Counted from the first letter of the stretch, positions 1-64,000 are shown. The stretch: 64,000 bases of DNA from an uncultured Acidimicrobiaceae bacterium (GCA_947259275.1 CAMYMH010000013.1:38896-102895); one strand, 5' to 3'. Program-made: numbers and translations. Notes: generated from the sequence alone by a model not told the origin.

Positions 1-3000
1 ACGCTGCCACTGCCCCCCGACCCGACCTTCTACGATTTGGCCGTCGCCCTCGAGGCCGCGGGCGAGAGCGCGGCCAGTACCCCGCTCGGGGCCATCACCA
101 TTGCCGATTTGCCGCTGGGCGCCATCCCTCTCGGCGCCATTCCGCTTGGGGCGATACCGCTGGGCGCCATCCCCTTGGGAGCGATCGAGTTGGCCCAGTC
201 GCCGTTGGGTGCGATTCCGCTCGGGGCAATTGAAGTCGGTGGGCTGTTTGGCTGCGCGGCGCTGGCCGCCCCGTATTCGTGTGCCGAGCTCCCCGTATCT
301 GACGCCACGACGCTTGCCGACTACCTGGCGGCGTTGGAAGCCGCTGCCGTTCCCACTGACCTGGCGGGGACGCCGCTTGGCGCCATCCCGCTTGGTGCCA
401 TCGACCTCAATTCACTGCCGCTGGGCGCCATCGATCTCAATACCGTCGAGTTGAACGAGGCTCCGCTGGGAGCGATTCCGCTCGGGGCCATCGGCCTGGG
501 CGAAGTCGGTATTGCCACCTCGCCGCTGGGCGCGATCCCACTTGGTGCCATAACTCCCAACATCAACGCAGTGGTCAACTGCTCGCTGGTCGACTGTGTG
601 TTGGGAACGCTGGGCGACGCCGAGGCGGCCGGGGCCATTCTCGATACTGCCACCCTGGGCGATCTCGGTGAATACGGTGCCACCACCCTCGGCAACCTTG
701 GGGAGCTGCTGACGATGGAGGTGTTGTACGGCGACAACCTCCTGAGCGACGGTTTCGACTACGGCAACTTGAGCCTGGGGCAAATCCTCATTTCGCTGCT
801 GCTGCAATCAGATTTCCCGTGGGAGACACTGCCGCTGGCCGAGATGGGCTTGCAGGAGATTGCTCCTAACAGCTCGGTCACCTATTCGGCGTCCTTCGAT
901 CTCACCGGTGACGGCTCCGATCTGGTCGGCAGTCTGACTGCCGTGATGCCAGAGGACTTCTTCTACACCGCCGGGTCCGCTTCGGTGGCGGGGCTGGCAA
1001 CGGCCGCGGAGCCGCTGGCCGATCCCACAATCACCGAGCTCGGAACCGGCGAGGTTCAGCTGACCTTCGCTCTTAGTCTCGACCCGGGTGACACCTACAC
1101 CGTCGAGTGGCAGGCCGTGCCCGGCTTCGACACCGGTGACTTCCTAACGCAGGCGGATGTCGAGTTCGCCGCTGCGATTCCTGCTCCGGCCGGACCCACG
1201 ACCGACGATGCCGCCATCACCGTCACCGAGGCGTTCACGGGCAATAACGACTTCGGTACGCCGGCGTCCATCGCCGACGACACGCTGGTGTTCTCTCATA
1301 TCGCCACTCCCAACGTGTCCGACTTCTTCAGCTTCACCGCCGGACCGGTTGGCACGCGTCATGCCGTTTTCCTGTCCCAGTTCGACCAGGACACCGATCT
1401 GGTGCTGTATCAGCCCGAAACCGAGCCGGTGTCCGACATCGCGCCCCGCACCATTCCACTCGGTGCTATCCCAATCGAGGATGACGGGGTCGACTATGGC
1501 GGCAACCTGACCGAAGAGCCCGAGCTCGAGCCCGACATCAACATCGAATCAGCCCCGCTGGGAGCGATCTCCATCAACCGGGGAACGACCCCGGAGTCGG
1601 CTGAATCGACGCTGGCATCCACCCAGCTCACTCCGGGTGAGCCGTTCACGATTCAGGTCAGTGGTTACCAGGGCAATGCCAGCACCAGCCCCTACGTGGT
1701 GCGGATCAAGAAGGAACTCGACGTGGCAGTGCCGAGCTGCACCGTCGCTACGTTCCCGCATGGCGCCGCCGGCGGCATCAACTACGCCGGTCTGCCCGCT
1801 GGCCTCAACACGATCTTCCTCGTCAATGAGGAGCGCCTCACCCACCAGTACGGGGCAACGGCTACCGCCGACATCCTGGCCTCGATCAATGCGGTCATCG
1901 CCAGCGGAGCCAACGGAGTTGTAGGCGCCATCGTCCCCGTCAACGACGACAGCGCGGTTCAAACCGCATACGCCGCCTGGGACCTCAATCCGTGCGATCC
2001 CGAGGCGGCCAACGCCGTCGTGGGCTCAATCACGTCGGTTATCGACCAGATCCAGGCAGCTCGCCCGACCTTGACGTACGTCAGCATCATCGGCAACGAC
2101 GACATCATTCCCTTTGGGCGCCTCGAGGATCTGACGGCCATCGCCAACGAGTCCACCTACACCGAGCAGTTCACAGACGGAGCACTCTACGGTGCCCTGT
2201 TGACCCGCCACTTCTTGTCGGATGACCCCTACGGGGATCTCGATCCCATTCCGTGGCTCGATCGCTTCCTGCACGTTCCGGAGCTGTCGGTGGGCCGGCT
2301 GGTCGAGAGCCCGGCCGATATCACCCTCGCCCTCGATCACTTCGTGACCTTCAACGGCGAGTTGGATCCGCAGACGGCGGCGGTGGCCGGCTACGACTTC
2401 CTCGACGACGGTTCTGATGTCGTCTTCGAACGGCTGGCCAATATCTACGATCCCGCCAGCGCGGGCGACGTGGCGAGCCTCATCGATGCGGCCGGTACCG
2501 ACCCGTTGCTTACCTGGGATCTGGCCGATCTGCAGGCTTTCCTCGACCTGGCCGACGGTAGCCCCGGTAGCACCACCGCCGACATCTTCAGCGTCAACGC
2601 CCACTCCGACCACTTCCGTCAACTGCCGTCGTTCGGCGACGCCAACAACGACGAGAGTGATCTTTTCGAGGTGGCCGACCTCGGTCCGTTGCCGTTCGAT
2701 TCGCTGGCCGGCAACATCGTCTTCACCATGGGCTGCCATGCCGGTTTGAGCGTTTCCGACATTGGCGTCGGCACCTTGAACACGACGGATTGGGCCGAGA
2801 GCTACTTGGGTCTGGGTGCCACCTACATCGCCAATAGCGGGTACGGCTACGGAGACACCGCCGGCATTGCGCTCAGCGAGCGCCTGATGGCCGAGTTTGC
2901 CGAGAACCTCGACGGAGGCATGAGCATCGGTCACGCCATGATGATGGCCAAGCAGGAGTACTTCGCTCAGCTCGGCCAGTACTCCGTCTACGACGAGAAG

Positions 3001-5193
3001 GCGATGCAACAGGCGATCTTCTACGGCCTGCCCATGTATGCGCTCGGTGCCACTCCGCCCGCCAGCCCACCACCACCGCTGCCGGTTGCCACCGACACCG
3101 GCACAGGGCTGGAGGCAGCCACCCTGAGCCTGACCCCGACCTACGAAACCAACTCAACCCCCGAGGGCGAGTTCCTTTCGATCGAGGGTCAGACTCAGCA
3201 CACCCATTACCGCCCCATCCAGCCGTTGGACACCTTCGATGTCACCCAGGACGTGACCACCGTCGGTTACGCCCACGGCGCCATCGTCACAGAGGCCACC
3301 ACCACCGACGATCTCAACGTCGATCCCGTCTACTTCACGCCCAACATCACCGGCAGCCTCGAAAGCGAGCCGGAGGTGCCGAGTGACGAGATCGCTACGC
3401 CGGTGTTCGGCCTCAACATCGCCACCTACAATCGGCTGGGGAACGGTCCCCTGGGCGAGCCATTCGAGCAGGCGCAAAGCGCCTCCTTCATCGCCGGTTC
3501 TTTCCTGTCGGCGGCCGACGGTTCTCAACTCGGGACCCAACGCCGGACCGAGGAGGCCGACGTCAAGGTGTTCTACTCGCCCTCGCTCGACTTCGTCTCG
3601 CCGCGCATTCTGTCGGTCGACTCGGTGCTCGTGGGCAACCAGGTCTCGTTCTCGGTCGATGCCACCGACGACGTTGCCATCGCCCAGGTCCTCGCTCTCT
3701 ATCGAAAAGAGGTCGCGCTTGGGGAGTCACTATGGGTCACCACCGAATTGCCGTTCGATAACGGGACCACCTATTCCGGTGGAGGTCCGGTCGATCCAAG
3801 CGGCATCGTGGGCGGAGTGGTCGACTTCAAGATCTGGGTCGTCGATACCGCCGGCAACGTCTCATCAACCGACTTCAAGAACGTGCTGTACGAGGCCCCG
3901 GCCCCGCCGCCGCCGCAGCCGGGCGTCGCCCTCTCGTTGTCTACGACTCCGGCCGCCCCGCCGGCGCCTCCCTCTCCCTGGTTCGATGCGCCGGTGACCG
4001 TCAACGTCACCGGTGAGCCGGGCGTGACCTACGACTACACGGCGCTCGGCGTCAGTGGCACCGTCGTCGACGGTGGTACTTTCCCGGTGCCCAATGACGG
4101 CGTCAACGAGGTCGTCGTGAGCGGCGGCGGCGACTCGGCCACCATCTACGTGCTCATCGACAGCACCGCTCCCGAGACCCCAACCGTCACCGCTCCGTTG
4201 CCGGGACAGGTGTACGTCCAGGGAGCGACGGCGGAGTTCGACTTCGACTGCCCCGATGTCGGTTCGGGGGCGGTCGACTGCTTTGGTTCGATCGACGGTG
4301 GCGCCTTCGACGTCGAGGATGGAGACGCCATCGACACAAGCACTCCGGGTACACGCACTCTGACGGTCGTCGGAACCGACATCTTCAATCGATCCAGCCT
4401 GATCCCTGCCGTGGTGGAGTATCACGTAGTCGTGCCGCTCGAACTCCCCGGACCCTCTGACCCCATCGACGTCAACGATCAACCGATCGAGCTGGCGACC
4501 ACTATCACCGGGGTGACCGGGACGACTGCCGAATGGGACTGGGGCGATGAAACCGTAGAACCCGCCACTATTGCCGTGGCCGCCCCCGGTACGAGCGACG
4601 TGACCGGAAGCCACGAGTATGCCGAACCGGGTGTCTACCCCGTAACCCTTACCGTGGATTACGGCAACGGTTTCGTCCATGTGGCGGCCTTTGAGTTCGT
4701 CGTGATCTATGACCCCGCTGGCGGCTTCGTGACCGGTGGCGGTTGGATCGACTCGCCAGCCGGCGCCTACACGGCTGACCCGGACCTGAGCGGGCCGGCG
4801 AACTTCGGGTTCGTGTCCAAGTACAAGAAGGGGGCAAATGTTCCGACCGGCAATACCACCTTCAAGTTCGCGGCCGGTGACTTCAAGTTCAAGTCGACGA
4901 CCTACGACTGGCTCGTGATTGCCGGCTCCAGGGCGCAATACAAGGGCAAGGGCTTGGTCAACAGTCAGCTGGCGCCCAACGGCACGGAATACAAGTTCCT
5001 CCTCACCGGGATTGACGCAGACGTGAATCAGAACGACAGCCACACCGAGGACAAGTTCCGCATCAAGATCTGGTACGAAGAGGCCGGCGTCGACGTAATC
5101 GTCTACGACAACAAGCAGGGCGAGAGCGACACGTCTGATGCCGCCACGGTCTTGGGGGGCGGCTCGATCGTGATCCACGACGGCAAGGGCTAG
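1..5193 (+). CDS. Very large secreted multidomain protein (5' end outside window): PLGAI pentapeptide repeats, pre-peptidase-C-terminal-like domain, clan CD (gingipain/C25-like) His/Cys peptidase-like core, Ig-like and PKD domains
   Basis: Frame 1 is open from nt 1 with no stop before the ATG at 37, so the gene begins upstream. The translation shows many PLGAI units and DFFSFTAG...DTDLVLY (PPC-domain pattern). It also shows YVSIIGNDDIIPFGR ... NAHSDH ... FTMGCHAG (His then Cys, the order seen in clan CD peptidases) and WDWGDE...GVYPVTLTV (PKD pattern). Confidence 0.8.
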   Translation, partial: TLPLPPDPTFYDLAVALEAAGESAASTPLGAITIADLPLGAIPLGAIPLGAIPLGAIPLGAIELAQSPLGAIPLGAIEVGGLFGCAALAAPYSCAELPVSDATTLADYLAALEAAAVPTDLAGTPLGAIPLGAIDLNSLPLGAIDLNTVELNEAPLGAIPLGAIGLGEVGIATSPLGAIPLGAITPNINAVVNCSLVDCVLGTLGDAEAAGAILDTATLGDLGEYGATTLGNLGELLTMEVLYGDNLLSDGFDYGNLSLGQILISLLLQSDFPWETLPLAEMGLQEIAPNSSVTYSASFDLTGDGSDLVGSLTAVMPEDFFYTAGSASVAGLATAAEPLADPTITELGTGEVQLTFALSLDPGDTYTVEWQAVPGFDTGDFLTQADVEFAAAIPAPAGPTTDDAAITVTEAFTGNNDFGTPASIADDTLVFSHIATPNVSDFFSFTAGPVGTRHAVFLSQFDQDTDLVLYQPETEPVSDIAPRTIPLGAIPIEDDGVDYGGNLTEEPELEPDINIESAPLGAISINRGTTPESAESTLASTQLTPGEPFTIQVSGYQGNASTSPYVVRIKKELDVAVPSCTVATFPHGAAGGINYAGLPAGLNTIFLVNEERLTHQYGATATADILASINAVIASGANGVVGAIVPVNDDSAVQTAYAAWDLNPCDPEAANAVVGSITSVIDQIQAARPTLTYVSIIGNDDIIPFGRLEDLTAIANESTYTEQFTDGALYGALLTRHFLSDDPYGDLDPIPWLDRFLHVPELSVGRLVESPADITLALDHFVTFNGELDPQTAAVAGYDFLDDGSDVVFERLANIYDPASAGDVASLIDAAGTDPLLTWDLADLQAFLDLADGSPGSTTADIFSVNAHSDHFRQLPSFGDANNDESDLFEVADLGPLPFDSLAGNIVFTMGCHAGLSVSDIGVGTLNTTDWAESYLGLGATYIANSGYGYGDTAGIALSERLMAEFAENLDGGMSIGHAMMMAKQEYFAQLGQYSVYDEKAMQQAIFYGLPMYALGATPPASPPPPLPVATDTGTGLEAATLSLTPTYETNSTPEGEFLSIEGQTQHTHYRPIQPLDTFDVTQDVTTVGYAHGAIVTEATTTDDLNVDPVYFTPNITGSLESEPEVPSDEIATPVFGLNIATYNRLGNGPLGEPFEQAQSASFIAGSFLSAADGSQLGTQRRTEEADVKVFYSPSLDFVSPRILSVDSVLVGNQVSFSVDATDDVAIAQVLALYRKEVALGESLWVTTELPFDNGTTYSGGGPVDPSGIVGGVVDFKIWVVDTAGNVSSTDFKNVLYEAPAPPPPQPGVALSLSTTPAAPPAPPSPWFDAPVTVNVTGEPGVTYDYTALGVSGTVVDGGTFPVPNDGVNEVVVSGGGDSATIYVLIDSTAPETPTVTAPLPGQVYVQGATAEFDFDCPDVGSGAVDCFGSIDGGAFDVEDGDAIDTSTPGTRTLTVVGTDIFNRSSLIPAVVEYHVVVPLELPGPSDPIDVNDQPIELATTITGVTGTTAEWDWGDETVEPATIAVAAPGTSDVTGSHEYAEPGVYPVTLTVDYGNGFVHVAAFEFVVIYDPAGGFVTGGGWIDSPAGAYTADPDLSGPANFGFVSKYKKGANVPTGNTTFKFAAGDFKFKSTTYDWLVIAGSRAQYKGKGLVNSQLAPNGTEYKFLLTGIDADVNQNDSHTEDKFRIKIWYEEAGVDVIVYDNKQGESDTSDAATVLGGGSIVIHDGKG
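82..552 (+). repeat. Clustered 15-nt coding repeats encoding the pentapeptide PLGAI (tandem runs of 2-5 units separated by short linkers)
   Basis: Examples are ccgctgggcgccatc / cctctcggcgccatt / ccgcttggggcgata / cccttgggagcgatc. Units differ mainly at synonymous positions while the peptide PLGAI is kept. Confidence 0.9.
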
Positions 5194-5422
5194 AAATGAC
5201 TCAGCGGCGCGCCCGGTGCCGACGCCACGTGACCTGAGATTTGACAAGGGGTCACCAGATTGGCAGTAGCGACGTCGGAAGCGAGCAGGTGGTTCGCTGG
5301 CCCGACGCGGACGCAGCCGGGATGCCGGTGACGCTGCGCGACCATCTCCATTACGGGCCCGAGCAACAGCCCACCCCGACCGACTCGGCACGCCACCCGA
5401 CGAACCGCTTCAATAGCGACCC

Positions 5423-6691
5423 ATGACCGCGCTTCCGCACTACCTGCTATCCGACAACGCTGCGGTTGCGGCCGATGGGCGCCTGTCTATTGCCGGCTGC
5501 GACGTTCTCGACCTGACCGAGGAATTCGGCACCCCACTGTTCATCTATGACGAGGACCACTTGCGAGCGCGCTGCCGGGAGGCAGTGGCGGCCTTCGGCG
5601 ACGGGGTTGCCTACGCCACCAAGGCCTTCCTGTGCACCGCCATGGCTCGGCTGGCCCATGAAGAGGGCATGCAGCTCGACGTGGCGACCGGGGGCGAGCT
5701 GCACGTTGCGATGGCGGCCGGCGTACCCGCCGATCGGCTGGTGCTGCACGGCAACAACAAGTCCGAACTCGAGCTCAAAATGGCGCTCGAAGCGGGGGTG
5801 GGGCGCATCGTGGTGGACTCTTTTGACGAGTTCGACCGGGTCGAGGCCCTCGTCTCGGATGGATTGACGGCACCCTCGGTACTCGTCCGGGTCAACCCGG
5901 GCGTTGAGGCCCACACCCACGAGTACCTGCAGACCGGAGCCGCCGACTCCAAGTTCGGATTCAGCCTCTCCGGTGGAGTGGCCGAGGTGGCCATCGAACG
6001 AGCTGCCGGCTCGTCCGCCATGCAGCTGAGGGGGCTCCACGCCCATGTCGGCAGCCAGGTCTTCGTGGTCGACTCCTTCGTCAAGGCCGTGGGAGCATTG
6101 GCGCCGCTGGCGCATCGGGTCGACGCCCGTGAGCTCTCGATCGGAGGCGGTCTTGGCGTTGCCTACATCGAAGGTGAAGCGGCGCCGTCCATCACCGAAT
6201 GGGCCGATGCGGTCAAGACTGCTTGTGCCGACGCCGGGATCGAGTCCCGCATTCTCGCCGAGCCCGGCCGCGCCATCGTGGCCCAAGCCGCGCTTACCGC
6301 CTACCGGGTCGGCACCATCAAGCCCATCGACGGCGTTCGCACCTACGTGTCCGTCGATGGGGGGATGAGTGACAATCCACGTCCCGTCCTATACGGAAGC
6401 GGGTATGAGGCGTTTCTTCCCCGGGCGACGACGGCCGAACGAGATCAGTCGGTCCGCATTGTCGGCAAGCACTGCGAGTCCGGCGATGTCATCGTGCAGG
6501 AGGCGCGGGTCCCGGCCGATCTGGCGGTCGGTGACATCCTGGCCACGCCGGTGACCGGTGCGTACGGCCACACCATGGGCTCCAACTACAACATGGTGCT
6601 GCGCCCGCCGGTGGTGTTCGCACGGGACGGCGATGCACGCCTCGTGGTCCGCCGCGAGACGTTCGCCGACCTGGTTGACCGGGACATCTGA
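5423..6691 (+). CDS. lysA: Diaminopimelate decarboxylase
   Basis: 422 aa. N-terminal FGTPLFIYDE, PLP-fold region YATKAF, HVGSQ, CESGD motif. Sits in the lysA-hom-thrC context. Confidence 0.93.
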   Translation: MTALPHYLLSDNAAVAADGRLSIAGCDVLDLTEEFGTPLFIYDEDHLRARCREAVAAFGDGVAYATKAFLCTAMARLAHEEGMQLDVATGGELHVAMAAGVPADRLVLHGNNKSELELKMALEAGVGRIVVDSFDEFDRVEALVSDGLTAPSVLVRVNPGVEAHTHEYLQTGAADSKFGFSLSGGVAEVAIERAAGSSAMQLRGLHAHVGSQVFVVDSFVKAVGALAPLAHRVDARELSIGGGLGVAYIEGEAAPSITEWADAVKTACADAGIESRILAEPGRAIVAQAALTAYRVGTIKPIDGVRTYVSVDGGMSDNPRPVLYGSGYEAFLPRATTAERDQSVRIVGKHCESGDVIVQEARVPADLAVGDILATPVTGAYGHTMGSNYNMVLRPPVVFARDGDARLVVRRETFADLVDRDI

Positions 6692-6700
6692 GCGCTCTAC

Positions 6701-7459
6701 TCAGCCCTCATAGGCGTCGATGAAGGCATCCCGGATTTGGGAGTAGCCGGCGGCGTTCGGGTGCAGGCAGTCGACGAGGTTGGCTACGTCGACGGCCGGG
6801 GTTGCGAGATCGGCACCAAACGCCCCAGCCACGCCGGCAATCACACCATTGAAGGCCGGCAGCAACACCGCATCGGCGAAGGGTGCCAGGCCGGCGAGGG
6901 CGCAGGCTTCCGGGTTGGCGATCGTGTTGTGATACAGCATCACGATGATCTGCACGTCGGGGTCGGCCGCCCGCAGGCTGCCCAGGATCACCGTCAGATC
7001 GGCCCCGATGTCGGCCAGCGTCTGGCCGATGGCCGCCTGGCACTCGGGTGTGCTCGGATCCGGGAGACACCCCGAGGCCGGGTCGGTGACCGCGCCGAAC
7101 AGATCGTTCCCCCCGATGTCGATGGTCACAACCTCGACGTTGCGGTGCTGGAGTGTTTTGACGGCCTTCTTGAGCGGATGCTTGTCGTTGGCGAGATCAT
7201 CGGCGGTGGCACCGCTGATTCCCAGATTGACGAGCTTGGTGTTGGGGTCGAGGGTGTTCGTGAGGTAATCGTGGAACTGGGCCACGTATCCCTCCGAGTC
7301 GGGATCCCCGGCTCCAACGCCGGCGGCGAGTGAGTCACCGAGCGAGAGTTGTACCGGCTGGGGGCCGGGGGCTCCCGCGCTGGCGGGGGCAGCCACCAAG
7401 GCGGCAATCAGCGCCACCAGCATGGCAATTGCGGCGAAACGTGGCATTGGTCGAGTCAC
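6701..7459 (-). CDS. Secreted SGNH/GDSL-family hydrolase
   Basis: N-terminal signal peptide (AMLVALIAALVAAPASA). Block I GDSLAAG, block III DIGGND, block V DCLHPN. Confidence 0.8.
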   Translation of the reverse strand: MTRPMPRFAAIAMLVALIAALVAAPASAGAPGPQPVQLSLGDSLAAGVGAGDPDSEGYVAQFHDYLTNTLDPNTKLVNLGISGATADDLANDKHPLKKAVKTLQHRNVEVVTIDIGGNDLFGAVTDPASGCLPDPSTPECQAAIGQTLADIGADLTVILGSLRAADPDVQIIVMLYHNTIANPEACALAGLAPFADAVLLPAFNGVIAGVAGAFGADLATPAVDVANLVDCLHPNAAGYSQIRDAFIDAYEG

Positions 7460-7649
7460 GGGCGTCTTCCCTTCTCAGAAACGAAAACCAACCCTAGCGG
7501 CATCGCCACCCTCTGTGGTGTGGCGACGATGTCTGTCTCATGTTCATCGTCATCCGCCAAGCACTCGGTTCAGCAGCAGCCTTCATCGGTGTCGCCGCCG
7601 CAGCCGGTCTCATCATCTCCTAGTCAAGGCAACCAAGGGGCCTCGCCAC

Positions 7650-7688
7650 AACCGAGGAGCGTCCGGACCAACCGGACGCTCCTCGGTT
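7650..7688 (+). promoter_or_regulatory. Perfect 17-bp-stem hairpin (5-nt loop) in the hom leader / divergent intergenic region
   Basis: aaccgaggagcgtccgg-accaa-ccggacgctcctcggtt. Lies 100 nt upstream of the hom ATG (7788), and no gene ends nearby that it could terminate. Confidence 0.6.
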
Positions 7689-7787
7689 CACATCTGGAGG
7701 CAGCTCGGTGGTGCAACGGCAACTGATAGCTGGCAGCCATGCCAGATAGATGAAGCGCTCTCGGCTCGAGGCAGTATCGTCCCGGGT

Positions 7788-9083
7788 ATGAGAGTCGGCA
7801 TTGGAATCCTTGGCTTCGGGACGGTCGGTGGAGCGCTGCTCCGCAAGCTGATCGAGGAGAACGCGTCCATTTCAACCAAGACCGGCCTCGAGATCGAGGT
7901 CGAGAAGGTGGCGGTGCGTGACATCGGCAAGCTCCGCTCGGTAGCTCTTCGGGACGGCGTACTGACCGACGACCCGATGGAACTGGTGAACGATCCCGCG
8001 GTCCAGCTCGTGGTCGAAATCATGGGCGGCGAGGATCCAGCCGGTGATCTGGTGGCGGCCGCTCTCCGGGCCGGCAAGCCGGTGGTGACGGCCAACAAGG
8101 CGCTGATTGCAGCTCGCGGCAAGGAGCTCATCAGTATCGCGGAGGAGGCCGGGGTCCCTCTGTTGTTCGAAGCCGCCGTGGCCGGCGGCATACCCATCAT
8201 TCGACCTCTTTCCGAGACCCTCGCCGGCGAGCAGATAGACCGGGTGCTCGGAATCGTCAACGGCACCACCAACTACATCCTCACCAAGATGACCGAAGAC
8301 GGCGCCGAATACAAGACCGCACTCGCAGAGGCCCAGGAGCTGGGATACGCCGAAGCCGACCCAACCGCCGACGTGTCCGGGGCCGACGCCGCCGCCAAGG
8401 CGGCCATCCTGGCCAGCCTCGCCTTCGGGACCTGGGTTGCCTCCGATCGCGTGTACACCGAGGGCATCGACCGGCTCGACGCCACCGACGTGCGGATCGC
8501 CAGCGAACTCGGCTACGTCATCAAGCTGCTGGCGGTGGCGGAGAACACGCAAGACGGCATCAGCGTGCGGGTTCATCCCACCTTTGTGCCGGGCGATCAT
8601 CCTCTGGCAGTCATCCGGGGTGCCACCAATGCCGTCTTCGTCGAGGGTCCTAGCTTCCACGAGCTCCTGTTCGCCGGCCCCGGGGCAGGCGGAGCGCCCA
8701 CCGCCAGCGCGGTGCTCGGCGATGTGGTCGACGCCGCTCGCGAGTTGCTGGCAGGTGCCGAGGTGGCCCCGCCGATCCGCTTCCAACCCGGGCGGGTGCT
8801 GGAGTTCGACTCGGTCGTAACCACGTGGTATTTGCGTCTCGAGGTGGTCGACCGTCCGGGGGTGCTTGCCCAGGTGGCGGGCGTGTTTGGCGACAACGAA
8901 GTGAGCATCAAATCGGTGTGGCAGGAAGGTGAGGACGACGGTGCCACTCTCCTCCTGGTCACCCATGGCCACGCGGAAAGCCGGCAACGGGCCAGTCTCG
9001 AGGGGCTGCGATCGCTCGAGGTCGTGCGCGATGTTGGCGCGGTGATTCGGGTCGAAGGCGCCGGGCCGACGCCCAACCTGTGA
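7788..9083 (+). CDS. hom: Homoserine dehydrogenase
   Basis: The ORF track starts at 7422, but the Rossmann N-terminus MRVGIGILGFGTVGG begins at the ATG at 7788. Contains NGTTNYIL and LGYAEADP motifs and a C-terminal ACT-like domain. Confidence 0.92.
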   Translation: MRVGIGILGFGTVGGALLRKLIEENASISTKTGLEIEVEKVAVRDIGKLRSVALRDGVLTDDPMELVNDPAVQLVVEIMGGEDPAGDLVAAALRAGKPVVTANKALIAARGKELISIAEEAGVPLLFEAAVAGGIPIIRPLSETLAGEQIDRVLGIVNGTTNYILTKMTEDGAEYKTALAEAQELGYAEADPTADVSGADAAAKAAILASLAFGTWVASDRVYTEGIDRLDATDVRIASELGYVIKLLAVAENTQDGISVRVHPTFVPGDHPLAVIRGATNAVFVEGPSFHELLFAGPGAGGAPTASAVLGDVVDAARELLAGAEVAPPIRFQPGRVLEFDSVVTTWYLRLEVVDRPGVLAQVAGVFGDNEVSIKSVWQEGEDDGATLLLVTHGHAESRQRASLEGLRSLEVVRDVGAVIRVEGAGPTPNL

Positions 9084-10486
9084 GATACCAGAGCACTCGC
9101 GGGGGCGCCGGGGATCGCAGCTTTGCCGAGGTGCTGCTCGAAGGGCTGGCCCCCGACGGCGGCCTCTACGTACCCCTCGAGGTTCCGCGGCTGAGCGAGT
9201 CGACCTTGCGGAGCTTCGCCGGCCGGTCGTACGCCGAGGTCGCCACCGAAGTGATGTTTCCCTACGTAACCCCCGACTACGAGCTCGACGAATTCGCCGA
9301 CCTGGTCGGGCGGAGCTATCAGCGATTCGACCATCCAGACGTGGCTCCCCTCAGGGTGCTGAACCAAGCGACCGGCGAGTGGCTGCTCGAGCTGTTCTGG
9401 GGGCCGACTCTCGCCTTCAAAGACGTGGCCCTGCAGCTGCTCGGCGACCTATTCGAGCGTGAGCTGGCCAAGCGCTCGCAAACGGTCACCATCGTCGGGG
9501 CAACCAGCGGTGACACCGGTTCGGCCGCGATTGAGGCCATGCGGGGCCGGGACGGTATCGAGCTGTTCATGCTTCACCCGCGCGGGCGGGTATCCGCAGT
9601 GCAGCGGCTGCAGATGACCACCGTCGACGCTCCCAACATTCACAACCTCGCCATCGAGGGCACCTTCGACGACTGTCAGGACCTCGTCAAGGCGATGTTC
9701 GCCGACACCGGCTTCCGCGCCCGTCATGCCCTGTCGGCCGTGAACTCCATCAACTGGGCCCGGGTGATGGCCCAGACCGTCTATTACGTCACCGCCGCAG
9801 TCCACCTCAGCGCCCCCGCCTCGAGCGTCGCCTTTTCGGTCCCGACCGGCAATTTCGGCAACATCTACGCCGGGCACGTCGCTCGCCGGATGGGTGTGCC
9901 CATCAGCCAGCTGATACTGGCAACCAACGTCAACGACATCTTGAGCCGGGCGTTCGACACCGGGAGTCTCCAGATACACGAGGTCATCCACTCGACGAGC
10001 CCGGCGATGGACATTCAGGTCAGCTCCAACTTCGAGCGGCTGCTTTTTGAGCTGTTCGAACGTGACGGGCGAGTGCTCGCTGCCCTCATGGAACGGTTTC
10101 GCTTCCTCGGTCATGTGGAACTTCCCGAGCCGGTTCTCGAAGCTTTCCGAGAACTGTTCGACGCCGACAGTCTGGATGACGACGGCACCCGCACCGTGAT
10201 CCGGCAGGTGTACGAGCAAGCCGGGTTGGTGGTGGATCCCCACACCGCGGTGGGAGTCGGTGTCGGCCGGGAACTGCGCCAGCACGGCGAGGTCCCGCTG
10301 GTGATGCTTGCCTGTGCCCACCCCGCCAAGTTTCCCGAGACGGTAGAGGCCGCGTTGGGCGAGCGGCCGATCACCCCCAGCCGGATCAGCGCCCTAGCCG
10401 GCCTCCCGGAACGGGTTGAGGCATTGCCAAACGACCTGGAAGCGGTGCAGGCTCTCATCACCGAGCGGGCAGCGGATAACGGGTAA
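9080..10486 (+). CDS. thrC: Threonine synthase (long form)
   Basis: MRYQSTRGG N-terminus, FKD PLP-lysine region (PTLAFKDVALQ), GATSGDTGSA. The GTG start overlaps the hom stop (GTGA). Confidence 0.92.
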   Translation: MRYQSTRGGAGDRSFAEVLLEGLAPDGGLYVPLEVPRLSESTLRSFAGRSYAEVATEVMFPYVTPDYELDEFADLVGRSYQRFDHPDVAPLRVLNQATGEWLLELFWGPTLAFKDVALQLLGDLFERELAKRSQTVTIVGATSGDTGSAAIEAMRGRDGIELFMLHPRGRVSAVQRLQMTTVDAPNIHNLAIEGTFDDCQDLVKAMFADTGFRARHALSAVNSINWARVMAQTVYYVTAAVHLSAPASSVAFSVPTGNFGNIYAGHVARRMGVPISQLILATNVNDILSRAFDTGSLQIHEVIHSTSPAMDIQVSSNFERLLFELFERDGRVLAALMERFRFLGHVELPEPVLEAFRELFDADSLDDDGTRTVIRQVYEQAGLVVDPHTAVGVGVGRELRQHGEVPLVMLACAHPAKFPETVEAALGERPITPSRISALAGLPERVEALPNDLEAVQALITERAADNG

Positions 10487-10686
10487 CGAGTCGCTCAACT
10501 CGGCACGGCCGGCGACCGAAGGAATAGATGACCGACAAGTGTGGTTGGCTCAATTACGTCGAGCCTCTATGATTAGTCTCGGACATTCGGTCCACAGCTC
10601 GACTCCAGCGCTACCGCCGTTGAGCACCCACGTGCATTCACGCTTAGCGCTTGCCCGAATTCTCTCGGCAGCAGCAAAGGAAACCT

Positions 10687-12123
10687 ATGACTACACGAGC
10701 CGAACTCCAGGGCAAGTCCCTCGAAGATCTCCGCACCATCGCTTCGTCGGTGGGCGTCGAGACCGACGGCCTGCAAAAAGCCAAAATCATCGCCGCCATC
10801 CTCAGCTCCGACGAGTTCGAGTTGAGCGAAGAGACGGCCCCCGTTGAGCTCCCTTCCGCTGAGAAGAAGAGCGAAAACAATGGTGGTGGACGTTCTTCCG
10901 ATCGATCCCGCTCCGGCGGTGGATCGAATCGAGATGGCGGACCCCGCAAGCGCAACCGCAAGCGCGGCGGGCGAGACCGCGAGGAGCCGATCGACGAGAG
11001 CGAACTCGAAGTCAGGGAAGGACTGCTTGACATTCTTCCTGAGGGCTACGGGTTCCTGCGCGTCGGCGGCTACCTCCCGGGAGAATCGGACGTATACGTC
11101 CCGGCCAACCAGGTTCGCAAATTCGGGCTGCGGAAGGGCGACCTGATCGAAGGCCCGGTGCGACCGCCCCGGTCGCAGGAGAAGTTCGCAGCACTCGTGC
11201 GGGTGGTCAAGAACAATGGGATGGACCCGGATGACGCCCGCAAGCGGCCCAAGTTTGGGAATCTGACCCCGCTGTTTCCCGACATCCGCCTCCGTCTCGA
11301 GCGAGACGACGACCCAGACGATTCCCTTGCCCGGATCATGGATCTGATCTCTCCCATCGGAAAGGGACAGCGCGGCCTGATCGTCTCGCCTCCCAAGGCA
11401 GGCAAGACCACGGTACTCAAGGAGATCGCCCATTCGCTGGCCGATAACAACCCTGAGTGCCACCTGATGGTCGTGCTGGTAGACGAGCGTCCCGAAGAAG
11501 TCACCGACATGCAGCGGTCGACCAAAGGTGAGGTGGTCTACTCGACCTTCGACCGTCCGGCGGAAGAGCACACCCAGGTATCGGAGCTCGCCCTCGAGCG
11601 CGCCAAGCGACTAGTGGAAATGGGCGGCGACGTTGTCATCCTGCTCGACTCCATCACTCGTCTGGCCAGGGCGCACAACCTCGCCACCCCGGCGTCGGGT
11701 CGAATTCTGTCCGGTGGCGTCGATTCACAGGCCCTGTACCCCCCCAAGCGGTTCTTCGGTGCGGCCCGGAATATTGAGGAGGGTGGAAGCCTTACCATCA
11801 TGGGAACGGCGCTGGTTGAGACCGGTTCCCGGATGGATGAGGTGATTTTCGAGGAGTTCAAGGGCACCGGAAACATGGAAGTGAGGCTCGACCGCAGCCT
11901 GGCAGACAAGCGGATCTACCCCGCCATCGATATCCAGGCCTCCGGCACCCGAAAAGAAGAGTTGCTGTTCGACCCCGAAGAGCTGAAGCAGGTGTGGAAG
12001 CTCCGCCGGGTGTTGCTGGCGCTGGAATCGGCACCCGCCCTCGAACTGCTCATCAATAAGCTAAAGGATTCGAAATCCAACGCCGAGTTCCTCGCTGAGG
12101 TGGCGAAGAGCGGCAACGGTTGA
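10687..12123 (+). CDS. rho: Transcription termination factor Rho with Arg/Gly/Ser-rich N-terminal insertion
   Basis: ATG at 10687 is preceded by aaagga. N-terminal [13 protein letters not shown] (Rho_N), an RG-rich insert ([34 protein letters not shown]), a cold-shock-like domain, Walker A PPKAGKT and the C-terminal RecA-type ATPase. Confidence 0.95.
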
Positions 12124-12139
12124 GAAAAGGACGAAGCCC

Positions 12140-12583
12140 GTGAAGACAGATATCCATCCCGAATACGTCGAGACCACAGTTCATTGCTCGTGCGGCAATG
12201 AGTTCACCACTCATTCGACCCGGGAGACCCTGACTGCCGAGCTGTGCAACGAGTGCCATCCCTTCTACACCGGGCGCCAGAAGCTGGTCGACTCGGGAGG
12301 TCGCGTCGAGCGTTTCCGCAAGCGCACCGAGAAGACGGACACCACTGCGGTTGAGGCCAAGCGCGCCAAGCGGGCCTCTTCGTCAAAGATCAAAGAGGCT
12401 GCCGCCAAACCGAGCTCGGCCGCCAAGGCCGGCGCCTCCAAGCCGATTCGCACCCGTCGTACGCCGAAGGAACTGGCGGCCGAAGCGGCCAAGGCGGAGC
12501 GGCTGGCCAAGGCTAAGGCGGAAGCCGACAAGGCGCCCGTTACCTCAACCGAAGACGCGGCGCCGGCCGACGCCGCGGAGTAA
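12140..12583 (+). CDS. rpmE: Ribosomal protein L31 (Zn-ribbon type) with ~70-aa Lys/Ala-rich C-terminal extension
   Basis: MKTDIHPEY...CSCG...[10 protein letters not shown]...RFRKR is a complete L31 core. The frame then stays open for ~70 further codons rich in K/A/E/S before the stop at 12583. Confidence 0.9.
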
Positions 12584-12587
12584 GCCC

Positions 12588-13622
12588 ATGAGCCGGCCGC
12601 CTGGCTCGACCGTAGGCGGTCAGGCCGTCATCGAAGGGGTAATGATTCGCAGCCCCCAGGCGTGGTCGGTGGCGGTGCGCCGTCCCGATGGGGAGATCGA
12701 GACCCGCCACCATGAGCTGCCGCGTCTGTCCTCACGCTCGCGGCTCGCCCGGGTTCCCTTCGTTCGGGGCGTGCTGGTACTCGGCGAATCACTCAACCTC
12801 GGCTTCCGGGCGCTCACCTGGTCGGCGCAAATCGCTTCGACCGAGGAAGACGCCAAGGAGACGGAACGGCTGACGGAGATCGTCGAGAACGCCAAGGGAC
12901 CCTTGGCCGGCTGGCGCAAGCAGCGGGCCGCCCGGCGACTCGAGCAGGGAAACGAGCTCAGCCGCAAGGACCTCGCCATCGCCATGAGCCTGGCTCTGGT
13001 GTTCTTCATCGGCGTGTTCATGCTGCTCCCGCTGGGCGGTGCCCGGGTGGTCGAGAATCTATTCGGCGGCTCGAACGCATTCGTGTTCAACCTGGCCGAA
13101 GGCATCATCCGGGTCGGCATCCTGGTCGGCTATATCTGGCTGATCGGCCGATCCGGTGAGATCCGCCGGGTCTTCCAATATCACGGGGCGGAGCACAAAT
13201 CGATCTACGCATACGAAGCCGGCGATCCGATGACGGTCGACAACGTCCAGCACTATCAGACGATGCATCCCCGGTGTGGGACTAGCTTCTTGCTGCTGGT
13301 GGTGCTGCTGTCGGTCCTGGTTTTCACGCTGGTGGGGATCTTCGAACCGAACCTCCTGTGGCTCATCACGAGCCGGATCGTGCTCATCCCGGCTATCGCC
13401 GGCCTGTCCTACGAGGTACTCAAGCTGTCCGATGCCAAGCCGTGGCTTCACTTCCTGTCCCGGCCCGGCATCGAGCTGCAACGCCTCACCACCCGTGAGC
13501 CGGAGGATGGTCAGGTGGAGGTCGCCATCGCCAGCCTGCTGGCTGCCATCTCGGGTGAAGCCCGCGACGAGGTGTTCGGGCGCGGGCCGGTGTGCGAGGC
13601 GGCCTGGGGCGCCGTGCAGTGA
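12588..13622 (+). CDS. DUF1385-family membrane protein (commonly linked to prfA/prmC)
   Basis: ATG at 12588, 4 nt after the rpmE stop. [13 protein letters not shown]-terminus, YHGAEHK motif, several hydrophobic segments. The 79-codon upstream extension in the ORF track is an R/P-rich off-frame read of the rpmE tail. Confidence 0.8.
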
Positions 13623-14707
13623 TCGATGACCAACTCGTCACCAAGATGGCCGAGGTCGAGGCTTCCTATCAACAGGCTCTGACCGAGATGGCCGACCCGG
13701 AGGTGGCAGGCGACCAGCTCCGATATACGGAAGTGGCCAAGCACCATGCCGAGCTGAAGCCGGTGGTCGACACCTACCACGCCTATCAAGCAGCCAAACA
13801 AGAAGCCGACGAGGCTCGCGAGCTCGCCAAGACCGAAACGGACGATGAGATGCTCGGGTACTTTCGCCAGCAGGCAGAGTCCAAGGATCTCGAAGCTGCC
13901 GACCTGGTCGAAAAGCTGCAGTTGCTGCTGGTGCCGAAGGATCCAAACGACGACAAGGACGTAATCATCGAGGTCCGGGCCGCGGCCGGGGGAGACGAGG
14001 CGGCGCTGTGGGCCGGAGACCTCACCCGCATGTATCAGCGGTACGCCGAGAACCACGGTTGGAAAGCTGAGGCGCTCGCAGTGTCCGAGGCTGAGGGAGG
14101 TGGTTACAAGGAAATCACGTTCGCCGTCAAGGGCACCGGCGCCTACTCGCGGCTCAAATTCGAGGCAGGCGTTCACCGGGTGCAACGGGTCCCAAAGACC
14201 GAGTCGCAAGGCCGGATCCATACCTCGACCGCCAGCGTGGCGGTGCTGCCCGAGGCGGAGGAGGTCGAGGTCGAACTCGATCCCAACGACGTCAAAGTCG
14301 ACACCTTCCGTTCGAGCGGGCCGGGAGGCCAGTCGGTCAACACCACCGACTCGGCGATTCGTCTCACCCACCTCCCCACCGGTCTGAAGGTCTCATGTCA
14401 GGATGAGAAGAGCCAGTTGCAGAACAAAGAGAAGGCGTTTCGCATCCTCCGGGCCCGTCTCTACCAGATCCAGTTGGAAGCCCAGCAGGCCAAGTTGTCG
14501 GCCAACCGGCGCCAGCAGGTCGGAACCGGTGACCGCTCGGAGAAAATCCGAACCTACAACTTCAAGGAAAACCGGGTGACCGACCATCGCATCGGGCTCA
14601 CTCTCAGCCAGCTGCCGACCATTCTCGAAGGCGACATCGATGCGTTCGTCGATGCCCTCACCCTCGATCACCAGGCCCGGTTGCTCACCGGCGCAGACGA
14701 GACGTGA
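13619..14707 (+). CDS. prfA: Peptide chain release factor 1
   Basis: GGQ motif ([19 protein letters not shown]) and PAT-type RF1 region. The likely GTG start at 13619 overlaps the upstream stop (GTGA). The ATG at 13592 is the alternative. Confidence 0.93.
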
Positions 14708-15486
14708 GGGCATCGGAGACGGGCTTGCCCGAGCATGAGGCTCGGCGGTTGCTCCAACTGGTAACCGGCCTCGACGCGGCCGGGGTGGCTCTGCTCGATG
14801 GCCTCGAGCGCGATCAGGAGGTCCGCTTCGAACAACTGGTTGAACGCCGTCTCAGTGGTGAGCCGCTCCAGTATCTCGAAGGCACCGTGCAGTTCGGCCC
14901 GGTGGAACTGAAGGTCGATCGGCGGGTCCTCATTCCCAGACCCGAGACCGAAATTCTCTGGGAGCGGGCGGTGGAAGCTCTGCGGGAAGCCGACGAGCAA
15001 ACGGTGATCGTGGACCTGGGTACCGGGAGCGGAGCGCTCGCCCTGGCACTCAAGCACTCATTTCCGGCCGCCCGCGTCTACGCCACCGACATCGATCCGG
15101 ACGCTCTGACGCTGGCGCGTGAGAACACTGAGAGTGCCGGCGTGACGGTGCTCGCCGGCGACCTGTTCGACGCCCTCCCCTCGGGTATCAGAGGTGACAT
15201 CGATCTGCTCGTTTCCAACCCGCCCTATGTGGCCGATGAGGCCGACCTCCCCGCCGAAGTCCGGGAGCACGAGCCGCCGACGGCATTGTTGGCGGGCCCG
15301 CAGGGTGACGAGGTGCTGGTTCGTATCGCCGAACAGGCCTACCACTGGGTCAAGCCGGGCGGCTGGGTGTTCCTGGAGATCGCCGAAACCCAGGCAAGGC
15401 GAGCACTGGCACTGTTCGCGGAATTCGAATGCGCCATTCACCGGGATCTGACCGGGCGACCACGAGTTCTAGCAGGGCATCGCTGA
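14704..15486 (+). CDS. prmC: Release-factor glutamine N5-methyltransferase
   Basis: SAM motif [11 protein letters not shown] and NPPY motif (LLVSNPPYV). The start overlaps the prfA stop. Confidence 0.9.
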
Positions 15487-15561
15487 GCCAAAAGCGGGCG
15501 GTGCGAAAGTAAGTAGAATGACGGTGTGTAAGGGTATTCGTGCTAGATTCGCGCAGTAAGT

Positions 15562-15597
15562 GGAAACGCTCTAAGGAGCTGGAAACACTCTAAGGAG
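15562..15597 (+). repeat. Tandem 17-mer (19-nt period) GGAAAC(G/A)CTCTAAGGAG x2 in AT-rich leader of the glycan locus
   Basis: ggaaacgctctaaggag-ct-ggaaacactctaaggag. The surrounding 15500-15600 is visibly AT-richer than the flanks and contains tagaat and tagatt hexamers. Confidence 0.85.
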
Positions 15598-15670
15598 TAA
15601 GGGCCGACCACTGTGCGGGGGAGAAGGGTGCGTCGCTGCGCACCGAGGCTCATACGAAGGCGGAGACGGG

Positions 15671-16435
15671 ATGTTAGGTAACAGGGAGGCGCGAGTTCCC
15701 GCGCGTTCGGGCGCGGGGAGTTTCAACCTCTCGAGCGACCGGCTACGGCCGGCGAAACGGCGCCTTCCGGATGAGCTCCGGGCATGGACCAAGCGCTTGC
15801 TCGATATCAGCATCAGTCTGATCCTGCTGATTGTGGTTTCCCCCATGCTGTTTGCTATTGCCATCGCGTTGAAAGTCGACAGCCCCGGGCCGGTCATCTT
15901 CGTCCAAGAGCGGGTGGGATCTCGCCGGGTGGTCCGGCGAGGACGAGTCTGGTGGGAATTGCGGACCTTCAACTGTTACAAGTTCCGGTCGATGTTTTCG
16001 GATACCGACGAAACCGCCCACCGGCGGTTCATCAAAGAGTTTGTCGACGGAAGCATCGACACCGGTGCCACCGAGATGTCGGCCTTCAAGCTGACCGGAG
16101 ACGACCGGGTGACACGAGTTGGGCGGTTCCTGCGCCGGATGAGCCTCGACGAGCTGCCCCAGCTGGCCAATGTTCTCAAGGGAGACATGAGCCTTGTCGG
16201 ACCGCGGCCGGTGCCGGTGTATGAAGTCGCCGAGTACGAGTCGTGGCACTACGAACGGCTGGCCGCCCGGCCCGGCCTCACAGGAACCTGGCAGGTGTAC
16301 GGCCGGGGGCGGGTCAGTTTCACCGAGATGATGCGGATGGACATCGAGTACGTTCGACGGCCCTCGCTGGGTGCCGACCTGAAGCTGCTGGCGGCCACCC
16401 TGCCGGCAGTGTTGGCCGGAAAGGGAGCGCACTAG
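15671..16435 (+). CDS. Initiating sugar transferase (polyprenyl-phosphate hexose/HexNAc-1-phosphate transferase, Bac_transf family)
   Basis: [64 protein letters not shown]. Confidence 0.9.
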
Positions 16436-16437
16436 CC

Positions 16438-17529
16438 GTGAATCTGGATATAGAGCAGGACGAGGGCGGCGCTCTCGAGACGGCTTCGTACGGAGTGGCA
16501 GTCATCGGCTGTGGGTATTGGGGCGTCAATTACCTGCGGGTGCTGAACGAGCTGGCAGACGTCGCGTCCGTGACGGCCTGCGACGATGACCCGGTTCGCC
16601 TCAAAGCCGTTAGCGAGCGATTCAAGGGCATCGAGACCAACGGCGACCTGAAAGAGGTGCTGGCCTCGCCTTCGATCGATGCCGTCGTCATCTGCACGCC
16701 GGCAGGCTCTCATTACGAACTGGCCAGACGCTGCATCGAAGCCGGCAAGCATCTCCTCGTTGAGAAGCCGATCACCACCCGGGCGGTGGAGGCGGAGGCC
16801 CTCATCGAGCTGGCCGACGAAGCTGAAGTGACGCTGGCGGTTGGTCACACGTTCCTATACAACCCGGGAATTCAGAAGGTCAAGGCCTACGTGACCAATG
16901 GAGACCTCGGAACCATGTACTACATGTACTCGCGCCGCACCAATCTCGGCCCCATCCGCCATGACGTGAATGCGCTGTGGGATCTGGCCCCCCACGATAT
17001 CTCGATCTTCAACTACCTTCTCGAGGCCCAGCCGGCCTGGGTGAGCGCAGTCGGCCGGACGGTGCTTCGGGAAACCAACGAGGACTTCGGCTTCGTGTCA
17101 ATCGGCTATGAAGGCGGCGTGGTGGCGCACATCCACGTCAGCTGGGCCGATCCGAACAAGGTGCGCGAGATCGTCGTGGTGGGAAGCGAGCAGCGAGTCG
17201 TATTCGACGACATCAAGACCTCCGAGCAGGTGAGGGTGTACGAGAAAGGGGTGACTCCGGACACCTCAGAGCTCTCCACTTACGGGGAGTTGCGTTTCTC
17301 GATTCGGGATGGTGACATCATCAGCCCCAAGCTGGATATCAGCGAGCCGCTCAAGAATCAGACTCGGGACTTCCTGGAATCGATTGCTGCCGGTCGACGG
17401 CCGATCTCAGACGGCCGCGCCGGGCTCGAGGTGGTGCAAGTGATGGAAGCCATCGACCGTTCCATCCGGCTCGATGGGACGCCGGTGCCGGTCGGCTCGC
17501 CGCCGTCCTCCCGCTCGAAGGCCAGCTAG
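16438..17529 (+). CDS. Gfo/Idh/MocA-family NAD-dependent sugar-nucleotide dehydrogenase (WbpB/GnnA-like)
   Basis: GTG at 16438, 2 nt after the upstream stop. VAVIGCGYWG Rossmann motif and EKP motif (LLVEKPIT). The upstream 65 codons in the track overlap the sugar transferase. Confidence 0.8.
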   Translation: MNLDIEQDEGGALETASYGVAVIGCGYWGVNYLRVLNELADVASVTACDDDPVRLKAVSERFKGIETNGDLKEVLASPSIDAVVICTPAGSHYELARRCIEAGKHLLVEKPITTRAVEAEALIELADEAEVTLAVGHTFLYNPGIQKVKAYVTNGDLGTMYYMYSRRTNLGPIRHDVNALWDLAPHDISIFNYLLEAQPAWVSAVGRTVLRETNEDFGFVSIGYEGGVVAHIHVSWADPNKVREIVVVGSEQRVVFDDIKTSEQVRVYEKGVTPDTSELSTYGELRFSIRDGDIISPKLDISEPLKNQTRDFLESIAAGRRPISDGRAGLEVVQVMEAIDRSIRLDGTPVPVGSPPSSRSKAS

Positions 17530-17531
17530 CC

Positions 17532-18698
17532 GTGCCGCAGAGCAAGGCCGGGGAGCCGGTTCCGTTCGTAGACCTTGGTGCCCAGTTGAAGGGGATCCGT
17601 CCCGAGATCGACGAGGCAATTGCCGGAGTGCTGGAGCGCGGCGACTACATCCTGGGTGAAAGCGTCGAGTTGTTCGAGCAGGAGTTCGCCGCCTATTGCC
17701 AAAGCCGGTTCGCGGTCGGGGTCGACTCAGGCACGTCTGGCCTCGAGCTGGCGTTGGCCGCCTTTGACATCGGAGCTGGTGACGAGGTCATCACCGCCGC
17801 CAATACCTTCATTGCCACTGCGCTTGCGATTAGTCACGTGGGGGCGGTTCCGGTGCTGGTTGATATCGATCCGGGGACCTTCGTGATGGACGTTGCCCAG
17901 GTCGAATCAGTCATCACTCCGGCGACCCGGGCCATCATGCCGGTCCACCTGTACGGATACCCGGTCGATCTCGAGCCTCTCATGGAACTTGCCGACCGCC
18001 GCGGGCTGGTCGTGATCGAAGATGCTTCTCAGGCCCACGGGGCCAGGTACCACGGCAGGCGAGTGGGAGGGTTCGGACACGCGGCGGTGTTCAGTTTGTA
18101 TCCGGCCAAGAACCTGGGGGCCTTCGGCGATGCCGGAGTGATCGTCACGAACGATCCCAGTATCGATCAGGCGCTTCGGCTGGCCCGCAACTACGGGTCG
18201 CTGGTCAAGTACCACCACCTGACCAAGGGCCGCAATCGGAGGCTCGACACGTTGCAGGCGGCCATTCTGCGCGTCAAGTTGCCCCACCTGGACGCCTGGA
18301 ACCAGGCGAGACGGGCAAACGCCGCGGCCTACGATCAGTTGCTGGACGCCTCGCGGGCGGTCATCCCGCCGCCCCGGGCCGCCGAGGGCGTTGAGCCCGT
18401 CTATCACCTCTACGTGGTCCGTAGCCCCGATCGCGATGGGCTGGCCCGGCACCTGCGCGATGACGGAATCTCCACAGTGATCCACTATCCCGTCCCGATT
18501 CATCTCCAGGCCGCCTACGCGGATCTCGGGCATGGCGAAGGCGACTTCCCGCTCACCGAGGGGTACGCTCGGGAGGTGCTGTCCTTGCCCATGTACCCGG
18601 AGCTGGCGGCCGGCGCCATCGAACGGGTGGTCGCCTCGATCGAACGCTTCGCGCCGGCCGGACGCCTCGCCTCCGAATCCATATGGGCGGGAACATGA
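17532..18698 (+). CDS. DegT/DnrJ/EryC1/StrS-family sugar aminotransferase
   Basis: ILGESVELFEQEFAAYC, DSGTSGLELAL, FSLYPAKNLGAFGDAG (PLP lysine region). Confidence 0.9.
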   Translation: MPQSKAGEPVPFVDLGAQLKGIRPEIDEAIAGVLERGDYILGESVELFEQEFAAYCQSRFAVGVDSGTSGLELALAAFDIGAGDEVITAANTFIATALAISHVGAVPVLVDIDPGTFVMDVAQVESVITPATRAIMPVHLYGYPVDLEPLMELADRRGLVVIEDASQAHGARYHGRRVGGFGHAAVFSLYPAKNLGAFGDAGVIVTNDPSIDQALRLARNYGSLVKYHHLTKGRNRRLDTLQAAILRVKLPHLDAWNQARRANAAAYDQLLDASRAVIPPPRAAEGVEPVYHLYVVRSPDRDGLARHLRDDGISTVIHYPVPIHLQAAYADLGHGEGDFPLTEGYAREVLSLPMYPELAAGAIERVVASIERFAPAGRLASESIWAGT

Positions 18699-19996
18699 CG
18701 CCCTCCGGCCCCGATGCCACCGGGCGACGGGCCGCCTCCTTGCGCGTTGCCTACGTCCTCCACCGCTTTCCCAACATCACCGAGACTTTCATCGCTCGCG
18801 AGATGTACTGGCTTAGCCAGCACGGCGTCGACGTGAGCATCTTCTCATTGATGCGTCAGAAGCACCCGGCATCCTCCGAAGAGGCGCAATCCCTCCAGGG
18901 GCGGGCTTACTACAGTCGGATGTTTTCGTGGCGAGTCTTGAAAGCCCAGGTCCGCTTCCTACGACGCAAGCCGATTGCCTACTTTCGAGCCCTTGCCCGG
19001 GTCGTGTGGCAAAGCTATCGAGAGCCCAAGGTGATGGCCTTGGCCTTGGCGCTATTCCCCAAGAGTGTGCTGTTTGCCGGCATGATGCAGGACGGGAAGA
19101 TCCAGCATGTTCACGCCAACTTCGTCTGGCTGGAGGGATTGGCCGCCGGGGTGGTACACGATCTCGTCGGAACGACTTTCACCTTACATCCGCACGCGTT
19201 CGGGCTGTTCGGGCGAAACCAGACGAACGTGCGCAAACAACTCGCCAATGCAACCCACGTGGTGACCGTCTCGGAATATCACCGAGAATACATATCCAAT
19301 CTGTGCCCCACTCTTGCACCGTCAGATGTCTCAGTGGTGCACTACGGGGTCGAGACGAGCCGAATCATGCCCGGCGCCGGACGGACCGCGGCGGACCCTC
19401 CCCGTATCCTCTCCGTCGGCAGGGCCGTGGAAAAGAAGGGTCACGAGTACCTCATCGACGCCTGCGCTCTTGTGCGTGGTCGTGGCCTGGCGTTCGTGTG
19501 CGACATCGTGCTCGGCGGGGAGCACGGACGGCAAGCCATGCAGGAACGGATCGACGGCCATGGGCTGAGCTCCGTGGTTCATCTGCTGGGGGCCCACGAT
19601 CAGGACGAACTGCTCGGGCGCTACCAGAACGCCGACATCTTCGCGCTCGCCTGCGTCATCGCCGAAGACGGGGACCGCGACGGCATGCCGAACGCCCTCA
19701 TCGAGGCGATGGCATGCGAGCTACCAGTAGTGACCACCACAGTCGCCGGCATTCCCGAGCTCGTCCAGGATGGAGAGTCGGGCTTCTTAGTGCCCGAGCG
19801 GGATGCGGAGGCGCTCGGCCACGCGCTCGAGCGACTCTTGACCGATGGCGAGCTCCGAGTCCGGCTCGGTACGCGAGGCCGTCAGGTGATCCAGGCGGGA
19901 TTCGAGGCCGAGAGCATCGCCGGCGAGGTCGCGGCAGTCTTCTACCGACTTGCCGACGCTTCCGCCGAGGAAGGCCGCCCGTCCGATGTGCGCTAA
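18695..19996 (+). CDS. Glycosyltransferase family 4 (WcaL-like)
   Basis: The ATG at 18695 overlaps the upstream stop (ATGA). C-terminal EDGDRDGMPNALIEAMACELPVVTT...ESGFLV (E-x7-E region). Confidence 0.85.
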   Translation: MTPSGPDATGRRAASLRVAYVLHRFPNITETFIAREMYWLSQHGVDVSIFSLMRQKHPASSEEAQSLQGRAYYSRMFSWRVLKAQVRFLRRKPIAYFRALARVVWQSYREPKVMALALALFPKSVLFAGMMQDGKIQHVHANFVWLEGLAAGVVHDLVGTTFTLHPHAFGLFGRNQTNVRKQLANATHVVTVSEYHREYISNLCPTLAPSDVSVVHYGVETSRIMPGAGRTAADPPRILSVGRAVEKKGHEYLIDACALVRGRGLAFVCDIVLGGEHGRQAMQERIDGHGLSSVVHLLGAHDQDELLGRYQNADIFALACVIAEDGDRDGMPNALIEAMACELPVVTTTVAGIPELVQDGESGFLVPERDAEALGHALERLLTDGELRVRLGTRGRQVIQAGFEAESIAGEVAAVFYRLADASAEEGRPSDVR

Positions 19997-20020
19997 TAAA
20001 CCGATCATCGGTCGCCGGGG

Positions 20021-21262
20021 GTGACGATACCGGTGAGGCATCGGCCATCGGGCGCGGGCCGCTCGGCTGGTGGCAGGCGTGTTCTCATGCTTCTCGAGAA
20101 CAACCCCTACCCACAGGATGGGCGTGTGCGTCGGGAAGCGGTCTCGCTGACCGAGGCCGGATACCGGGTTACGGTCATCTGCCCGGCTGCCTCAGGCCAG
20201 CGCTGGGCAGAGACAGTGAACGGCGTCCGGGTCTACCGATATCCAGTCCCGCCGAATCGGGGTAGCACCGCCGGATACATCCTTGAGTATTCCTACTCGC
20301 TCTTGGTGACGGGAATCGTGGCAGCCTACCTGGCGGTGGTGAGGGGTTTCGACGTAGTCCATGCCCACAACCCCCCCGAAACGTTGGCGCTGCTCGGCGG
20401 GATATTCAAGATCTTCGGAAAGCGTTTCGTGTTCGACCATCACGATCTGTCTCCAGAGATGTACCTGGCTCGTTTCGGGAAATCACCCGACGCCCGGGGT
20501 GTCATGTACCGAATTCTGCTGGCCCTCGAAACGCTGAGCTTTCGGTTGGCCGATCATGTCATCGCTAGCAACGAGTCCTACCGCGCGGTGGCCATGGAGC
20601 GCGGTGGGGTTGCCCTCGAGCAGACGACCGTTGTCCGCAACGGGCCCGACCTCGACCGCGTATATCTGAGGGCTCCCGACGAGGAGCTGCAAGCGAGGGC
20701 ACCAACGATCATCGCCTACGTTGGGGTGATGGGAATCCAGGACGGGGTCGACTACTTACTCCGCGCACTGCATCACCTCAAAGAGGATCTGGGTCGAACC
20801 GACTTCTGCGCGGTCTTGATGGGATCCGGCGATGCAGTACCCGCGCTCCACACCCTCTCGCTCGATTTGGGACTCGCCCACCAGGTGTGGTTCACGGGCA
20901 ATCTCTCCGATGACGAGCTGCTGATGCGCTACCTGTCGACCTCGGATATCGGAGTCGACCCGGGACCCTCAAACCCATACAACGATCGGTCGACGACCAT
21001 CAAAATCGGCGAGTACATGGCGCTTGCCAAACCGGTCGTTGCTTTTGACCTTCCCGAGCACCGCGTCACAGCTGGAGAGGCCGCTCTCTACGCCAAGCCG
21101 AACAGCGAGCCCGACTTCGCCCATAAGCTGGCTGAGCTGATGGACGACCCGGCGCAACGCAAACAAATGGGAGAGATCGGGCGAAATCGGATTGTCAACT
21201 CGCTGTCGTGGGCACATCAAGAGCCAAAGCTCCTGGCCGCTTACGAATCGATCACGAAGTGA
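20021..21262 (+). CDS. Glycosyltransferase family 4
   Basis: VLMLLENNPYPQDGRVRREA N-terminal GT4 pattern. C-terminal NDRSTTIKIGEYMALAKPVVAFD. The exact start is uncertain. Confidence 0.8.
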   Translation: MTIPVRHRPSGAGRSAGGRRVLMLLENNPYPQDGRVRREAVSLTEAGYRVTVICPAASGQRWAETVNGVRVYRYPVPPNRGSTAGYILEYSYSLLVTGIVAAYLAVVRGFDVVHAHNPPETLALLGGIFKIFGKRFVFDHHDLSPEMYLARFGKSPDARGVMYRILLALETLSFRLADHVIASNESYRAVAMERGGVALEQTTVVRNGPDLDRVYLRAPDEELQARAPTIIAYVGVMGIQDGVDYLLRALHHLKEDLGRTDFCAVLMGSGDAVPALHTLSLDLGLAHQVWFTGNLSDDELLMRYLSTSDIGVDPGPSNPYNDRSTTIKIGEYMALAKPVVAFDLPEHRVTAGEAALYAKPNSEPDFAHKLAELMDDPAQRKQMGEIGRNRIVNSLSWAHQEPKLLAAYESITK

Positions 21263-21288
21263 CCGGGGGCGCCACCAGACACGAACCC

Positions 21289-22374
21289 ATGATGCCGCCT
21301 GGTCGGAAGGACAACCGCGCGACCCAGGAGCTGGGGACCATAGTCACCCTGGATCCCACCGGGGATGACGACTGGCTCACCCTCGTCGCAGCCGGGGAAT
21401 CGGACGTCTTCCATTCCCCAGAATGGCTGCGCACCATCTCGTCCACTTACGGGTTCGAGATTGGCGCACAGGTGCTGGTGGGAGAATCTGGGCCGATGGC
21501 TGGGCTGCCCTATGCGGTGGTCGACGGAATCGGCGGTACCCGGGTCGTGTCGTTCCCGTTCTCCGACTATTGCGACCCGCTCGTCTCTTCACTCCACGAG
21601 TGGAAGCGTCTGACCGGCGGTCTGCTGGAGCATGGGTTAGCGACGGTCATCCGGTGCCTGCACAACGCGGTTCCCCTCGCCGACGAACGCTTCGCGGTTA
21701 CCAACAAAGCGCACTGGCACGCGGTCGACCTCCGGCCGGATGGAGACGACCCGTGGGAACACCTGGCGTCGTCCGCCAGACGAGCGATCCGCAAGTCGCG
21801 GTCGGCGAATGTCGATGTAGCCGCCGCCGAAACGCCTGCAGAGTTGCGAGCCTTCTACGATCTCCATCTACGCGTACGCAAGACCAAGTATCGGCTGCTC
21901 GCCCAACCGTTTGCGTTCTTCGAGAACCTTTGGCGTGAGTTCGTCGAGAACGACAGGGGAACGCTCATGGTGGCCCGGGTCGGGGGAGAACTGGCGGCCG
22001 GGGTGATGTTCCTGGAGTGGAAGGACCGCCTCTACTACAAACTCAACGCCTCCCAGCCGGAGTTTTCAGCGACGCGGCCGAACGATGCAATCATGTGGGC
22101 GGGGATCGAGTATGGCCGGGCGCGTGGGCACCGTCGGCTGGACCTCGGGCTCAGTGATTGGGACCAGGAAGGCCTGGTTCGGTACAAACGCAAGTACGCC
22201 TCGGAGGAGAAGGTCATCTCTTTCTTGTCACACCACCCCCAGGAGCCCACCCCGAGTGAGCCGACCCGGCTGGCCCAATTGATGCCCGGGCTGACGGACC
22301 TGCTCACCGATGAGCGGGTGCCAGACGAGATCACGGAACGGGCAGGAGACGCCCTCTACCGGTTCTTCGCCTAG
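21289..22374 (+). CDS. FemAB-like / GNAT-fold (Acetyltransf_6-type) acyl- or aminoacyl-transferase
   Basis: ATG at 21289 lies just past the upstream stop. HSPEWLRTISSTYGFE..., FYDLHLRVRKTKYRLLAQPFAFFENLW, LYYKLNAS, GHRRLDLGLS. The pattern is that of FemAB-related proteins found in EPS loci. Confidence 0.6.
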   Translation: MMPPGRKDNRATQELGTIVTLDPTGDDDWLTLVAAGESDVFHSPEWLRTISSTYGFEIGAQVLVGESGPMAGLPYAVVDGIGGTRVVSFPFSDYCDPLVSSLHEWKRLTGGLLEHGLATVIRCLHNAVPLADERFAVTNKAHWHAVDLRPDGDDPWEHLASSARRAIRKSRSANVDVAAAETPAELRAFYDLHLRVRKTKYRLLAQPFAFFENLWREFVENDRGTLMVARVGGELAAGVMFLEWKDRLYYKLNASQPEFSATRPNDAIMWAGIEYGRARGHRRLDLGLSDWDQEGLVRYKRKYASEEKVISFLSHHPQEPTPSEPTRLAQLMPGLTDLLTDERVPDEITERAGDALYRFFA

Positions 22375-22398
22375 GAGTCGAGCCCCGACTGCTACCGG

Positions 22399-23484
22399 CT
22401 AGTTGGCTCCGTGTGCTGCCAGTACCGCTTGATAGACGGCAAACGTCTTGGCCGCTACCGCCCCTTCGGAGTATTCGGCGCGCGCCTTTTCTCTGCCGTT
22501 GGCGCCCAAGCGGGCGCGAAGGTCCGGATCTTTGAGTAGCCGGATTATTGCGGAGGCCAGGGCGTCTTCGTCCCGGGGCGGAACCAAGTATCCCGTTTCG
22601 CCGTCATCGACTTGGGCGGGAAGGCCGCCCGCAGTGGTCGACACCACCGGTTTCGCAAAGCCATAGGCGGTGGGGATGACGCCGCTCTGGGTTGCATCGA
22701 CGTACGGGATGGCAACCACGCTCGCCCGCTGGAACAGCTCCGATGTTCGCTCAAAAGGTATGAATTCGTTGAGGATTTCAAAACGTTCTGGATGGACCAT
22801 CATCTGCCGGTAACGTCCGAAATCCTCCCCGGTACCGGCGATCAAGATGCGGGCGTCGGGAATTTCCGCCGTGATCAGTGGTTCCGCTCGGATCAGGTAT
22901 TCGAGACCCTTGTAGGGCCAGATACGACCAAAGAACAGAATCAGATTCCCGTCCTCATCCACGGAAGGGGACTCACCGCCGTCTCCAAGCGTCAAGTGGG
23001 GCACAACGTGGATTCGCTCGGCCGATATGCCTCGATCGGCGACGATATTTGCCACCTGATCGTTGTGCACGATGACTCCATCCGCCCTCCGGTAGGCGAT
23101 ATCGGCTATGAACTGCGGCGTCTTCCTGGTGGGCCGATCTCCCAAATGTGGCGTCGGGTCGTGGATGGTGACAACGAGAGGGTATTGCCGGAGAAGCGCA
23201 AGCGCCGGGTTGAACCAGAGGTATCCCTGCTGGAGATGGATCAGATCTGGTTCGAACTGTGCGATCTCGCTCCGGAGCTTGTTGATGGCCCCCAGCTGAC
23301 GGAAGGGATGGCGCATTCTCGGTCGGTGAAACGGCCGGAAATCAACTCCTGGATGCAGGCGTCGCAGGTGCGGTGCCGCCTGGCGGTCGGTCAGCCAGAG
23401 GCCCACCTCAGCGTGCTCGGCCAGGCCGCTCGCCAGGCGAATGCTGTATTCACCGAACCCGAACGAAACGAATGCAATCCTCAT
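22399..23484 (-). CDS. Glycosyltransferase family 4
   Basis: MRIAFVSFGFGEY N-terminus. C-terminal GVIPTAYGFAKPVVSTTAGGLPAQVDDGETGYLV. Confidence 0.85.
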   Translation of the reverse strand: MRIAFVSFGFGEYSIRLASGLAEHAEVGLWLTDRQAAPHLRRLHPGVDFRPFHRPRMRHPFRQLGAINKLRSEIAQFEPDLIHLQQGYLWFNPALALLRQYPLVVTIHDPTPHLGDRPTRKTPQFIADIAYRRADGVIVHNDQVANIVADRGISAERIHVVPHLTLGDGGESPSVDEDGNLILFFGRIWPYKGLEYLIRAEPLITAEIPDARILIAGTGEDFGRYRQMMVHPERFEILNEFIPFERTSELFQRASVVAIPYVDATQSGVIPTAYGFAKPVVSTTAGGLPAQVDDGETGYLVPPRDEDALASAIIRLLKDPDLRARLGANGREKARAEYSEGAVAAKTFAVYQAVLAAHGAN

Positions 23485-23501
23485 CGGGGAAACTCCTCGT
23501 C

Positions 23502-23517
23502 CGTGAGCCTCTTCACG
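23502..23517. promoter_or_regulatory. Weak CRP-like palindrome CGTGA-N6-TCACG upstream of GT4 gene
   Basis: cgtgagcctcttcacg lies 18-33 nt upstream of the GT4 start at 23484. The core GTGA-N6-TCAC is intact. Confidence 0.25.
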
Positions 23518-23587
23518 GGTGGGCGAGCTGCGCCCATTAGCGTACAGACCGGCCTGAGCTCAGAGTCTGCATGGTGAGAGCCTGGCG

Positions 23588-24820
23588 TCAGAAGCCGGCG
23601 CTTGGTCCTCTCCGGGTTCGGCTGATGGCGGCATCATCCACATAGATCGTGTGAGTGGCTGGTGCCGTGTGGCTTGCGTAGTTGTTGAGGGTCCAGACTC
23701 GTGGTCGGTACTTGTACGGCATGTCTAGCTCTGTGTGCAGGCCCGACCGGTCGAAGATCTTGACACCGTCTTGCCAGCATGCAATCGTGCCGTCCGCCGC
23801 CTTTGACCAGCCGTAGTAACACTCGAGGTGGGTCCATTTTCCGATCGGTACCGGGAGCGTCGATTCCTGGAGCGTGAAATGGTTCGTGGTGTGATTGCCG
23901 CTGGCATCCACCGCAGTGCGCAGCCGGTAGGTCATCGTCCCGTCGGGATGGTCGTCGAGGAGCACGAAGTACAGCAGCTTGTGAGTCAGGGAGTTGTTGG
24001 AGCCGGCCACCTCTTGCTTCCATTGGAAGACGAGCCACCACGTGTTCTCCACGAACTGCGGGTAGTAGTACCAAGCGCTGAAGTAACCGCTCGGTAGGTT
24101 TTCGGCGGTGGTGGGCCCGAGCTCCGGCTGCACAACGGCCCGTACGCCCGGTGATGCCCCGTTCCCATCGGCATCGTAGATCGTCAATGCCATCGACTGA
24201 TTGCCGCTGTGGGCCAGGTCGGTGGCGATCTCTGCACCTGCCGAGCCACTGATATCGAACTGAAGGTAGTAGTCGCGGAGCCGGTCGGACTCGTGGTCCG
24301 CCGACCATAGGAGACTGGGACCGGACGGCGGTGCCGTGGTTGAGGTGGACGTGCTGGTTGAGGTGGACGTGCTGGTTGAGGTGGACGTGCTGGTTGAGGT
24401 GGACGTGCTGGTTGAGGTGGACCTGCTGGTTGAGGTGGTCGCTGGAGGAGGCGTTGTGGTCGTCGTTGCCAATGAGGTTGTGGCCGGTGATTCCGTAGTC
24501 GGCGTCCCGGTGACCGTTGACGGGGGCGTCGTCGGGGTGGGAACTACAGTCGGCGCCGTACTAGGCGTTGGGGCCGTTGTGGCGAACAACGAGACGGGCG
24601 TTGTCGTGGAAGAGGCGGTGTGCGCCGGATTGTTGGAGGTCGGCTCGGTCAAGCTCAGAGCGGCCGGCCCCGGGCCACTCGATGTGGGTGTGGCCAGTGC
24701 TACCGAGACGGCCACCAACGGGCCGACAAGGAACGTGACTATGAATGCGGCTGGTAGGAGTCGGCGAATGCCGCCAGCTTTTCGGGTTATGATGTCCTCT
24801 CCTCTCCAGCATTCGGTCAC
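23588..24820 (-). CDS. Secreted/anchored protein: N-terminal TM/signal, Thr/Pro/Ser-rich linker with (ST)n run, C-terminal ConA-like polysaccharide-lyase-like domain
   Basis: LLPAAFIVTFLVGPLVAVSVALA, then a T/P/S-rich tract including STSTST... C-terminal domain with WYYYPQF, WWLVFQWK, WTHLECYY, IYVDDAAI. This recalls the heparin-lyase-I/PL20-type jelly-roll (from memory, unverified). Confidence 0.55.
   Translation of the reverse strand: MTECWRGEDIITRKAGGIRRLLPAAFIVTFLVGPLVAVSVALATPTSSGPGPAALSLTEPTSNNPAHTASSTTTPVSLFATTAPTPSTAPTVVPTPTTPPSTVTGTPTTESPATTSLATTTTTPPPATTSTSRSTSTSTSTSTSTSTSTSTSTSTSTSTSTTAPPSGPSLLWSADHESDRLRDYYLQFDISGSAGAEIATDLAHSGNQSMALTIYDADGNGASPGVRAVVQPELGPTTAENLPSGYFSAWYYYPQFVENTWWLVFQWKQEVAGSNNSLTHKLLYFVLLDDHPDGTMTYRLRTAVDASGNHTTNHFTLQESTLPVPIGKWTHLECYYGWSKAADGTIACWQDGVKIFDRSGLHTELDMPYKYRPRVWTLNNYASHTAPATHTIYVDDAAISRTRRGPSAGF
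24331..24440 (-). repeat. 18-nt tandem repeat (about 6 units, 4 perfect) encoding (Ser-Thr)n
   Basis: gtgctggttgaggtggac is repeated head-to-tail over 24351-24422, with degenerate units at both ends. On the minus strand it reads tcc acc tca acc agc acg = STSTST. Confidence 0.95.
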
Positions 24821-24881
24821 TCGTAGTGGTGAGTATCGTCATATCAGGTGGCTACCCTTAATCATGGAGTCGCGGTCGCCA

Positions 24882-26390
24882 TCAGGCCTGGCCACTCACC
24901 GAGCGCAGTTGCTTCCGAAGTTGGGTGTATCCGCCGGCGCCAAGGATGTGGAGCAGGAACAAGGCGGACAGGTAGACGACAGCACCCGCTGAGATCCTGA
25001 GCCACAGTTGCATGCCGGGTGTCGCCAGCAGGACTCCTGCCATCACACTGGCGGCGACGGCTGGCTTCCAGACCCACTTGATGATGTCGAATCTCCCAAA
25101 CAGCCGCCACAGCGGCACGTAGTGCTGCACAACGTTGAGTATCCCAACGGTCATCGACGCCAGCGCGGCTCCGACAACATCGAACTCGCGAACGAGGACA
25201 AAAGAAGTCGCGACCAGGATGATCGTGTTCGTGAGCGCGATTCGGAACGAAAGCGCTTCACGCTGGGTTGCCCAGAGTATCCGGCCGAGTATCGCCGTCA
25301 GTGCCACCCCCAGCATGCTCCACACCAGAATTCTCAACACGACCACCGATTCGAGGAAATCAGGATCGCTGTATACGAACAGCAGGATCGACCCCGCCAG
25401 GACGAACAGCAGCGTCACCGCGGGTATGGCGAGCGTGATTGTGAACTCAACCAGCCGCCCGCTGAGACGGCCGAGCCGAGACTTCCCCGACTCGAATTGT
25501 CTGACCATCGCCGGGAAGACGCCCTGGCCGATCGCCTGAAAGATGAGGTAGAGGGGAACCAATAGCTGGCGGGCGGCGACGAAGACGCCGACTGCGACCT
25601 CGCCCGCGAAACGTGAGAGGAAGATGACATTGACGGCACCTCGGATCGCGTTCATCCCGTCTATGCCCAGGAACGGCATGGACGACTTCAGCATCGACGG
25701 CACGAAGTGGACATGTACCCGTGCCGACAGCCGGGTGACCCTCGTGACGAGCAAAAGCCAATGGACCGCGGCAATTGTCGTGTAGGCGACGACGATCGAT
25801 AGCGCAACCATGTCAACGCCATGGCCGGAATTCAAGATTGCGAACGCCACGCCGGTTTGTACGATCCAAATTGGCGAATTCGAAAGGGCTACGTATTTGC
25901 TACGTTCCCAGGCGACGAACGTCGCTTCGGTCAGTTGCATCAGCGCGAACGGAGCCATCGCGAGGAAGAGGATCAAAATGACTCGGGACGTGTCCGCCGA
26001 GTAGTCCATCACCTCTGCGAAGCCCCAGATGACAGGCCAGGAGGCGGCCGCGCTCACAACGATGATGGCGCTGGCGGTCATGAGATATTTCGATGTCTCG
26101 GTACGATCCTTGGCGACCGCCCGCGTTGTCAACGTCTCCAGCCCGAGGAGCACGAAGCGTTGGACGAGGTAGAGCAGCGAGGTCGCCAGCGCCAGTTGTC
26201 CGAGCTCACGGGCACCGAGGAACCGTGCCACCATGGCATACACGACGAAGCTGGTGGCACGGTTGACGGCGTTGCTCGTGACCAACGAGCCCACGTTTGA
26301 GGCGAGTAGCCCAATTCCCCCTGATCGTTGGGCGCCCTCCGACGGGCCACTCACGTGGCCGGTTCCGGCTCGTTCCGCCGGTTCGGTCAC
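24882..26390 (-). CDS. Wzx-type oligosaccharide/polysaccharide flippase (MOP superfamily)
   Basis: 502 aa and polytopic. N-terminal NVGSLVTSNAVNRATSFVVYAMVARFLGARELGQ is typical of polysaccharide biosynthesis (Wzx) proteins. Confidence 0.8.
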   Translation of the reverse strand: MTEPAERAGTGHVSGPSEGAQRSGGIGLLASNVGSLVTSNAVNRATSFVVYAMVARFLGARELGQLALATSLLYLVQRFVLLGLETLTTRAVAKDRTETSKYLMTASAIIVVSAAASWPVIWGFAEVMDYSADTSRVILILFLAMAPFALMQLTEATFVAWERSKYVALSNSPIWIVQTGVAFAILNSGHGVDMVALSIVVAYTTIAAVHWLLLVTRVTRLSARVHVHFVPSMLKSSMPFLGIDGMNAIRGAVNVIFLSRFAGEVAVGVFVAARQLLVPLYLIFQAIGQGVFPAMVRQFESGKSRLGRLSGRLVEFTITLAIPAVTLLFVLAGSILLFVYSDPDFLESVVVLRILVWSMLGVALTAILGRILWATQREALSFRIALTNTIILVATSFVLVREFDVVGAALASMTVGILNVVQHYVPLWRLFGRFDIIKWVWKPAVAASVMAGVLLATPGMQLWLRISAGAVVYLSALFLLHILGAGGYTQLRKQLRSVSGQA

Positions 26391-27883
26391 TCGGCCGCCC
26401 GCACGGAACTATGGGTTCCTGCGGACGCCGGGAAGGCATCCTGCTCCAGGCCGGCAGGCGTGGAGTTGCTGACTCGCCCGGCCCTGGGAATCACAAGAAT
26501 CAAGGCGATCACCACCCAAAGCATCTGGATCTGGGGACGGAAGTGGAAGCGGTCGACCGTCATATGGATCATGTTCGCCACGATGCCGGCAGCCAGCCCG
26601 AGGGCGATCGGAGCAAGCAGCCGATCGCCGGTGGTGGATCCGCGCCAACCGGTTCGGATTGCGGAGACCAACACCCATAGGAAGGCCAGCAGCGCCAGAA
26701 TGCCGGTTTCGGCCCACACCAGCAGGTATTTGTTGTGGACCGTGGCGATCCAATCGCGACTGAATTCAACCGTGACGTACGGATCGAGCGATGCTGCAAA
26801 GTTGTTAGCCCCCACGCCGAAGAGGGGAGCGTCTCGGATCATCTCGAAAGCCAAATCCATCAACGGGAGACGCGAGCGGGCGGCCTGATTGTTGTACTCG
26901 CCGACCCGAAGCAGAATCTCATCCTGGAACATGACGAAGAACAGCAGTGCGGCCGCCACCACAGCCACCGGTGCTAAGCCCACCAGCCACTTTCGACGCC
27001 AGGCCACCACCAGCATCCACCCAATCGACACGGCGAAGCCAAACCAGGCGCCCCGCGAGAAGGACATCACCAGCACTACCGATCCCAGGGCAAAGGCGAG
27101 GCCGCCGAGTCGTCGGTAGAGCCGGTCTGCCGAACTGAGGGCGAGCCCGAGGGCTACGGGGAGCAGGAGGGTCAGGTAGGCGCCGAGGTTGTTGGGGGAT
27201 TTGAATGTTCCTAGCACGCGACCATCGTCGATGTCCACCTTGGTGGTCCGCCACAGCGGCATGTCCGCATCGGCGATTCCCACTGCCAGCCCGCCAACAC
27301 CTTGGAGGATGAGTCCGGCAATGAGGACCATGAGGACGAACATGACATCTCGGCGAGTTCGGAAATGGTGGAGGAGGTAAAGGAACAGCAAGATCGCTTG
27401 AGCGAGGATGACGATCTCGTAGAGCGCCAACAGAACATCCCCCGCGACCACGATCGAGATCACTACAAGAGCGAGGTAGACGAGCGAAGGGAGCCCCGCC
27501 TTGAGATCCAGGTTCCGCCGAGTTATCCCGGCGGCGACTTCGGCGCCCCAAAGACTGTAGAGGGCCACCAGGACGATCGTGGTGACCGATATGTTGAAGC
27601 CGCTCACCGTGCTCGACTCTGAGATGGCGACCTCGTGGTTCAGATAAATGTCCAGCTGGATCGGTATCTCCAGTAGAGCAAGCGCCAGCAGGACCCGCTT
27701 GAGCACCGGGATGCTGAGCGTCACGAGGAACACGAGCATGACCGCGAGGATCGCCAAGCTGACGATCGAACCATTGGCTGCGAGCAGCAGGAAGGTGCCT
27801 GCCGCCAGGCCGACCACCACCGCCGCCATCGGACGAGGGAACACGTCCCGCCGACCCACGCCTGTCTCTCGCATTCCGTTCAC
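26387..27883 (-). CDS. O-antigen polymerase/ligase-family (Wzy-like) membrane protein
   Basis: 498 aa with at least 10 hydrophobic segments. SFSRGAWFGFAVSIGW loop motif region. 4-nt overlap with the flippase gene. Confidence 0.75.
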   Translation of the reverse strand: MNGMRETGVGRRDVFPRPMAAVVVGLAAGTFLLLAANGSIVSLAILAVMLVFLVTLSIPVLKRVLLALALLEIPIQLDIYLNHEVAISESSTVSGFNISVTTIVLVALYSLWGAEVAAGITRRNLDLKAGLPSLVYLALVVISIVVAGDVLLALYEIVILAQAILLFLYLLHHFRTRRDVMFVLMVLIAGLILQGVGGLAVGIADADMPLWRTTKVDIDDGRVLGTFKSPNNLGAYLTLLLPVALGLALSSADRLYRRLGGLAFALGSVVLVMSFSRGAWFGFAVSIGWMLVVAWRRKWLVGLAPVAVVAAALLFFVMFQDEILLRVGEYNNQAARSRLPLMDLAFEMIRDAPLFGVGANNFAASLDPYVTVEFSRDWIATVHNKYLLVWAETGILALLAFLWVLVSAIRTGWRGSTTGDRLLAPIALGLAAGIVANMIHMTVDRFHFRPQIQMLWVVIALILVIPRAGRVSNSTPAGLEQDAFPASAGTHSSVRAAE

Positions 27884-28014
27884 CCTGACGCCCTTCCGCC
27901 TGAGGCCGGGTTCCCCGCCGGGAGCGCGCGGATGAGGCGCTCTCGGTAGGGGACCGGGGGGATTGTAGGCGGCTGCTCCATGGTTGTCGTCGGCGGCATA
28001 CGCCTATGACATGG

Positions 28015-29136
28015 TCATGCGCGACTGGATCGAAGATTCGACCAGCGCGAATTCGAGGATTGCGGAGCCGGCGTTCCCAGTATGTTGGCGGTCGAGCCGA
28101 CGCCGGAAGTCATCTCACGCCGCAGCGGTGCCTTGGTGTACATGTATCCCAGGACGGGGGTACCGATGAGTTCCATTCGGTTGGCGAGATCGGCGAGCTG
28201 CTTGGCGGAGCTCTGGTGTTCAACCAGCACCACGGAGGCCTCGGTGTAGGCCGCCAGGGTGCTGGCATAGGCAACCTGTAGGAGTGGGGGGCAATCGACG
28301 ATCACCAGATCGTAGAGCACCGGCAGGTGGGCGAAGAACTCCCTGGCCAGCGCCGATTGAAAGAAGCTGGCCGGATCGACGTTCGAGCTGCCGCGCGACA
28401 ACAGTGAAACGGATCTGCCTTCTCCGAGCGATACTTCAACCAGGGCCTTGAGTAGGTGCACCTCGCCGTGCACCACGTCGGTGAGTCCCTGCTTGGGAGT
28501 CTCGTCCACCAGCAACGAGGTGAGGGTCTGGCTTGCGAAGTCCCCATCGACTAGGAGGATCCGCTTGCCTTCGCGGGCCGCAGCCATGCCTGCATTCGCC
28601 ACTGTGGCAGTCTTGCCGCCTCCAACAATGGCCGAGACCACCGACACCATGCGGGTGTCGGTCGCCGATGCGCGAATGTCGATGGCGGCGGCCGCAAACC
28701 GAAACGCCTCGGCCGAGGCAGACGAGGGGGCGTCTTTGACCGGGAGTGGGGACGAGATGCCTTCGTATGCGAAATCGGGCACCTCAGCCAGCAAGGGAGC
28801 GAGCAGGACCCGTTCCGGGAACTCCCGTGACGTAACCGCTTGGCCGCGCAGCGAGAGGAGATGGGCGAGAATTGCGGCGACGGCCAGCCCGAGCACCAGG
28901 CTCCCAGCCATAACCAGAGCGTCGCCGATGCCGGCCGGATTCACCGGAAGCGCCGCCGGGGATGCCAGGGTCACTCCGCTGGCCGCCAGCTCGGCGTCAA
29001 CCGAGATGGCGTTGCGGCGGGCGGCGAGCGCGGCACGCTCGGCGATGGCGGCGTCCTGCTCGGCCAATAGGCCTGATAGCTCCTCGTTGGCGATCTCGAT
29101 GTTCAGCAGCGCCTGCCAGGCCTGGAAGTCCCTCAA
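28015..29136 (-). CDS. C-terminal part of a polysaccharide co-polymerase/BY-kinase (coiled coil, TM2, P-loop kinase domain)
   Basis: Walker A SAIVGGGKTAT, Walker A' ILLVDGDF, Walker B LVIVDCPPLL, preceded by TM LVMAGSLVLGLAVAAILAHLL. The frame is open upstream to 29194 and overlaps the end of the Wzz-like ORF. Confidence 0.8.
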   Translation of the reverse strand: MRDFQAWQALLNIEIANEELSGLLAEQDAAIAERAALAARRNAISVDAELAASGVTLASPAALPVNPAGIGDALVMAGSLVLGLAVAAILAHLLSLRGQAVTSREFPERVLLAPLLAEVPDFAYEGISSPLPVKDAPSSASAEAFRFAAAAIDIRASATDTRMVSVVSAIVGGGKTATVANAGMAAAREGKRILLVDGDFASQTLTSLLVDETPKQGLTDVVHGEVHLLKALVEVSLGEGRSVSLLSRGSSNVDPASFFQSALAREFFAHLPVLYDLVIVDCPPLLQVAYASTLAAYTEASVVLVEHQSSAKQLADLANRMELIGTPVLGYMYTKAPLRREMTSGVGSTANILGTPAPQSSNSRWSNLRSSRA

Positions 29137-29173
29137 GAGCTCATCGATCTGGGCGTTGATGGCGACTCGTTCG

Positions 29174-29830
29174 TCACTCCCGACCGGGAGAGATTTTCAG
29201 TTCCCGTACCGCCGCGTCAACCTGTGATTCCAGCTCGATCCGGTCGAGGTCGGCGGCTGCCAGCGCGGAAATGCGGAGGTTGATTGCTTCCAGTTCGGTA
29301 CCTATGACCGCGCTCAACGCATCGAGCTTGGCGAGGGCGGCCTCCGCCGTGGCCTGGACCTGGCGCCGCCGCATTTCCGAGTAGGTATCGAGCAAGGAGT
29401 CGGCTCCCATCTTTGCCCGGGAGGGGGAGTTCGCTCTGAACGCAATTGTGATGAGGTTGCTGGTGGCGTCTCCCGAGATCACCCGTCTCTCGATGACTTC
29501 CTCGAAGGGGATCTCACCTCCGGTCAGGTCGCTGGCGATGGTGGCGGCCTCGGTCGAGCGCAGGATCTCGACTTGGTCGGCCAGATTGCGTTCCGAGTTC
29601 TGGGTCGATTGCCTGGTGAAATCGGTGACCTCGAGGGATGAGGCGCGCGGATCCTCGACGATGAGCTCGGCGGTTGCCACATAATCGACGGTCTTGATGT
29701 CGTTGATGACCAGTCCAAATGCGATCGAGCCGACGAGTACGAGCAACACCGCCCAGCGGTACCGCCACATCACGCCGAGCAGACTCGACTGCCCCGTGTC
29801 TTCTCCGTCGCCTGTTACGAGTTGTTCCAC
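29174..29830 (-). CDS. N-terminal part of the same co-polymerase (Wzz domain: TM1 plus periplasmic/extracytoplasmic coiled coil)
   Basis: LLGVMWRYRWAVLLVLVGSIAFGLVIN (Wzz N-terminal TM) followed by a helical region. It ends in a stop immediately after an A4 run. Confidence 0.75.
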   Translation of the reverse strand: MEQLVTGDGEDTGQSSLLGVMWRYRWAVLLVLVGSIAFGLVINDIKTVDYVATAELIVEDPRASSLEVTDFTRQSTQNSERNLADQVEILRSTEAATIASDLTGGEIPFEEVIERRVISGDATSNLITIAFRANSPSRAKMGADSLLDTYSEMRRRQVQATAEAALAKLDALSAVIGTELEAINLRISALAAADLDRIELESQVDAAVRELKISPGRE

Positions 29831-30029
29831 CGATTCCCCGCTGAGGATGTGATGGTGCGCGCGACACCGACCACTCTCTGTGTTATTCCCAGCATCACCA
29901 TACCGCGAGTGCAGTGTAGGCGTGCGAGAAACAGCAATCGCCGGGCCGGATACTCAGCGTGCCAATCACGGCCACTCACCGTCGTTGGGTAGCTACTGGT
30001 CTGGTATCCTGTTAGCTCGGGGGAGGCAA

Positions 30030-30779
30030 ATGTCGGGTGGTATGCCGGGGCCACCAACCTGCAGCAAAGGGTGCAAACCAGAGATGTCAACAATCGCGCT
30101 GATTGGCCCGGATGGTGCCGGCAAGACCTCGGTGGCGCATGGCCTGTTGGGGGCCTGCCCACTCCCGCTCAAATACCTGTACATGGGCATGAGCATCGAG
30201 TCGAGCAATGTGGCGTTGCCGACCTCACGACTGGCCCATCGCATCAAGGTCGCTCAGCACAAGAGATCGCTCAGGAATTCAGGTCAACCTGTTCCGTCCG
30301 AGATCCACCTACATGGTGCCGAGCATCGGACTGATCGGCGCGGCCGGCTGGGGGCGATTGCCAGATTGCTGAGAAGGCTGTCGGAGGAGTCCTATCGTCA
30401 AGTGGTCTCGTGGGTCTATCAACGGCGCGGCCACGTGATGCTCTACGATCGGCACTTCGTGATCGATGCGCTACCCCCACCTTCGGAGCGCACCGCGCGG
30501 TACCGGCTCACCGATCGCATCCACCACTGGTTTCTCTACCGTCTCTATCCACGTCCGGGTCTCGTCATTCTGCTGGACGCGCCCCCGGAAGTATTGCTCG
30601 CCCGAAAACAAGAGGTACCCGGGGAAGACCTGCAGGCCGACCGAGAAGGATTACTCGAGAAGCGTGAATACGTGAAGAATTGGGTCGTGATCGACGCCAC
30701 CCAGGCCTTCGAACAGGTGCTGGCGACCGTAAACCGGACGATCGTCGAACACCATGCGGCGGAGGCCGCCAATGGGTGA
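30030..30779 (+). CDS. P-loop NTPase/kinase-fold protein (thymidylate-kinase-like), function unknown
   Basis: Strong SD gggagg 4 nt before the ATG at 30030 (alternative ATG at 30084). Walker A IGPDGAGKTS, and a later VILLDAPPEVLLARK lid-like region. Confidence 0.6.
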   Translation: MSGGMPGPPTCSKGCKPEMSTIALIGPDGAGKTSVAHGLLGACPLPLKYLYMGMSIESSNVALPTSRLAHRIKVAQHKRSLRNSGQPVPSEIHLHGAEHRTDRRGRLGAIARLLRRLSEESYRQVVSWVYQRRGHVMLYDRHFVIDALPPPSERTARYRLTDRIHHWFLYRLYPRPGLVILLDAPPEVLLARKQEVPGEDLQADREGLLEKREYVKNWVVIDATQAFEQVLATVNRTIVEHHAAEAANG

Positions 30780-31431
30780 TGCATGGAAACAGCTTCGGGA
30801 GCTGGGGCCGGTGCTGGCGCTCATCTACATCCCGACCGTGGTCGGCCTCGGTCTGCTGGTTGTGGTCAACCTGGTGGCCGACGACGTCCCGCTCCGGCTG
30901 TTCTTCATCGACCCGGTTTCCGAGTTCAGTGCTCCCATGTACGTTGGGCTGGTGTCGAACTTCGGAGTCGTGCTGTGGGGTTCGGCCGCCTCGGTGTGCC
31001 TGTTCGGGGCCTGGCTCCTGCGCCAGAAGCCGGACGCCCGGCCCCAAGCCATGTTCCTGGCGGCTTCGGGGCTCATCTCGGCTCTGCTCATGTTCGACGA
31101 TCTGTATCTTCTCCACGAAGAGGTCTTCCCCGAGCGATTGCACATCCCCCAGCCACTTGTATTGACCGCCTATGGGGTGCTGCTCGTTGTCAACTTCGTC
31201 CGGTTTCGACGAATGGTTCTGGAGTCCGACTTCGCTCTGCTGTTGCTGGCGTCTGGCTTCTTTGCCGCATCGGTGGCGGTCGACCTGTTCGTTACGCCGG
31301 AGGAGTTCTTTCTCTTTGACGATTTCTCCGGTCGGCATCTGGTCGAGGACGGCTTGAAACTGCTCGGCATCGTTGGCTGGACCGCCTACTTCTGGAGACT
31401 GTCAACTCAGACGGTCCGCTCGTCGGTGTAG
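30772..31431 (+). CDS. Hypothetical integral membrane protein
   Basis: The ATG at 30772 overlaps the upstream stop. About 6 hydrophobic segments, no recognisable motif. Confidence 0.55.
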   Translation: MGDAWKQLRELGPVLALIYIPTVVGLGLLVVVNLVADDVPLRLFFIDPVSEFSAPMYVGLVSNFGVVLWGSAASVCLFGAWLLRQKPDARPQAMFLAASGLISALLMFDDLYLLHEEVFPERLHIPQPLVLTAYGVLLVVNFVRFRRMVLESDFALLLLASGFFAASVAVDLFVTPEEFFLFDDFSGRHLVEDGLKLLGIVGWTAYFWRLSTQTVRSSV

Positions 31432-31442
31432 TGGAGGAGCAA

Positions 31443-32195
31443 ATGGGAGTGATCTACACGATGGAACGCCACCACCAGCTGCTCCATCTGTGGCGGGATC
31501 AGGGGGTGGCACCGCGACGGATCGTTCATCTCGACTTTCACTGCGACATGCGCGGCATGCTGATTGATCGCCGGGCCGGGCTGGCGCACCGAATTCGGGA
31601 CCGTTTCCCCGATGTCGATCAGGGGAACTTCTTGGTGCATGCGGTCTTGGAGGACCACGTCGCAGGCATTCGCTGGGTCCACGACGATCCCGGCGGCCGG
31701 GTGCACGACATCGGGACGGTGAAATTCGAGTCCGACCTCACCGCACTTCCTCATCGGTTGGCGTTGGCGCTTGGCGGTGCGAAGGGAACACCGCTCGACT
31801 ACGAGGTGGTGCGGTCGGGGGAGTGGGACGGTCTGCGGGAAGGCGAGCATCTCGACATCGATTGGGACCATTTCGCCTGTACGGAGTACCCGCTCGAATC
31901 CATCCAGGATCGCATTGAGGCGTTCTGGCGAACTCGCGGCCCCGCCATTCCCGACCAGGCTTACATCAGCTACTCACCCGAGTACTCCCATCCTTCCCGC
32001 CACCTATTCGCTGGGTTTGTGCGGGATATGGCCGACCGGTTCGAATCGAACGTGGTCGAGCTGGCGCCGCCGGATACCGGCTCGGGACCGAATCGGCGGC
32101 CGATCAGTGCCTACCTGCCGTCGCCGCTGTATCGGCGTGCTCGCCGCGCCTACCATCGGACCGCACGGATACTGAAGCAGCGGGGTGTCTTCTGA
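31443..32195 (+). CDS. Hypothetical protein, possibly UPF0489/arginase-fold-like
   Basis: SD ggagga before the ATG at 31443. IVHLDFHCDMRG and DIDWDHF acidic/His clusters resemble metal-binding motifs of the arginase/deacetylase-like UPF0489 family. Low certainty. Confidence 0.4.
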   Translation: MGVIYTMERHHQLLHLWRDQGVAPRRIVHLDFHCDMRGMLIDRRAGLAHRIRDRFPDVDQGNFLVHAVLEDHVAGIRWVHDDPGGRVHDIGTVKFESDLTALPHRLALALGGAKGTPLDYEVVRSGEWDGLREGEHLDIDWDHFACTEYPLESIQDRIEAFWRTRGPAIPDQAYISYSPEYSHPSRHLFAGFVRDMADRFESNVVELAPPDTGSGPNRRPISAYLPSPLYRRARRAYHRTARILKQRGVF

Positions 32196-32211
32196 TGCAG
32201 AGGCAGTACCT

Positions 32212-33324
32212 ATGACCGAAGGGATCCGGACGCGAGCGATCGTTTCTGATGCGACCCCCGACCCGGTTTGGGACAAGTTCGTTGAGACCGCCCCGGGAGG
32301 CGACCATGTTCAGAGCTCCGGCTGGGCCTCGACCAAGCGGGCACAGGGCCTCGCCGGCTGGCGGATAGTCATTGAACGCAACGGGTGGATCGTGGCGGGT
32401 GCCCAGGTCCTCATCAAGCCGATGTCCATCGTCGGTGGAATCGGCTACGTTCCCAGGGGCCCGGTGGTTTCCGACGGTGAGACGGAGGCGGCCGGGCTGG
32501 TCGTCGAGGAGCTGAAACGTCTGGCGCGCCGGCGGCGTATCAGACACCTGGTGGTGCAGCCCGGGCAGAACCGCAATTGGATCGCGGAGGAGCTCGTCGC
32601 CCACGGGTTCAGGCCGAGCGCCCTATCGGTGGCACCGACGGCTTCGATCCTGATCGATCTGCACGCCGACATCGACGATCTCTACGCCAGGCTCGGCAAG
32701 TCGCTCCGGAAGCACATTCGGCGCGGCAGGCGGGAGGGCGTCGAAATCCGTGAAGGAGACGTTGAGGACGTGGCCACGTTCCATGCGCTGATGTCGACGA
32801 CTTCGGCCCGGCATGGGTTCACCCCGTACCCGCGGGAGTATTTCGAGGCAATGTGGCAGGCACTTCGCCCGCAGGGCCACATCCGGCTGTTTCTTGCCGA
32901 GTACCACCAGCAGGTGGTTTCGGCCCACCTGGTCGTGCCGTTCGGTGAGCGTTTCCTGTCGAAGGCATCGGCCTGGTCGGGCGAACATACCCGCGTTTAC
33001 CCGAACGACGTCCTGGAATGGCACCTGATCGAATGGGCGAAGGCGCACGGGTTCCGCTACTACGACATGGAAGGCGTTGACCGCGAGACCGCCGAACGGA
33101 TGATGGTCGATCCAACCACCAAACCGAGGCGGACGGCCGATGCTTTCAAACTCAAGTTCGGGGGCGACGTGGTTCTGCTGCCGAAGGCGTTCGATTACTT
33201 CCCCAATCCGCTGGTGGCGAGCACCTACGGTCGGGTGTATCGGAGGTTGACGTCGGCGGATTGGCCCAGACCGGTGATTGCGGGACTACGCACTCGCACT
33301 TGGGCCAGGCGGGGCAGGACCTAG
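32212..33324 (+). CDS. FemAB-family (aminoacyl-tRNA-dependent peptidyltransferase-like) protein
   Basis: WDKFVETAPGGDHVQSSGWASTKRAQGLAGWRIVIERNGWIVAGAQVLIKP...GYVPRGPV. Second half has FHALMSTTSARHGFTPYPREYFEAMW and YYDMEGV. Confidence 0.7.
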   Translation: MTEGIRTRAIVSDATPDPVWDKFVETAPGGDHVQSSGWASTKRAQGLAGWRIVIERNGWIVAGAQVLIKPMSIVGGIGYVPRGPVVSDGETEAAGLVVEELKRLARRRRIRHLVVQPGQNRNWIAEELVAHGFRPSALSVAPTASILIDLHADIDDLYARLGKSLRKHIRRGRREGVEIREGDVEDVATFHALMSTTSARHGFTPYPREYFEAMWQALRPQGHIRLFLAEYHQQVVSAHLVVPFGERFLSKASAWSGEHTRVYPNDVLEWHLIEWAKAHGFRYYDMEGVDRETAERMMVDPTTKPRRTADAFKLKFGGDVVLLPKAFDYFPNPLVASTYGRVYRRLTSADWPRPVIAGLRTRTWARRGRT

Positions 33325-34535
33325 TGGCGCAGGCCATCGACCATCCCCACGCCATCATCGTTGGCCTGGACACGATGCAGGGGCTCCAGGCAGCCCGGAT
33401 ACTGGCGGAACGCGGGGTCCCCATCGTCGCGATTGCCTCCCACCCGGCGCACTACGCCTGCAGGACCAACGTATGCGAGCGGATCATCATCGCCGACACC
33501 CACAGTCAGGAAGTCATCCGGGTGCTCGAGCGGGAGGCAGACAAATTCGACCGCAAGCCGGTCGTCATCCCGTGTGACGATGCTCAGGTCGGCGTGATCT
33601 CTCGGCATCGAGACCGGATCGAGGATTCATATCATGTGCCGCTGCCGGCTCAGGATGTCATCGACTTGATGCTCGACAAGGTGGCGTTCTACTCCTATGC
33701 CCAACAGGCGGGGTTGCCGATCCCGACCACGGTCTTCGTCCGGTCGCGAGAAGATGCGATCCGGGCGGCCAACCAGCTGTCGTTTCCGGTGGCGGTGAAG
33801 CCACCCAGCAAAGCCGGGCGCTGGGCCAAGCACACGACGATGAAGGCATTCAAACTCGAAGACGCCGATGGGTTGCTGGCCTTCTACGATGAGCACCACG
33901 ACTGGTCGGACCTGTTGATCGTCCAGGAGTGGGTGGAGGGGTCTGATGCCGAGCTGTACTCATGCAACTGCTACTTCGACGCCACCTCAACGCCGCTCGT
34001 GACCTTCGTGGCGCGGAAGATCCGGCAATGGCCGCCCCGGGTCGGCGACAGCTCCCTCGGTGTCGAATGCCAGAACGACCTGGTAGCCGACGTGGCCGTG
34101 AAGCTCTTCGGTGGGGTCGGGTACCGCGGTCTCGGATACCTGGAGATGAAGCGAGACGCCCGTTCAGGCGAATACCTCATCATGGAGCCGAACGTTGGCC
34201 GTCCCACCGGTCGCTCGGCCATCGCCGAGGCGGGCGGAGTTGAGCTTCTCTACACGCTCTACTGCGACACCGTCGGCTTGCCACTGCCGCCCGGGCGGGA
34301 ACAGTCTTTCACCGGTGTGAAATGGATCAACCTGCGAAAGGACACCCAATCTGCCCTATTCAGCTGGCGTCGCAAGGAGTTGACGCTGCGTCAATGGTGG
34401 GAGTCGTGGCGCGGCCCCAAGGCATATGCGGTGTGGTCCCTCCGGGACCCCAGGCCCTTCTTCAGCGATTTGGCGACCTCGTTGCGCAGGCTGCTCGGGG
34501 GAGGGGAGCGCAAGCGGGACGCCCGCGTGTTCTAG
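33324..34535 (+). CDS. ATP-grasp carboxylate-amine/thiol ligase
   Basis: The GTG at 33324 overlaps the femAB-like stop by 1 nt. PVAVKPPSK, LIVQEWVEG, GYLEMKRDARSGEYLIMEPNVGRP (ATP-grasp B/C-loop patterns). Confidence 0.8.
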   Translation: MAQAIDHPHAIIVGLDTMQGLQAARILAERGVPIVAIASHPAHYACRTNVCERIIIADTHSQEVIRVLEREADKFDRKPVVIPCDDAQVGVISRHRDRIEDSYHVPLPAQDVIDLMLDKVAFYSYAQQAGLPIPTTVFVRSREDAIRAANQLSFPVAVKPPSKAGRWAKHTTMKAFKLEDADGLLAFYDEHHDWSDLLIVQEWVEGSDAELYSCNCYFDATSTPLVTFVARKIRQWPPRVGDSSLGVECQNDLVADVAVKLFGGVGYRGLGYLEMKRDARSGEYLIMEPNVGRPTGRSAIAEAGGVELLYTLYCDTVGLPLPPGREQSFTGVKWINLRKDTQSALFSWRRKELTLRQWWESWRGPKAYAVWSLRDPRPFFSDLATSLRRLLGGGERKRDARVF

Positions 34536-35305
34536 GCGTCAGGGTGTGGGAGCGGCTTTTGGCAGAAGAAGACGTTCTCGTCGTCGAGAAGGCCATAGGT
34601 CGACTTGGTGTCTTCGTCTAGCCCTTCGGCCCGATCCAGGCGCACGGTGAACCCGCTCTCCTCGAGCCGGTCGACCAGGTCGTAGCCGTAGAACCGGACG
34701 TGGTCGGTCTCGCCGAAGGCCCGGCGCCGTTCCTCCGGCTCGGTGATGGAGGGGTCCTCGTGGGTCGGTTGATCCAGCCGGACCGGTGCAGTGATCAGCG
34801 CCCAACCACCGGGCCGCAGCACCCGGAAGATCTCGGACATCGCCCGGCGATCCTGGTCGACGTGTTCCAGCACATGGATACAGATGACGGCATCGAAGGT
34901 CTCGGAGGATACCGGCAGTGATGCGACGTCGAATCGAAGGGAAATGTGCGCTCGTTGGGAGAGGTCGCCGGCGAGGTAGTCGAGATTCGGCATCCGGGTG
35001 AGACGCCGCGCCAGGCTGTATTTGGGCGAAATGTGCAGCAGGCGCAGGTTGGCCGTCGAGAGGTCGGTCTGCTCGAGGAGATACAGCCAGTCCCGGCGAT
35101 GGCGGGCCTTCGAATTGCAGCGGGGGCAGTAGCCGCAGCGGCGGACCCGCAGCGAGGATCCTCCATGCGTAAATGCCCGCAGCCGCCATCCACAGCACGG
35201 ACAGGTGAATCGGCGGCCGACGAACAGTAGTGCCCGCACCGCCAGCAACCCATCGAGCACCCGGAGGGCCGTGGTGCTCCTGACGGAGTGGAGAAGGTCA
35301 ACCAT
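34532..35305 (-). CDS. Class I SAM-dependent methyltransferase with N-terminal CxxC...CxxC zinc ribbon
   Basis: FTCPCCGW...CGYCPRCNS, then FDAVICIHVLEHV and LRPGGWALITAP methyltransferase motifs. 15 nt downstream of the pepM-like gene. Confidence 0.8.
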   Translation of the reverse strand: MVDLLHSVRSTTALRVLDGLLAVRALLFVGRRFTCPCCGWRLRAFTHGGSSLRVRRCGYCPRCNSKARHRRDWLYLLEQTDLSTANLRLLHISPKYSLARRLTRMPNLDYLAGDLSQRAHISLRFDVASLPVSSETFDAVICIHVLEHVDQDRRAMSEIFRVLRPGGWALITAPVRLDQPTHEDPSITEPEERRRAFGETDHVRFYGYDLVDRLEESGFTVRLDRAEGLDEDTKSTYGLLDDENVFFCQKPLPHPDA

Positions 35306-35320
35306 CGGGCTGGAGCCTGG

Positions 35321-36247
35321 CTAGGCCCGCGAGGCCGACCCGCCCTCGGCCGGCCGGGTGTATTCGGCGTCCTCCGCCTCGATGGCTTGGCGAGTTTTCA
35401 CCAGCTCGAAGATGTGTTCCAGCCCGGCGATCTGCCCCTCTGCCGCCTCGAGTTTGCGGGCCTTTGCCAGCGTCTCGAGCGTCTCTTCCATGGCGCGTAC
35501 CGCAGCCCGCATCGGCTGGTTGGCGAAGATGACCATGTTGAAGCCTTTGGCTCGCAACTCATCGGCCGAGAAGCTCGGGAACAACGTCGGCACCGCCACC
35601 AGCGGTACCGATCCGAGGCCCTGCCACCCGGCCAGGAAGCCTTCGATCTCCTGGAGGGTCTTGTCCTTGGAATGAATCAGAATGGCATCGGCGCCCGCCG
35701 AGACGTAGGCGTCGGCGCGGGCACAGGCATCGTCGACGCCATGGCCCGCAATCAGCGACTCGATCCGAGCAATCAGCACGAACTCCTCGGTCTCCTGGGC
35801 GGCTTTGGCGGCGTCGATCCGCCGAGCTTGCTCGAGCGGCGCCAGTAGCTCTCGCTTCACCGTGCCGGCCAGCAGGCTGTTCCGCTTGGGGAAGAGATTG
35901 TCTTCGATGCAGACTCCGGCGATTCCGGCCCGTTCGTACTCGCGGATTGTCCGCACCACGTTGTTGAGGCCGCCGAAGCCGTTGTCGCAATCTGCAACTA
36001 CCGGGAGCTCGGTGGCGGCGTCGATGCGGACGGCGGCTGCCAGTGCCTCGGTCATCGTGACCAGGTTGAGATCGGGCAGCGCGTGGGCCATGGTCGACAC
36101 GCCGAAACCTGAGACCCACACCGCATCGAAGGCGTAGGAATCGATGAGGCGGGCGCTCATGGCATCGTGGGCGCCGACGGCCACCACCGGGTCGGGCGCA
36201 TTGAGGCCTGCGCGCAAACGCGATCGCTTCACGGCGGCTCGGTTCAT
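35321..36247 (-). CDS. pepM: Phosphoenolpyruvate mutase-like protein (ICL/PEPM superfamily)
   Basis: Colinear with the PepM motif series as I remember it: AHDAMSARL, VWVSGFGVS, DCDNGFGGLNN, IEDNLFPKRNSL (canonical EDKxxxxxNS, here K->N), ARIESLIAG, AGADAILIHSK, VIFANQPMRA. Confidence 0.75.
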   Translation of the reverse strand: MNRAAVKRSRLRAGLNAPDPVVAVGAHDAMSARLIDSYAFDAVWVSGFGVSTMAHALPDLNLVTMTEALAAAVRIDAATELPVVADCDNGFGGLNNVVRTIREYERAGIAGVCIEDNLFPKRNSLLAGTVKRELLAPLEQARRIDAAKAAQETEEFVLIARIESLIAGHGVDDACARADAYVSAGADAILIHSKDKTLQEIEGFLAGWQGLGSVPLVAVPTLFPSFSADELRAKGFNMVIFANQPMRAAVRAMEETLETLAKARKLEAAEGQIAGLEHIFELVKTRQAIEAEDAEYTRPAEGGSASRA

Positions 36248-36291
36248 TCGGTCTCCATTCTGTCGGCTCCGGCCCGGTGATCGGGCATCGG

Positions 36292-37239
36292 CTACACCAG
36301 CAGCTCCGACTCGGTGACTTCCGTGTCCAGATTGCCCGCAATATAGGCGTTGATCAGCTCGAGCATGCGAAGCCCGATGGCGCGCTGTGACTCACTGGCC
36401 ATGCCGGCGATGTGGGGCGTGAGCACCACGTTCGGTAGGTCGGCCAGCTTGGGAATGACCCCGTCACCTTCCCGTTCGTGGACATCGAGAGCCGCTCCGG
36501 CCAGATGTCCGGATGCCAATGCCTCGTACAGGGCTGCTTCGTCGATCACGCCTCCCCGGGCGGTGCTGATGAGGTATGCACGCCTCTTCATGGCAGCCAG
36601 CTCCGGTGCGCCGATCAAGTGACGGGTGTCCTCGGCGAGCGGGGTGTGTACCGTCACGATGTCGGCACCGCGCAACACCGAACCGAGGTTGGTGGCCTCG
36701 ATGATGGGCGGAGGTTCCCACCACAGGTCGGGGTGCACACACCCCAGCACCCGCATACCCCAGGCCGAGCCCAGTTCGGCCACCCGGGTACCTATGTTCC
36801 CGGCACCGACCACGCCGAGCACTTTGCCGGCGAGCAGTTTGCCGCCCAGCTCCCGTTTGGGCCATTGGCCGTCGCGCACGAGCGCATCGGCCCGAACGAT
36901 CTGTCGAGACAGTGCCAGGATCAGCCCAAAAGTGAATTCTGCCACCGCCACGGCCGCCGGACCTGGGATCCGAACGACGCGAATGTCCCGCCGGCGGGCA
37001 GCAAGCAGATCGATGTTGTCGAAGCCAGAGCCTGCCCGGATGATGAGAGCCAGCTTGGGGGCGAGATCCATGATTTCGCTGGTGATCTCGACTCCACTGC
37101 GAAACACCAGCACCTCTTGATCAGCCAGGATGTCGCGGCGATGGGGCCCGAAATCGTCGACCGCCATCTCGAGCTCATGGTCATGGCTGAGCGCTTCGAT
37201 CGCGGTCACATCCACGGGACTGGCCAGGATGATCTTCAC
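36292..37239 (-). CDS. D-isomer-specific 2-hydroxyacid dehydrogenase (3-phosphoglycerate-dehydrogenase-like)
   Basis: GTG at 37239 with SD aagggg. The track extension to 37701 lacks homology-like features. GVVGAGNIG, STARGG, LDVHERE, TPHIAG (Arg/Glu/His catalytic set). Confidence 0.88.
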   Translation of the reverse strand: MKIILASPVDVTAIEALSHDHELEMAVDDFGPHRRDILADQEVLVFRSGVEITSEIMDLAPKLALIIRAGSGFDNIDLLAARRRDIRVVRIPGPAAVAVAEFTFGLILALSRQIVRADALVRDGQWPKRELGGKLLAGKVLGVVGAGNIGTRVAELGSAWGMRVLGCVHPDLWWEPPPIIEATNLGSVLRGADIVTVHTPLAEDTRHLIGAPELAAMKRRAYLISTARGGVIDEAALYEALASGHLAGAALDVHEREGDGVIPKLADLPNVVLTPHIAGMASESQRAIGLRMLELINAYIAGNLDTEVTESELLV

Positions 37240-37432
37240 GCAACCCCTTACTCCGCGCTCGTCGTCATAGTCTACCGGCGGTACCGGGAGGCCTGAGAAT
37301 GGGTCCCCGAGGAAGGAAGCTAATATTATTGCATAGAGCGGGGATCGTCGGCCACGGAGCGTACTCGAAACGAGGTGCTCAACCGGCTGGTATCCTCGTT
37401 CGCCGCCGGAATGAGACACGATTTTGTTGTGA

Positions 37433-37445
37433 GCGCTCGGAGCGC
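37433..37445. promoter_or_regulatory. 13-bp palindrome GCGCTCGGAGCGC in divergent promoter region
   Basis: Seen directly. Lies between the dehydrogenase start (37239, minus) and the C-T-TE start (37500/37596, plus). An AT-rich stretch ctaatattattgcatag lies nearby at ~37320-37337. Confidence 0.3.
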
Positions 37446-37499
37446 CCGCAAGAATGGGGCAGGAGCCTGCTATGTCAACAATCGCGCTGAATCCTCTGG

Positions 37500-40046
37500 G
37501 TGGCTCCTGCGCGTGCGAGGGTGGTACCGGTGGCTTTTGAGGAGCGGACCGGTCCCTGGCAGATCGCGCCCCGCCCAGACCGCGGCGTGTGGCCAATGTC
37601 GGCTGCCCAGAGGCGGATTTGGTCGCTGAGTCGGCTGCGGCCCGACGACCCGGTCTACAACATCCAGCGAGCCTGGCGTTTGCAGGGTGCGCTCGATCCA
37701 TCGGTTCTCGAGGCGAGCATCGGCGAACTCCTGCAGCGCCACGAAACGCTGCGGGCGCGGTTCATGGACGATGCCGGAGCTACGGTACAAACCGTCATGC
37801 CGGACGGCGATTTCGAGCTTCCCGCTGAGGTGGCAGACGGCAAGGATCCCTTCGTCTACGCCCAAGGCGTCGCCAACGCAGAAGCGGAACAGGCATTCGA
37901 CCTCGCCGCCGCGCCGCCCATTCGGGCCCGCTTGCTGATGCTCGGCCCGGACGATCACGTGCTCGTGCTCACGGCCCATCACATCGTCTGCGATGGGTGG
38001 TCGATGGACATCCTCGAGAACGAGCTCGGCGTCGTGTACGCCGACTTGTTGAGGGGAATGCCATCCTCACTCGAGCCGCTCACACTGCAGTACGCCGACT
38101 TTGCCGAGTGGCAAGCCGAGCAGCGGGACGGTCCCGCCGGTCAACGGGACCTCGACTATTGGGCGGGCCGGCTCGAAGGCCTCGAGGCCCCCCTGGCGAT
38201 CCCCGGGCGGCGCGGTGACCACGCTCGAGAAACTCGCCGGGGAGGACATCTCGAGTTCACTTTCGATAATGAGCTCTCGTCGGCCATCAAGAAGTTGAGC
38301 ACCGACAACCGGATAACGCCTTTCATTACCCTCCTGACCGGGCTCCAACTGGCGCTTCACCAGGCCACCGGCCAGGACGATATCGTGATCTGCTCGCCGA
38401 CGGCAGGCCGAACCCATCTCGAGACCGAGAAGCTGGTGGGGTATTTCAACAACCTGGTGGTGTTGCGCGCCGACCTGTCAGCCGACGCCACGGTCCGCCG
38501 GCTGCTCGAGCAGAACCTGCTGGGCGTAGTCGAGGCGCTAGATCATCAAGCGGCCGAGTTCCGGGACGTGGCGGTACTTCCCGGCGTGGCCACCGTGCCG
38601 CTGGCCAGAGGCTTCTTCTCCTTGCAGGAGGCGGCCCAGGAACCATTGCAGTTCCCCGACGTCACGGTGACGCCGCTGGTGATCGAGGCCGACTCGGCGG
38701 ATTTCGAACTGGCGATCTTCATCCACGACGTGGGCGGTCAATATCGATCAGTCGTCCGATTCCAAAGCAACCTCCTCCCGGACGAGGAGGTGACGGCACT
38801 GATGACACGTATCGAGTCGGTGCTGGAGGACATGGTCAAAGGGCCGGATCGACTGCGGTCCGATCTGGTGCCGGTTGATGGATCGGCCTCGGGAGCGCCT
38901 GCGCCGGTTGCCGCCGGCCCCGGCCTCTCCGATGGAGAAGCACGGCCCCGAACTCTCCTCGAATCCCAACTCGCCGAGATCTGGGAGAGCGTTTTCAAGC
39001 GGGGCCCGCTCTCGATCCACGACGACTTTTTCGATCTCGGCGGGCATTCGCTGCTGGCGGCTGAGCTGATTGCCGAGGTTGAGCGACGCATCGTCCATGA
39101 GCCCATGCCATTGGCAACCCTGTTTCGGGCACCAACCATCACCGAGTTTGCCGACGTCATCGAGGCCGGAGGCTGGTTCGAAGAGTGGGCGTCGCTCGTC
39201 CCCATCCAGCCGCACGGCACGCGCCCGCCGCTCTTCTTCGTTCACGCCCATGGTGGGAATGTGATCGGCTATCGCGATCTCGCCAAGCGTCTCGGGGAAG
39301 ACCAGCCCTTCTATGGATTGCAGGCACCGGAGATGGCCCGCGATCGGGACGAGATCGTTCCCCGTCGGTTCGAAGAAATGGCTGCCCAGTACGTGGAGGC
39401 GATAAAGACGGTGCAGCGGCATGGCCCATATCTCCTCGGGGGGTGGTGCTTGGGAGCCGACGTTGCCTTCGAGATGGCCCACCAGCTCAAGACCGTCGGC
39501 GAGGACGTCGCCATGCTGCTGATGGTCGACAACCCTCGTCCCGAGTTCATGGCGCCCGAGAGCCGTGCGCCCGTTCCGGTTCGACTATGGAATCGGGTTA
39601 GGACCAGGCTCAGCATGGAGTGGTCGAATCTCGTCGAAGTTCAGTGGGCCAGGAAGCCCGGTTTCCTGATCGAGCGGATATCCCGGCTCGTTCAGCACGT
39701 ACTGGTTGCCCTCGAGGTAATGGTTGCCAAGTGGGTGAACATCCCTCACTCGCAGGCGTACCGGCACAAGCAGCTCGAGGCAGCCCACGAGAAGGCCTAC
39801 GAGGCATACCATCCGCAGCCTTACTCCGGAGCCGTAACGCTGGTGCGGGCCGAGCAGCAACCGTTTGGCCGGGCGGCCGACTCGGCCCTCGGCTGGGACC
39901 GCTACGTTGAAGGGGAGGTCGATGTCATCGAGGCCCCCGGCCACCGGGTCGGGCTGCTGTCCGAGCCTCGAGTCGAGGTAGTCGCCGAACAGATTCGCCG
40001 GGCGATGGAGAAAGCACTCTCTGTGACGGATCGAGCCGAGTCCTAG
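37500..40046 (+). CDS. Stand-alone NRPS-type protein: condensation - thiolation (PCP) - thioesterase, no adenylation domain
   Basis: C domain with PMSAAQRRIWSL and HHIVCDGWS. PCP with FFDLGGHSLLA. TE with LFFVHAHGGN, GGWCLGADVA (Cys where GxSxG Ser is expected), MVDNP and APGHRVGLL. The start is either the GTG at 37500 or the ATG at 37596. Confidence 0.88.
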   Translation: MAPARARVVPVAFEERTGPWQIAPRPDRGVWPMSAAQRRIWSLSRLRPDDPVYNIQRAWRLQGALDPSVLEASIGELLQRHETLRARFMDDAGATVQTVMPDGDFELPAEVADGKDPFVYAQGVANAEAEQAFDLAAAPPIRARLLMLGPDDHVLVLTAHHIVCDGWSMDILENELGVVYADLLRGMPSSLEPLTLQYADFAEWQAEQRDGPAGQRDLDYWAGRLEGLEAPLAIPGRRGDHARETRRGGHLEFTFDNELSSAIKKLSTDNRITPFITLLTGLQLALHQATGQDDIVICSPTAGRTHLETEKLVGYFNNLVVLRADLSADATVRRLLEQNLLGVVEALDHQAAEFRDVAVLPGVATVPLARGFFSLQEAAQEPLQFPDVTVTPLVIEADSADFELAIFIHDVGGQYRSVVRFQSNLLPDEEVTALMTRIESVLEDMVKGPDRLRSDLVPVDGSASGAPAPVAAGPGLSDGEARPRTLLESQLAEIWESVFKRGPLSIHDDFFDLGGHSLLAAELIAEVERRIVHEPMPLATLFRAPTITEFADVIEAGGWFEEWASLVPIQPHGTRPPLFFVHAHGGNVIGYRDLAKRLGEDQPFYGLQAPEMARDRDEIVPRRFEEMAAQYVEAIKTVQRHGPYLLGGWCLGADVAFEMAHQLKTVGEDVAMLLMVDNPRPEFMAPESRAPVPVRLWNRVRTRLSMEWSNLVEVQWARKPGFLIERISRLVQHVLVALEVMVAKWVNIPHSQAYRHKQLEAAHEKAYEAYHPQPYSGAVTLVRAEQQPFGRAADSALGWDRYVEGEVDVIEAPGHRVGLLSEPRVEVVAEQIRRAMEKALSVTDRAES

Positions 40047-40080
40047 GGAGCGTGCGGCACCGGCCCGGTAACCTTCCTCC

Positions 40081-40653
40081 ATGCACCCCTTCACCGTACT
40101 GGAGGCCGTGGTGGCTCTCAACGCCGCCCGGTTGGTCGGAGTCCCCACCGACACCGTGTACGGCATCGCCGCCGACCCTTGGTCAGAATCCGGGATGAAC
40201 TCATTGTTCGATCTCAAGGGTCGGGGCCCCGAGCACCCGGTGGCGCTGCTGGTCGCCGACCTCGAGCAAGCCCGCGAGCTGTGTGTCATCACCGGACGGG
40301 CCAGGACGCTGGCGAAGCGGTACTGGCCGGGACCGCTGACGATGGTACTGGAGGCGGCTCGGGAGCTCCCCGAATGGATCGGAGATCAGGCGCACGGAAC
40401 CGTCGGAGTCCGGGTTCCGCAACATCCGGTCGCCATCGAGTTGCTCGAACGGGCGGGAACTCTCGCCGTGACGTCGGCCAACCGCTCGGGTGAGGAGCCT
40501 GCGCTCAATGACCGGGAGGCGCGGGCAATCTTCGGCGATGCCGTCATCGGGTATCTGGCGGGCGAGGGGAGTGCCGGACGGGCATCGACGGTGCTGGATG
40601 TGACGGCCGATCCACCAATCGTTCTGCGACCGGGACCGGTGGTTGTCGACTGA
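40081..40653 (+). CDS. tsaC: L-threonylcarbamoyladenylate synthase (TsaC/YrdC/Sua5 family, short form)
   Basis: VGVPTDTVYGIAADP, KGRGPEHPVALLV, YWPGPLT, LAVTSANRSGE. Confidence 0.9.
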   Translation: MHPFTVLEAVVALNAARLVGVPTDTVYGIAADPWSESGMNSLFDLKGRGPEHPVALLVADLEQARELCVITGRARTLAKRYWPGPLTMVLEAARELPEWIGDQAHGTVGVRVPQHPVAIELLERAGTLAVTSANRSGEEPALNDREARAIFGDAVIGYLAGEGSAGRASTVLDVTADPPIVLRPGPVVVD

Positions 40654-40714
40654 ACCGACCATCCGCAAGCGCGTCCGGGCCACCGTCCCGGTATGGTGGA
40701 CGGCAGGGAGGCCC

Positions 40715-41131
40715 ATGAAAGTCACGGAGAGCCCCGCCGGAGTCGCCCGCCTGGTGGGTGAGGTGCCCGCGGCCCCTGCCGTTGTCTACCGGTATTTCAC
40801 CGAAGCCGAACTGCTGGTCCATTGGTGGGCAGAAGAGGCAAGCATCGACAACCGATCCGGGTTGTATGAGCTGACGTGGCCGAGCCAGGGAATGCGACTG
40901 CTGGGAGAATATGTCGTCACCGAGCCGGGTAATCGGCTCGCTTTCACCTGGGCGTTTGCCCATGAAGCATTCCAGCCGCGGACCGTGGATATCCAATTTG
41001 AAGAGTCAGATCTGGGGACCCGGCTCACGATCGAGCACACCCACGGTGAGGACCCCGACGAGCGTCAGGGATACATCGATGGGTGGAAGTTCTTCATCGA
41101 GCGTCTGCGGGGACTCCTCGCCGGCAGCTGA
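40715..41131 (+). CDS. SRPBCC/AHSA1-family protein
   Basis: SD gggagg before the ATG at 40715. [32 protein letters not shown]. Confidence 0.7.
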
Positions 41132-41171
41132 CCTGCGGGGCACTAGCCTGGCTCCGTCGAAGGAGCCACCA

Positions 41172-42443
41172 ATGACCGATCCGCGTTCCGTATCCGCTGT
41201 CGACCCGGCGGTTGCCGATCTCATCGAGGCCGAAGTCGGCCGCCAGCGGTCCGGCATCCAGCTGATTGCCTCGGAGAATTTCGCCTCGCGCGCCGTCATG
41301 GAGGCCAGCGGCTCGGTGTTTACCAACAAGTACGCCGAGGGATACCCGGGACGCCGGTATTACGAGGGCTGTGAGTTCACCGACCAGATCGAGCAGCTTG
41401 CCATCGATCGAGCCAAAGAGCTGTTCTCCGCCGAGTATGCCAATGTGCAGCCGCACTCGGGAAGCCAGGCCAACATGGCCGCCTACTTCGCGGTGCTCGA
41501 ACATGGCGACACCATCATGGGGATGTCGCTCGACCACGGCGGCCATCTCACCCACGGCTCTCAGGTCAGCTTCTCGGGGATCCTTTTCGACTTCGTTTCC
41601 TACGGATTGAACCCCGAGACCGAGCTCATCGAGATGGACGAGGTCCGCCGTCTCGCTGTCGAGCATCAACCCAAGATGATTGTGGCCGGCTACTCGGCCT
41701 ACTCCCGACACCTCGACTACGCGGCGTTTCGCGCCATCGCCGACGAGATCGGGGCAGTATTCCTGGTCGACGCCGCTCACTTCATCGGCCTGGTCGCCGG
41801 CCAGGCGATGCCCAATCCGATGGAGTATGCCGATATCGTCACCGCCACCACGCACAAGGCGATGCGAGGTGCCCGGGGCGGTCTGATCCTGGGCCGGGAG
41901 GAATATCGCAAGGCAATCAACAAGACGGTGTTCCCCGGCTACCAGGGCGGGGCGCTATTCAGTCAGATCGCCGGCAAGGCGGTGGCGTTTCACGAGGCCA
42001 TGACGCCCGAGTATCAGGAGTACGCCGCCCAGATCATCCGCAACGCCCAGGCGCTGGCCGGAACCCTTCAGGCCGGGGGCCTGCGGGTGGTGTCGGGTGG
42101 GACCGACAACCACCTCATGCTGCTCGACCTGCGCAGCCTCGACGAGGAGCTGACCGGCAAGGAGGCTGCCGTCGTCCTGGACGGGGTCGGCATCACCCTC
42201 AACCGCAACGCGATTCCGAATGACCCGCGGCCGCCGTTCGTGACCAGCGGTCTCCGCATTGGCACGCCGTCGGTCACTACCGCCGGCATGCGGGAAGGCG
42301 AGATGGAGCGCCTCGGTGGGCTGATCCTCGACACTCTCGAGCAGCGGGAAGATGCGGTGGCGCTCAAGGAAGTCGCCGACGGGGTAGCCGAGCTGGTGGC
42401 GGCTTTCCCGCCCTACCCGGCTGATTTTCCGGGTCACGTATGA
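41172..42443 (+). CDS. glyA: Serine hydroxymethyltransferase
   Basis: ATG at 41172 after gaaggag. [33 protein letters not shown] (PLP lysine). Confidence 0.95.
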
Positions 42444-42495
42444 GCGGGCGGGCGCGCCGACGACCGCTTGAGGTAGCCGGGGCCGGCCCACTAGT

Positions 42496-42513
42496 TTGTG
42501 AGCAGAATCACAA
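42496..42513. promoter_or_regulatory. Perfect CRP/GlxR-type palindrome TTGTGA-N6-TCACAA upstream of the ATP synthase operon
   Basis: ttgtgagcagaatcacaa lies 19-36 nt upstream of the atpZ-like ATG (42532). It matches TGTGA-N6-TCACA at 10/10 positions. Confidence 0.55.
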
Positions 42514-42531
42514 GGCCTGGAAGGATGCAGC

Positions 42532-42723
42532 ATGAGCTCCACGGGTCGGGACTTGATCGCCGGCGGAGACTTCTTCGGTGCCATCATGGCCGGTCTCCTG
42601 CTCGGGCTCGGAGGCGACTACCTGTTCGGCACCAGGCCGGTGCTGGTGGTGAGCGGCATCATCGCTGGCTCCGTCACCGGGTTCTATGTCATGTATCGCC
42701 AATTGAGGAACGCCGGTGGATAA
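42532..42723 (+). CDS. AtpZ/AtpR-like small membrane protein (putative F0F1-ATPase-associated subunit)
   Basis: 63 aa with two hydrophobic helices. GAIMAGLLLGLGGDYLFGT pattern. First gene of the atp operon. Confidence 0.7.
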   Translation: MSSTGRDLIAGGDFFGAIMAGLLLGLGGDYLFGTRPVLVVSGIIAGSVTGFYVMYRQLRNAGG

Positions 42724-43137
42724 GCCGGCCTCCACCGCCGTGGCGCCGGCACGGGTCGACGTCGAAGCCATCATCGCCCGTCATGTTGCCCGCCGGGCGC
42801 TCTTCGTTGCTCCCGTCTTGATCTCACTCTTCTGGCTGCTGGGCGGCTTGGATGGAGCGGTGGCGGCCGCCATCGGCGTCGGCATTGTGGTGGTCAATTT
42901 CCTGGTGTCCGGCTGGGTGCTGTCGATCGCGGCGAGGATCAGCCTGGCTCTCTATCATGCCGCGGCGTTGTTCGGTTTTTTCCTGCGGCTGATACTGATT
43001 ACCGTATCGCTGCTCTTGCTCGGTAGCCTCACCGAGCTCGATCGGATGGCGCTTGGGCTGTCGGTGGTGGCCGCCTACCTGGTGCTTTTGAGCTGGGAAG
43101 CGGTGGCCGTCGCCCAGGGCAAGGAAAGGGAGTTGGA

Positions 43138-43147
<10 letters not shown>
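42716..43147 (+). CDS. atpI: ATP synthase protein I
   Basis: 143 aa with four hydrophobic segments, positioned directly upstream of atpB. Confidence 0.7.
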
Positions 43148-44189
<1,042 letters not shown>

Positions 44190-44199
44190 GACCAAGCTG

Positions 44200-44751
44200 A
44201 TGACGCTGTTCGAACTCGCCATCCTCGCCGTTGAGGAGGAGCCCGAAGGAATCGATCTCGTGCTGCCCGAGATCAAGGAGCTGTGGGCCGGCATCATTGC
44301 TTTTGGCATCGTATTCGCCTTCATTCGGTTCCTCGCCTGGCCCCGGATGATCAAGCCCGCCCTCGAACGCCGCCAGGAGGCGATTGTCGGCCAGCTCCGT
44401 GAGGCCGAGAACGTCAAATCGGAAGCGGAGAGCCTGCTGGCCGACTACCAGGCCCAGGTGGCAGGCGCCAAGGACGAGGCCAACCAGATAATCGATGAGG
44501 CCAGAACCACTGCCGACTCGATGAAGAGCGAGATCGTGGCCCGGGCCGAATCCGAGGCCGCGTCCGTACTCGACAAAGCGCGCACCGACGTGGCCGCCGA
44601 GCGGGAACGGGCGGCCGCCGCTCTCCGGGGCGATGTGGCCAACCTGTCGCTCGACATGGCGGAAAAGGTGGTGACCGGATCGATCGACCGGGAGGCCCAG
44701 GCGGCGCTGGTCGAGCGATACCTGGAGGAGCTGGGAGGGCTCAACGAATAG
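44200..44751 (+). CDS. atpF: F0F1 ATP synthase subunit b
   Basis: N-terminal TM (WAGIIAFGIVFAFIRFLAW) followed by a long charged helix. Confidence 0.9.
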   Translation: MTLFELAILAVEEEPEGIDLVLPEIKELWAGIIAFGIVFAFIRFLAWPRMIKPALERRQEAIVGQLREAENVKSEAESLLADYQAQVAGAKDEANQIIDEARTTADSMKSEIVARAESEAASVLDKARTDVAAERERAAAALRGDVANLSLDMAEKVVTGSIDREAQAALVERYLEELGGLNE

Positions 44752-44772
44752 TGGTGCTAAGAAAGGGGCCTC

Positions 44773-45309
44773 GTGGCCACTGAAGACCAGATAGACGGTT
44801 ACGCCGCCGCCATCCTCGAGTTCGCCCGTGCCGAAGGCCAGCTCGAAACCATTGGCGACGAGCTGTTCCAGGTGGCGCGCACCCTCGAATCCTCCTCGGA
44901 GCTGCGCGACTCCCTCAGCGATCCCCGGCTTCCGGTTGAGCGCAAGCAGGGCATCATCGGTGACCTGCTCGGCACCCGCGCCTCGGCTCTCACCATCAAC
45001 CTGATCAACTTCGTCATCGGCGTCGGCAAGGCTCGCGACCTCTCTGCCATCGCCGACCGCCTCGTCGCTAAGACGGCCGCCGCCCGGGATCGGGCAGTTG
45101 CGGAGGTGCGATCGGCCATCGACCTCGATGCCGACACCGTCCGGCGTCTCGAGGAACGGCTCGGCGCCGCCACCGGCAAGGCCGTCGAAGCGAAGGTGGT
45201 TGTCGACCCATCGATACTCGGCGGCATCGTCGCCCGGGTTGGCGATGTCGTCATCGACGGCTCCGTGAAGGGCCGCCTGCAAGATCTACGCGAAGAATTC
45301 GGAGCATAG
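44773..45309 (+). CDS. atpH: F0F1 ATP synthase subunit delta
   Basis: 178 aa, OSCP pattern ([23 protein letters not shown]), positioned between atpF and atpA. Confidence 0.9.
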
Positions 45310-45314
45310 AAACC

Positions 45315-46829
45315 ATGGCCGATTTGACCATCAACCAGGAAGAGATCGCTGCCTCGATCCGCCGCCACCTCGAGGGCTGGACACCCGAGATCGACGCCGA
45401 GACCGTTGGTTACGTCACCTCGATTGGGGACGGAGTGGCCCGGGTGTCCGGCCTCCCGAACGCCATGGCCTCGGAGATGCTCGAGTTCCCGGGCGGCCTG
45501 CTCGGTGTGGCGCTCAACCTCGAGTCCGACAGCATCGGAGCCGTCCTCATGGGCGAGTCGAGTCACGTCCAGGAGGGCGATCCGGTCAAGCAGACCGGCA
45601 AGGTGCTCTCGGTCCCGGTCGGCGAGGCGCTGCTCGGGCGGGTAATCGACCCGCTGGGAACGCCGCTCGACGGCAAGGGCCCGATCAATGCGACCGAGAC
45701 CCGGCTCCTGGAGGAGACCGCTCCCTCGGTGGTGGAGCGCCAGCCGGTATTCGAGCCGCTTCAGACCGGCATCAAGGCTATCGACGGGATGATCCCGATC
45801 GGCCGGGGCCAGCGCGAGCTCATCATCGGCGACCGGCAAACCGGTAAGACCGCCATCGCCATCGACACCATCATCAATCAGAAGAACACCGGGGTGAAGT
45901 GCATATATGTCGCCATCGGCCAGAAAGCCTCGACGGTGGCCGAGGTGGTCGACACCCTCGAGCGCTACGGCGCCATGGAATACACGGTGGTGGTGAACGC
46001 CCCCGCCTCATCGCCGGCCGCCCACCAGATGTATGCCCCCTACGCGGGGTCGGCCATCGGCCAGCACTGGATGTACAACGGTGAGCATGGGCTGATCATC
46101 TTCGACGACCTCTCCAAGCAGGCGGTCGCCTACCGGGCCATCTCGCTGCTGCTGCGCCGCCCGCCTGGCCGGGAGGCTTACCCGGGCGACGTCTTCTACT
46201 TGCACAGCCGGCTGCTCGAGCGTTGTGCCAAGGTCTCCGAGGAGCTGGGTGGCGGCTCACTCACCGGGCTGCCGATTGTCGAGACCAAGGCGGGCGACGT
46301 TTCGGCCTTCATTCCCACCAACGTGATCTCTATCACCGACGGCCAGATCTTCCTCGAGACCGACCTGTTCTATTCGGGCGTCCGCCCGGCCATCAACGCC
46401 GGCATCTCGGTGTCCCGGGTGGGCGGTAACGCCCAGATCAAGGGTATGAAGAAGGTGGCCGGTCCGCTGCGTCTCAACCTCGCCCAGTTCCGGGAGCTCG
46501 AGGCCTTCGCCGAGTTTGGCTCCGAGCTGGATGCTGCCTCGCAAGCACAGCTCGAGCGGGGCCGCCGCGTTGTCGAAATGCTCAAGCAGCCCCAGTACCA
46601 GCCGGTACCGGTTGAGGAGCAGGTGATCTCCATCTATGCGGTGAATGAGGGCTTCCTGGACGAGGTCGAATTGTCCGATGTCCGCCGCTTCGACACCGAG
46701 ATGCGAGAGTACATGCAGGCTCGCTACGGCAGTCTCATGTCGCACATCGTCGAAACCGGGCAGCTGCCGGACACCGGGGAGCTCGACCGGGCGATCGCAT
46801 CCTTCGTCGAGACCTTCCAGGCTGAGTAG
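45315..46829 (+). CDS. atpA: F0F1 ATP synthase subunit alpha
   Basis: Walker A GDRQTGKT, plus [11 protein letters not shown] and other alpha-specific motifs. Confidence 0.97.
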
Positions 46830-46835
46830 CTACCT

Positions 46836-47714
46836 ATGGCCAGCGCAGAGCTCCGGCTGATTCGCAGACGCATTCGTAGCGTTCAATCGACCATGAAGAT
46901 CACGTCGGCGATGGAGCTGATCGCGGCCTCGCGCATCGTCAAAGCCCAGGCTCGGGTGGAGGCCGCCCAGCCATACACGGACAAGCTGGTTGAAGTCATC
47001 ACCAACGTCGGGGCCGCCTCGGGTGGCGCCTCGCACCCGCTGCTCGACAGCCGTGAGCGCCGGACCGCCGGGGTGCTCGTCGTCACCTCCGACCGGGGGC
47101 TGGCGGGCGGCTATAACTCAAACGTCATCCGGATGGCCGAGCGGCGCCTCATCGAGCTCAAGAACCAGCGAGCCGACCTGCGCCTGTATTGCGTCGGCAA
47201 GAAGTCGAACAGCTACTTCCGTTACCGGGGCTATCAAGTTGAACGATCGTTCCTGGGTGTCACCGACACTCCCGGTTACGGCGACGCCCGCGCCATCGCC
47301 AACACCATCCTCAACGACTACGCCGAGGAGGCGGTCGACTCCGTGGATGCTTACACGACCCGGTATTTGTCGGCCCTCACCCAGACCGCGGTCGAATGGC
47401 CGTTGCTGCCGATCGAGCCGCCGGCCGCCGAGTCCGAAGAGGGCATTGCCACCGGCTACACCTATGAGCCAAACCCGGAGGCCATCCTCAACCGCCTCCT
47501 GCCTCGCTATCTGGAAGCGAGCGTGTTCGGGATGCTGCTGGAAGCCTCGGCCTCCGAGCACGCCGCCAGGCGGCGGGCCATGAAAGCGGCCACCGAGGCT
47601 GCCGACGAGTTGACCAAGGTGCTGAGCAGGCAGGCCAATCAGGCCCGCCAGGCCGAGATTACGACCGAGATTTCCGAGATCGTTGGCGGCGCCGAAGCGC
47701 TGACCGCCGGCTAG
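46836..47714 (+). CDS. atpG: F0F1 ATP synthase subunit gamma
   Basis: IRRRIRSVQSTMKITSAMELIAASR N-terminus, ITTEISEIVGGAEAL C-terminus. Confidence 0.95.
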   Translation: MASAELRLIRRRIRSVQSTMKITSAMELIAASRIVKAQARVEAAQPYTDKLVEVITNVGAASGGASHPLLDSRERRTAGVLVVTSDRGLAGGYNSNVIRMAERRLIELKNQRADLRLYCVGKKSNSYFRYRGYQVERSFLGVTDTPGYGDARAIANTILNDYAEEAVDSVDAYTTRYLSALTQTAVEWPLLPIEPPAAESEEGIATGYTYEPNPEAILNRLLPRYLEASVFGMLLEASASEHAARRRAMKAATEAADELTKVLSRQANQARQAEITTEISEIVGGAEALTAG

Positions 47715-47729
47715 CAAGAGAACTGATAG

Positions 47730-49148
<1,419 letters not shown>

Positions 49149-49314
49149 TGCACCGCCGAGCAGATTCCGCACCCGCCTCGCCGGCCCTCGACGGCCCTCG
49201 CTGCGTCCTCCTCCTCGACGCACAGATTGACAAGTGCGCCTTCGTCGTGCGTCCTTGCCAGATGACGCCGAGGACTCGGCGATTCACGCACGCTATCCGC
49301 CCGACGGTGCACTG

Positions 49315-49659
49315 ATGCCTGAGAGCTTCCACGTCGACGTCGTGTCCCCAGAGGCAGTGGTCTTCTCGGGTGAGGCCGAGCTGGTCACAGCCCGTACCAC
49401 CGAAGGCGATATCGGGATCATGGCCGGCCACGAGCCCACCATGGCCGCCCTCGCGACCGGTTCAGCGGAAATCCAAACCGGATCCAGCCGGGTCACTGTG
49501 GCCGTACACGGGGGGTTTCTGCAGGTCTTTCGCAATCAGGTCACCCTGCTGTCCGACCGCGCCGAGGTGGTGGAGGGGGATGCCGACGCCGCTCGGGAAC
49601 AAGCACAGGCATTGCGCCGTGCCGAGGAGGAAGCCCTCGAGGAGGACGATCAGTCGTAG
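49315..49659 (+). CDS. atpC: F0F1 ATP synthase subunit epsilon
   Basis: ATG at 49315. FHVDVVSPEAVVFSGEAELVTARTTEGDIGIMAGHEP. Confidence 0.9.
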   Translation: MPESFHVDVVSPEAVVFSGEAELVTARTTEGDIGIMAGHEPTMAALATGSAEIQTGSSRVTVAVHGGFLQVFRNQVTLLSDRAEVVEGDADAAREQAQALRRAEEEALEEDDQS

Positions 49660-49968
49660 TAGCGGGCGGCGCTCTTGGCCTGGAGATCCGTCCAGGTGCT
49701 GGGCATTTGAAGCTGACTCTCTTCCACCCGTCTCCGATTCGGCGACCGCATCGCAGATGCAGTGACGAAGACGATCAACATCCACAGGGCGCCGAGCCCA
49801 AAGGCCAGGACGTGTGTCCAATTCATGGTCCACTTTCCGTTCGCTATGTCGTGACGAGCTCCGCGCCCTCTCGCCGTGAAGCGAGACTAAACGTAACCGG
49901 GCACAGTCGCCAGCAATTCTCGCGTTCTTGTGGCGTTGAGCCTCACGTTAGGTGTTGGTCCTCGGAGC

Positions 49969-51183
49969 TCAGACCAGCGACGCGCCGGTGATGAACAGGT
50001 TTCGCATGGCGGGATCGCACCGGCTGAGCGTCCCGCGAAACGAGTACCGACTGCCGATCTCGAGCTGGTGCTCGGCTCCGTCGGGGAGCCGTACGATCGC
50101 ATCCACAATCCGGCCGGCGTAGAGGTCGGTCCCGAGCGCGGCGATGGAAAACACGGCCTTGACCCCCGGGCCATCGCCGAAGTCGCGATCGTGGTCGAAC
50201 CGGCGAAGCCGTTTCAGCTCGCCGGACCATGAAACCGCCTTGCCCTCGTACTCGGCTTCGAATATCTCCATAGTGTCGAAGCTGTAGTTCTCCTTGCGGA
50301 AGAGATGTTCGGCCACGGTGGCTGCGTCGCCGATGGTTTCGGTCGGGTCCGGGGCCGCCGACGGCTCCGGTGCGCGGTGCTTCGACCAGCGGTCGACCTC
50401 CGGGTCTGATGGTGCCCGGCGCTTGAGCTCCTCGAACACCTGGCGGCCTCCCCGGGTCTCGCCCCGGGCGTGGCGCATCTCACCGGCCTGCTGCTTGCGG
50501 GAGAAATCGACAAACGGATCCCCGCTAGCGGGTGCCCGCTCGAGGATCTCGAGCGCCTCGCCGACATCGCCGGCGAGGCGCCGGTCCGCCGCCTCGCTCG
50601 AATAGGGGTCGACGCCTCGCAGTTCCTGGGCAACCGACACGAGGCGCTGCATGGTAGAGACCAGCTCGTCGGCGTCGCCGACCAATCCCCGCTTCGAGTA
50701 CGAGATGGCGCGGTCGGTGATGGTCGTTCCCGAGTAGTGCTCGATGAGCCCGCTGATGGCGAGACGGCGTGATGGGGTCAGGTAGGACACGATGCGGTCG
50801 GGGTAGTCGCCTTTCAAAATGATGGCCTGGTCGAAGATGGGGTCCCCAACCTCGATGTCCTGAAAGCCGAGCAGGGCACCGAGGCGGGCAAACGCGTGCT
50901 GGCGTTTTGCCTTCAGGCCGAGGCCGAGCGATGGGTAACCAACCCGGTAGCGGGTGACGGTGTTGTCGTTTGACTGGTGGGTGTCGATCGTGACCGTGAG
51001 CCCGTCGACCGTGCCCGTCATCGACGGCCGGCCGAAAGCGCCCCAGACTCCGTTGGTGGGCTTGAGCACGATCCCGAGCCGGCGGGCGGCCGCTTCCCAG
51101 GATTGATTTGACCGTTTGCGTTGGTTGACGGCGGCTGCAACTACGGCACCGAGGATGCCGATGAAGACGAGAGGAAACACCAC
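49969..51183 (-). CDS. Hypothetical protein with N-terminal membrane anchor
   Basis: 404 aa. MVFPLVFIGILGAVVAAAV TM, no motif recognised. The codon pattern is consistent with neighbouring genes. Confidence 0.55.
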   Translation of the reverse strand: MVFPLVFIGILGAVVAAAVNQRKRSNQSWEAAARRLGIVLKPTNGVWGAFGRPSMTGTVDGLTVTIDTHQSNDNTVTRYRVGYPSLGLGLKAKRQHAFARLGALLGFQDIEVGDPIFDQAIILKGDYPDRIVSYLTPSRRLAISGLIEHYSGTTITDRAISYSKRGLVGDADELVSTMQRLVSVAQELRGVDPYSSEAADRRLAGDVGEALEILERAPASGDPFVDFSRKQQAGEMRHARGETRGGRQVFEELKRRAPSDPEVDRWSKHRAPEPSAAPDPTETIGDAATVAEHLFRKENYSFDTMEIFEAEYEGKAVSWSGELKRLRRFDHDRDFGDGPGVKAVFSIAALGTDLYAGRIVDAIVRLPDGAEHQLEIGSRYSFRGTLSRCDPAMRNLFITGASLV

Positions 51184-51233
51184 CTCACAAGGGTAGTTAG
51201 GGGACGTCTAACCTCCAGCTTCCAGCACTCGTA

Positions 51234-51278
51234 TTTCTTGGCCATGTCCGCCACCTGGCTCGACCCGCGGCCAAGAAA
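51234..51278 (-). terminator. Possible terminator hairpin after korB (10-bp stem, large loop, no clear U-tract)
   Basis: tttcttggcc-N25-ggccaagaaa, 23 nt downstream of the korB stop on the minus strand. Confidence 0.3.
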
Positions 51279-51300
51279 TCGAATGGATACAGGGCGCCGC

Positions 51301-52305
51301 TCAGTCAACCGTCCAGGTGGCGTTGGTCCGCAACACCGAGGCCAGGTCTCCCGGCCCCTTGGCCTCGGTGGCGTCGGCGATTTGCCTCTCCATGTCGTCG
51401 TCGTAGGCCGGTCGCTCCACGTTGCGGAAGATGCCGAGCGGCGTGGGGCCGTGGGGGCCGTGGGCGAGCCGGCTGAGCGCAAACGCGGTTGCGGGGTCGT
51501 CGACGGTGGCATCGTGGGTGTGCACGACGTCCTCTCCGTATTGCTCGACGTCAACGATGAAGGCCCGACCTTCCTCGAGGGCGACGCCCTTCTTCCCGCC
51601 GTCGAAGAGCACTTTCTCGCCCTGGACGAGGCGAATCTGGTTTTCGTCGCGCGATTCCTTGGCAGTCAGCTCGATGAAAGCCTTGTCGTTGAAGACGTTG
51701 CAATTCTGGTAGATCTCGATGAAGGCCGAGCCCTGATGCTGGTGAGCTGCCGTGAGCATTTCGATGGTGTGGGTTCGATCCATGTCGAGGGTGCGGGCCA
51801 CGAAGGTTGCCTCGGCGCCGAGTGCCAGGCTCACCGGATTAAACGGGTGGTCGAGGGAGCCCATCGGGCTGGATTTGGTCCGTTTGCCTGCCTCACTCGT
51901 CGGGGAGTACTGGCCCTTGGTGAGGCCATAGATTTGGTTGTTGAACAGAAGAATCTTGATGTTGACGTTGCGCCTGAGCGCATGGATGAGGTGGTTGCCG
52001 CCGATGGAGAGGGCGTCACCGTCCCCGCTGACCACCCACACCGACAGCTCCGGGCGGGCGGCGGCGATTCCGGTGGCGATGGCAGGGGCTCGTCCATGGA
52101 CGCTGTGCATTCCGAAGGTTTCCATGTAATACGGAAAGCGGGCGGCGCACCCGATGCCGGACACGAATACCACATTCTCCTTCGGTATTCCGGCATCGGC
52201 CATGAATAGCTGTACCGAGGCCAGGATCGTGTAATCACCGCAGCCGGGGCACCAGCGGACTTCCTGATCGGACTGGAAGTCCTGACGGGTATAGGCGATG
52301 GTCAC
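51301..52305 (-). CDS. korB: 2-oxoacid:ferredoxin oxidoreductase beta subunit (TPP-binding), set 1
   Basis: WCPGCGDY, SGIGCA, GDGDALSIGGNH, NNQIYGLTKGQ. 4-nt overlap with the alpha gene. Confidence 0.9.
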   Translation of the reverse strand: MTIAYTRQDFQSDQEVRWCPGCGDYTILASVQLFMADAGIPKENVVFVSGIGCAARFPYYMETFGMHSVHGRAPAIATGIAAARPELSVWVVSGDGDALSIGGNHLIHALRRNVNIKILLFNNQIYGLTKGQYSPTSEAGKRTKSSPMGSLDHPFNPVSLALGAEATFVARTLDMDRTHTIEMLTAAHQHQGSAFIEIYQNCNVFNDKAFIELTAKESRDENQIRLVQGEKVLFDGGKKGVALEEGRAFIVDVEQYGEDVVHTHDATVDDPATAFALSRLAHGPHGPTPLGIFRNVERPAYDDDMERQIADATEAKGPGDLASVLRTNATWTVD

Positions 52306-54173
52306 GGCATTTCCAGGGTCTCGATGATCTTGTCCTTGATCTCGGCCGCCTTGAAAGGCAGGCCCTGCACTTTGGAGAACGAGATGGCCGGCACCAGAAA
52401 CTCAGCCCGCAGCAGCCGAGAGAGCTGACCGCGATTGAGCTCGGGTACCAGCACCTTGGGGTAGCGGGCCAACACTTCGCCGAGGTTGTTGGCAAAGGGG
52501 TGGAGGTGTCGGAGATGAATGTGGGCCACCTTGTAGCCCTCCAGGCGGGTGTTGTTGACTCCGGCCCGGGTGGCCGAGTAGGTCGAGCCCCATCCGACGA
52601 CCAGCAGCTCGGCGTCGGCGTCATCCTCGACCTCGATATCGGGAATGTCGTTGGCCACCGCCGCCACCTTTTGCTCGCGCAGCAGGGTCATTACTTCGTG
52701 GTTGATCGGGTCGTAGCTGACGTCGCCGGTCAACTGGTCCTTCTCCAGGCCGCCCACCCGGTGTTCCAGTCCCGGGGTACCCGGGACCGCCCACGGACGC
52801 GCCAGCGTCTCGGGATCGCGCAGATAGGGCATGAACTCTTTGCCCTCGATATGGGTGGCAAACGAGGTCGGGAATGACGGCAGGTTCGCCGAGTCGGGGA
52901 GCAGCCACGGCTCGGAGCTGGTGCCGATGTAGCCGTCCGACAGCAGAATGACCGGGGTCATGTATTTGATGGCGATCCGGCAGGCCTCGATGGCCGCGTC
53001 GAAGGCGTCACCCGGGCTGGAGGCAGCAATAACCGGCAGCGGGGCATCACCATGGCGGCCGTGAATCGACATCATCAGGTCCGACTGCTCGGTCTTGGTG
53101 GGGAGACCGGTCGAGGGGCCGCCGCGCTGGACGTTGAGGATGATGAGCGGAAGCTCGGCCATCAACGCCAGGCTGATGGTTTCGCTCTTGAGGGCGACGC
53201 CGGGGCCGCTGGTCCCGGTGACCCCGAGGTGGCCGACGAATGCGGCTCCCAGCGCCAGACCCACCGCCGCGATCTCGTCCTCGGCCTGGAAAGTCTTGAT
53301 GCCGAAGTTCTTGTGCCTGGCCAGCTCGTGCAGGACGTCACTCGCCGGGGTGATCGGGTAGGAAGCGTAGAAGAGGGGTATTCCGGCCGCCTGGGCGCCG
53401 GCGATCAGGCCCCAGGCAATCGTCTGGTTGCCGACCACATTCGTGTATTCACCGGGGGGAAGATCGGCGGCCGGGACTTCGAAGGTGGAATGAGCGAATG
53501 CTTCGGTGGTAATGCCGTAGTTGTATCCCGCCTTGAAGGCGGCCGTGTTGGCGGCCAGTACCTCAGGCTTGGCAGCGAATTTCTCGGCCACCCAGTCGAG
53601 GGTGGTCTCCTGGGGCCGATCGAACATCCAGGCAAGGGCGCCGAGCGCGAAGAAGTTTTTTGAACGCAGGACCTCGCGACCCTGCACCCCGCTGTCCTTG
53701 ACGGCTTCTTTGGTCAGCTCGTCCATGGGGGCGGCCAGCACGTTGTACCCGTCCAGGGTGCCGTCTTCGCGGGGATCTGTCTCGTAGCCGGCTTTGGCCA
53801 GGTTGCGCTCCTCGAAGCTGTCGGTGTTGATCACTATGACCCCGCCGGGCATGACGTCGTCGAGGTTCTTCTTCAGGGCGGCCGGGTTCATCGCCACCAG
53901 GACGTCGGGGGCGTCGCCCGGAGTGAGGATGTCGCCGCCCGCGATGTGGATCTGGAAGGCCGAAACACCGGCCAGCGTCCCGGCCGGGGCGCGGATCTCC
54001 GCGGGGAAGTTGGGGAGGGTGGCTAGGTCGTTCCCGAAGGCGGCGGATGCGTCGGTGAACCGGGCCCCGGCCAGCTGCATGCCGTCTCCCGAGTCCCCGG
54101 CGAAACGGATGACGACTCGCTGGCGGCGTTCGCGGTCGGAAATGGGTGGTGCGGAGTCTTGAGTGATGGCCAC
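52302..54173 (-). CDS. korA: 2-oxoacid:ferredoxin oxidoreductase alpha subunit, set 1
   Basis: Likely GTG start at 54173 (VAITQDS...). The track extension to 54524 overlaps the amidase gene. FAGDSGDGMQLAG, YPITPAS, EDEIAA, GGPSTGLPTK. Confidence 0.9.
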   Translation of the reverse strand: MAITQDSAPPISDRERRQRVVIRFAGDSGDGMQLAGARFTDASAAFGNDLATLPNFPAEIRAPAGTLAGVSAFQIHIAGGDILTPGDAPDVLVAMNPAALKKNLDDVMPGGVIVINTDSFEERNLAKAGYETDPREDGTLDGYNVLAAPMDELTKEAVKDSGVQGREVLRSKNFFALGALAWMFDRPQETTLDWVAEKFAAKPEVLAANTAAFKAGYNYGITTEAFAHSTFEVPAADLPPGEYTNVVGNQTIAWGLIAGAQAAGIPLFYASYPITPASDVLHELARHKNFGIKTFQAEDEIAAVGLALGAAFVGHLGVTGTSGPGVALKSETISLALMAELPLIILNVQRGGPSTGLPTKTEQSDLMMSIHGRHGDAPLPVIAASSPGDAFDAAIEACRIAIKYMTPVILLSDGYIGTSSEPWLLPDSANLPSFPTSFATHIEGKEFMPYLRDPETLARPWAVPGTPGLEHRVGGLEKDQLTGDVSYDPINHEVMTLLREQKVAAVANDIPDIEVEDDADAELLVVGWGSTYSATRAGVNNTRLEGYKVAHIHLRHLHPFANNLGEVLARYPKVLVPELNRGQLSRLLRAEFLVPAISFSKVQGLPFKAAEIKDKIIETLEMP

Positions 54174-54232
54174 GATCGAACTGAAGATTAGAACACCGGG
54201 GAGAGTAGCGGGTCGCTTTCGGCTGCGGGGCG

Positions 54233-55621
54233 CTAGCCGTTGGGGGGTGGTCGGAATCGCACCACGCCCGAACGCTCGAGTGCCATCCCGACGGCGAGCA
54301 ACCGGTCCTCCGACCAGTCCGGCCCAATCACCTGGATCGAGGGTGGCGGGGAGCCCCCTTCGTGCAAGGGGACCACCAGCGCCGGGTGTCCGGCGTGATT
54401 TACGAGGGCCGAGAACATGGAGAAGGCCTGCCGGTACCCCATCTCCTCCCCGTCGACCATCAGCTGGGGGGCGCCAATGGGTTTGCGATTGGCTGCCACC
54501 GCAGGCGTTAACAGGACGTCGCACTCCCGGAACAGATCGAAGGTGTGCTCGCGGAGTTGTTCACGCCACCGTTTGGCTTCCACGCCGGCCGCCACGGTCA
54601 CCGCCATGGTGGGGCCCAGGCGATCCGCCACCTCCGGCCCGTACTCGTCGGCCCGGGACGGAAACCATTTGCCGTGTACGACCGCGATCTCGCTCGAGGC
54701 CGCCTGGTTGATATGGCCGGGTGGCTGGACGAAGTCGTCCTCCAGGTGGCGGATCTCGGCGCCTGAGCCGGCCAGCCTGCCGAGGGCGGCGTCGAAGGCG
54801 GCCCGCAGCGGCGGGTCGACCCGGTGATCGACCCACGGGTGGGGCACTCCCACGACGAGTTCGGGGAGCTCGGCAGCCGGGTCGGGTACCCGAACCGGCT
54901 CGACCTGAGAATACGGATCGGCGGGGTCGGGCCCGGCGATCACCGCGTAGATGAGGGCGGCGTCTTCCACGGTGCGGGTGAGGGGCCCGACGGTGTCGAG
55001 GCTGGGAGCGAGCGGGAACACGCCGGTGAGCGGCACCCGCCCGTGGGTCACCTTGAGCCCGACGGTGCCGCAAACCGCCGCCGGTACCCGCACCGACCCA
55101 CCGGTGTCGGTCCCGATGGCGACCGCACTCAAACCGGCCGCCACCGCCACCGCCGACCCGCCCGACGACCCGCCCGGCGACGTGCCCGGATCCCACGGGT
55201 TGCGGACCGCGCCGAACCAGTGGTTCTCAGACGAGAAGCCGTAGGCGAACTCGTGGAGTCCGGTCCGCCCGATCACGATTGCCCCGGCCGCTTCCAGGCG
55301 CTCAACGACGGTGGCTGACTGCTTGCCCACCTGGCGGTAGAACGAGGAGCCGGCCGTGGTCGGCAGGCCCTTCTGGTCGATGAGGTCCTTGAGGGCGACG
55401 GTGACGCCGGCCAGGGGCCCGACCTCGTCACCGGAGAACATCTGCCGGTCGAGGAGCTCGGCACGCAGCAGAGCCTGTCGGCGATCGATGAAGGTGTAGG
55501 CGTTGAGCCGGTCCTGCGAGGCTTCGCTGCGGTCGAGGTAGAGGGTCACCAGCTCCCGGATGGTCACGGCCCGGATACGGATGAGCTCGAGTTGCTCGGT
55601 GGCAGAGAGAAATGGGTCCAA
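54233..55621 (-). CDS. Amidase-signature family amidase (GatA-like)
   Basis: [14 protein letters not shown] amidase signature and [18 protein letters not shown] at 55621 is the first start-like codon after the upstream stop at 55654. Confidence 0.85.
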
Positions 55622-55653
55622 GGTGTGGATCCTATCGTCGCCGCCATCCCCGC

Positions 55654-57852
55654 CTAGTTGAAAGCGGCAGCTCGCTCGACCAGTTCTTCCAGGCCCGGCT
55701 CGCTCGGATTCCACGGCTTACCCGGGTGGATGATTGCCACCTGGCAGGCCTCGGCTGCCTCGACCATTTGGCGGTAGCTGCCGGCGCCGAGGTCGGCGAT
55801 GATTGCCTGCTTGTTCTCGTCGTAGGCGAACATCCTCGAGTTGAGAGTGGTGCACTCGTCGCAGGTGGTGCAACGGGCGGTCTCGATATAGGGCTCATCG
55901 GCCGGAGGCGCCTCCTCCGGCAACTCAACGACCGCCGCTTCCTCAACCGCCGGCGGGGTCTCGAGCTCCTCGACCGGCCGCTCCTCCACGATCACCGCGG
56001 CGGCGGCCGAGCCGGCGGTAACCTCTTTCAGCTCCCGCGCCGTTTCCTCCTCCCAGCGGGCACGCGCTTGTTCCAGCAGCCGCCGGGCGTGAGAGTTGTG
56101 AATGCCTCCCAGCTCTTGCAGGCTGTTCCACTGCCGCCGGCAACGGCGGGCAGCCTCGATCAGCTCACGGTCGACCACCAGTCGCTGCAGCAGGTTGTCG
56201 GCGGTGGCCATCAGGATGTAGGGCACCTTTCCCGGCGGAGCCTCTCCATTGAGGAACCGCCAGGCCGGCTCCATCTGGTCGTTCCAGGAGCTGCGTGGCA
56301 CCGGTACGAAATGATCCGCATAGCGGCTATCGCAAGCCGCGAAGTCCACGAACGTGAACCTGACTTCCTCGGTGATTCTCTGCAGGTTGTCGTCTTCGTA
56401 AGTGAGCGCTTCGACCGGCCAGTCGTCGTCGGCCGCCGGATTGCCGTCCACTCGAAAGCGGGCGGCCCAATCGTCCCCGGCTCCGGGGTCGTAGGTGAAG
56501 GCGGGAAAGGCCCGGGATCGCATGGCCGAGGCGGCGGTGAGGTACCGCGGCAAATCCCGGACATGCTTCTTGGAGCCGCCAAACACGCTAAACAAGGCCG
56601 GGCCCTGGTGGGAGAGACCGGCGACCACCGTCTCCTCCATCCGGGGCAGATTGGAACTGGCGGATTGCATGGTGAAAGCTTCGCCCAGCCCGATCGCCAG
56701 GTTGCCGAGCCGTCCGCCTCCCACCCCCGGAGACCAGCGCACGTCGCCGATCGGTGACTCGCCGAGGATGTCGTCGCTCTCGACCAGCACTTTGATGGGA
56801 AGGCTGGAGGAGAGTATGTCGACCAGCTGGGCCTGTTCCGTCCCCACCACGTCCTCTGCCTGCATGGTGACCAGATAGGAGGGAAACGCCGCCAGATCTT
56901 GCGCAGTCGGCGAGGTCTCGTCGAAGGCCGCGAAGAACTCATCGTGCTTGGGCTCCCGGTACCGGTTCTCGATCTCGAGCCTGGCGATGGTCATGGCCTT
57001 GATCAGCTCCAGCATCTCGGGAACTCGCTGGCGGAAAGCGGTTGCCGCCGCGGTGGCGCGGTCGAACCGGAAGGAGTAGGGCGTCGCCTTTCCTCCCGGA
57101 ATGAAACGCTGGTTCTCCAGGATGGAGAGTATGGATTCCAGCCGCCGGCGCCGATCCGGCCCAACCGCACCGGAGGGTGTCCCGGTCACCATCCGCGACC
57201 AGGCCTCGAAGTCGAATTCCCGACGGTGGCTCACCCCAACCGACCCGGCCAGTCTTTCGGGGGCCAGGCCCGCTTGGGAACGGGAGTAGTCGGCCTGCAG
57301 GATATTGGACAGCCGCAGGGTGAGCTCGGCGATCTCCTGGCGCACCACCAGTCTCTGCCGTTTCCCAACCGCCGTCCAGATGTGCTCCAGGAAGTCGGAG
57401 GCGAGCCGGTCGTCACAATCAACTGCCCGGCCGTCTACCAGCCGGGCCGCCTCAGCTTTGGCCAGGCTGGCTTGGACGAGAGCCGCCTCGTCGGCGTTCG
57501 TTTCTGCCAGCAGGCCCTTGGCAGCCGCCTCCCACATTTGGGATAGCAATCCGACTTCACCCCCGGATACGGCGCGGCGAATCCGCAGCTCGAGGCCAAG
57601 CAGGTGGCGCCGGATGCGCTCCCCGGAGGGCCCGGGTGGGGCGACCTCCCGGAGGATGTCGTCGAACAGCTCCGACAGGCTGAGAGTGAGGGAGTCCCCA
57701 TTCTCTGTCAGCAGCAGCGGGAAGTCGTAGCGAAGCGTCGAGAGGTCTTGGAGGGATGCCAGCACCGCCGGTCGGAGTCCGGGTGGCGCAGGCTCGGTGT
57801 CGGTCGGCGGCTCGCCGGTGAGATGGAATCGAACCAGCTCAGGTAGCAGCAT
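55654..57852 (-). CDS. Uncharacterised 732-aa protein with C-terminal single-cluster ferredoxin domain and a central region resembling a degenerate PFOR TPP-domain tail
   Basis: ATG at 57852 with SD aggagg. It overlaps the OFOR-beta stop by 14 nt. C-terminus CTTCDEC...CQVAIIHPG. The central IKVLVESDDILGES...GPALFSVFGGS...SRAFPAFTYDP parallels the PFOR order [18 protein letters not shown]...GPSLVIAY...SGYWPLFRYDP (recalled from memory). Confidence 0.7.
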   Translation of the reverse strand: MLLPELVRFHLTGEPPTDTEPAPPGLRPAVLASLQDLSTLRYDFPLLLTENGDSLTLSLSELFDDILREVAPPGPSGERIRRHLLGLELRIRRAVSGGEVGLLSQMWEAAAKGLLAETNADEAALVQASLAKAEAARLVDGRAVDCDDRLASDFLEHIWTAVGKRQRLVVRQEIAELTLRLSNILQADYSRSQAGLAPERLAGSVGVSHRREFDFEAWSRMVTGTPSGAVGPDRRRRLESILSILENQRFIPGGKATPYSFRFDRATAAATAFRQRVPEMLELIKAMTIARLEIENRYREPKHDEFFAAFDETSPTAQDLAAFPSYLVTMQAEDVVGTEQAQLVDILSSSLPIKVLVESDDILGESPIGDVRWSPGVGGGRLGNLAIGLGEAFTMQSASSNLPRMEETVVAGLSHQGPALFSVFGGSKKHVRDLPRYLTAASAMRSRAFPAFTYDPGAGDDWAARFRVDGNPAADDDWPVEALTYEDDNLQRITEEVRFTFVDFAACDSRYADHFVPVPRSSWNDQMEPAWRFLNGEAPPGKVPYILMATADNLLQRLVVDRELIEAARRCRRQWNSLQELGGIHNSHARRLLEQARARWEEETARELKEVTAGSAAAAVIVEERPVEELETPPAVEEAAVVELPEEAPPADEPYIETARCTTCDECTTLNSRMFAYDENKQAIIADLGAGSYRQMVEAAEACQVAIIHPGKPWNPSEPGLEELVERAAAFN

Positions 57853-58828
57853 GCTCTTTTTCCTCCTGCTCCGGCCAGATGGTGAACCGGTCGAGCTCTG
57901 CTTCGAAGCCCTTGGCGATCGCATCGGGCGTGTAGAGCCGGTCGGGTTTGCGTAGCTCTTCGTATCGAGGGATCTCGGGGTTGCGATAGAGGATGCCGAC
58001 CGGGATCGCGTCGGCGCCTGCCGCGATGTCTTTGGCTCGCAGCAGATCGAGTGGGTCGTGTTCCTCCTGATTGCGATAGGTGCGGCTCAGGGAGGGGGCG
58101 GGCTGGATGCCGTCTTGATGAGAAAGCAACAACACTCGCGCCGGGTCCTGCACCCAGGGATCGAAGAAGGCGGGCAAGTACTCCGGGCACCGCTGCAGTA
58201 CCCGAATAAACGAGAAACCCTTGTGATGGAAGGCGAGCGAGACGATCTGATGGAGCAGTTCGGGGATCCAGTCAACTGCCTGCGCGACGAACGAGGCGTT
58301 GGTCACCCCCAGTGTGACGCTGAGCGGATCGAGGGGGTTGAGATCGGCGCCGTAGGGGGTGGTGTTGCTCTTCAGGCCGAGCGGGGAGGTAGGAGATGCC
58401 TGATGCTTGGTGAGGCCGTAGGTCCGGTTGTCGTGCATCACCACCGTCATGTCCATGTTGTATCGAAGGGCGTGGATCCAGTGGGCGGTGCCGATGCTGC
58501 AGCAGTCACCGTCCCCGGTGTTGACAAACACGTGCAGGTCGGGACGGCGGATCTTGATTCCCTCGGCGACCGGAAGCGCCCGGCCGTGCAGGCCGTGGAA
58601 GCCGTAGGTGTTCATGTAGTGGGGGAAGCGGCCGGAGCAGCCGATGCCGGACACGAACACCACCTTTTCTTGTGGGAGCTGCTCATCTCGACAGAGGCGC
58701 TGGAGCGAGGTGAGGATGGCGTTGTCGCCGCAGCCGGTGCACCAGCGGGGGACCCCACCTTCGTAATCCTCGATGGTGGAGCGCTCATCGTCGGACAACA
58801 GCACGCAGTCGGTTGCGGTAAGTGCCAT
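57839..58828 (-). CDS. 2-oxoacid:ferredoxin oxidoreductase beta subunit (TPP-binding), set 2
   Basis: WCTGCGDN, SGIGCSGRFP, GDGDCCSIGTAH, HDNRTYGLTKHQ. Confidence 0.9.
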   Translation of the reverse strand: MALTATDCVLLSDDERSTIEDYEGGVPRWCTGCGDNAILTSLQRLCRDEQLPQEKVVFVSGIGCSGRFPHYMNTYGFHGLHGRALPVAEGIKIRRPDLHVFVNTGDGDCCSIGTAHWIHALRYNMDMTVVMHDNRTYGLTKHQASPTSPLGLKSNTTPYGADLNPLDPLSVTLGVTNASFVAQAVDWIPELLHQIVSLAFHHKGFSFIRVLQRCPEYLPAFFDPWVQDPARVLLLSHQDGIQPAPSLSRTYRNQEEHDPLDLLRAKDIAAGADAIPVGILYRNPEIPRYEELRKPDRLYTPDAIAKGFEAELDRFTIWPEQEEKEHAAT

Positions 58829-58844
58829 AGGTGGTGACCTCCTC

Positions 58845-60722
58845 CTAACTCAGCTTCTCTCGGAGAACTTCTTCGATCCGGCCCGGTTTGAGGGGTTGGC
58901 CTCGGACCTCGCCCCAGCAGTCGATGTCGATGAGGGTGCGAGCGCGCAGCATCCAGGCCAGGTTGGTGTAGCGGCGGTTCTCGTTGTCGATCAGGCCATC
59001 TCCCACGTAATCGCAGTAATTGTTCTCTACCGCCATCACGTGCTCGAAGCGTTGCATCGCCTCGGCGATCCCCGGGGCCATCGGTTGCAGGAACTTGAGA
59101 TGCATTGAGCCCGCCCGGTGCCCGTCGGCTCGTACCCGCTCAACTGCCTCCTCGATGGCGCCCTTGGTGCTGCCCCAGCCAACCACCAGCAGCTCGCCCT
59201 CCTGGTCGCCTACGACTGCTGCGGGCATCAAGGTCTTCTGAAAGGCCGCCAGTTTCATGCTGCGATTCCGCAGGCCCTCCTGGTTGATCGACGGGTCGTA
59301 GGCCACGGTGCTGCTGCGGTCATGCGCCAGTCCGGTGAGGCAGTGCATGCCCTTGGGTTGCCCGGGGATGAATCGGCGAGCCAGGCCGGAGTCTCGGTCC
59401 CATTCGTACGGCTCCGCCCCGTCCGGAATCGGGCTCTGGTCGATCGGCGGGGCGAGCCAATCCTCGCTGAACCGGGGCCGGATGAAAGGCTGCTGGGCGG
59501 TGGCCAGGCTGGCGTCGGTCAGCACCACCACCACCATGTTGAAGGTCTCGGCAATCCGGCGGGCGGTGATAATCGAGTAGAAGCAATCTTCGATGTCGCC
59601 GACGCCCATCACCACCTTGGGGGCATCTCCGTGGCTGCCGAACACCGAGGTGAGCAGGTCGCCTTGCTCGGCCTTGGTCGGCTGTCCGGTCGAGGGCCCT
59701 CCTCGCTGCACGTTGACTATCACCAGTGGAATCTCGGCCATCACCGCCAGGCCGATTCCCTCTTGCTTCAGCGAGTAACCGGGGCCCGATGTGATCGTCA
59801 CGGCGCACTTCCCGGCATACGAGGCGCCGATGGCGAAGGCACAGGCGGCGATTTCGTCCTCGGCCTGGTGAACCACTCCGCCCACCTTTTCAAAGATCTC
59901 GCTCAGGTAGTGGGAGGCGGAGGTGGCCGGGGTGATGGGATACATGGCGCAGACTTCCATCCCCGAAGCCATCACCCCCAGGCCGATGGCGGTGTTGCCG
60001 TTGACGACCACCCGGGGCTCTCGGGGCGGGGTGGCCGGTATTCGAAAGCGGAGGTCGAGGCTTTCTTCCGCCCATTGCCAGCCGGCTTGCAGCAGCTGCT
60101 GGTTGGGGAGGATCACCCGGTCGCCCTTCTTGGCGAAAGTGAACGCAACCTGCTCCCTGGCCAGATCTAGGTCGAGGCTGTAGATGCGGCACAGCAGCCC
60201 GAGCACGAACATGTTCTTGCCGCGCCGGGGGTCGGCGACGTACTCGAGACACTTCTCTTCCATCGGGATCTCGTATACCTGGTAGCCGTCGGCCACCAGC
60301 TCGTCGCGGACGGCGACGTAAGAGGCTGCGATTTCGGGATCCGGATTGCTCTCCCACATGTTCTCCATCAGCACTATGCAGCCGGGTTTCAGCTCCTGGG
60401 CCCGCAGCCGGCCGAGCAGAACCTGCTCATTGAAAGCCACTACCAGGTCGGCGGCGTCGCCCCCATTGCCGACCGGGCCGGTTGCCAGCCGGGTGCGGTT
60501 CCCGCTGGCGCCCTCGATGCTGCGCGCCGGCGGCTGAATCTCGGCCGGGATGATCTCCACGGTCCAGATGCCGTTTCCCATCCGGGCTGCGATTCCTGCC
60601 AATGACTGGCCGCACTTCTGGGCGCCCTCTCCGGAGTCGCTGACGATGTCGATGATGTGCTCTTCCAGCACTGTGGCTGTGTCATCGATACCCGGCGGGG
60701 GGGAGTCCAGTCTGGTCGCCAT
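58845..60722 (-). CDS. 2-oxoacid:ferredoxin oxidoreductase alpha subunit, set 2
   Basis: VSDSGEGAQKCGQ, YPITPATS, EDEIAA, GGPSTGQPTK. Confidence 0.9.
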   Translation of the reverse strand: MATRLDSPPPGIDDTATVLEEHIIDIVSDSGEGAQKCGQSLAGIAARMGNGIWTVEIIPAEIQPPARSIEGASGNRTRLATGPVGNGGDAADLVVAFNEQVLLGRLRAQELKPGCIVLMENMWESNPDPEIAASYVAVRDELVADGYQVYEIPMEEKCLEYVADPRRGKNMFVLGLLCRIYSLDLDLAREQVAFTFAKKGDRVILPNQQLLQAGWQWAEESLDLRFRIPATPPREPRVVVNGNTAIGLGVMASGMEVCAMYPITPATSASHYLSEIFEKVGGVVHQAEDEIAACAFAIGASYAGKCAVTITSGPGYSLKQEGIGLAVMAEIPLVIVNVQRGGPSTGQPTKAEQGDLLTSVFGSHGDAPKVVMGVGDIEDCFYSIITARRIAETFNMVVVVLTDASLATAQQPFIRPRFSEDWLAPPIDQSPIPDGAEPYEWDRDSGLARRFIPGQPKGMHCLTGLAHDRSSTVAYDPSINQEGLRNRSMKLAAFQKTLMPAAVVGDQEGELLVVGWGSTKGAIEEAVERVRADGHRAGSMHLKFLQPMAPGIAEAMQRFEHVMAVENNYCDYVGDGLIDNENRRYTNLAWMLRARTLIDIDCWGEVRGQPLKPGRIEEVLREKLS

Positions 60723-60725
60723 GGG

Positions 60726-62285
60726 TCATCCTTCCTGACTACCGGAGCCGCTCAGGGCCGGCTCGGGTACGGTGTGATCGGGTGGCAGCCGCAGCCGCAC
60801 GTGGTTCCGCTCCCGGGGGTCGAAGCCAAACGGACCCTCCTTGGCGCCGTCGGGTTGGTACACCACCTCGGTATCGCGGATCTTGAGGTAATCCTTGATG
60901 GCCCCGGCCGCCGTGCGGCCCGCGCCCATCGCCAGGATGACGGTGGCGGCCCCGGTGACGATGTCTCCGCCTGCGTACACCCCGGCCATCGATGTGCTCA
61001 GGTCATCGTCGGTTGCGATGTAGCCGCGTTCGTCGAGTTCCAGTTCGGAGGTTTGGCCGATCACCTTGTTGGCGGTGGTACCGATCGCATAGACGACGGT
61101 GTCGGCCTCGAATTCGTATTCGCTGCCCGGGATGGGAACCGGGCGTCGCCTCCCCGAATCGTCCGGTTCGCCGAGCTCCATGCGGATGCAGCGCATCGCC
61201 CGCACCGCTCCTTCACCGTCGTCGAGAAGTTCCACCGGAGCGGTCAGCCAGTGGAACTCGACCCCTTCTTCCTCGGCATGGGTGATCTCCTCCTCTCGGG
61301 CCGGGCTTTCCTGCCGGGTGCGGCGGTAGACGCAGTACACCTTCTCGGCACCGGCGCGCAGGGATACCCGCATCGCATCCATGGCGGTATTGCCGGAACC
61401 GATGACGGCGACATGTGAGCCGATGGTGATCGGGGTGTCGTATTTGGGAAACTGCAGCGCCCCCATCAGGTTGCAGCGGGTCAGCAGCTCGTTGGCGGAG
61501 AGCACGCCATGCAGTGCTTCTCCGGGTATGCCCATGAAGCGGGGGGTGCCGGCACCGGTGCCGATGAAGACGGCGTCGTAGCCCATTTCGGTTCGCAGCT
61601 GTTTGATGGTGAACATCCGGCCGACCACGGTGTTGCACTGGATCTCGACCCCCAAACGGGTGAGGTTCTCCATCTCGGCGTCGATGACTTCGTTTGGCAG
61701 GCGGAATTCGGGGATGCCGTAGCGCAGGACCCCGCCGGGGGCGTGCAACGCTTCGAAGATGGTGACTTCACATCCGGCCTTGGCCAGGTCGGCGGCACAG
61801 GCGATGCCGGCGGGGCCCGATCCCACCACTCCGATCCGGTAGGGGACTGGCTCGATGTGGGGGACGTTGTGCCAGCCTTCCTCCAGCCCCATGTCGCCGA
61901 TCCAGCGTTCCAGCCGGCCGATGGCGACCGGCTCCAGGACGTCGCCCACCGGGCAAACCAGTTCGCACTGGTCCTCCTGCGGGCATACTCGGCCACAGAT
62001 CGCCGGAAGCAGGTTGGCGTCGGTGAGGATGTCATAGGCTCCGCGATAGTCCTGCTCGGAGATCCGCTCGATGAAGCCGGGGATGTCGATCGCCACCGGG
62101 CAGGCAGGCACACAGGCGGCCTCTTTGCACAGCAGGCACCGCTCCGCCTCCCGCAAGGCGTCCTCGGGCCGGTAACCAAGCGCCACCTCGTCGAAGTTGC
62201 CGATTCGATCCGACGCCGGCTGCTCGGGAATCGGCGTGCGTTCCTGGGGAATCGTTCGAATCGTCTTCTTGGTTTCGGTTGCCAA
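60726..62285 (-). CDS. NfnB/GltD-like NAD(P)H-dependent FAD/[4Fe-4S] oxidoreductase (glutamate synthase small-subunit family)
   Basis: TTG at 62285, 14 nt after the upstream stop. RIGNFDEVALGY, CLLCKEAACVPACPV, CGRVCPQEDQCE, VVGSGPAGIACA, GGVLRYGIPEFRLP. Confidence 0.88.
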   Translation of the reverse strand: MATETKKTIRTIPQERTPIPEQPASDRIGNFDEVALGYRPEDALREAERCLLCKEAACVPACPVAIDIPGFIERISEQDYRGAYDILTDANLLPAICGRVCPQEDQCELVCPVGDVLEPVAIGRLERWIGDMGLEEGWHNVPHIEPVPYRIGVVGSGPAGIACAADLAKAGCEVTIFEALHAPGGVLRYGIPEFRLPNEVIDAEMENLTRLGVEIQCNTVVGRMFTIKQLRTEMGYDAVFIGTGAGTPRFMGIPGEALHGVLSANELLTRCNLMGALQFPKYDTPITIGSHVAVIGSGNTAMDAMRVSLRAGAEKVYCVYRRTRQESPAREEEITHAEEEGVEFHWLTAPVELLDDGEGAVRAMRCIRMELGEPDDSGRRRPVPIPGSEYEFEADTVVYAIGTTANKVIGQTSELELDERGYIATDDDLSTSMAGVYAGGDIVTGAATVILAMGAGRTAAGAIKDYLKIRDTEVVYQPDGAKEGPFGFDPRERNHVRLRLPPDHTVPEPALSGSGSQEG

Positions 62286-62299
62286 CTTCCCTGCTCCTA

Positions 62300-63382
62300 T
62301 CAGGGCGCGGCCGCGCCCGTCAAACCCTCCGCCCACGTCTCCAGGGCCTGCTTCTCCTGTTCGATGAACCTGCGCAATCTGCCCATGAGATGGTCGAAGT
62401 CGACCTGGTGACCGTCGAATTCGGGCCCGTCCACGCAGGCGAATTTCATTTCTCCGCCCACGATGACCCGGCATCCACCGCACATCCCCGTCCCGTCGAC
62501 CATGATCGGGTTGAGGCTGACCGTGGTCTTGATCCCGTGGGGACGAGTGGCTTCGGCGCAGGCTCGCATCATGATGGGCGGACCGATGGCCACCAGCTCG
62601 GCGATGTCCTCGTGCTCCTCGATGGCAGCCTCGATTCCCTTGGTCACCAGACCGTGGATCCCCGCCGAACCGTCATCGGTGCAGATGATGAGCTGATCGC
62701 AATAGCGGTTGAACTTGTCCTCCCAGAAGATCAGCTCCCGATTGCGGAACCCGACGACGCCGATCACGTACGCCCCCGCCTCCTGGGCGGCCCGCACTTG
62801 CGGATAGATCGACGCCACTCCCAACCCGCCGCCGACGAACACGGTCTTGCCGGCGTTCTCGAGCTGGCTGGGAATGCCCATCGGCCCGACCACCGAGTGG
62901 AGGGTGCTGCCCGCCACGCATCGCTGCTGCATCTCACGGGTGGTCTTGCCGACCGCTTGCACCACCAGGGTGATGGTCCCCGCCTCTCGATCGAAGTCGG
63001 CAATGGTCAGTGGAATGCGCTCCCCGTGTTCATGGGAGATCACCAGCACGAACTGACCCGGCTGGGCGGCCTCGGCCAGCATCGGATGACTCAACTCGAG
63101 CAGGTAGGTGACGTCCGAGAAGTCCTCCCGAGCGGTGATTTGATAACCATCAGCCTGGACCGGTTTGGGATCGGTGGGGCCATCCAGCTCCCGCCGAGCC
63201 CGGGCGATCCGCTCACGGAACTCGGCCACCACCTGGGAGCGGGCCTGGCGGGCGGTTTCCAGGTCTTGAGTCCGGAGCGAGCGGCGCAGGTCGTATCCCA
63301 GCGCGGGCCGCAGGCTGGGGGGAACCGAGATCTTCACCCACCAGGTCTTGCCCCGTTTGAACAGATACCTGGTGTCGCTCAT
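62300..63382 (-). CDS. NfnA/SudB/PyrK-like FAD/[2Fe-2S] ferredoxin-NADP reductase-type subunit with ~85-aa N-terminal extension
   Basis: ATG at 63382 with SD ggaaggg. Core: PGQFVLVISHEHGERIPLTIADFD, GPMG, FVGGGLGVASIYP, DGTGMCGGCRV. N-terminal YLFKRGKTWWVKISVPPSLRPALGYDLRRSLRTQDLETARQ is not part of the normal family. Confidence 0.85.
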   Translation of the reverse strand: MSDTRYLFKRGKTWWVKISVPPSLRPALGYDLRRSLRTQDLETARQARSQVVAEFRERIARARRELDGPTDPKPVQADGYQITAREDFSDVTYLLELSHPMLAEAAQPGQFVLVISHEHGERIPLTIADFDREAGTITLVVQAVGKTTREMQQRCVAGSTLHSVVGPMGIPSQLENAGKTVFVGGGLGVASIYPQVRAAQEAGAYVIGVVGFRNRELIFWEDKFNRYCDQLIICTDDGSAGIHGLVTKGIEAAIEEHEDIAELVAIGPPIMMRACAEATRPHGIKTTVSLNPIMVDGTGMCGGCRVIVGGEMKFACVDGPEFDGHQVDFDHLMGRLRRFIEQEKQALETWAEGLTGAAAP

Positions 63383-63444
63383 CCGCTCACCCTTCCGAGT
63401 AATCGGCCCGCCGGCCCCCGGTGGTGGGGGACAGTCGACCCGGA

Positions 63445-63505
63445 TGTACCTTCTCGGGGCCAACCTTGTACCTGAGGGGTCCTGCCGGATAGGGTCTTTG
63501 TACCT
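63445..63505. promoter_or_regulatory. Three direct repeats of TGTACCT (spacing 22 and 32 nt) upstream of the nfnA-like operon
   Basis: Copies at 63445-63451, 63467-63473 and 63499-63505, 63-123 nt upstream of the start at 63382. Confidence 0.5.
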
Positions 63506-63515
63506 TTTGTGAATT

Positions 63516-63531
63516 TGTGAAAGTTTGCACA
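63516..63531. promoter_or_regulatory. CRP-like site TGTGA-N6-GCACA (9/10 match) upstream of the nfnA-like operon
   Basis: tgtgaaagtttgcaca lies in a locally AT-rich stretch, 134-149 nt upstream of the start at 63382. Confidence 0.4.
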
Positions 63532-63600
63532 AAGTCGGACGATATTCCGGGACTTAGACATCGGTGTGCCGGGAACCAATTCCGGCGGTAGTCTCGCAAC

Positions 63601-64000
63601 GTGAGCTTTGAGATTCCGTCCGACCCATACAACGCGGTCCTGGGCCTGCGCGTGGTTAGGAAGTATCTGGCCGAACCGGTTTCGGCCGAGGATGCGGCGG
63701 CGATTCTCGAGGCCGGGCGATGGACCGGAAGCGCCAAGAATCGCCAGGACTGGATGTTTCTCGTTGTGGATGATCCCGACCAGCAGGGCCGGCTCGCCGA
63801 TTGTGGCCAATTCTCCCAACCGCTACGTGATGCCCGACTGGCCGTGGTACCCGTTCGCCTGCCGGACGGCTATGAGTTCGACATCGGCCGGGTCTCGCAG
63901 AACATGATGCTGGCGGCGTCCACGCGCGGGGTCGGCTCTTGTCCCGTTACCCTCCACGATGAGGCCTGTGCGGCCGAGGTCCTCAGCCTGCCGGCCGGGC
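63601..64000 (+). CDS. Nitroreductase-family protein (3' end outside window)
   Basis: The GTG at 63601 opens a frame that runs to the window end. LRVVRKYLAEPVSAEDAAAILEAGRWTGSAKNRQDWMFLVV matches the RxxRxF...ILEAA...N.Q.W.F.VV nitroreductase pattern. Confidence 0.7.
   Translation, partial: MSFEIPSDPYNAVLGLRVVRKYLAEPVSAEDAAAILEAGRWTGSAKNRQDWMFLVVDDPDQQGRLADCGQFSQPLRDARLAVVPVRLPDGYEFDIGRVSQNMMLAASTRGVGSCPVTLHDEACAAEVLSLPAG

Follow-up and report, generated by a model that had tools for sequence, protein, structure and literature searches.

A horizontally spread five-gene cassette that may encode a 2-oxoacid:NAD(P)+ oxidoreductase with a tethered ferredoxin

Positions 51301-63382 of the window (the whole 64-kb stretch of DNA analysed here) carry eight genes, all on the minus strand, that encode in gene order an NfnA-like and an NfnB-like protein, the alpha2 and beta2 subunits of an OFOR, a 732-aa ferredoxin-domain protein (hereafter designated X740), an amidase, KorA and KorB. 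The successive gaps are +14, +3, +16, –14, +32, +59 and –4 nt; these spacings and the domain content found with Pfam and NCBIfam agree with the preliminary description of the locus, which had given gaps of –14 to +59 nt. A consensus scan returned 7 terminator-like sites versus 7.2 in shuffled sequence and none in the intergenic gaps of the array, and co-transcription of the array appears plausible. Comparison with other genomes indicates that the eight genes form two separate units rather than one evolutionary unit, a five-gene cassette and an amidase-korAB operon.

Table 1 Features of the locus, in positions of the window
Feature	Position	Strand	Remarks
NfnA-like	62300-63382	-	ATG start, 360 aa
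DUF6538 domain of NfnA-like	63191-63367	-	residues 6-64; Pfam 42.8 bits, cutoff 27
NfnB-like	60726-62285	-	TTG start, 519 aa
OFOR alpha2	58845-60722	-	625 aa
OFOR beta2	57839-58828	-	329 aa
X740	55654-57852	-	732-aa ferredoxin-domain protein
X740 N-terminal helical region			residues 1-256
X740 degenerate PP domain and C-terminal extension	56023-57084		residues 257 to ~610
X740 disordered Ala/Pro/Glu-rich linker	55873-56007		residues 616-660, ~45 residues
X740 single-[4Fe-4S] ferredoxin domain	55657-55890		residues ~655-732
Amidase	54233-55621	-	TTG start, 462 aa
KorA	52302-54173	-	GTG start, 623 aa
KorB	51301-52305	-	334 aa
Upstream non-coding region	63383-63588	-	part of the inserted cassette
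Insertion, ~7.95 kb	55643-63588	-	regulatory region and five genes; by comparison with related genomes
Divergent neighbour gene, partial	63601-64000	+	leaves window edge; far edge of insertion site

The genes from NfnA-like to X740 keep the same order and strand in 45/45 related loci. The count covers those of the 80 loci most similar to the query that extend 5.8 kb or more upstream, and more distant X740 family members, of 820-870 aa and 1236-1460 aa, fall outside it; further loci show the identical order. The cassettes occur in Actinomycetota, Alpha-, Beta- and Gammaproteobacteria, Myxococcota and Nitrospirota, X740 is encoded in at least 593 GTDB species genomes, and its family comprises 2797 clusters at 50% identity. 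Linkage of the five genes is far beyond chance. There is no sixth conserved gene, any other flanking family being common to at most 8 of ~80 loci, and the flanking genes in other genomes are unrelated to one another. The cassette has spread horizontally; it is widespread and uncharacterised, with no description of the five-gene cluster found in the open-access literature. The preliminary description had proposed a link between the Nfn-like pair, a two-subunit OFOR and the ferredoxin-domain protein, and this gene set is indeed strictly conserved across phyla, which is what a ferredoxin domain linking OFOR and Nfn pair would lead one to expect. The neighbourhood comparison that it called for bears out these five genes but not the amidase and KorAB, orthologues of which adjoin none of the 45 complete cassettes.

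The three remaining genes have a history of their own. The amidase (Pfam Amidase, 340.5 bits) scores 339.9 bits against the AtzE model NF006631, under the cutoff of 461, and is best assigned as an amidase-signature enzyme, AtzE/GatA-like but below the AtzE threshold; its TTG start agrees with homologue N-termini. KorA (TIGR03710, 638.9 bits; M. marinus OGOR 6n2n_A, E 3e-83), whose GTG start agrees with a 623-aa ORF in the metagenome locus L090, and KorB (Pfam TPP_enzyme_C), which keeps the cluster cysteines and GDG motif in alignments and is 74-89% identical in L090-L097, are assigned as the alpha and beta subunits of a second two-subunit OFOR. Among metagenome loci with amidases at least 47% identical, a KorA-type OFOR alpha lies directly downstream of the amidase in 11/11 cases, with KorB next wherever the contig suffices. 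A segment of ~7.95 kb was inserted upstream of this trio in the present lineage, because four close relatives (L090, L092, L093 and L095) keep the same flanks without the cassette: a homologue of 63589-63998 lies directly upstream of a homologue of 55642 and below, the two segments being ~84 nt apart in L090. The divergent neighbour gene abuts the amidase in relatives lacking the cassette, and the inserted segment extends to the X740 stop codon or slightly past it. The cassette thereby entered the promoter region of an unrelated, resident amidase-korAB operon, which may now receive read-through from it.

These relationships bear on the model put forward in the preliminary description, in which the eight genes together make up a single designed module, with two OFORs acting on two 2-oxoacids and an amidase substrate feeding a shared ferredoxin domain and Nfn pair. 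Co-directional genes, gaps of at most 59 nt without a terminator-like site and the mere ~32 nt left after the insertion between X740 stop and amidase start speak for it, and real co-transcription here is possible. The absence of amidase and KorAB orthologues beside any complete cassette, the cassette-free trio in all 11 loci, the empty site in relatives and the different downstream genes in the closest Acidimicrobiia relatives (L004, L006, L007 and L009) speak against it; the sole amidase match near a cassette is distant (31% identity), belongs to a partial locus, L055, and lies ~1.3 kb beyond X740 on its downstream side. As a conserved design the eight-gene module is largely refuted, its appearance here resting on the insertion event, and we regard it as highly improbable.

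The first two cassette genes are clear members of the NfnAB/NfnI family (NADH-dependent ferredoxin:NADP+ oxidoreductase; T. maritima 4YLF, P. furiosus 5JCA), with which they share adjacency, the FAD/NAD(P) folds and every cofactor motif. The NfnA-like protein (NCBIfam PRK06222, 375.5 bits, cutoff 220; P. furiosus NfnI small subunit 5jca_S, E 1e-92) retains the [2Fe-2S] Asp/Cys3 motif D-G-T-G-M-C-G-x-C...C and is assigned as an NfnS/SudB-type FAD/NAD-binding [2Fe-2S] subunit. The NfnB-like protein (TIGR01316, 582 bits, cutoff 471.75; T. maritima NfnB 4ylf_B, E 4e-163), whose TTG start is preceded by a GGAG-type ribosome-binding site, conserves both Cys motifs including CPQE and is assigned to the NfnL/SudA/GltA type, with two [4Fe-4S] motifs, FAD and an NADPH-binding fold. 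Canonical Nfn, by contrast, uses free ferredoxin, is encoded apart from any OFOR or tethered ferredoxin and lacks the DUF6538 N-terminus of the cassette's small subunit; bifurcation by the cassette pair is putative.

The cassette OFOR resembles the two-subunit enzymes (M. marinus OGOR 6N2N; S. tokodaii OFOR 5B46). Alpha2 (Pfam POR, POR_N and PFOR_II; TIGR03710, 493.5 bits, cutoff 482.75) has domains III+I+II and the YPITP motif; among solved structures M. marinus OGOR 6n2n_A comes closest to it (E 9e-81), a moderate similarity only, and it is 35% identical to KorA of the window. Beta2 (Pfam TPP_enzyme_C and PFO_beta_C) carries the TPP motif GDGD...N and four cysteines for one [4Fe-4S] cluster, C30, C33, C64, C214 and G105-D106-G107 being invariant in the alignment. 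Neither a delta nor a domain-V ferredoxin was found with Pfam or in the alignment. The substrate is probably 2-oxoglutarate or pyruvate. Known two-subunit OFORs use soluble ferredoxin, whereas this one is always encoded with X740 and Nfn.

X740 proved to be related to PFOR. Its AF2 model (pLDDT 82.6 overall, below 50 in the linker, which varies among homologues) matches PFOR 7plm and 6ciq (E 3e-4) and also OFOR beta chains in Foldseek with probability 1.0; a profile-profile comparison with OFOR beta gave E 0.42, not significant alone, and the first 650 residues have no covering family in Pfam or NCBIfam. The closest counterpart is provided by long PFORs that end in a single-cluster ferredoxin domain, encoded on Persicobacter psychrovividus pPP1 (1629 aa) and Gemmatirosa kalamazoonensis plasmid 1. 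The last 490 residues of the Persicobacter protein are matched by residues 257-732 of X740 (BLASTP E 1e-61, 29% identity), through PP domain, C-terminal extension and terminal ferredoxin, and the longer X740 family members (1236-1460 aa) show a faint PFOR_II signal at the N-terminus. Unlike the long PFORs, X740 has no domains I-III or V. The GDG...N motif, intact in Persicobacter, is lost, GGDG and DTQVYSNTGGQ being replaced by QAED and ESDDILGES, as are the cysteines that ligate the three PFOR clusters. Its ferredoxin domain matches D. africanus Fd I (1dax, E 2.5e-5), with Cys661, 664, 667 and 703 invariant in the alignment. X740 is best described as a PFOR-derived pseudoenzyme that, as judged from these losses, cannot be a TPP enzyme. 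That it is a degenerate PFOR fragment had been missed in the preliminary description.

We consider it somewhat probable that the horizontally spread cassette encodes one multi-subunit 2-oxoacid:NAD(P)+ oxidoreductase with a tethered ferredoxin. In the scheme that we infer, as regards complex formation, electron path, substrate, direction and DNA binding alike, the OGOR-like alpha2/beta2 OFOR would oxidise a 2-oxoacid and pass electrons from the single [4Fe-4S] cluster of beta2 to the single-cluster ferredoxin domain of X740. Held on its flexible linker, this domain could serve as a tethered carrier, much like a swinging arm, while the remainder of X740, the catalytically dead PP domain and C-terminal extension, would act as a docking scaffold. 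The carrier would deliver electrons to the [4Fe-4S] clusters of the NfnAB-type pair, which would exchange them with NADP(H) and NAD(H). Run in the opposite direction, the scheme might use flavin-based bifurcation to draw low-potential electrons from NADPH for reductive carboxylation.

Enzymes that are co-regulated yet separate would show conserved synteny too, a complex and a co-expressed set being indistinguishable by synteny alone. X740 would then be a free-standing, specialised ferredoxin or an OFOR oxygen-protection or maturation factor, for which PFOR domain VII in D. africanus is said to be a precedent, and the Nfn pair would balance pools of soluble ferredoxin and NAD(P)H. The faster divergence of X740 (45-67% identity across loci versus 65-88% for its four partners) would suit such a looser, accessory role. 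However, a conserved scaffold of 650 residues is large for a diffusible ferredoxin, and a flexible linker that ends in a ferredoxin domain is how tethered carriers are typically built. In Persicobacter and Gemmatirosa a homologous ferredoxin module is also covalently fused into PFOR, and it adjoins another Fd:NAD+ enzyme: in Persicobacter rnfC and rnfD directly follow the long PFOR with the X740-like C-terminus, and in Gemmatirosa such a PFOR is closely preceded by alpha2/beta2-type OFOR genes (58% and 54% identity) and followed by rnf genes. Separate enzymes seem somewhat unlikely.

Functional precedent for the role proposed for the cassette comes from Azoarcus evansii, whose KorABC is reportedly a three-subunit 2-oxoglutarate:NADP+ oxidoreductase and PadEFGHI a phenylglyoxylate:NAD+ oxidoreductase; in both, a GltD/NfnB-like flavoprotein is said to be physically attached to an OFOR, allowing 2-oxoacid oxidation to drive NAD(P)+ reduction without free ferredoxin. 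With OFORs that reduce NAD(P)+ directly in this way, the Nfn-like pair could be a non-bifurcating, SudAB-like plain ferredoxin:NADP+ reductase and the cassette a larger analogue of KorABC. Moreover, six or seven betaproteobacterial loci carry a KorABC-like cluster of KorA-KorB and a 610-aa GltD-like protein (28-33% identity) near the cassette but separate from it. Both Azoarcus enzymes reportedly lack an NfnA-type subunit and an X740-like protein. The cassette always has both Nfn subunits with all cofactor motifs, and a simple Fd:NADP+ reductase would not need one of the NfnA type. We judge a non-bifurcating pair unlikely.

The first gene of the cassette bears an integrase-type N-terminal domain, DUF6538, a point missed in the preliminary description. 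The fusion to NfnA is found in 119/120 top homologue clusters, the domain is rich in invariant Arg and Lys, and its model comprises a three-stranded sheet and a long helix. DUF6538 also occurs on a tyrosine integrase, and like the arm-type N-terminal domains of such enzymes it adjoins short direct repeats; here, however, its fusion partner is a flavoprotein and not a recombinase, binding to DNA is putative, and Foldseek gave no significant match of the model to solved arm-type DNA-binding domains. Of only four AGGTACA in the window, three are direct repeats in the upstream region, oriented like the genes (TGTACCT on the + strand at 63445, 63467 and 63499; –69, –91 and –123 from the NfnA-like ATG), the chance of at least three AGGTAC in 400 nt being ~7e-5. 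This region also contains two tandem copies of TTTGTGAA and an inverted repeat at 63511-63536, and matches no Rfam family.

Upstream direct repeats of AGGTAC(A), two to five in number, accompany 10/10 loci with DUF6538 and 0/38 without it, although these loci share ancestry and a Fisher p-value consequently overstates their independence. The domain and repeats might be relics of a mobile element, an integrase arm-binding domain and its arm sites, that moved the cassette rather than regulating it: DUF6538 is otherwise an integrase N-terminal domain, and the cassette was inserted here and has unrelated surroundings in other genomes. We find this quite improbable, given the in-frame fusion with many invariant residues in nearly all homologue clusters, the lack of an integrase catalytic domain alongside the cassette in the loci inspected, and the 38/48 cassettes that have neither feature. 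The repeats, moreover, are conserved amid otherwise unalignable upstream DNA, always ~60-270 nt from the start codon and in gene orientation. The association of domain and repeats suggests autoregulation, in which DUF6538 of the NfnA-like protein would probably bind the upstream AGGTACA repeats in the window's clade; a role of the repeats in the mRNA leader would fit equally well.

The eight co-directional minus-strand ORFs of the preliminary description were recovered with the domain content reported there when searched against Pfam and NCBIfam. Three start codons were refined, that of the amidase in agreement with homologue N-termini and that of KorA giving an ORF as long as its counterpart in L090, a metagenomic amidase locus, and the distances between consecutive genes are now +14, +3, +16, –14, +32, +59 and –4 nt. 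This spacing is compatible with a single transcript. A scan found terminator-like sites no more often than in shuffled sequence and none within the array gaps, promoter and terminator scans being uninformative in a genome of such high GC content (about 64% in the window). The proposal that the eight-gene array is one functional unit did not survive comparison with other genomes: the gene set is not kept together elsewhere, two units are conserved separately, and relatives carry an empty insertion site. Tight co-directional arrays should thus not be annotated as functional units without comparative evidence.

Coordinates of the array, its surroundings and related loci
Sequence	Feature	Position	Strand	Remarks
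Window	Eight-gene array	51301-63382	-	Genes listed below in gene order
Window	NfnA-like		-	PyrK-type FAD/[2Fe-2S] protein
Window	DUF6538 domain of NfnA-like	63191-63367	-	N-terminal extension
Window	NfnB-like		-	GltA/SudA-type; start refined to TTG 62285
Window	OFOR alpha2		-	
Window	OFOR beta2		-	
Window	X740	55654-57852	-	732-aa protein
Window	Amidase	54233-55621	-	Amidase-signature enzyme; start refined to TTG 55621
Window	KorA	52302-54173	-	Start refined to GTG 54173; 623 aa
Window	KorB	51301-52305	-	
Window	404-aa protein	49969-51183	-	117 nt downstream of korB
Window	Inserted segment	55643-63588		About 7.95 kb
Window	Block of neighbour gene	63589-63998		Divergently oriented
Window	Three AGGTACA repeats	63445-63505		At -69, -91 and -123 from the NfnA ATG
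Window	Tandem and inverted repeats	63506-63536		Just upstream of the AGGTACA repeats
Window	Further AGGTACA	20460	-	Single copy
L087	Long PFOR-type protein with extra C-terminal single-cluster ferredoxin	5512-12845		Persicobacter psychrovividus pPP1; range of the locus with the PFOR and rnf genes; protein of 1629 aa
L088	Long PFOR-type protein with extra C-terminal single-cluster ferredoxin	522-12811		Gemmatirosa kalamazoonensis plasmid 1; range of the locus with the PFOR and rnf genes; protein of about 1670 aa
L028	KorA/KorB/610-aa cluster	15070-19801		Also in L030, L031 and L076; partial in L029 and L084

The first unit comprises the Nfn-like pair, the alpha2/beta2 OFOR (2-oxoacid:ferredoxin oxidoreductase) and the 732-aa ferredoxin-domain protein (hereinafter X740, as is its family). 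Within the set of 80 loci closest to the query, tblastn places these five genes in the same order on one strand at all 45 loci that offer at least 5.8 kb of upstream sequence; on shorter contigs whatever portion of the cassette fits is present, and the gene calls of individual contigs concur. Clustering of all flanking ORFs revealed no sixth conserved gene, the best family occurring in 8 of about 80 loci. Because the five genes are always together and have no other conserved neighbour, the conserved unit is the five-gene cassette, which occupies unrelated genomic contexts. Full-length X740 homologues number in the hundreds, measure about 740 aa and carry no annotation beyond 'hypothetical' or 'ferredoxin'; an exhaustive profile search resolves the family into 2797 clusters at 50% identity. 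When each GTDB species was represented by a single genome, X740 proved to be encoded in at least 593 of them, and the carriers seen are nearly all metagenome-assembled genomes (MAGs). The nearest are Acidimicrobiia MAGs (67% identity), which makes this class the probable source of the window, and others belong to the Beta-, Alpha- and Gammaproteobacteria, Myxococcota, Nitrospiraceae, Thermoleophilia and Gaiellaceae. Across phyla the four partner proteins retain 65-88% identity, and X740 45-67%.

The second unit is the amidase-korAB trio. No orthologous amidase or KorAB adjoins the cassette in any of the complete cassette loci. Conversely, a KorA-type OFOR alpha gene lies directly downstream of the amidase gene in 11 of 11 metagenomic loci (L090-L100) whose amidases are at least 47% identical to that of the window, the next gene is korB on every contig of sufficient length, and none of the loci has a cassette upstream. 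DNA comparison shows that in four of these loci (L090, L092, L093 and L095) the homologue of the divergently oriented neighbour gene stands immediately upstream of the homologue of the window up to position 55642, with about 84 nt between the two blocks in L090, and synteny carries on downstream of korB. Since these blocks are adjacent in relatives, the intervening segment of the window is an insertion, and the DNA it entered is the divergent promoter region upstream of amidase-korAB, a resident operon. The inserted DNA consists of a 205-nt non-coding region and the five cassette genes, ends with the X740 stop codon and displays no obvious target-site duplication at its borders on inspection. 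As only about 32 nt separate that stop codon from the amidase start, read-through co-transcription is plausible in this genome; if present, it would be an accident of the insertion. The 404-aa protein encoded beyond korB, with only a sub-threshold APH match, is syntenic in L090 and L092 and is therefore part of the resident locus rather than of the cassette. One idea for the amidase is that it would hydrolyse a 2-oxoacid amide, such as 2-oxoglutaramate, as feed for Kor.

Both Nfn-like proteins have the hallmarks of their NfnAB counterparts. The NfnA-like protein, a PyrK-like FAD/NAD-binding small subunit, matches the small subunit of Pyrococcus furiosus NfnI (5jca_S, E 1e-92) and scores above the NCBIfam cutoff for PRK06222; its [2Fe-2S] motif of one Asp and three Cys (MVDGTGMCGGCRV...FACVDGPEF) aligns with that of P. 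furiosus. The NfnB-like protein, with the FAD and NADPH folds of the large subunit, matches Thermotoga maritima NfnB (4ylf_B, E 4e-163; TIGR01316, 582 bits against a cutoff of 471.75) and keeps two [4Fe-4S] motifs, CLLCKEAACVPACP and CGRVCPQEDQCELVCP, including the cluster with a Glu ligand. Likewise, alpha2/beta2 and KorAB both qualify as two-subunit OFORs. Each alpha subunit has domains III+I+II and a YPITP motif and exceeds the TIGR03710 cutoff (Pfam, NCBIfam), and each beta subunit has the TPP motif GDG...N and four Cys for one [4Fe-4S] cluster, the Cys and the GDG being invariant in the alignment; Pfam detects no ferredoxin module (delta subunit or domain V) in either OFOR. Alpha2 and KorA are 35% identical to each other, and both are nearest to the two-subunit 2-oxoglutarate:ferredoxin oxidoreductase (OGOR) of Magnetococcus marinus (E 9e-81 and 3e-83, respectively), a measure of overall similarity only.

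X740 had been described as an unknown protein bearing a ferredoxin domain. The ferredoxin part stands: the C-terminal ~75 residues match Desulfovibrio africanus ferredoxin I (1dax, E 2.5e-5), and the CxxCxxC...C ligand set of a single-cluster [4Fe-4S] ferredoxin (C661, C664, C667 and C703) is invariant in 26 sequences. In Pfam the domain scores 22.3 bits for Fer4_13, just under the 24.5 cutoff that relatives exceed. It is preceded by an Ala/Pro/Glu-rich linker of variable length and low model confidence. The rest of the protein derives from a pyruvate:ferredoxin oxidoreductase (PFOR), a link that emerged from a fold search and a distant plasmid homologue; no Pfam or NCBIfam model covers the first 650 residues, X740 has no match in NCBIfam, and a profile search against the PDB returns the ferredoxin domain only. 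The AF2 model, computed from 26 homologues, is confident (pLDDT 82.6) except for the loop 366-379 and the disordered segment 616-660, and its Foldseek matches in the PDB are PFORs (7plm and 6ciq, E 3e-4, probability 1.0) as well as the beta chains of oxalate oxidoreductase and two-subunit OFORs. With hhalign, X740 and OFOR beta subunits align over the same segments in register without reaching significance (E 0.42).

A tblastn search of plasmids with X740 yielded two distant homologues, among them a PFOR-type protein of Persicobacter psychrovividus, which contains POR_N, PFOR_II, POR, dicluster ferredoxin and TPP_enzyme_C domains and whose C-terminal 490 residues constitute the match (29% identity to X740 257-732, BLASTP E 1e-61). 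Compared with PFOR, X740 is homologous to the PP domain and the C-terminal extension and has their fold but lacks the TPP motif, the Pyr domain and the three clusters. Where the Persicobacter protein has GGDG ... DTQVYSNTGGQ, in keeping with the motif GDG-X(24-27)-N, X740 has QAED ... ESDDILGES, and these columns are not conserved within the family. As to domains I, II and III and the three clusters of PFOR, Pfam finds no POR_N, POR or Fer4 dicluster match, and the PFOR-cluster cysteines are gone, C146 being the only invariant and C571 a nearly invariant cysteine outside the ferredoxin domain. X740 thus descends from PFOR without being one itself: it is a pseudoenzyme with a tethered single-cluster ferredoxin. 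Family members of 1236-1460 aa (P0190, P0203, P0222 and P0228) have a degenerate PFOR N-terminal half with a faint PFOR_II signal at the N-terminus, suggesting stepwise decay from a full PFOR. Other variants reach 820-870 aa (P0210, P0214 and P0216, about 860 aa) through a 60-80-residue N-terminal extension.

A two-subunit OFOR requires an external electron acceptor and NfnAB requires a ferredoxin partner, and both are usually discussed as dependent on a free ferredoxin pool. As X740 is always encoded with both the OFOR and the Nfn pair, the simplest reading of these gene neighbourhoods is that the products would form a single OFOR-X740-Nfn assembly. In such an assembly the X740 scaffold would dock the partner proteins, and its ferredoxin domain, carried on a flexible arm, would shuttle electrons between the cluster of the beta subunit and those of NfnB. 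Oxidation of a 2-oxoacid would thereby be coupled to reduction of NADP+, with confurcation of NADH if the pair acts as canonical Nfn does; in the opposite direction, the coupling would be between NADPH and reductive carboxylation. The two plasmids with long PFORs support this reading, since they place the same ferredoxin module beside another ferredoxin:NAD+ enzyme. In Persicobacter, rnfC and rnfD come immediately after the gene for the PFOR with the X740-like C-terminus. In Gemmatirosa, such a PFOR gene is closely preceded by OFOR genes of the alpha2/beta2 type (58% and 54% identity) and directly followed by rnf genes, among them one of the rnfD family. We know of no description of this arrangement of long PFOR, C-terminal ferredoxin and rnf genes.

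Each cassette component belongs to a known family or derives from one, and we class the cassette with the OFORs hard-wired to NAD(P)-linked flavoproteins. Functional precedents are found in Azoarcus evansii: the phenylglyoxylate:NAD+ oxidoreductase PadEFGHI and the 2-oxoglutarate:NADP+ oxidoreductase KorABC, which consists of KorA, KorB and a ~62-kDa GltD-like KorC. By description, KorABC differs from the cassette in having three subunits rather than five genes that include an NfnA-type protein, X740 and an NfnB-like protein of 519 aa. Several betaproteobacterial loci also contain, a few kb downstream of the cassette and on the opposite strand, a cluster of KorA-like, KorB-like and ~610-aa GltD/NfnB-like genes that resembles three-subunit KorABC. 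This cluster lies apart from the cassette and its products are only 28-33% identical to the window proteins, indicating that the cassette is a different system.

A more far-reaching reading, which we put forward tentatively and consider rather unlikely, is that the cassette represents a new class of bifurcating/confurcating 2-oxoacid:NAD(P)+ oxidoreductase supercomplex in mostly non-fermentative, often aerobic lineages. A PFOR-derived pseudoenzyme would scaffold a two-subunit OFOR onto NfnAB and bear the sole ferredoxin needed on a swinging arm. Cells would then need no pool of soluble ferredoxin to make or use ferredoxin-level electrons from NADPH, and the flavoprotein subunit of one clade would double as the DNA-binding regulator of the operon via a domesticated integrase arm-binding domain.

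Many carriers of the conserved cassette come from lineages that are not regarded as anaerobes centred on ferredoxin (Burkholderiales, Rhodospirillales, Acidimicrobiia and marine Gammaproteobacteria). The cassette suggests that the oxidation or synthesis of 2-oxoacids is hard-wired to the NAD(P)H pools. Should the OFOR-X740-Nfn assembly exist, it would be a new case, open to direct testing, in which flavin-based bifurcation or confurcation is coupled to C-C bond chemistry. It would also assign a function to a large family now without a Pfam or NCBIfam model and show plainly how a catalytic domain became a scaffold. No description of the five-gene combination, of a PFOR-derived scaffold with a tethered ferredoxin, or of the fusion and repeats described below was found in the open-access texts searched, where a Ferrigenium preprint reports only an OGOR adjoining a carbonic anhydrase.

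The N-terminal 75 residues of the NfnA-like protein form an extension that matches Pfam DUF6538 (42.8 bits, cutoff 27), a domain that also occurs N-terminally (60.6 bits) in a plasmid-encoded tyrosine integrase of Azospirillum, ahead of Phage_integrase. The extension might have been a truncated integrase pseudogene upstream of nfnA; we rejected this explanation, since the reading frame runs through without a break and 119 of the 120 top homologue clusters have the same fusion (lengths about 358-380 aa). The AF2 model of the domain is confident (pLDDT 82.9) and predicts three beta-strands and a long helix. Many Arg and Lys residues of the domain are invariant. Foldseek returned no match at E < 1 in the PDB and only weak ones in BFVD, to integrases and AP2/HNH proteins (E 0.3-1.4); at the sequence level, neither PHROGs nor the PDB gave a match, and 80 residues used as query in a word-index search for homologues brought up a single protein.

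Among cassette loci, 7 of 49 encode the extension and the others begin at the NfnA core. The upstream regions of extension-bearing loci have near-zero similarity in alignments besides a repeated AAGGTACA: all have three to five forward AGGTAC copies within 400 nt upstream, compared with none of 38 extension-less loci, and three loci chosen afterwards (L170, L171 and L172) have two or three copies each. Over distinct loci the association is 10/10 versus 0/38 (Fisher p 1.5e-10, which overstates independence as the loci are related). The window copies were also recovered by a repeat finder, and AGGTACA occurs only once elsewhere in the window. The cassette upstream region has no Rfam match to a riboswitch or other known RNA. 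We hypothesize that the DUF6538 domain binds the AGGTACA repeats, as DNA or possibly as leader RNA, and so regulates the operon, which suggests that the NfnA-like flavoprotein subunit may control its own expression. It would be unusual for a subunit of a redox enzyme to regulate itself in this way, and the association would offer the first testable DNA target for this domain.

One Acidimicrobiia MAG holds two diverged full cassettes (L007, JBFGAX010000048.1; L009, JBFGAX010000025.1), whose X740 proteins share 67% and 66% identity with that of the window; the DUF6538 extension and the upstream repeats are present in both copies. Next to the AGGTACA repeats, the window contains two tandem copies of TTTGTGAA and a 12-nt inverted repeat (GAATTTGTGAAA / TTGCACAAAGTC), which might serve as another operator or as part of a promoter; the TTCACAA...AAAGGTACAAAGACCCT stretch of this segment is also conserved in the cassette locus L006.
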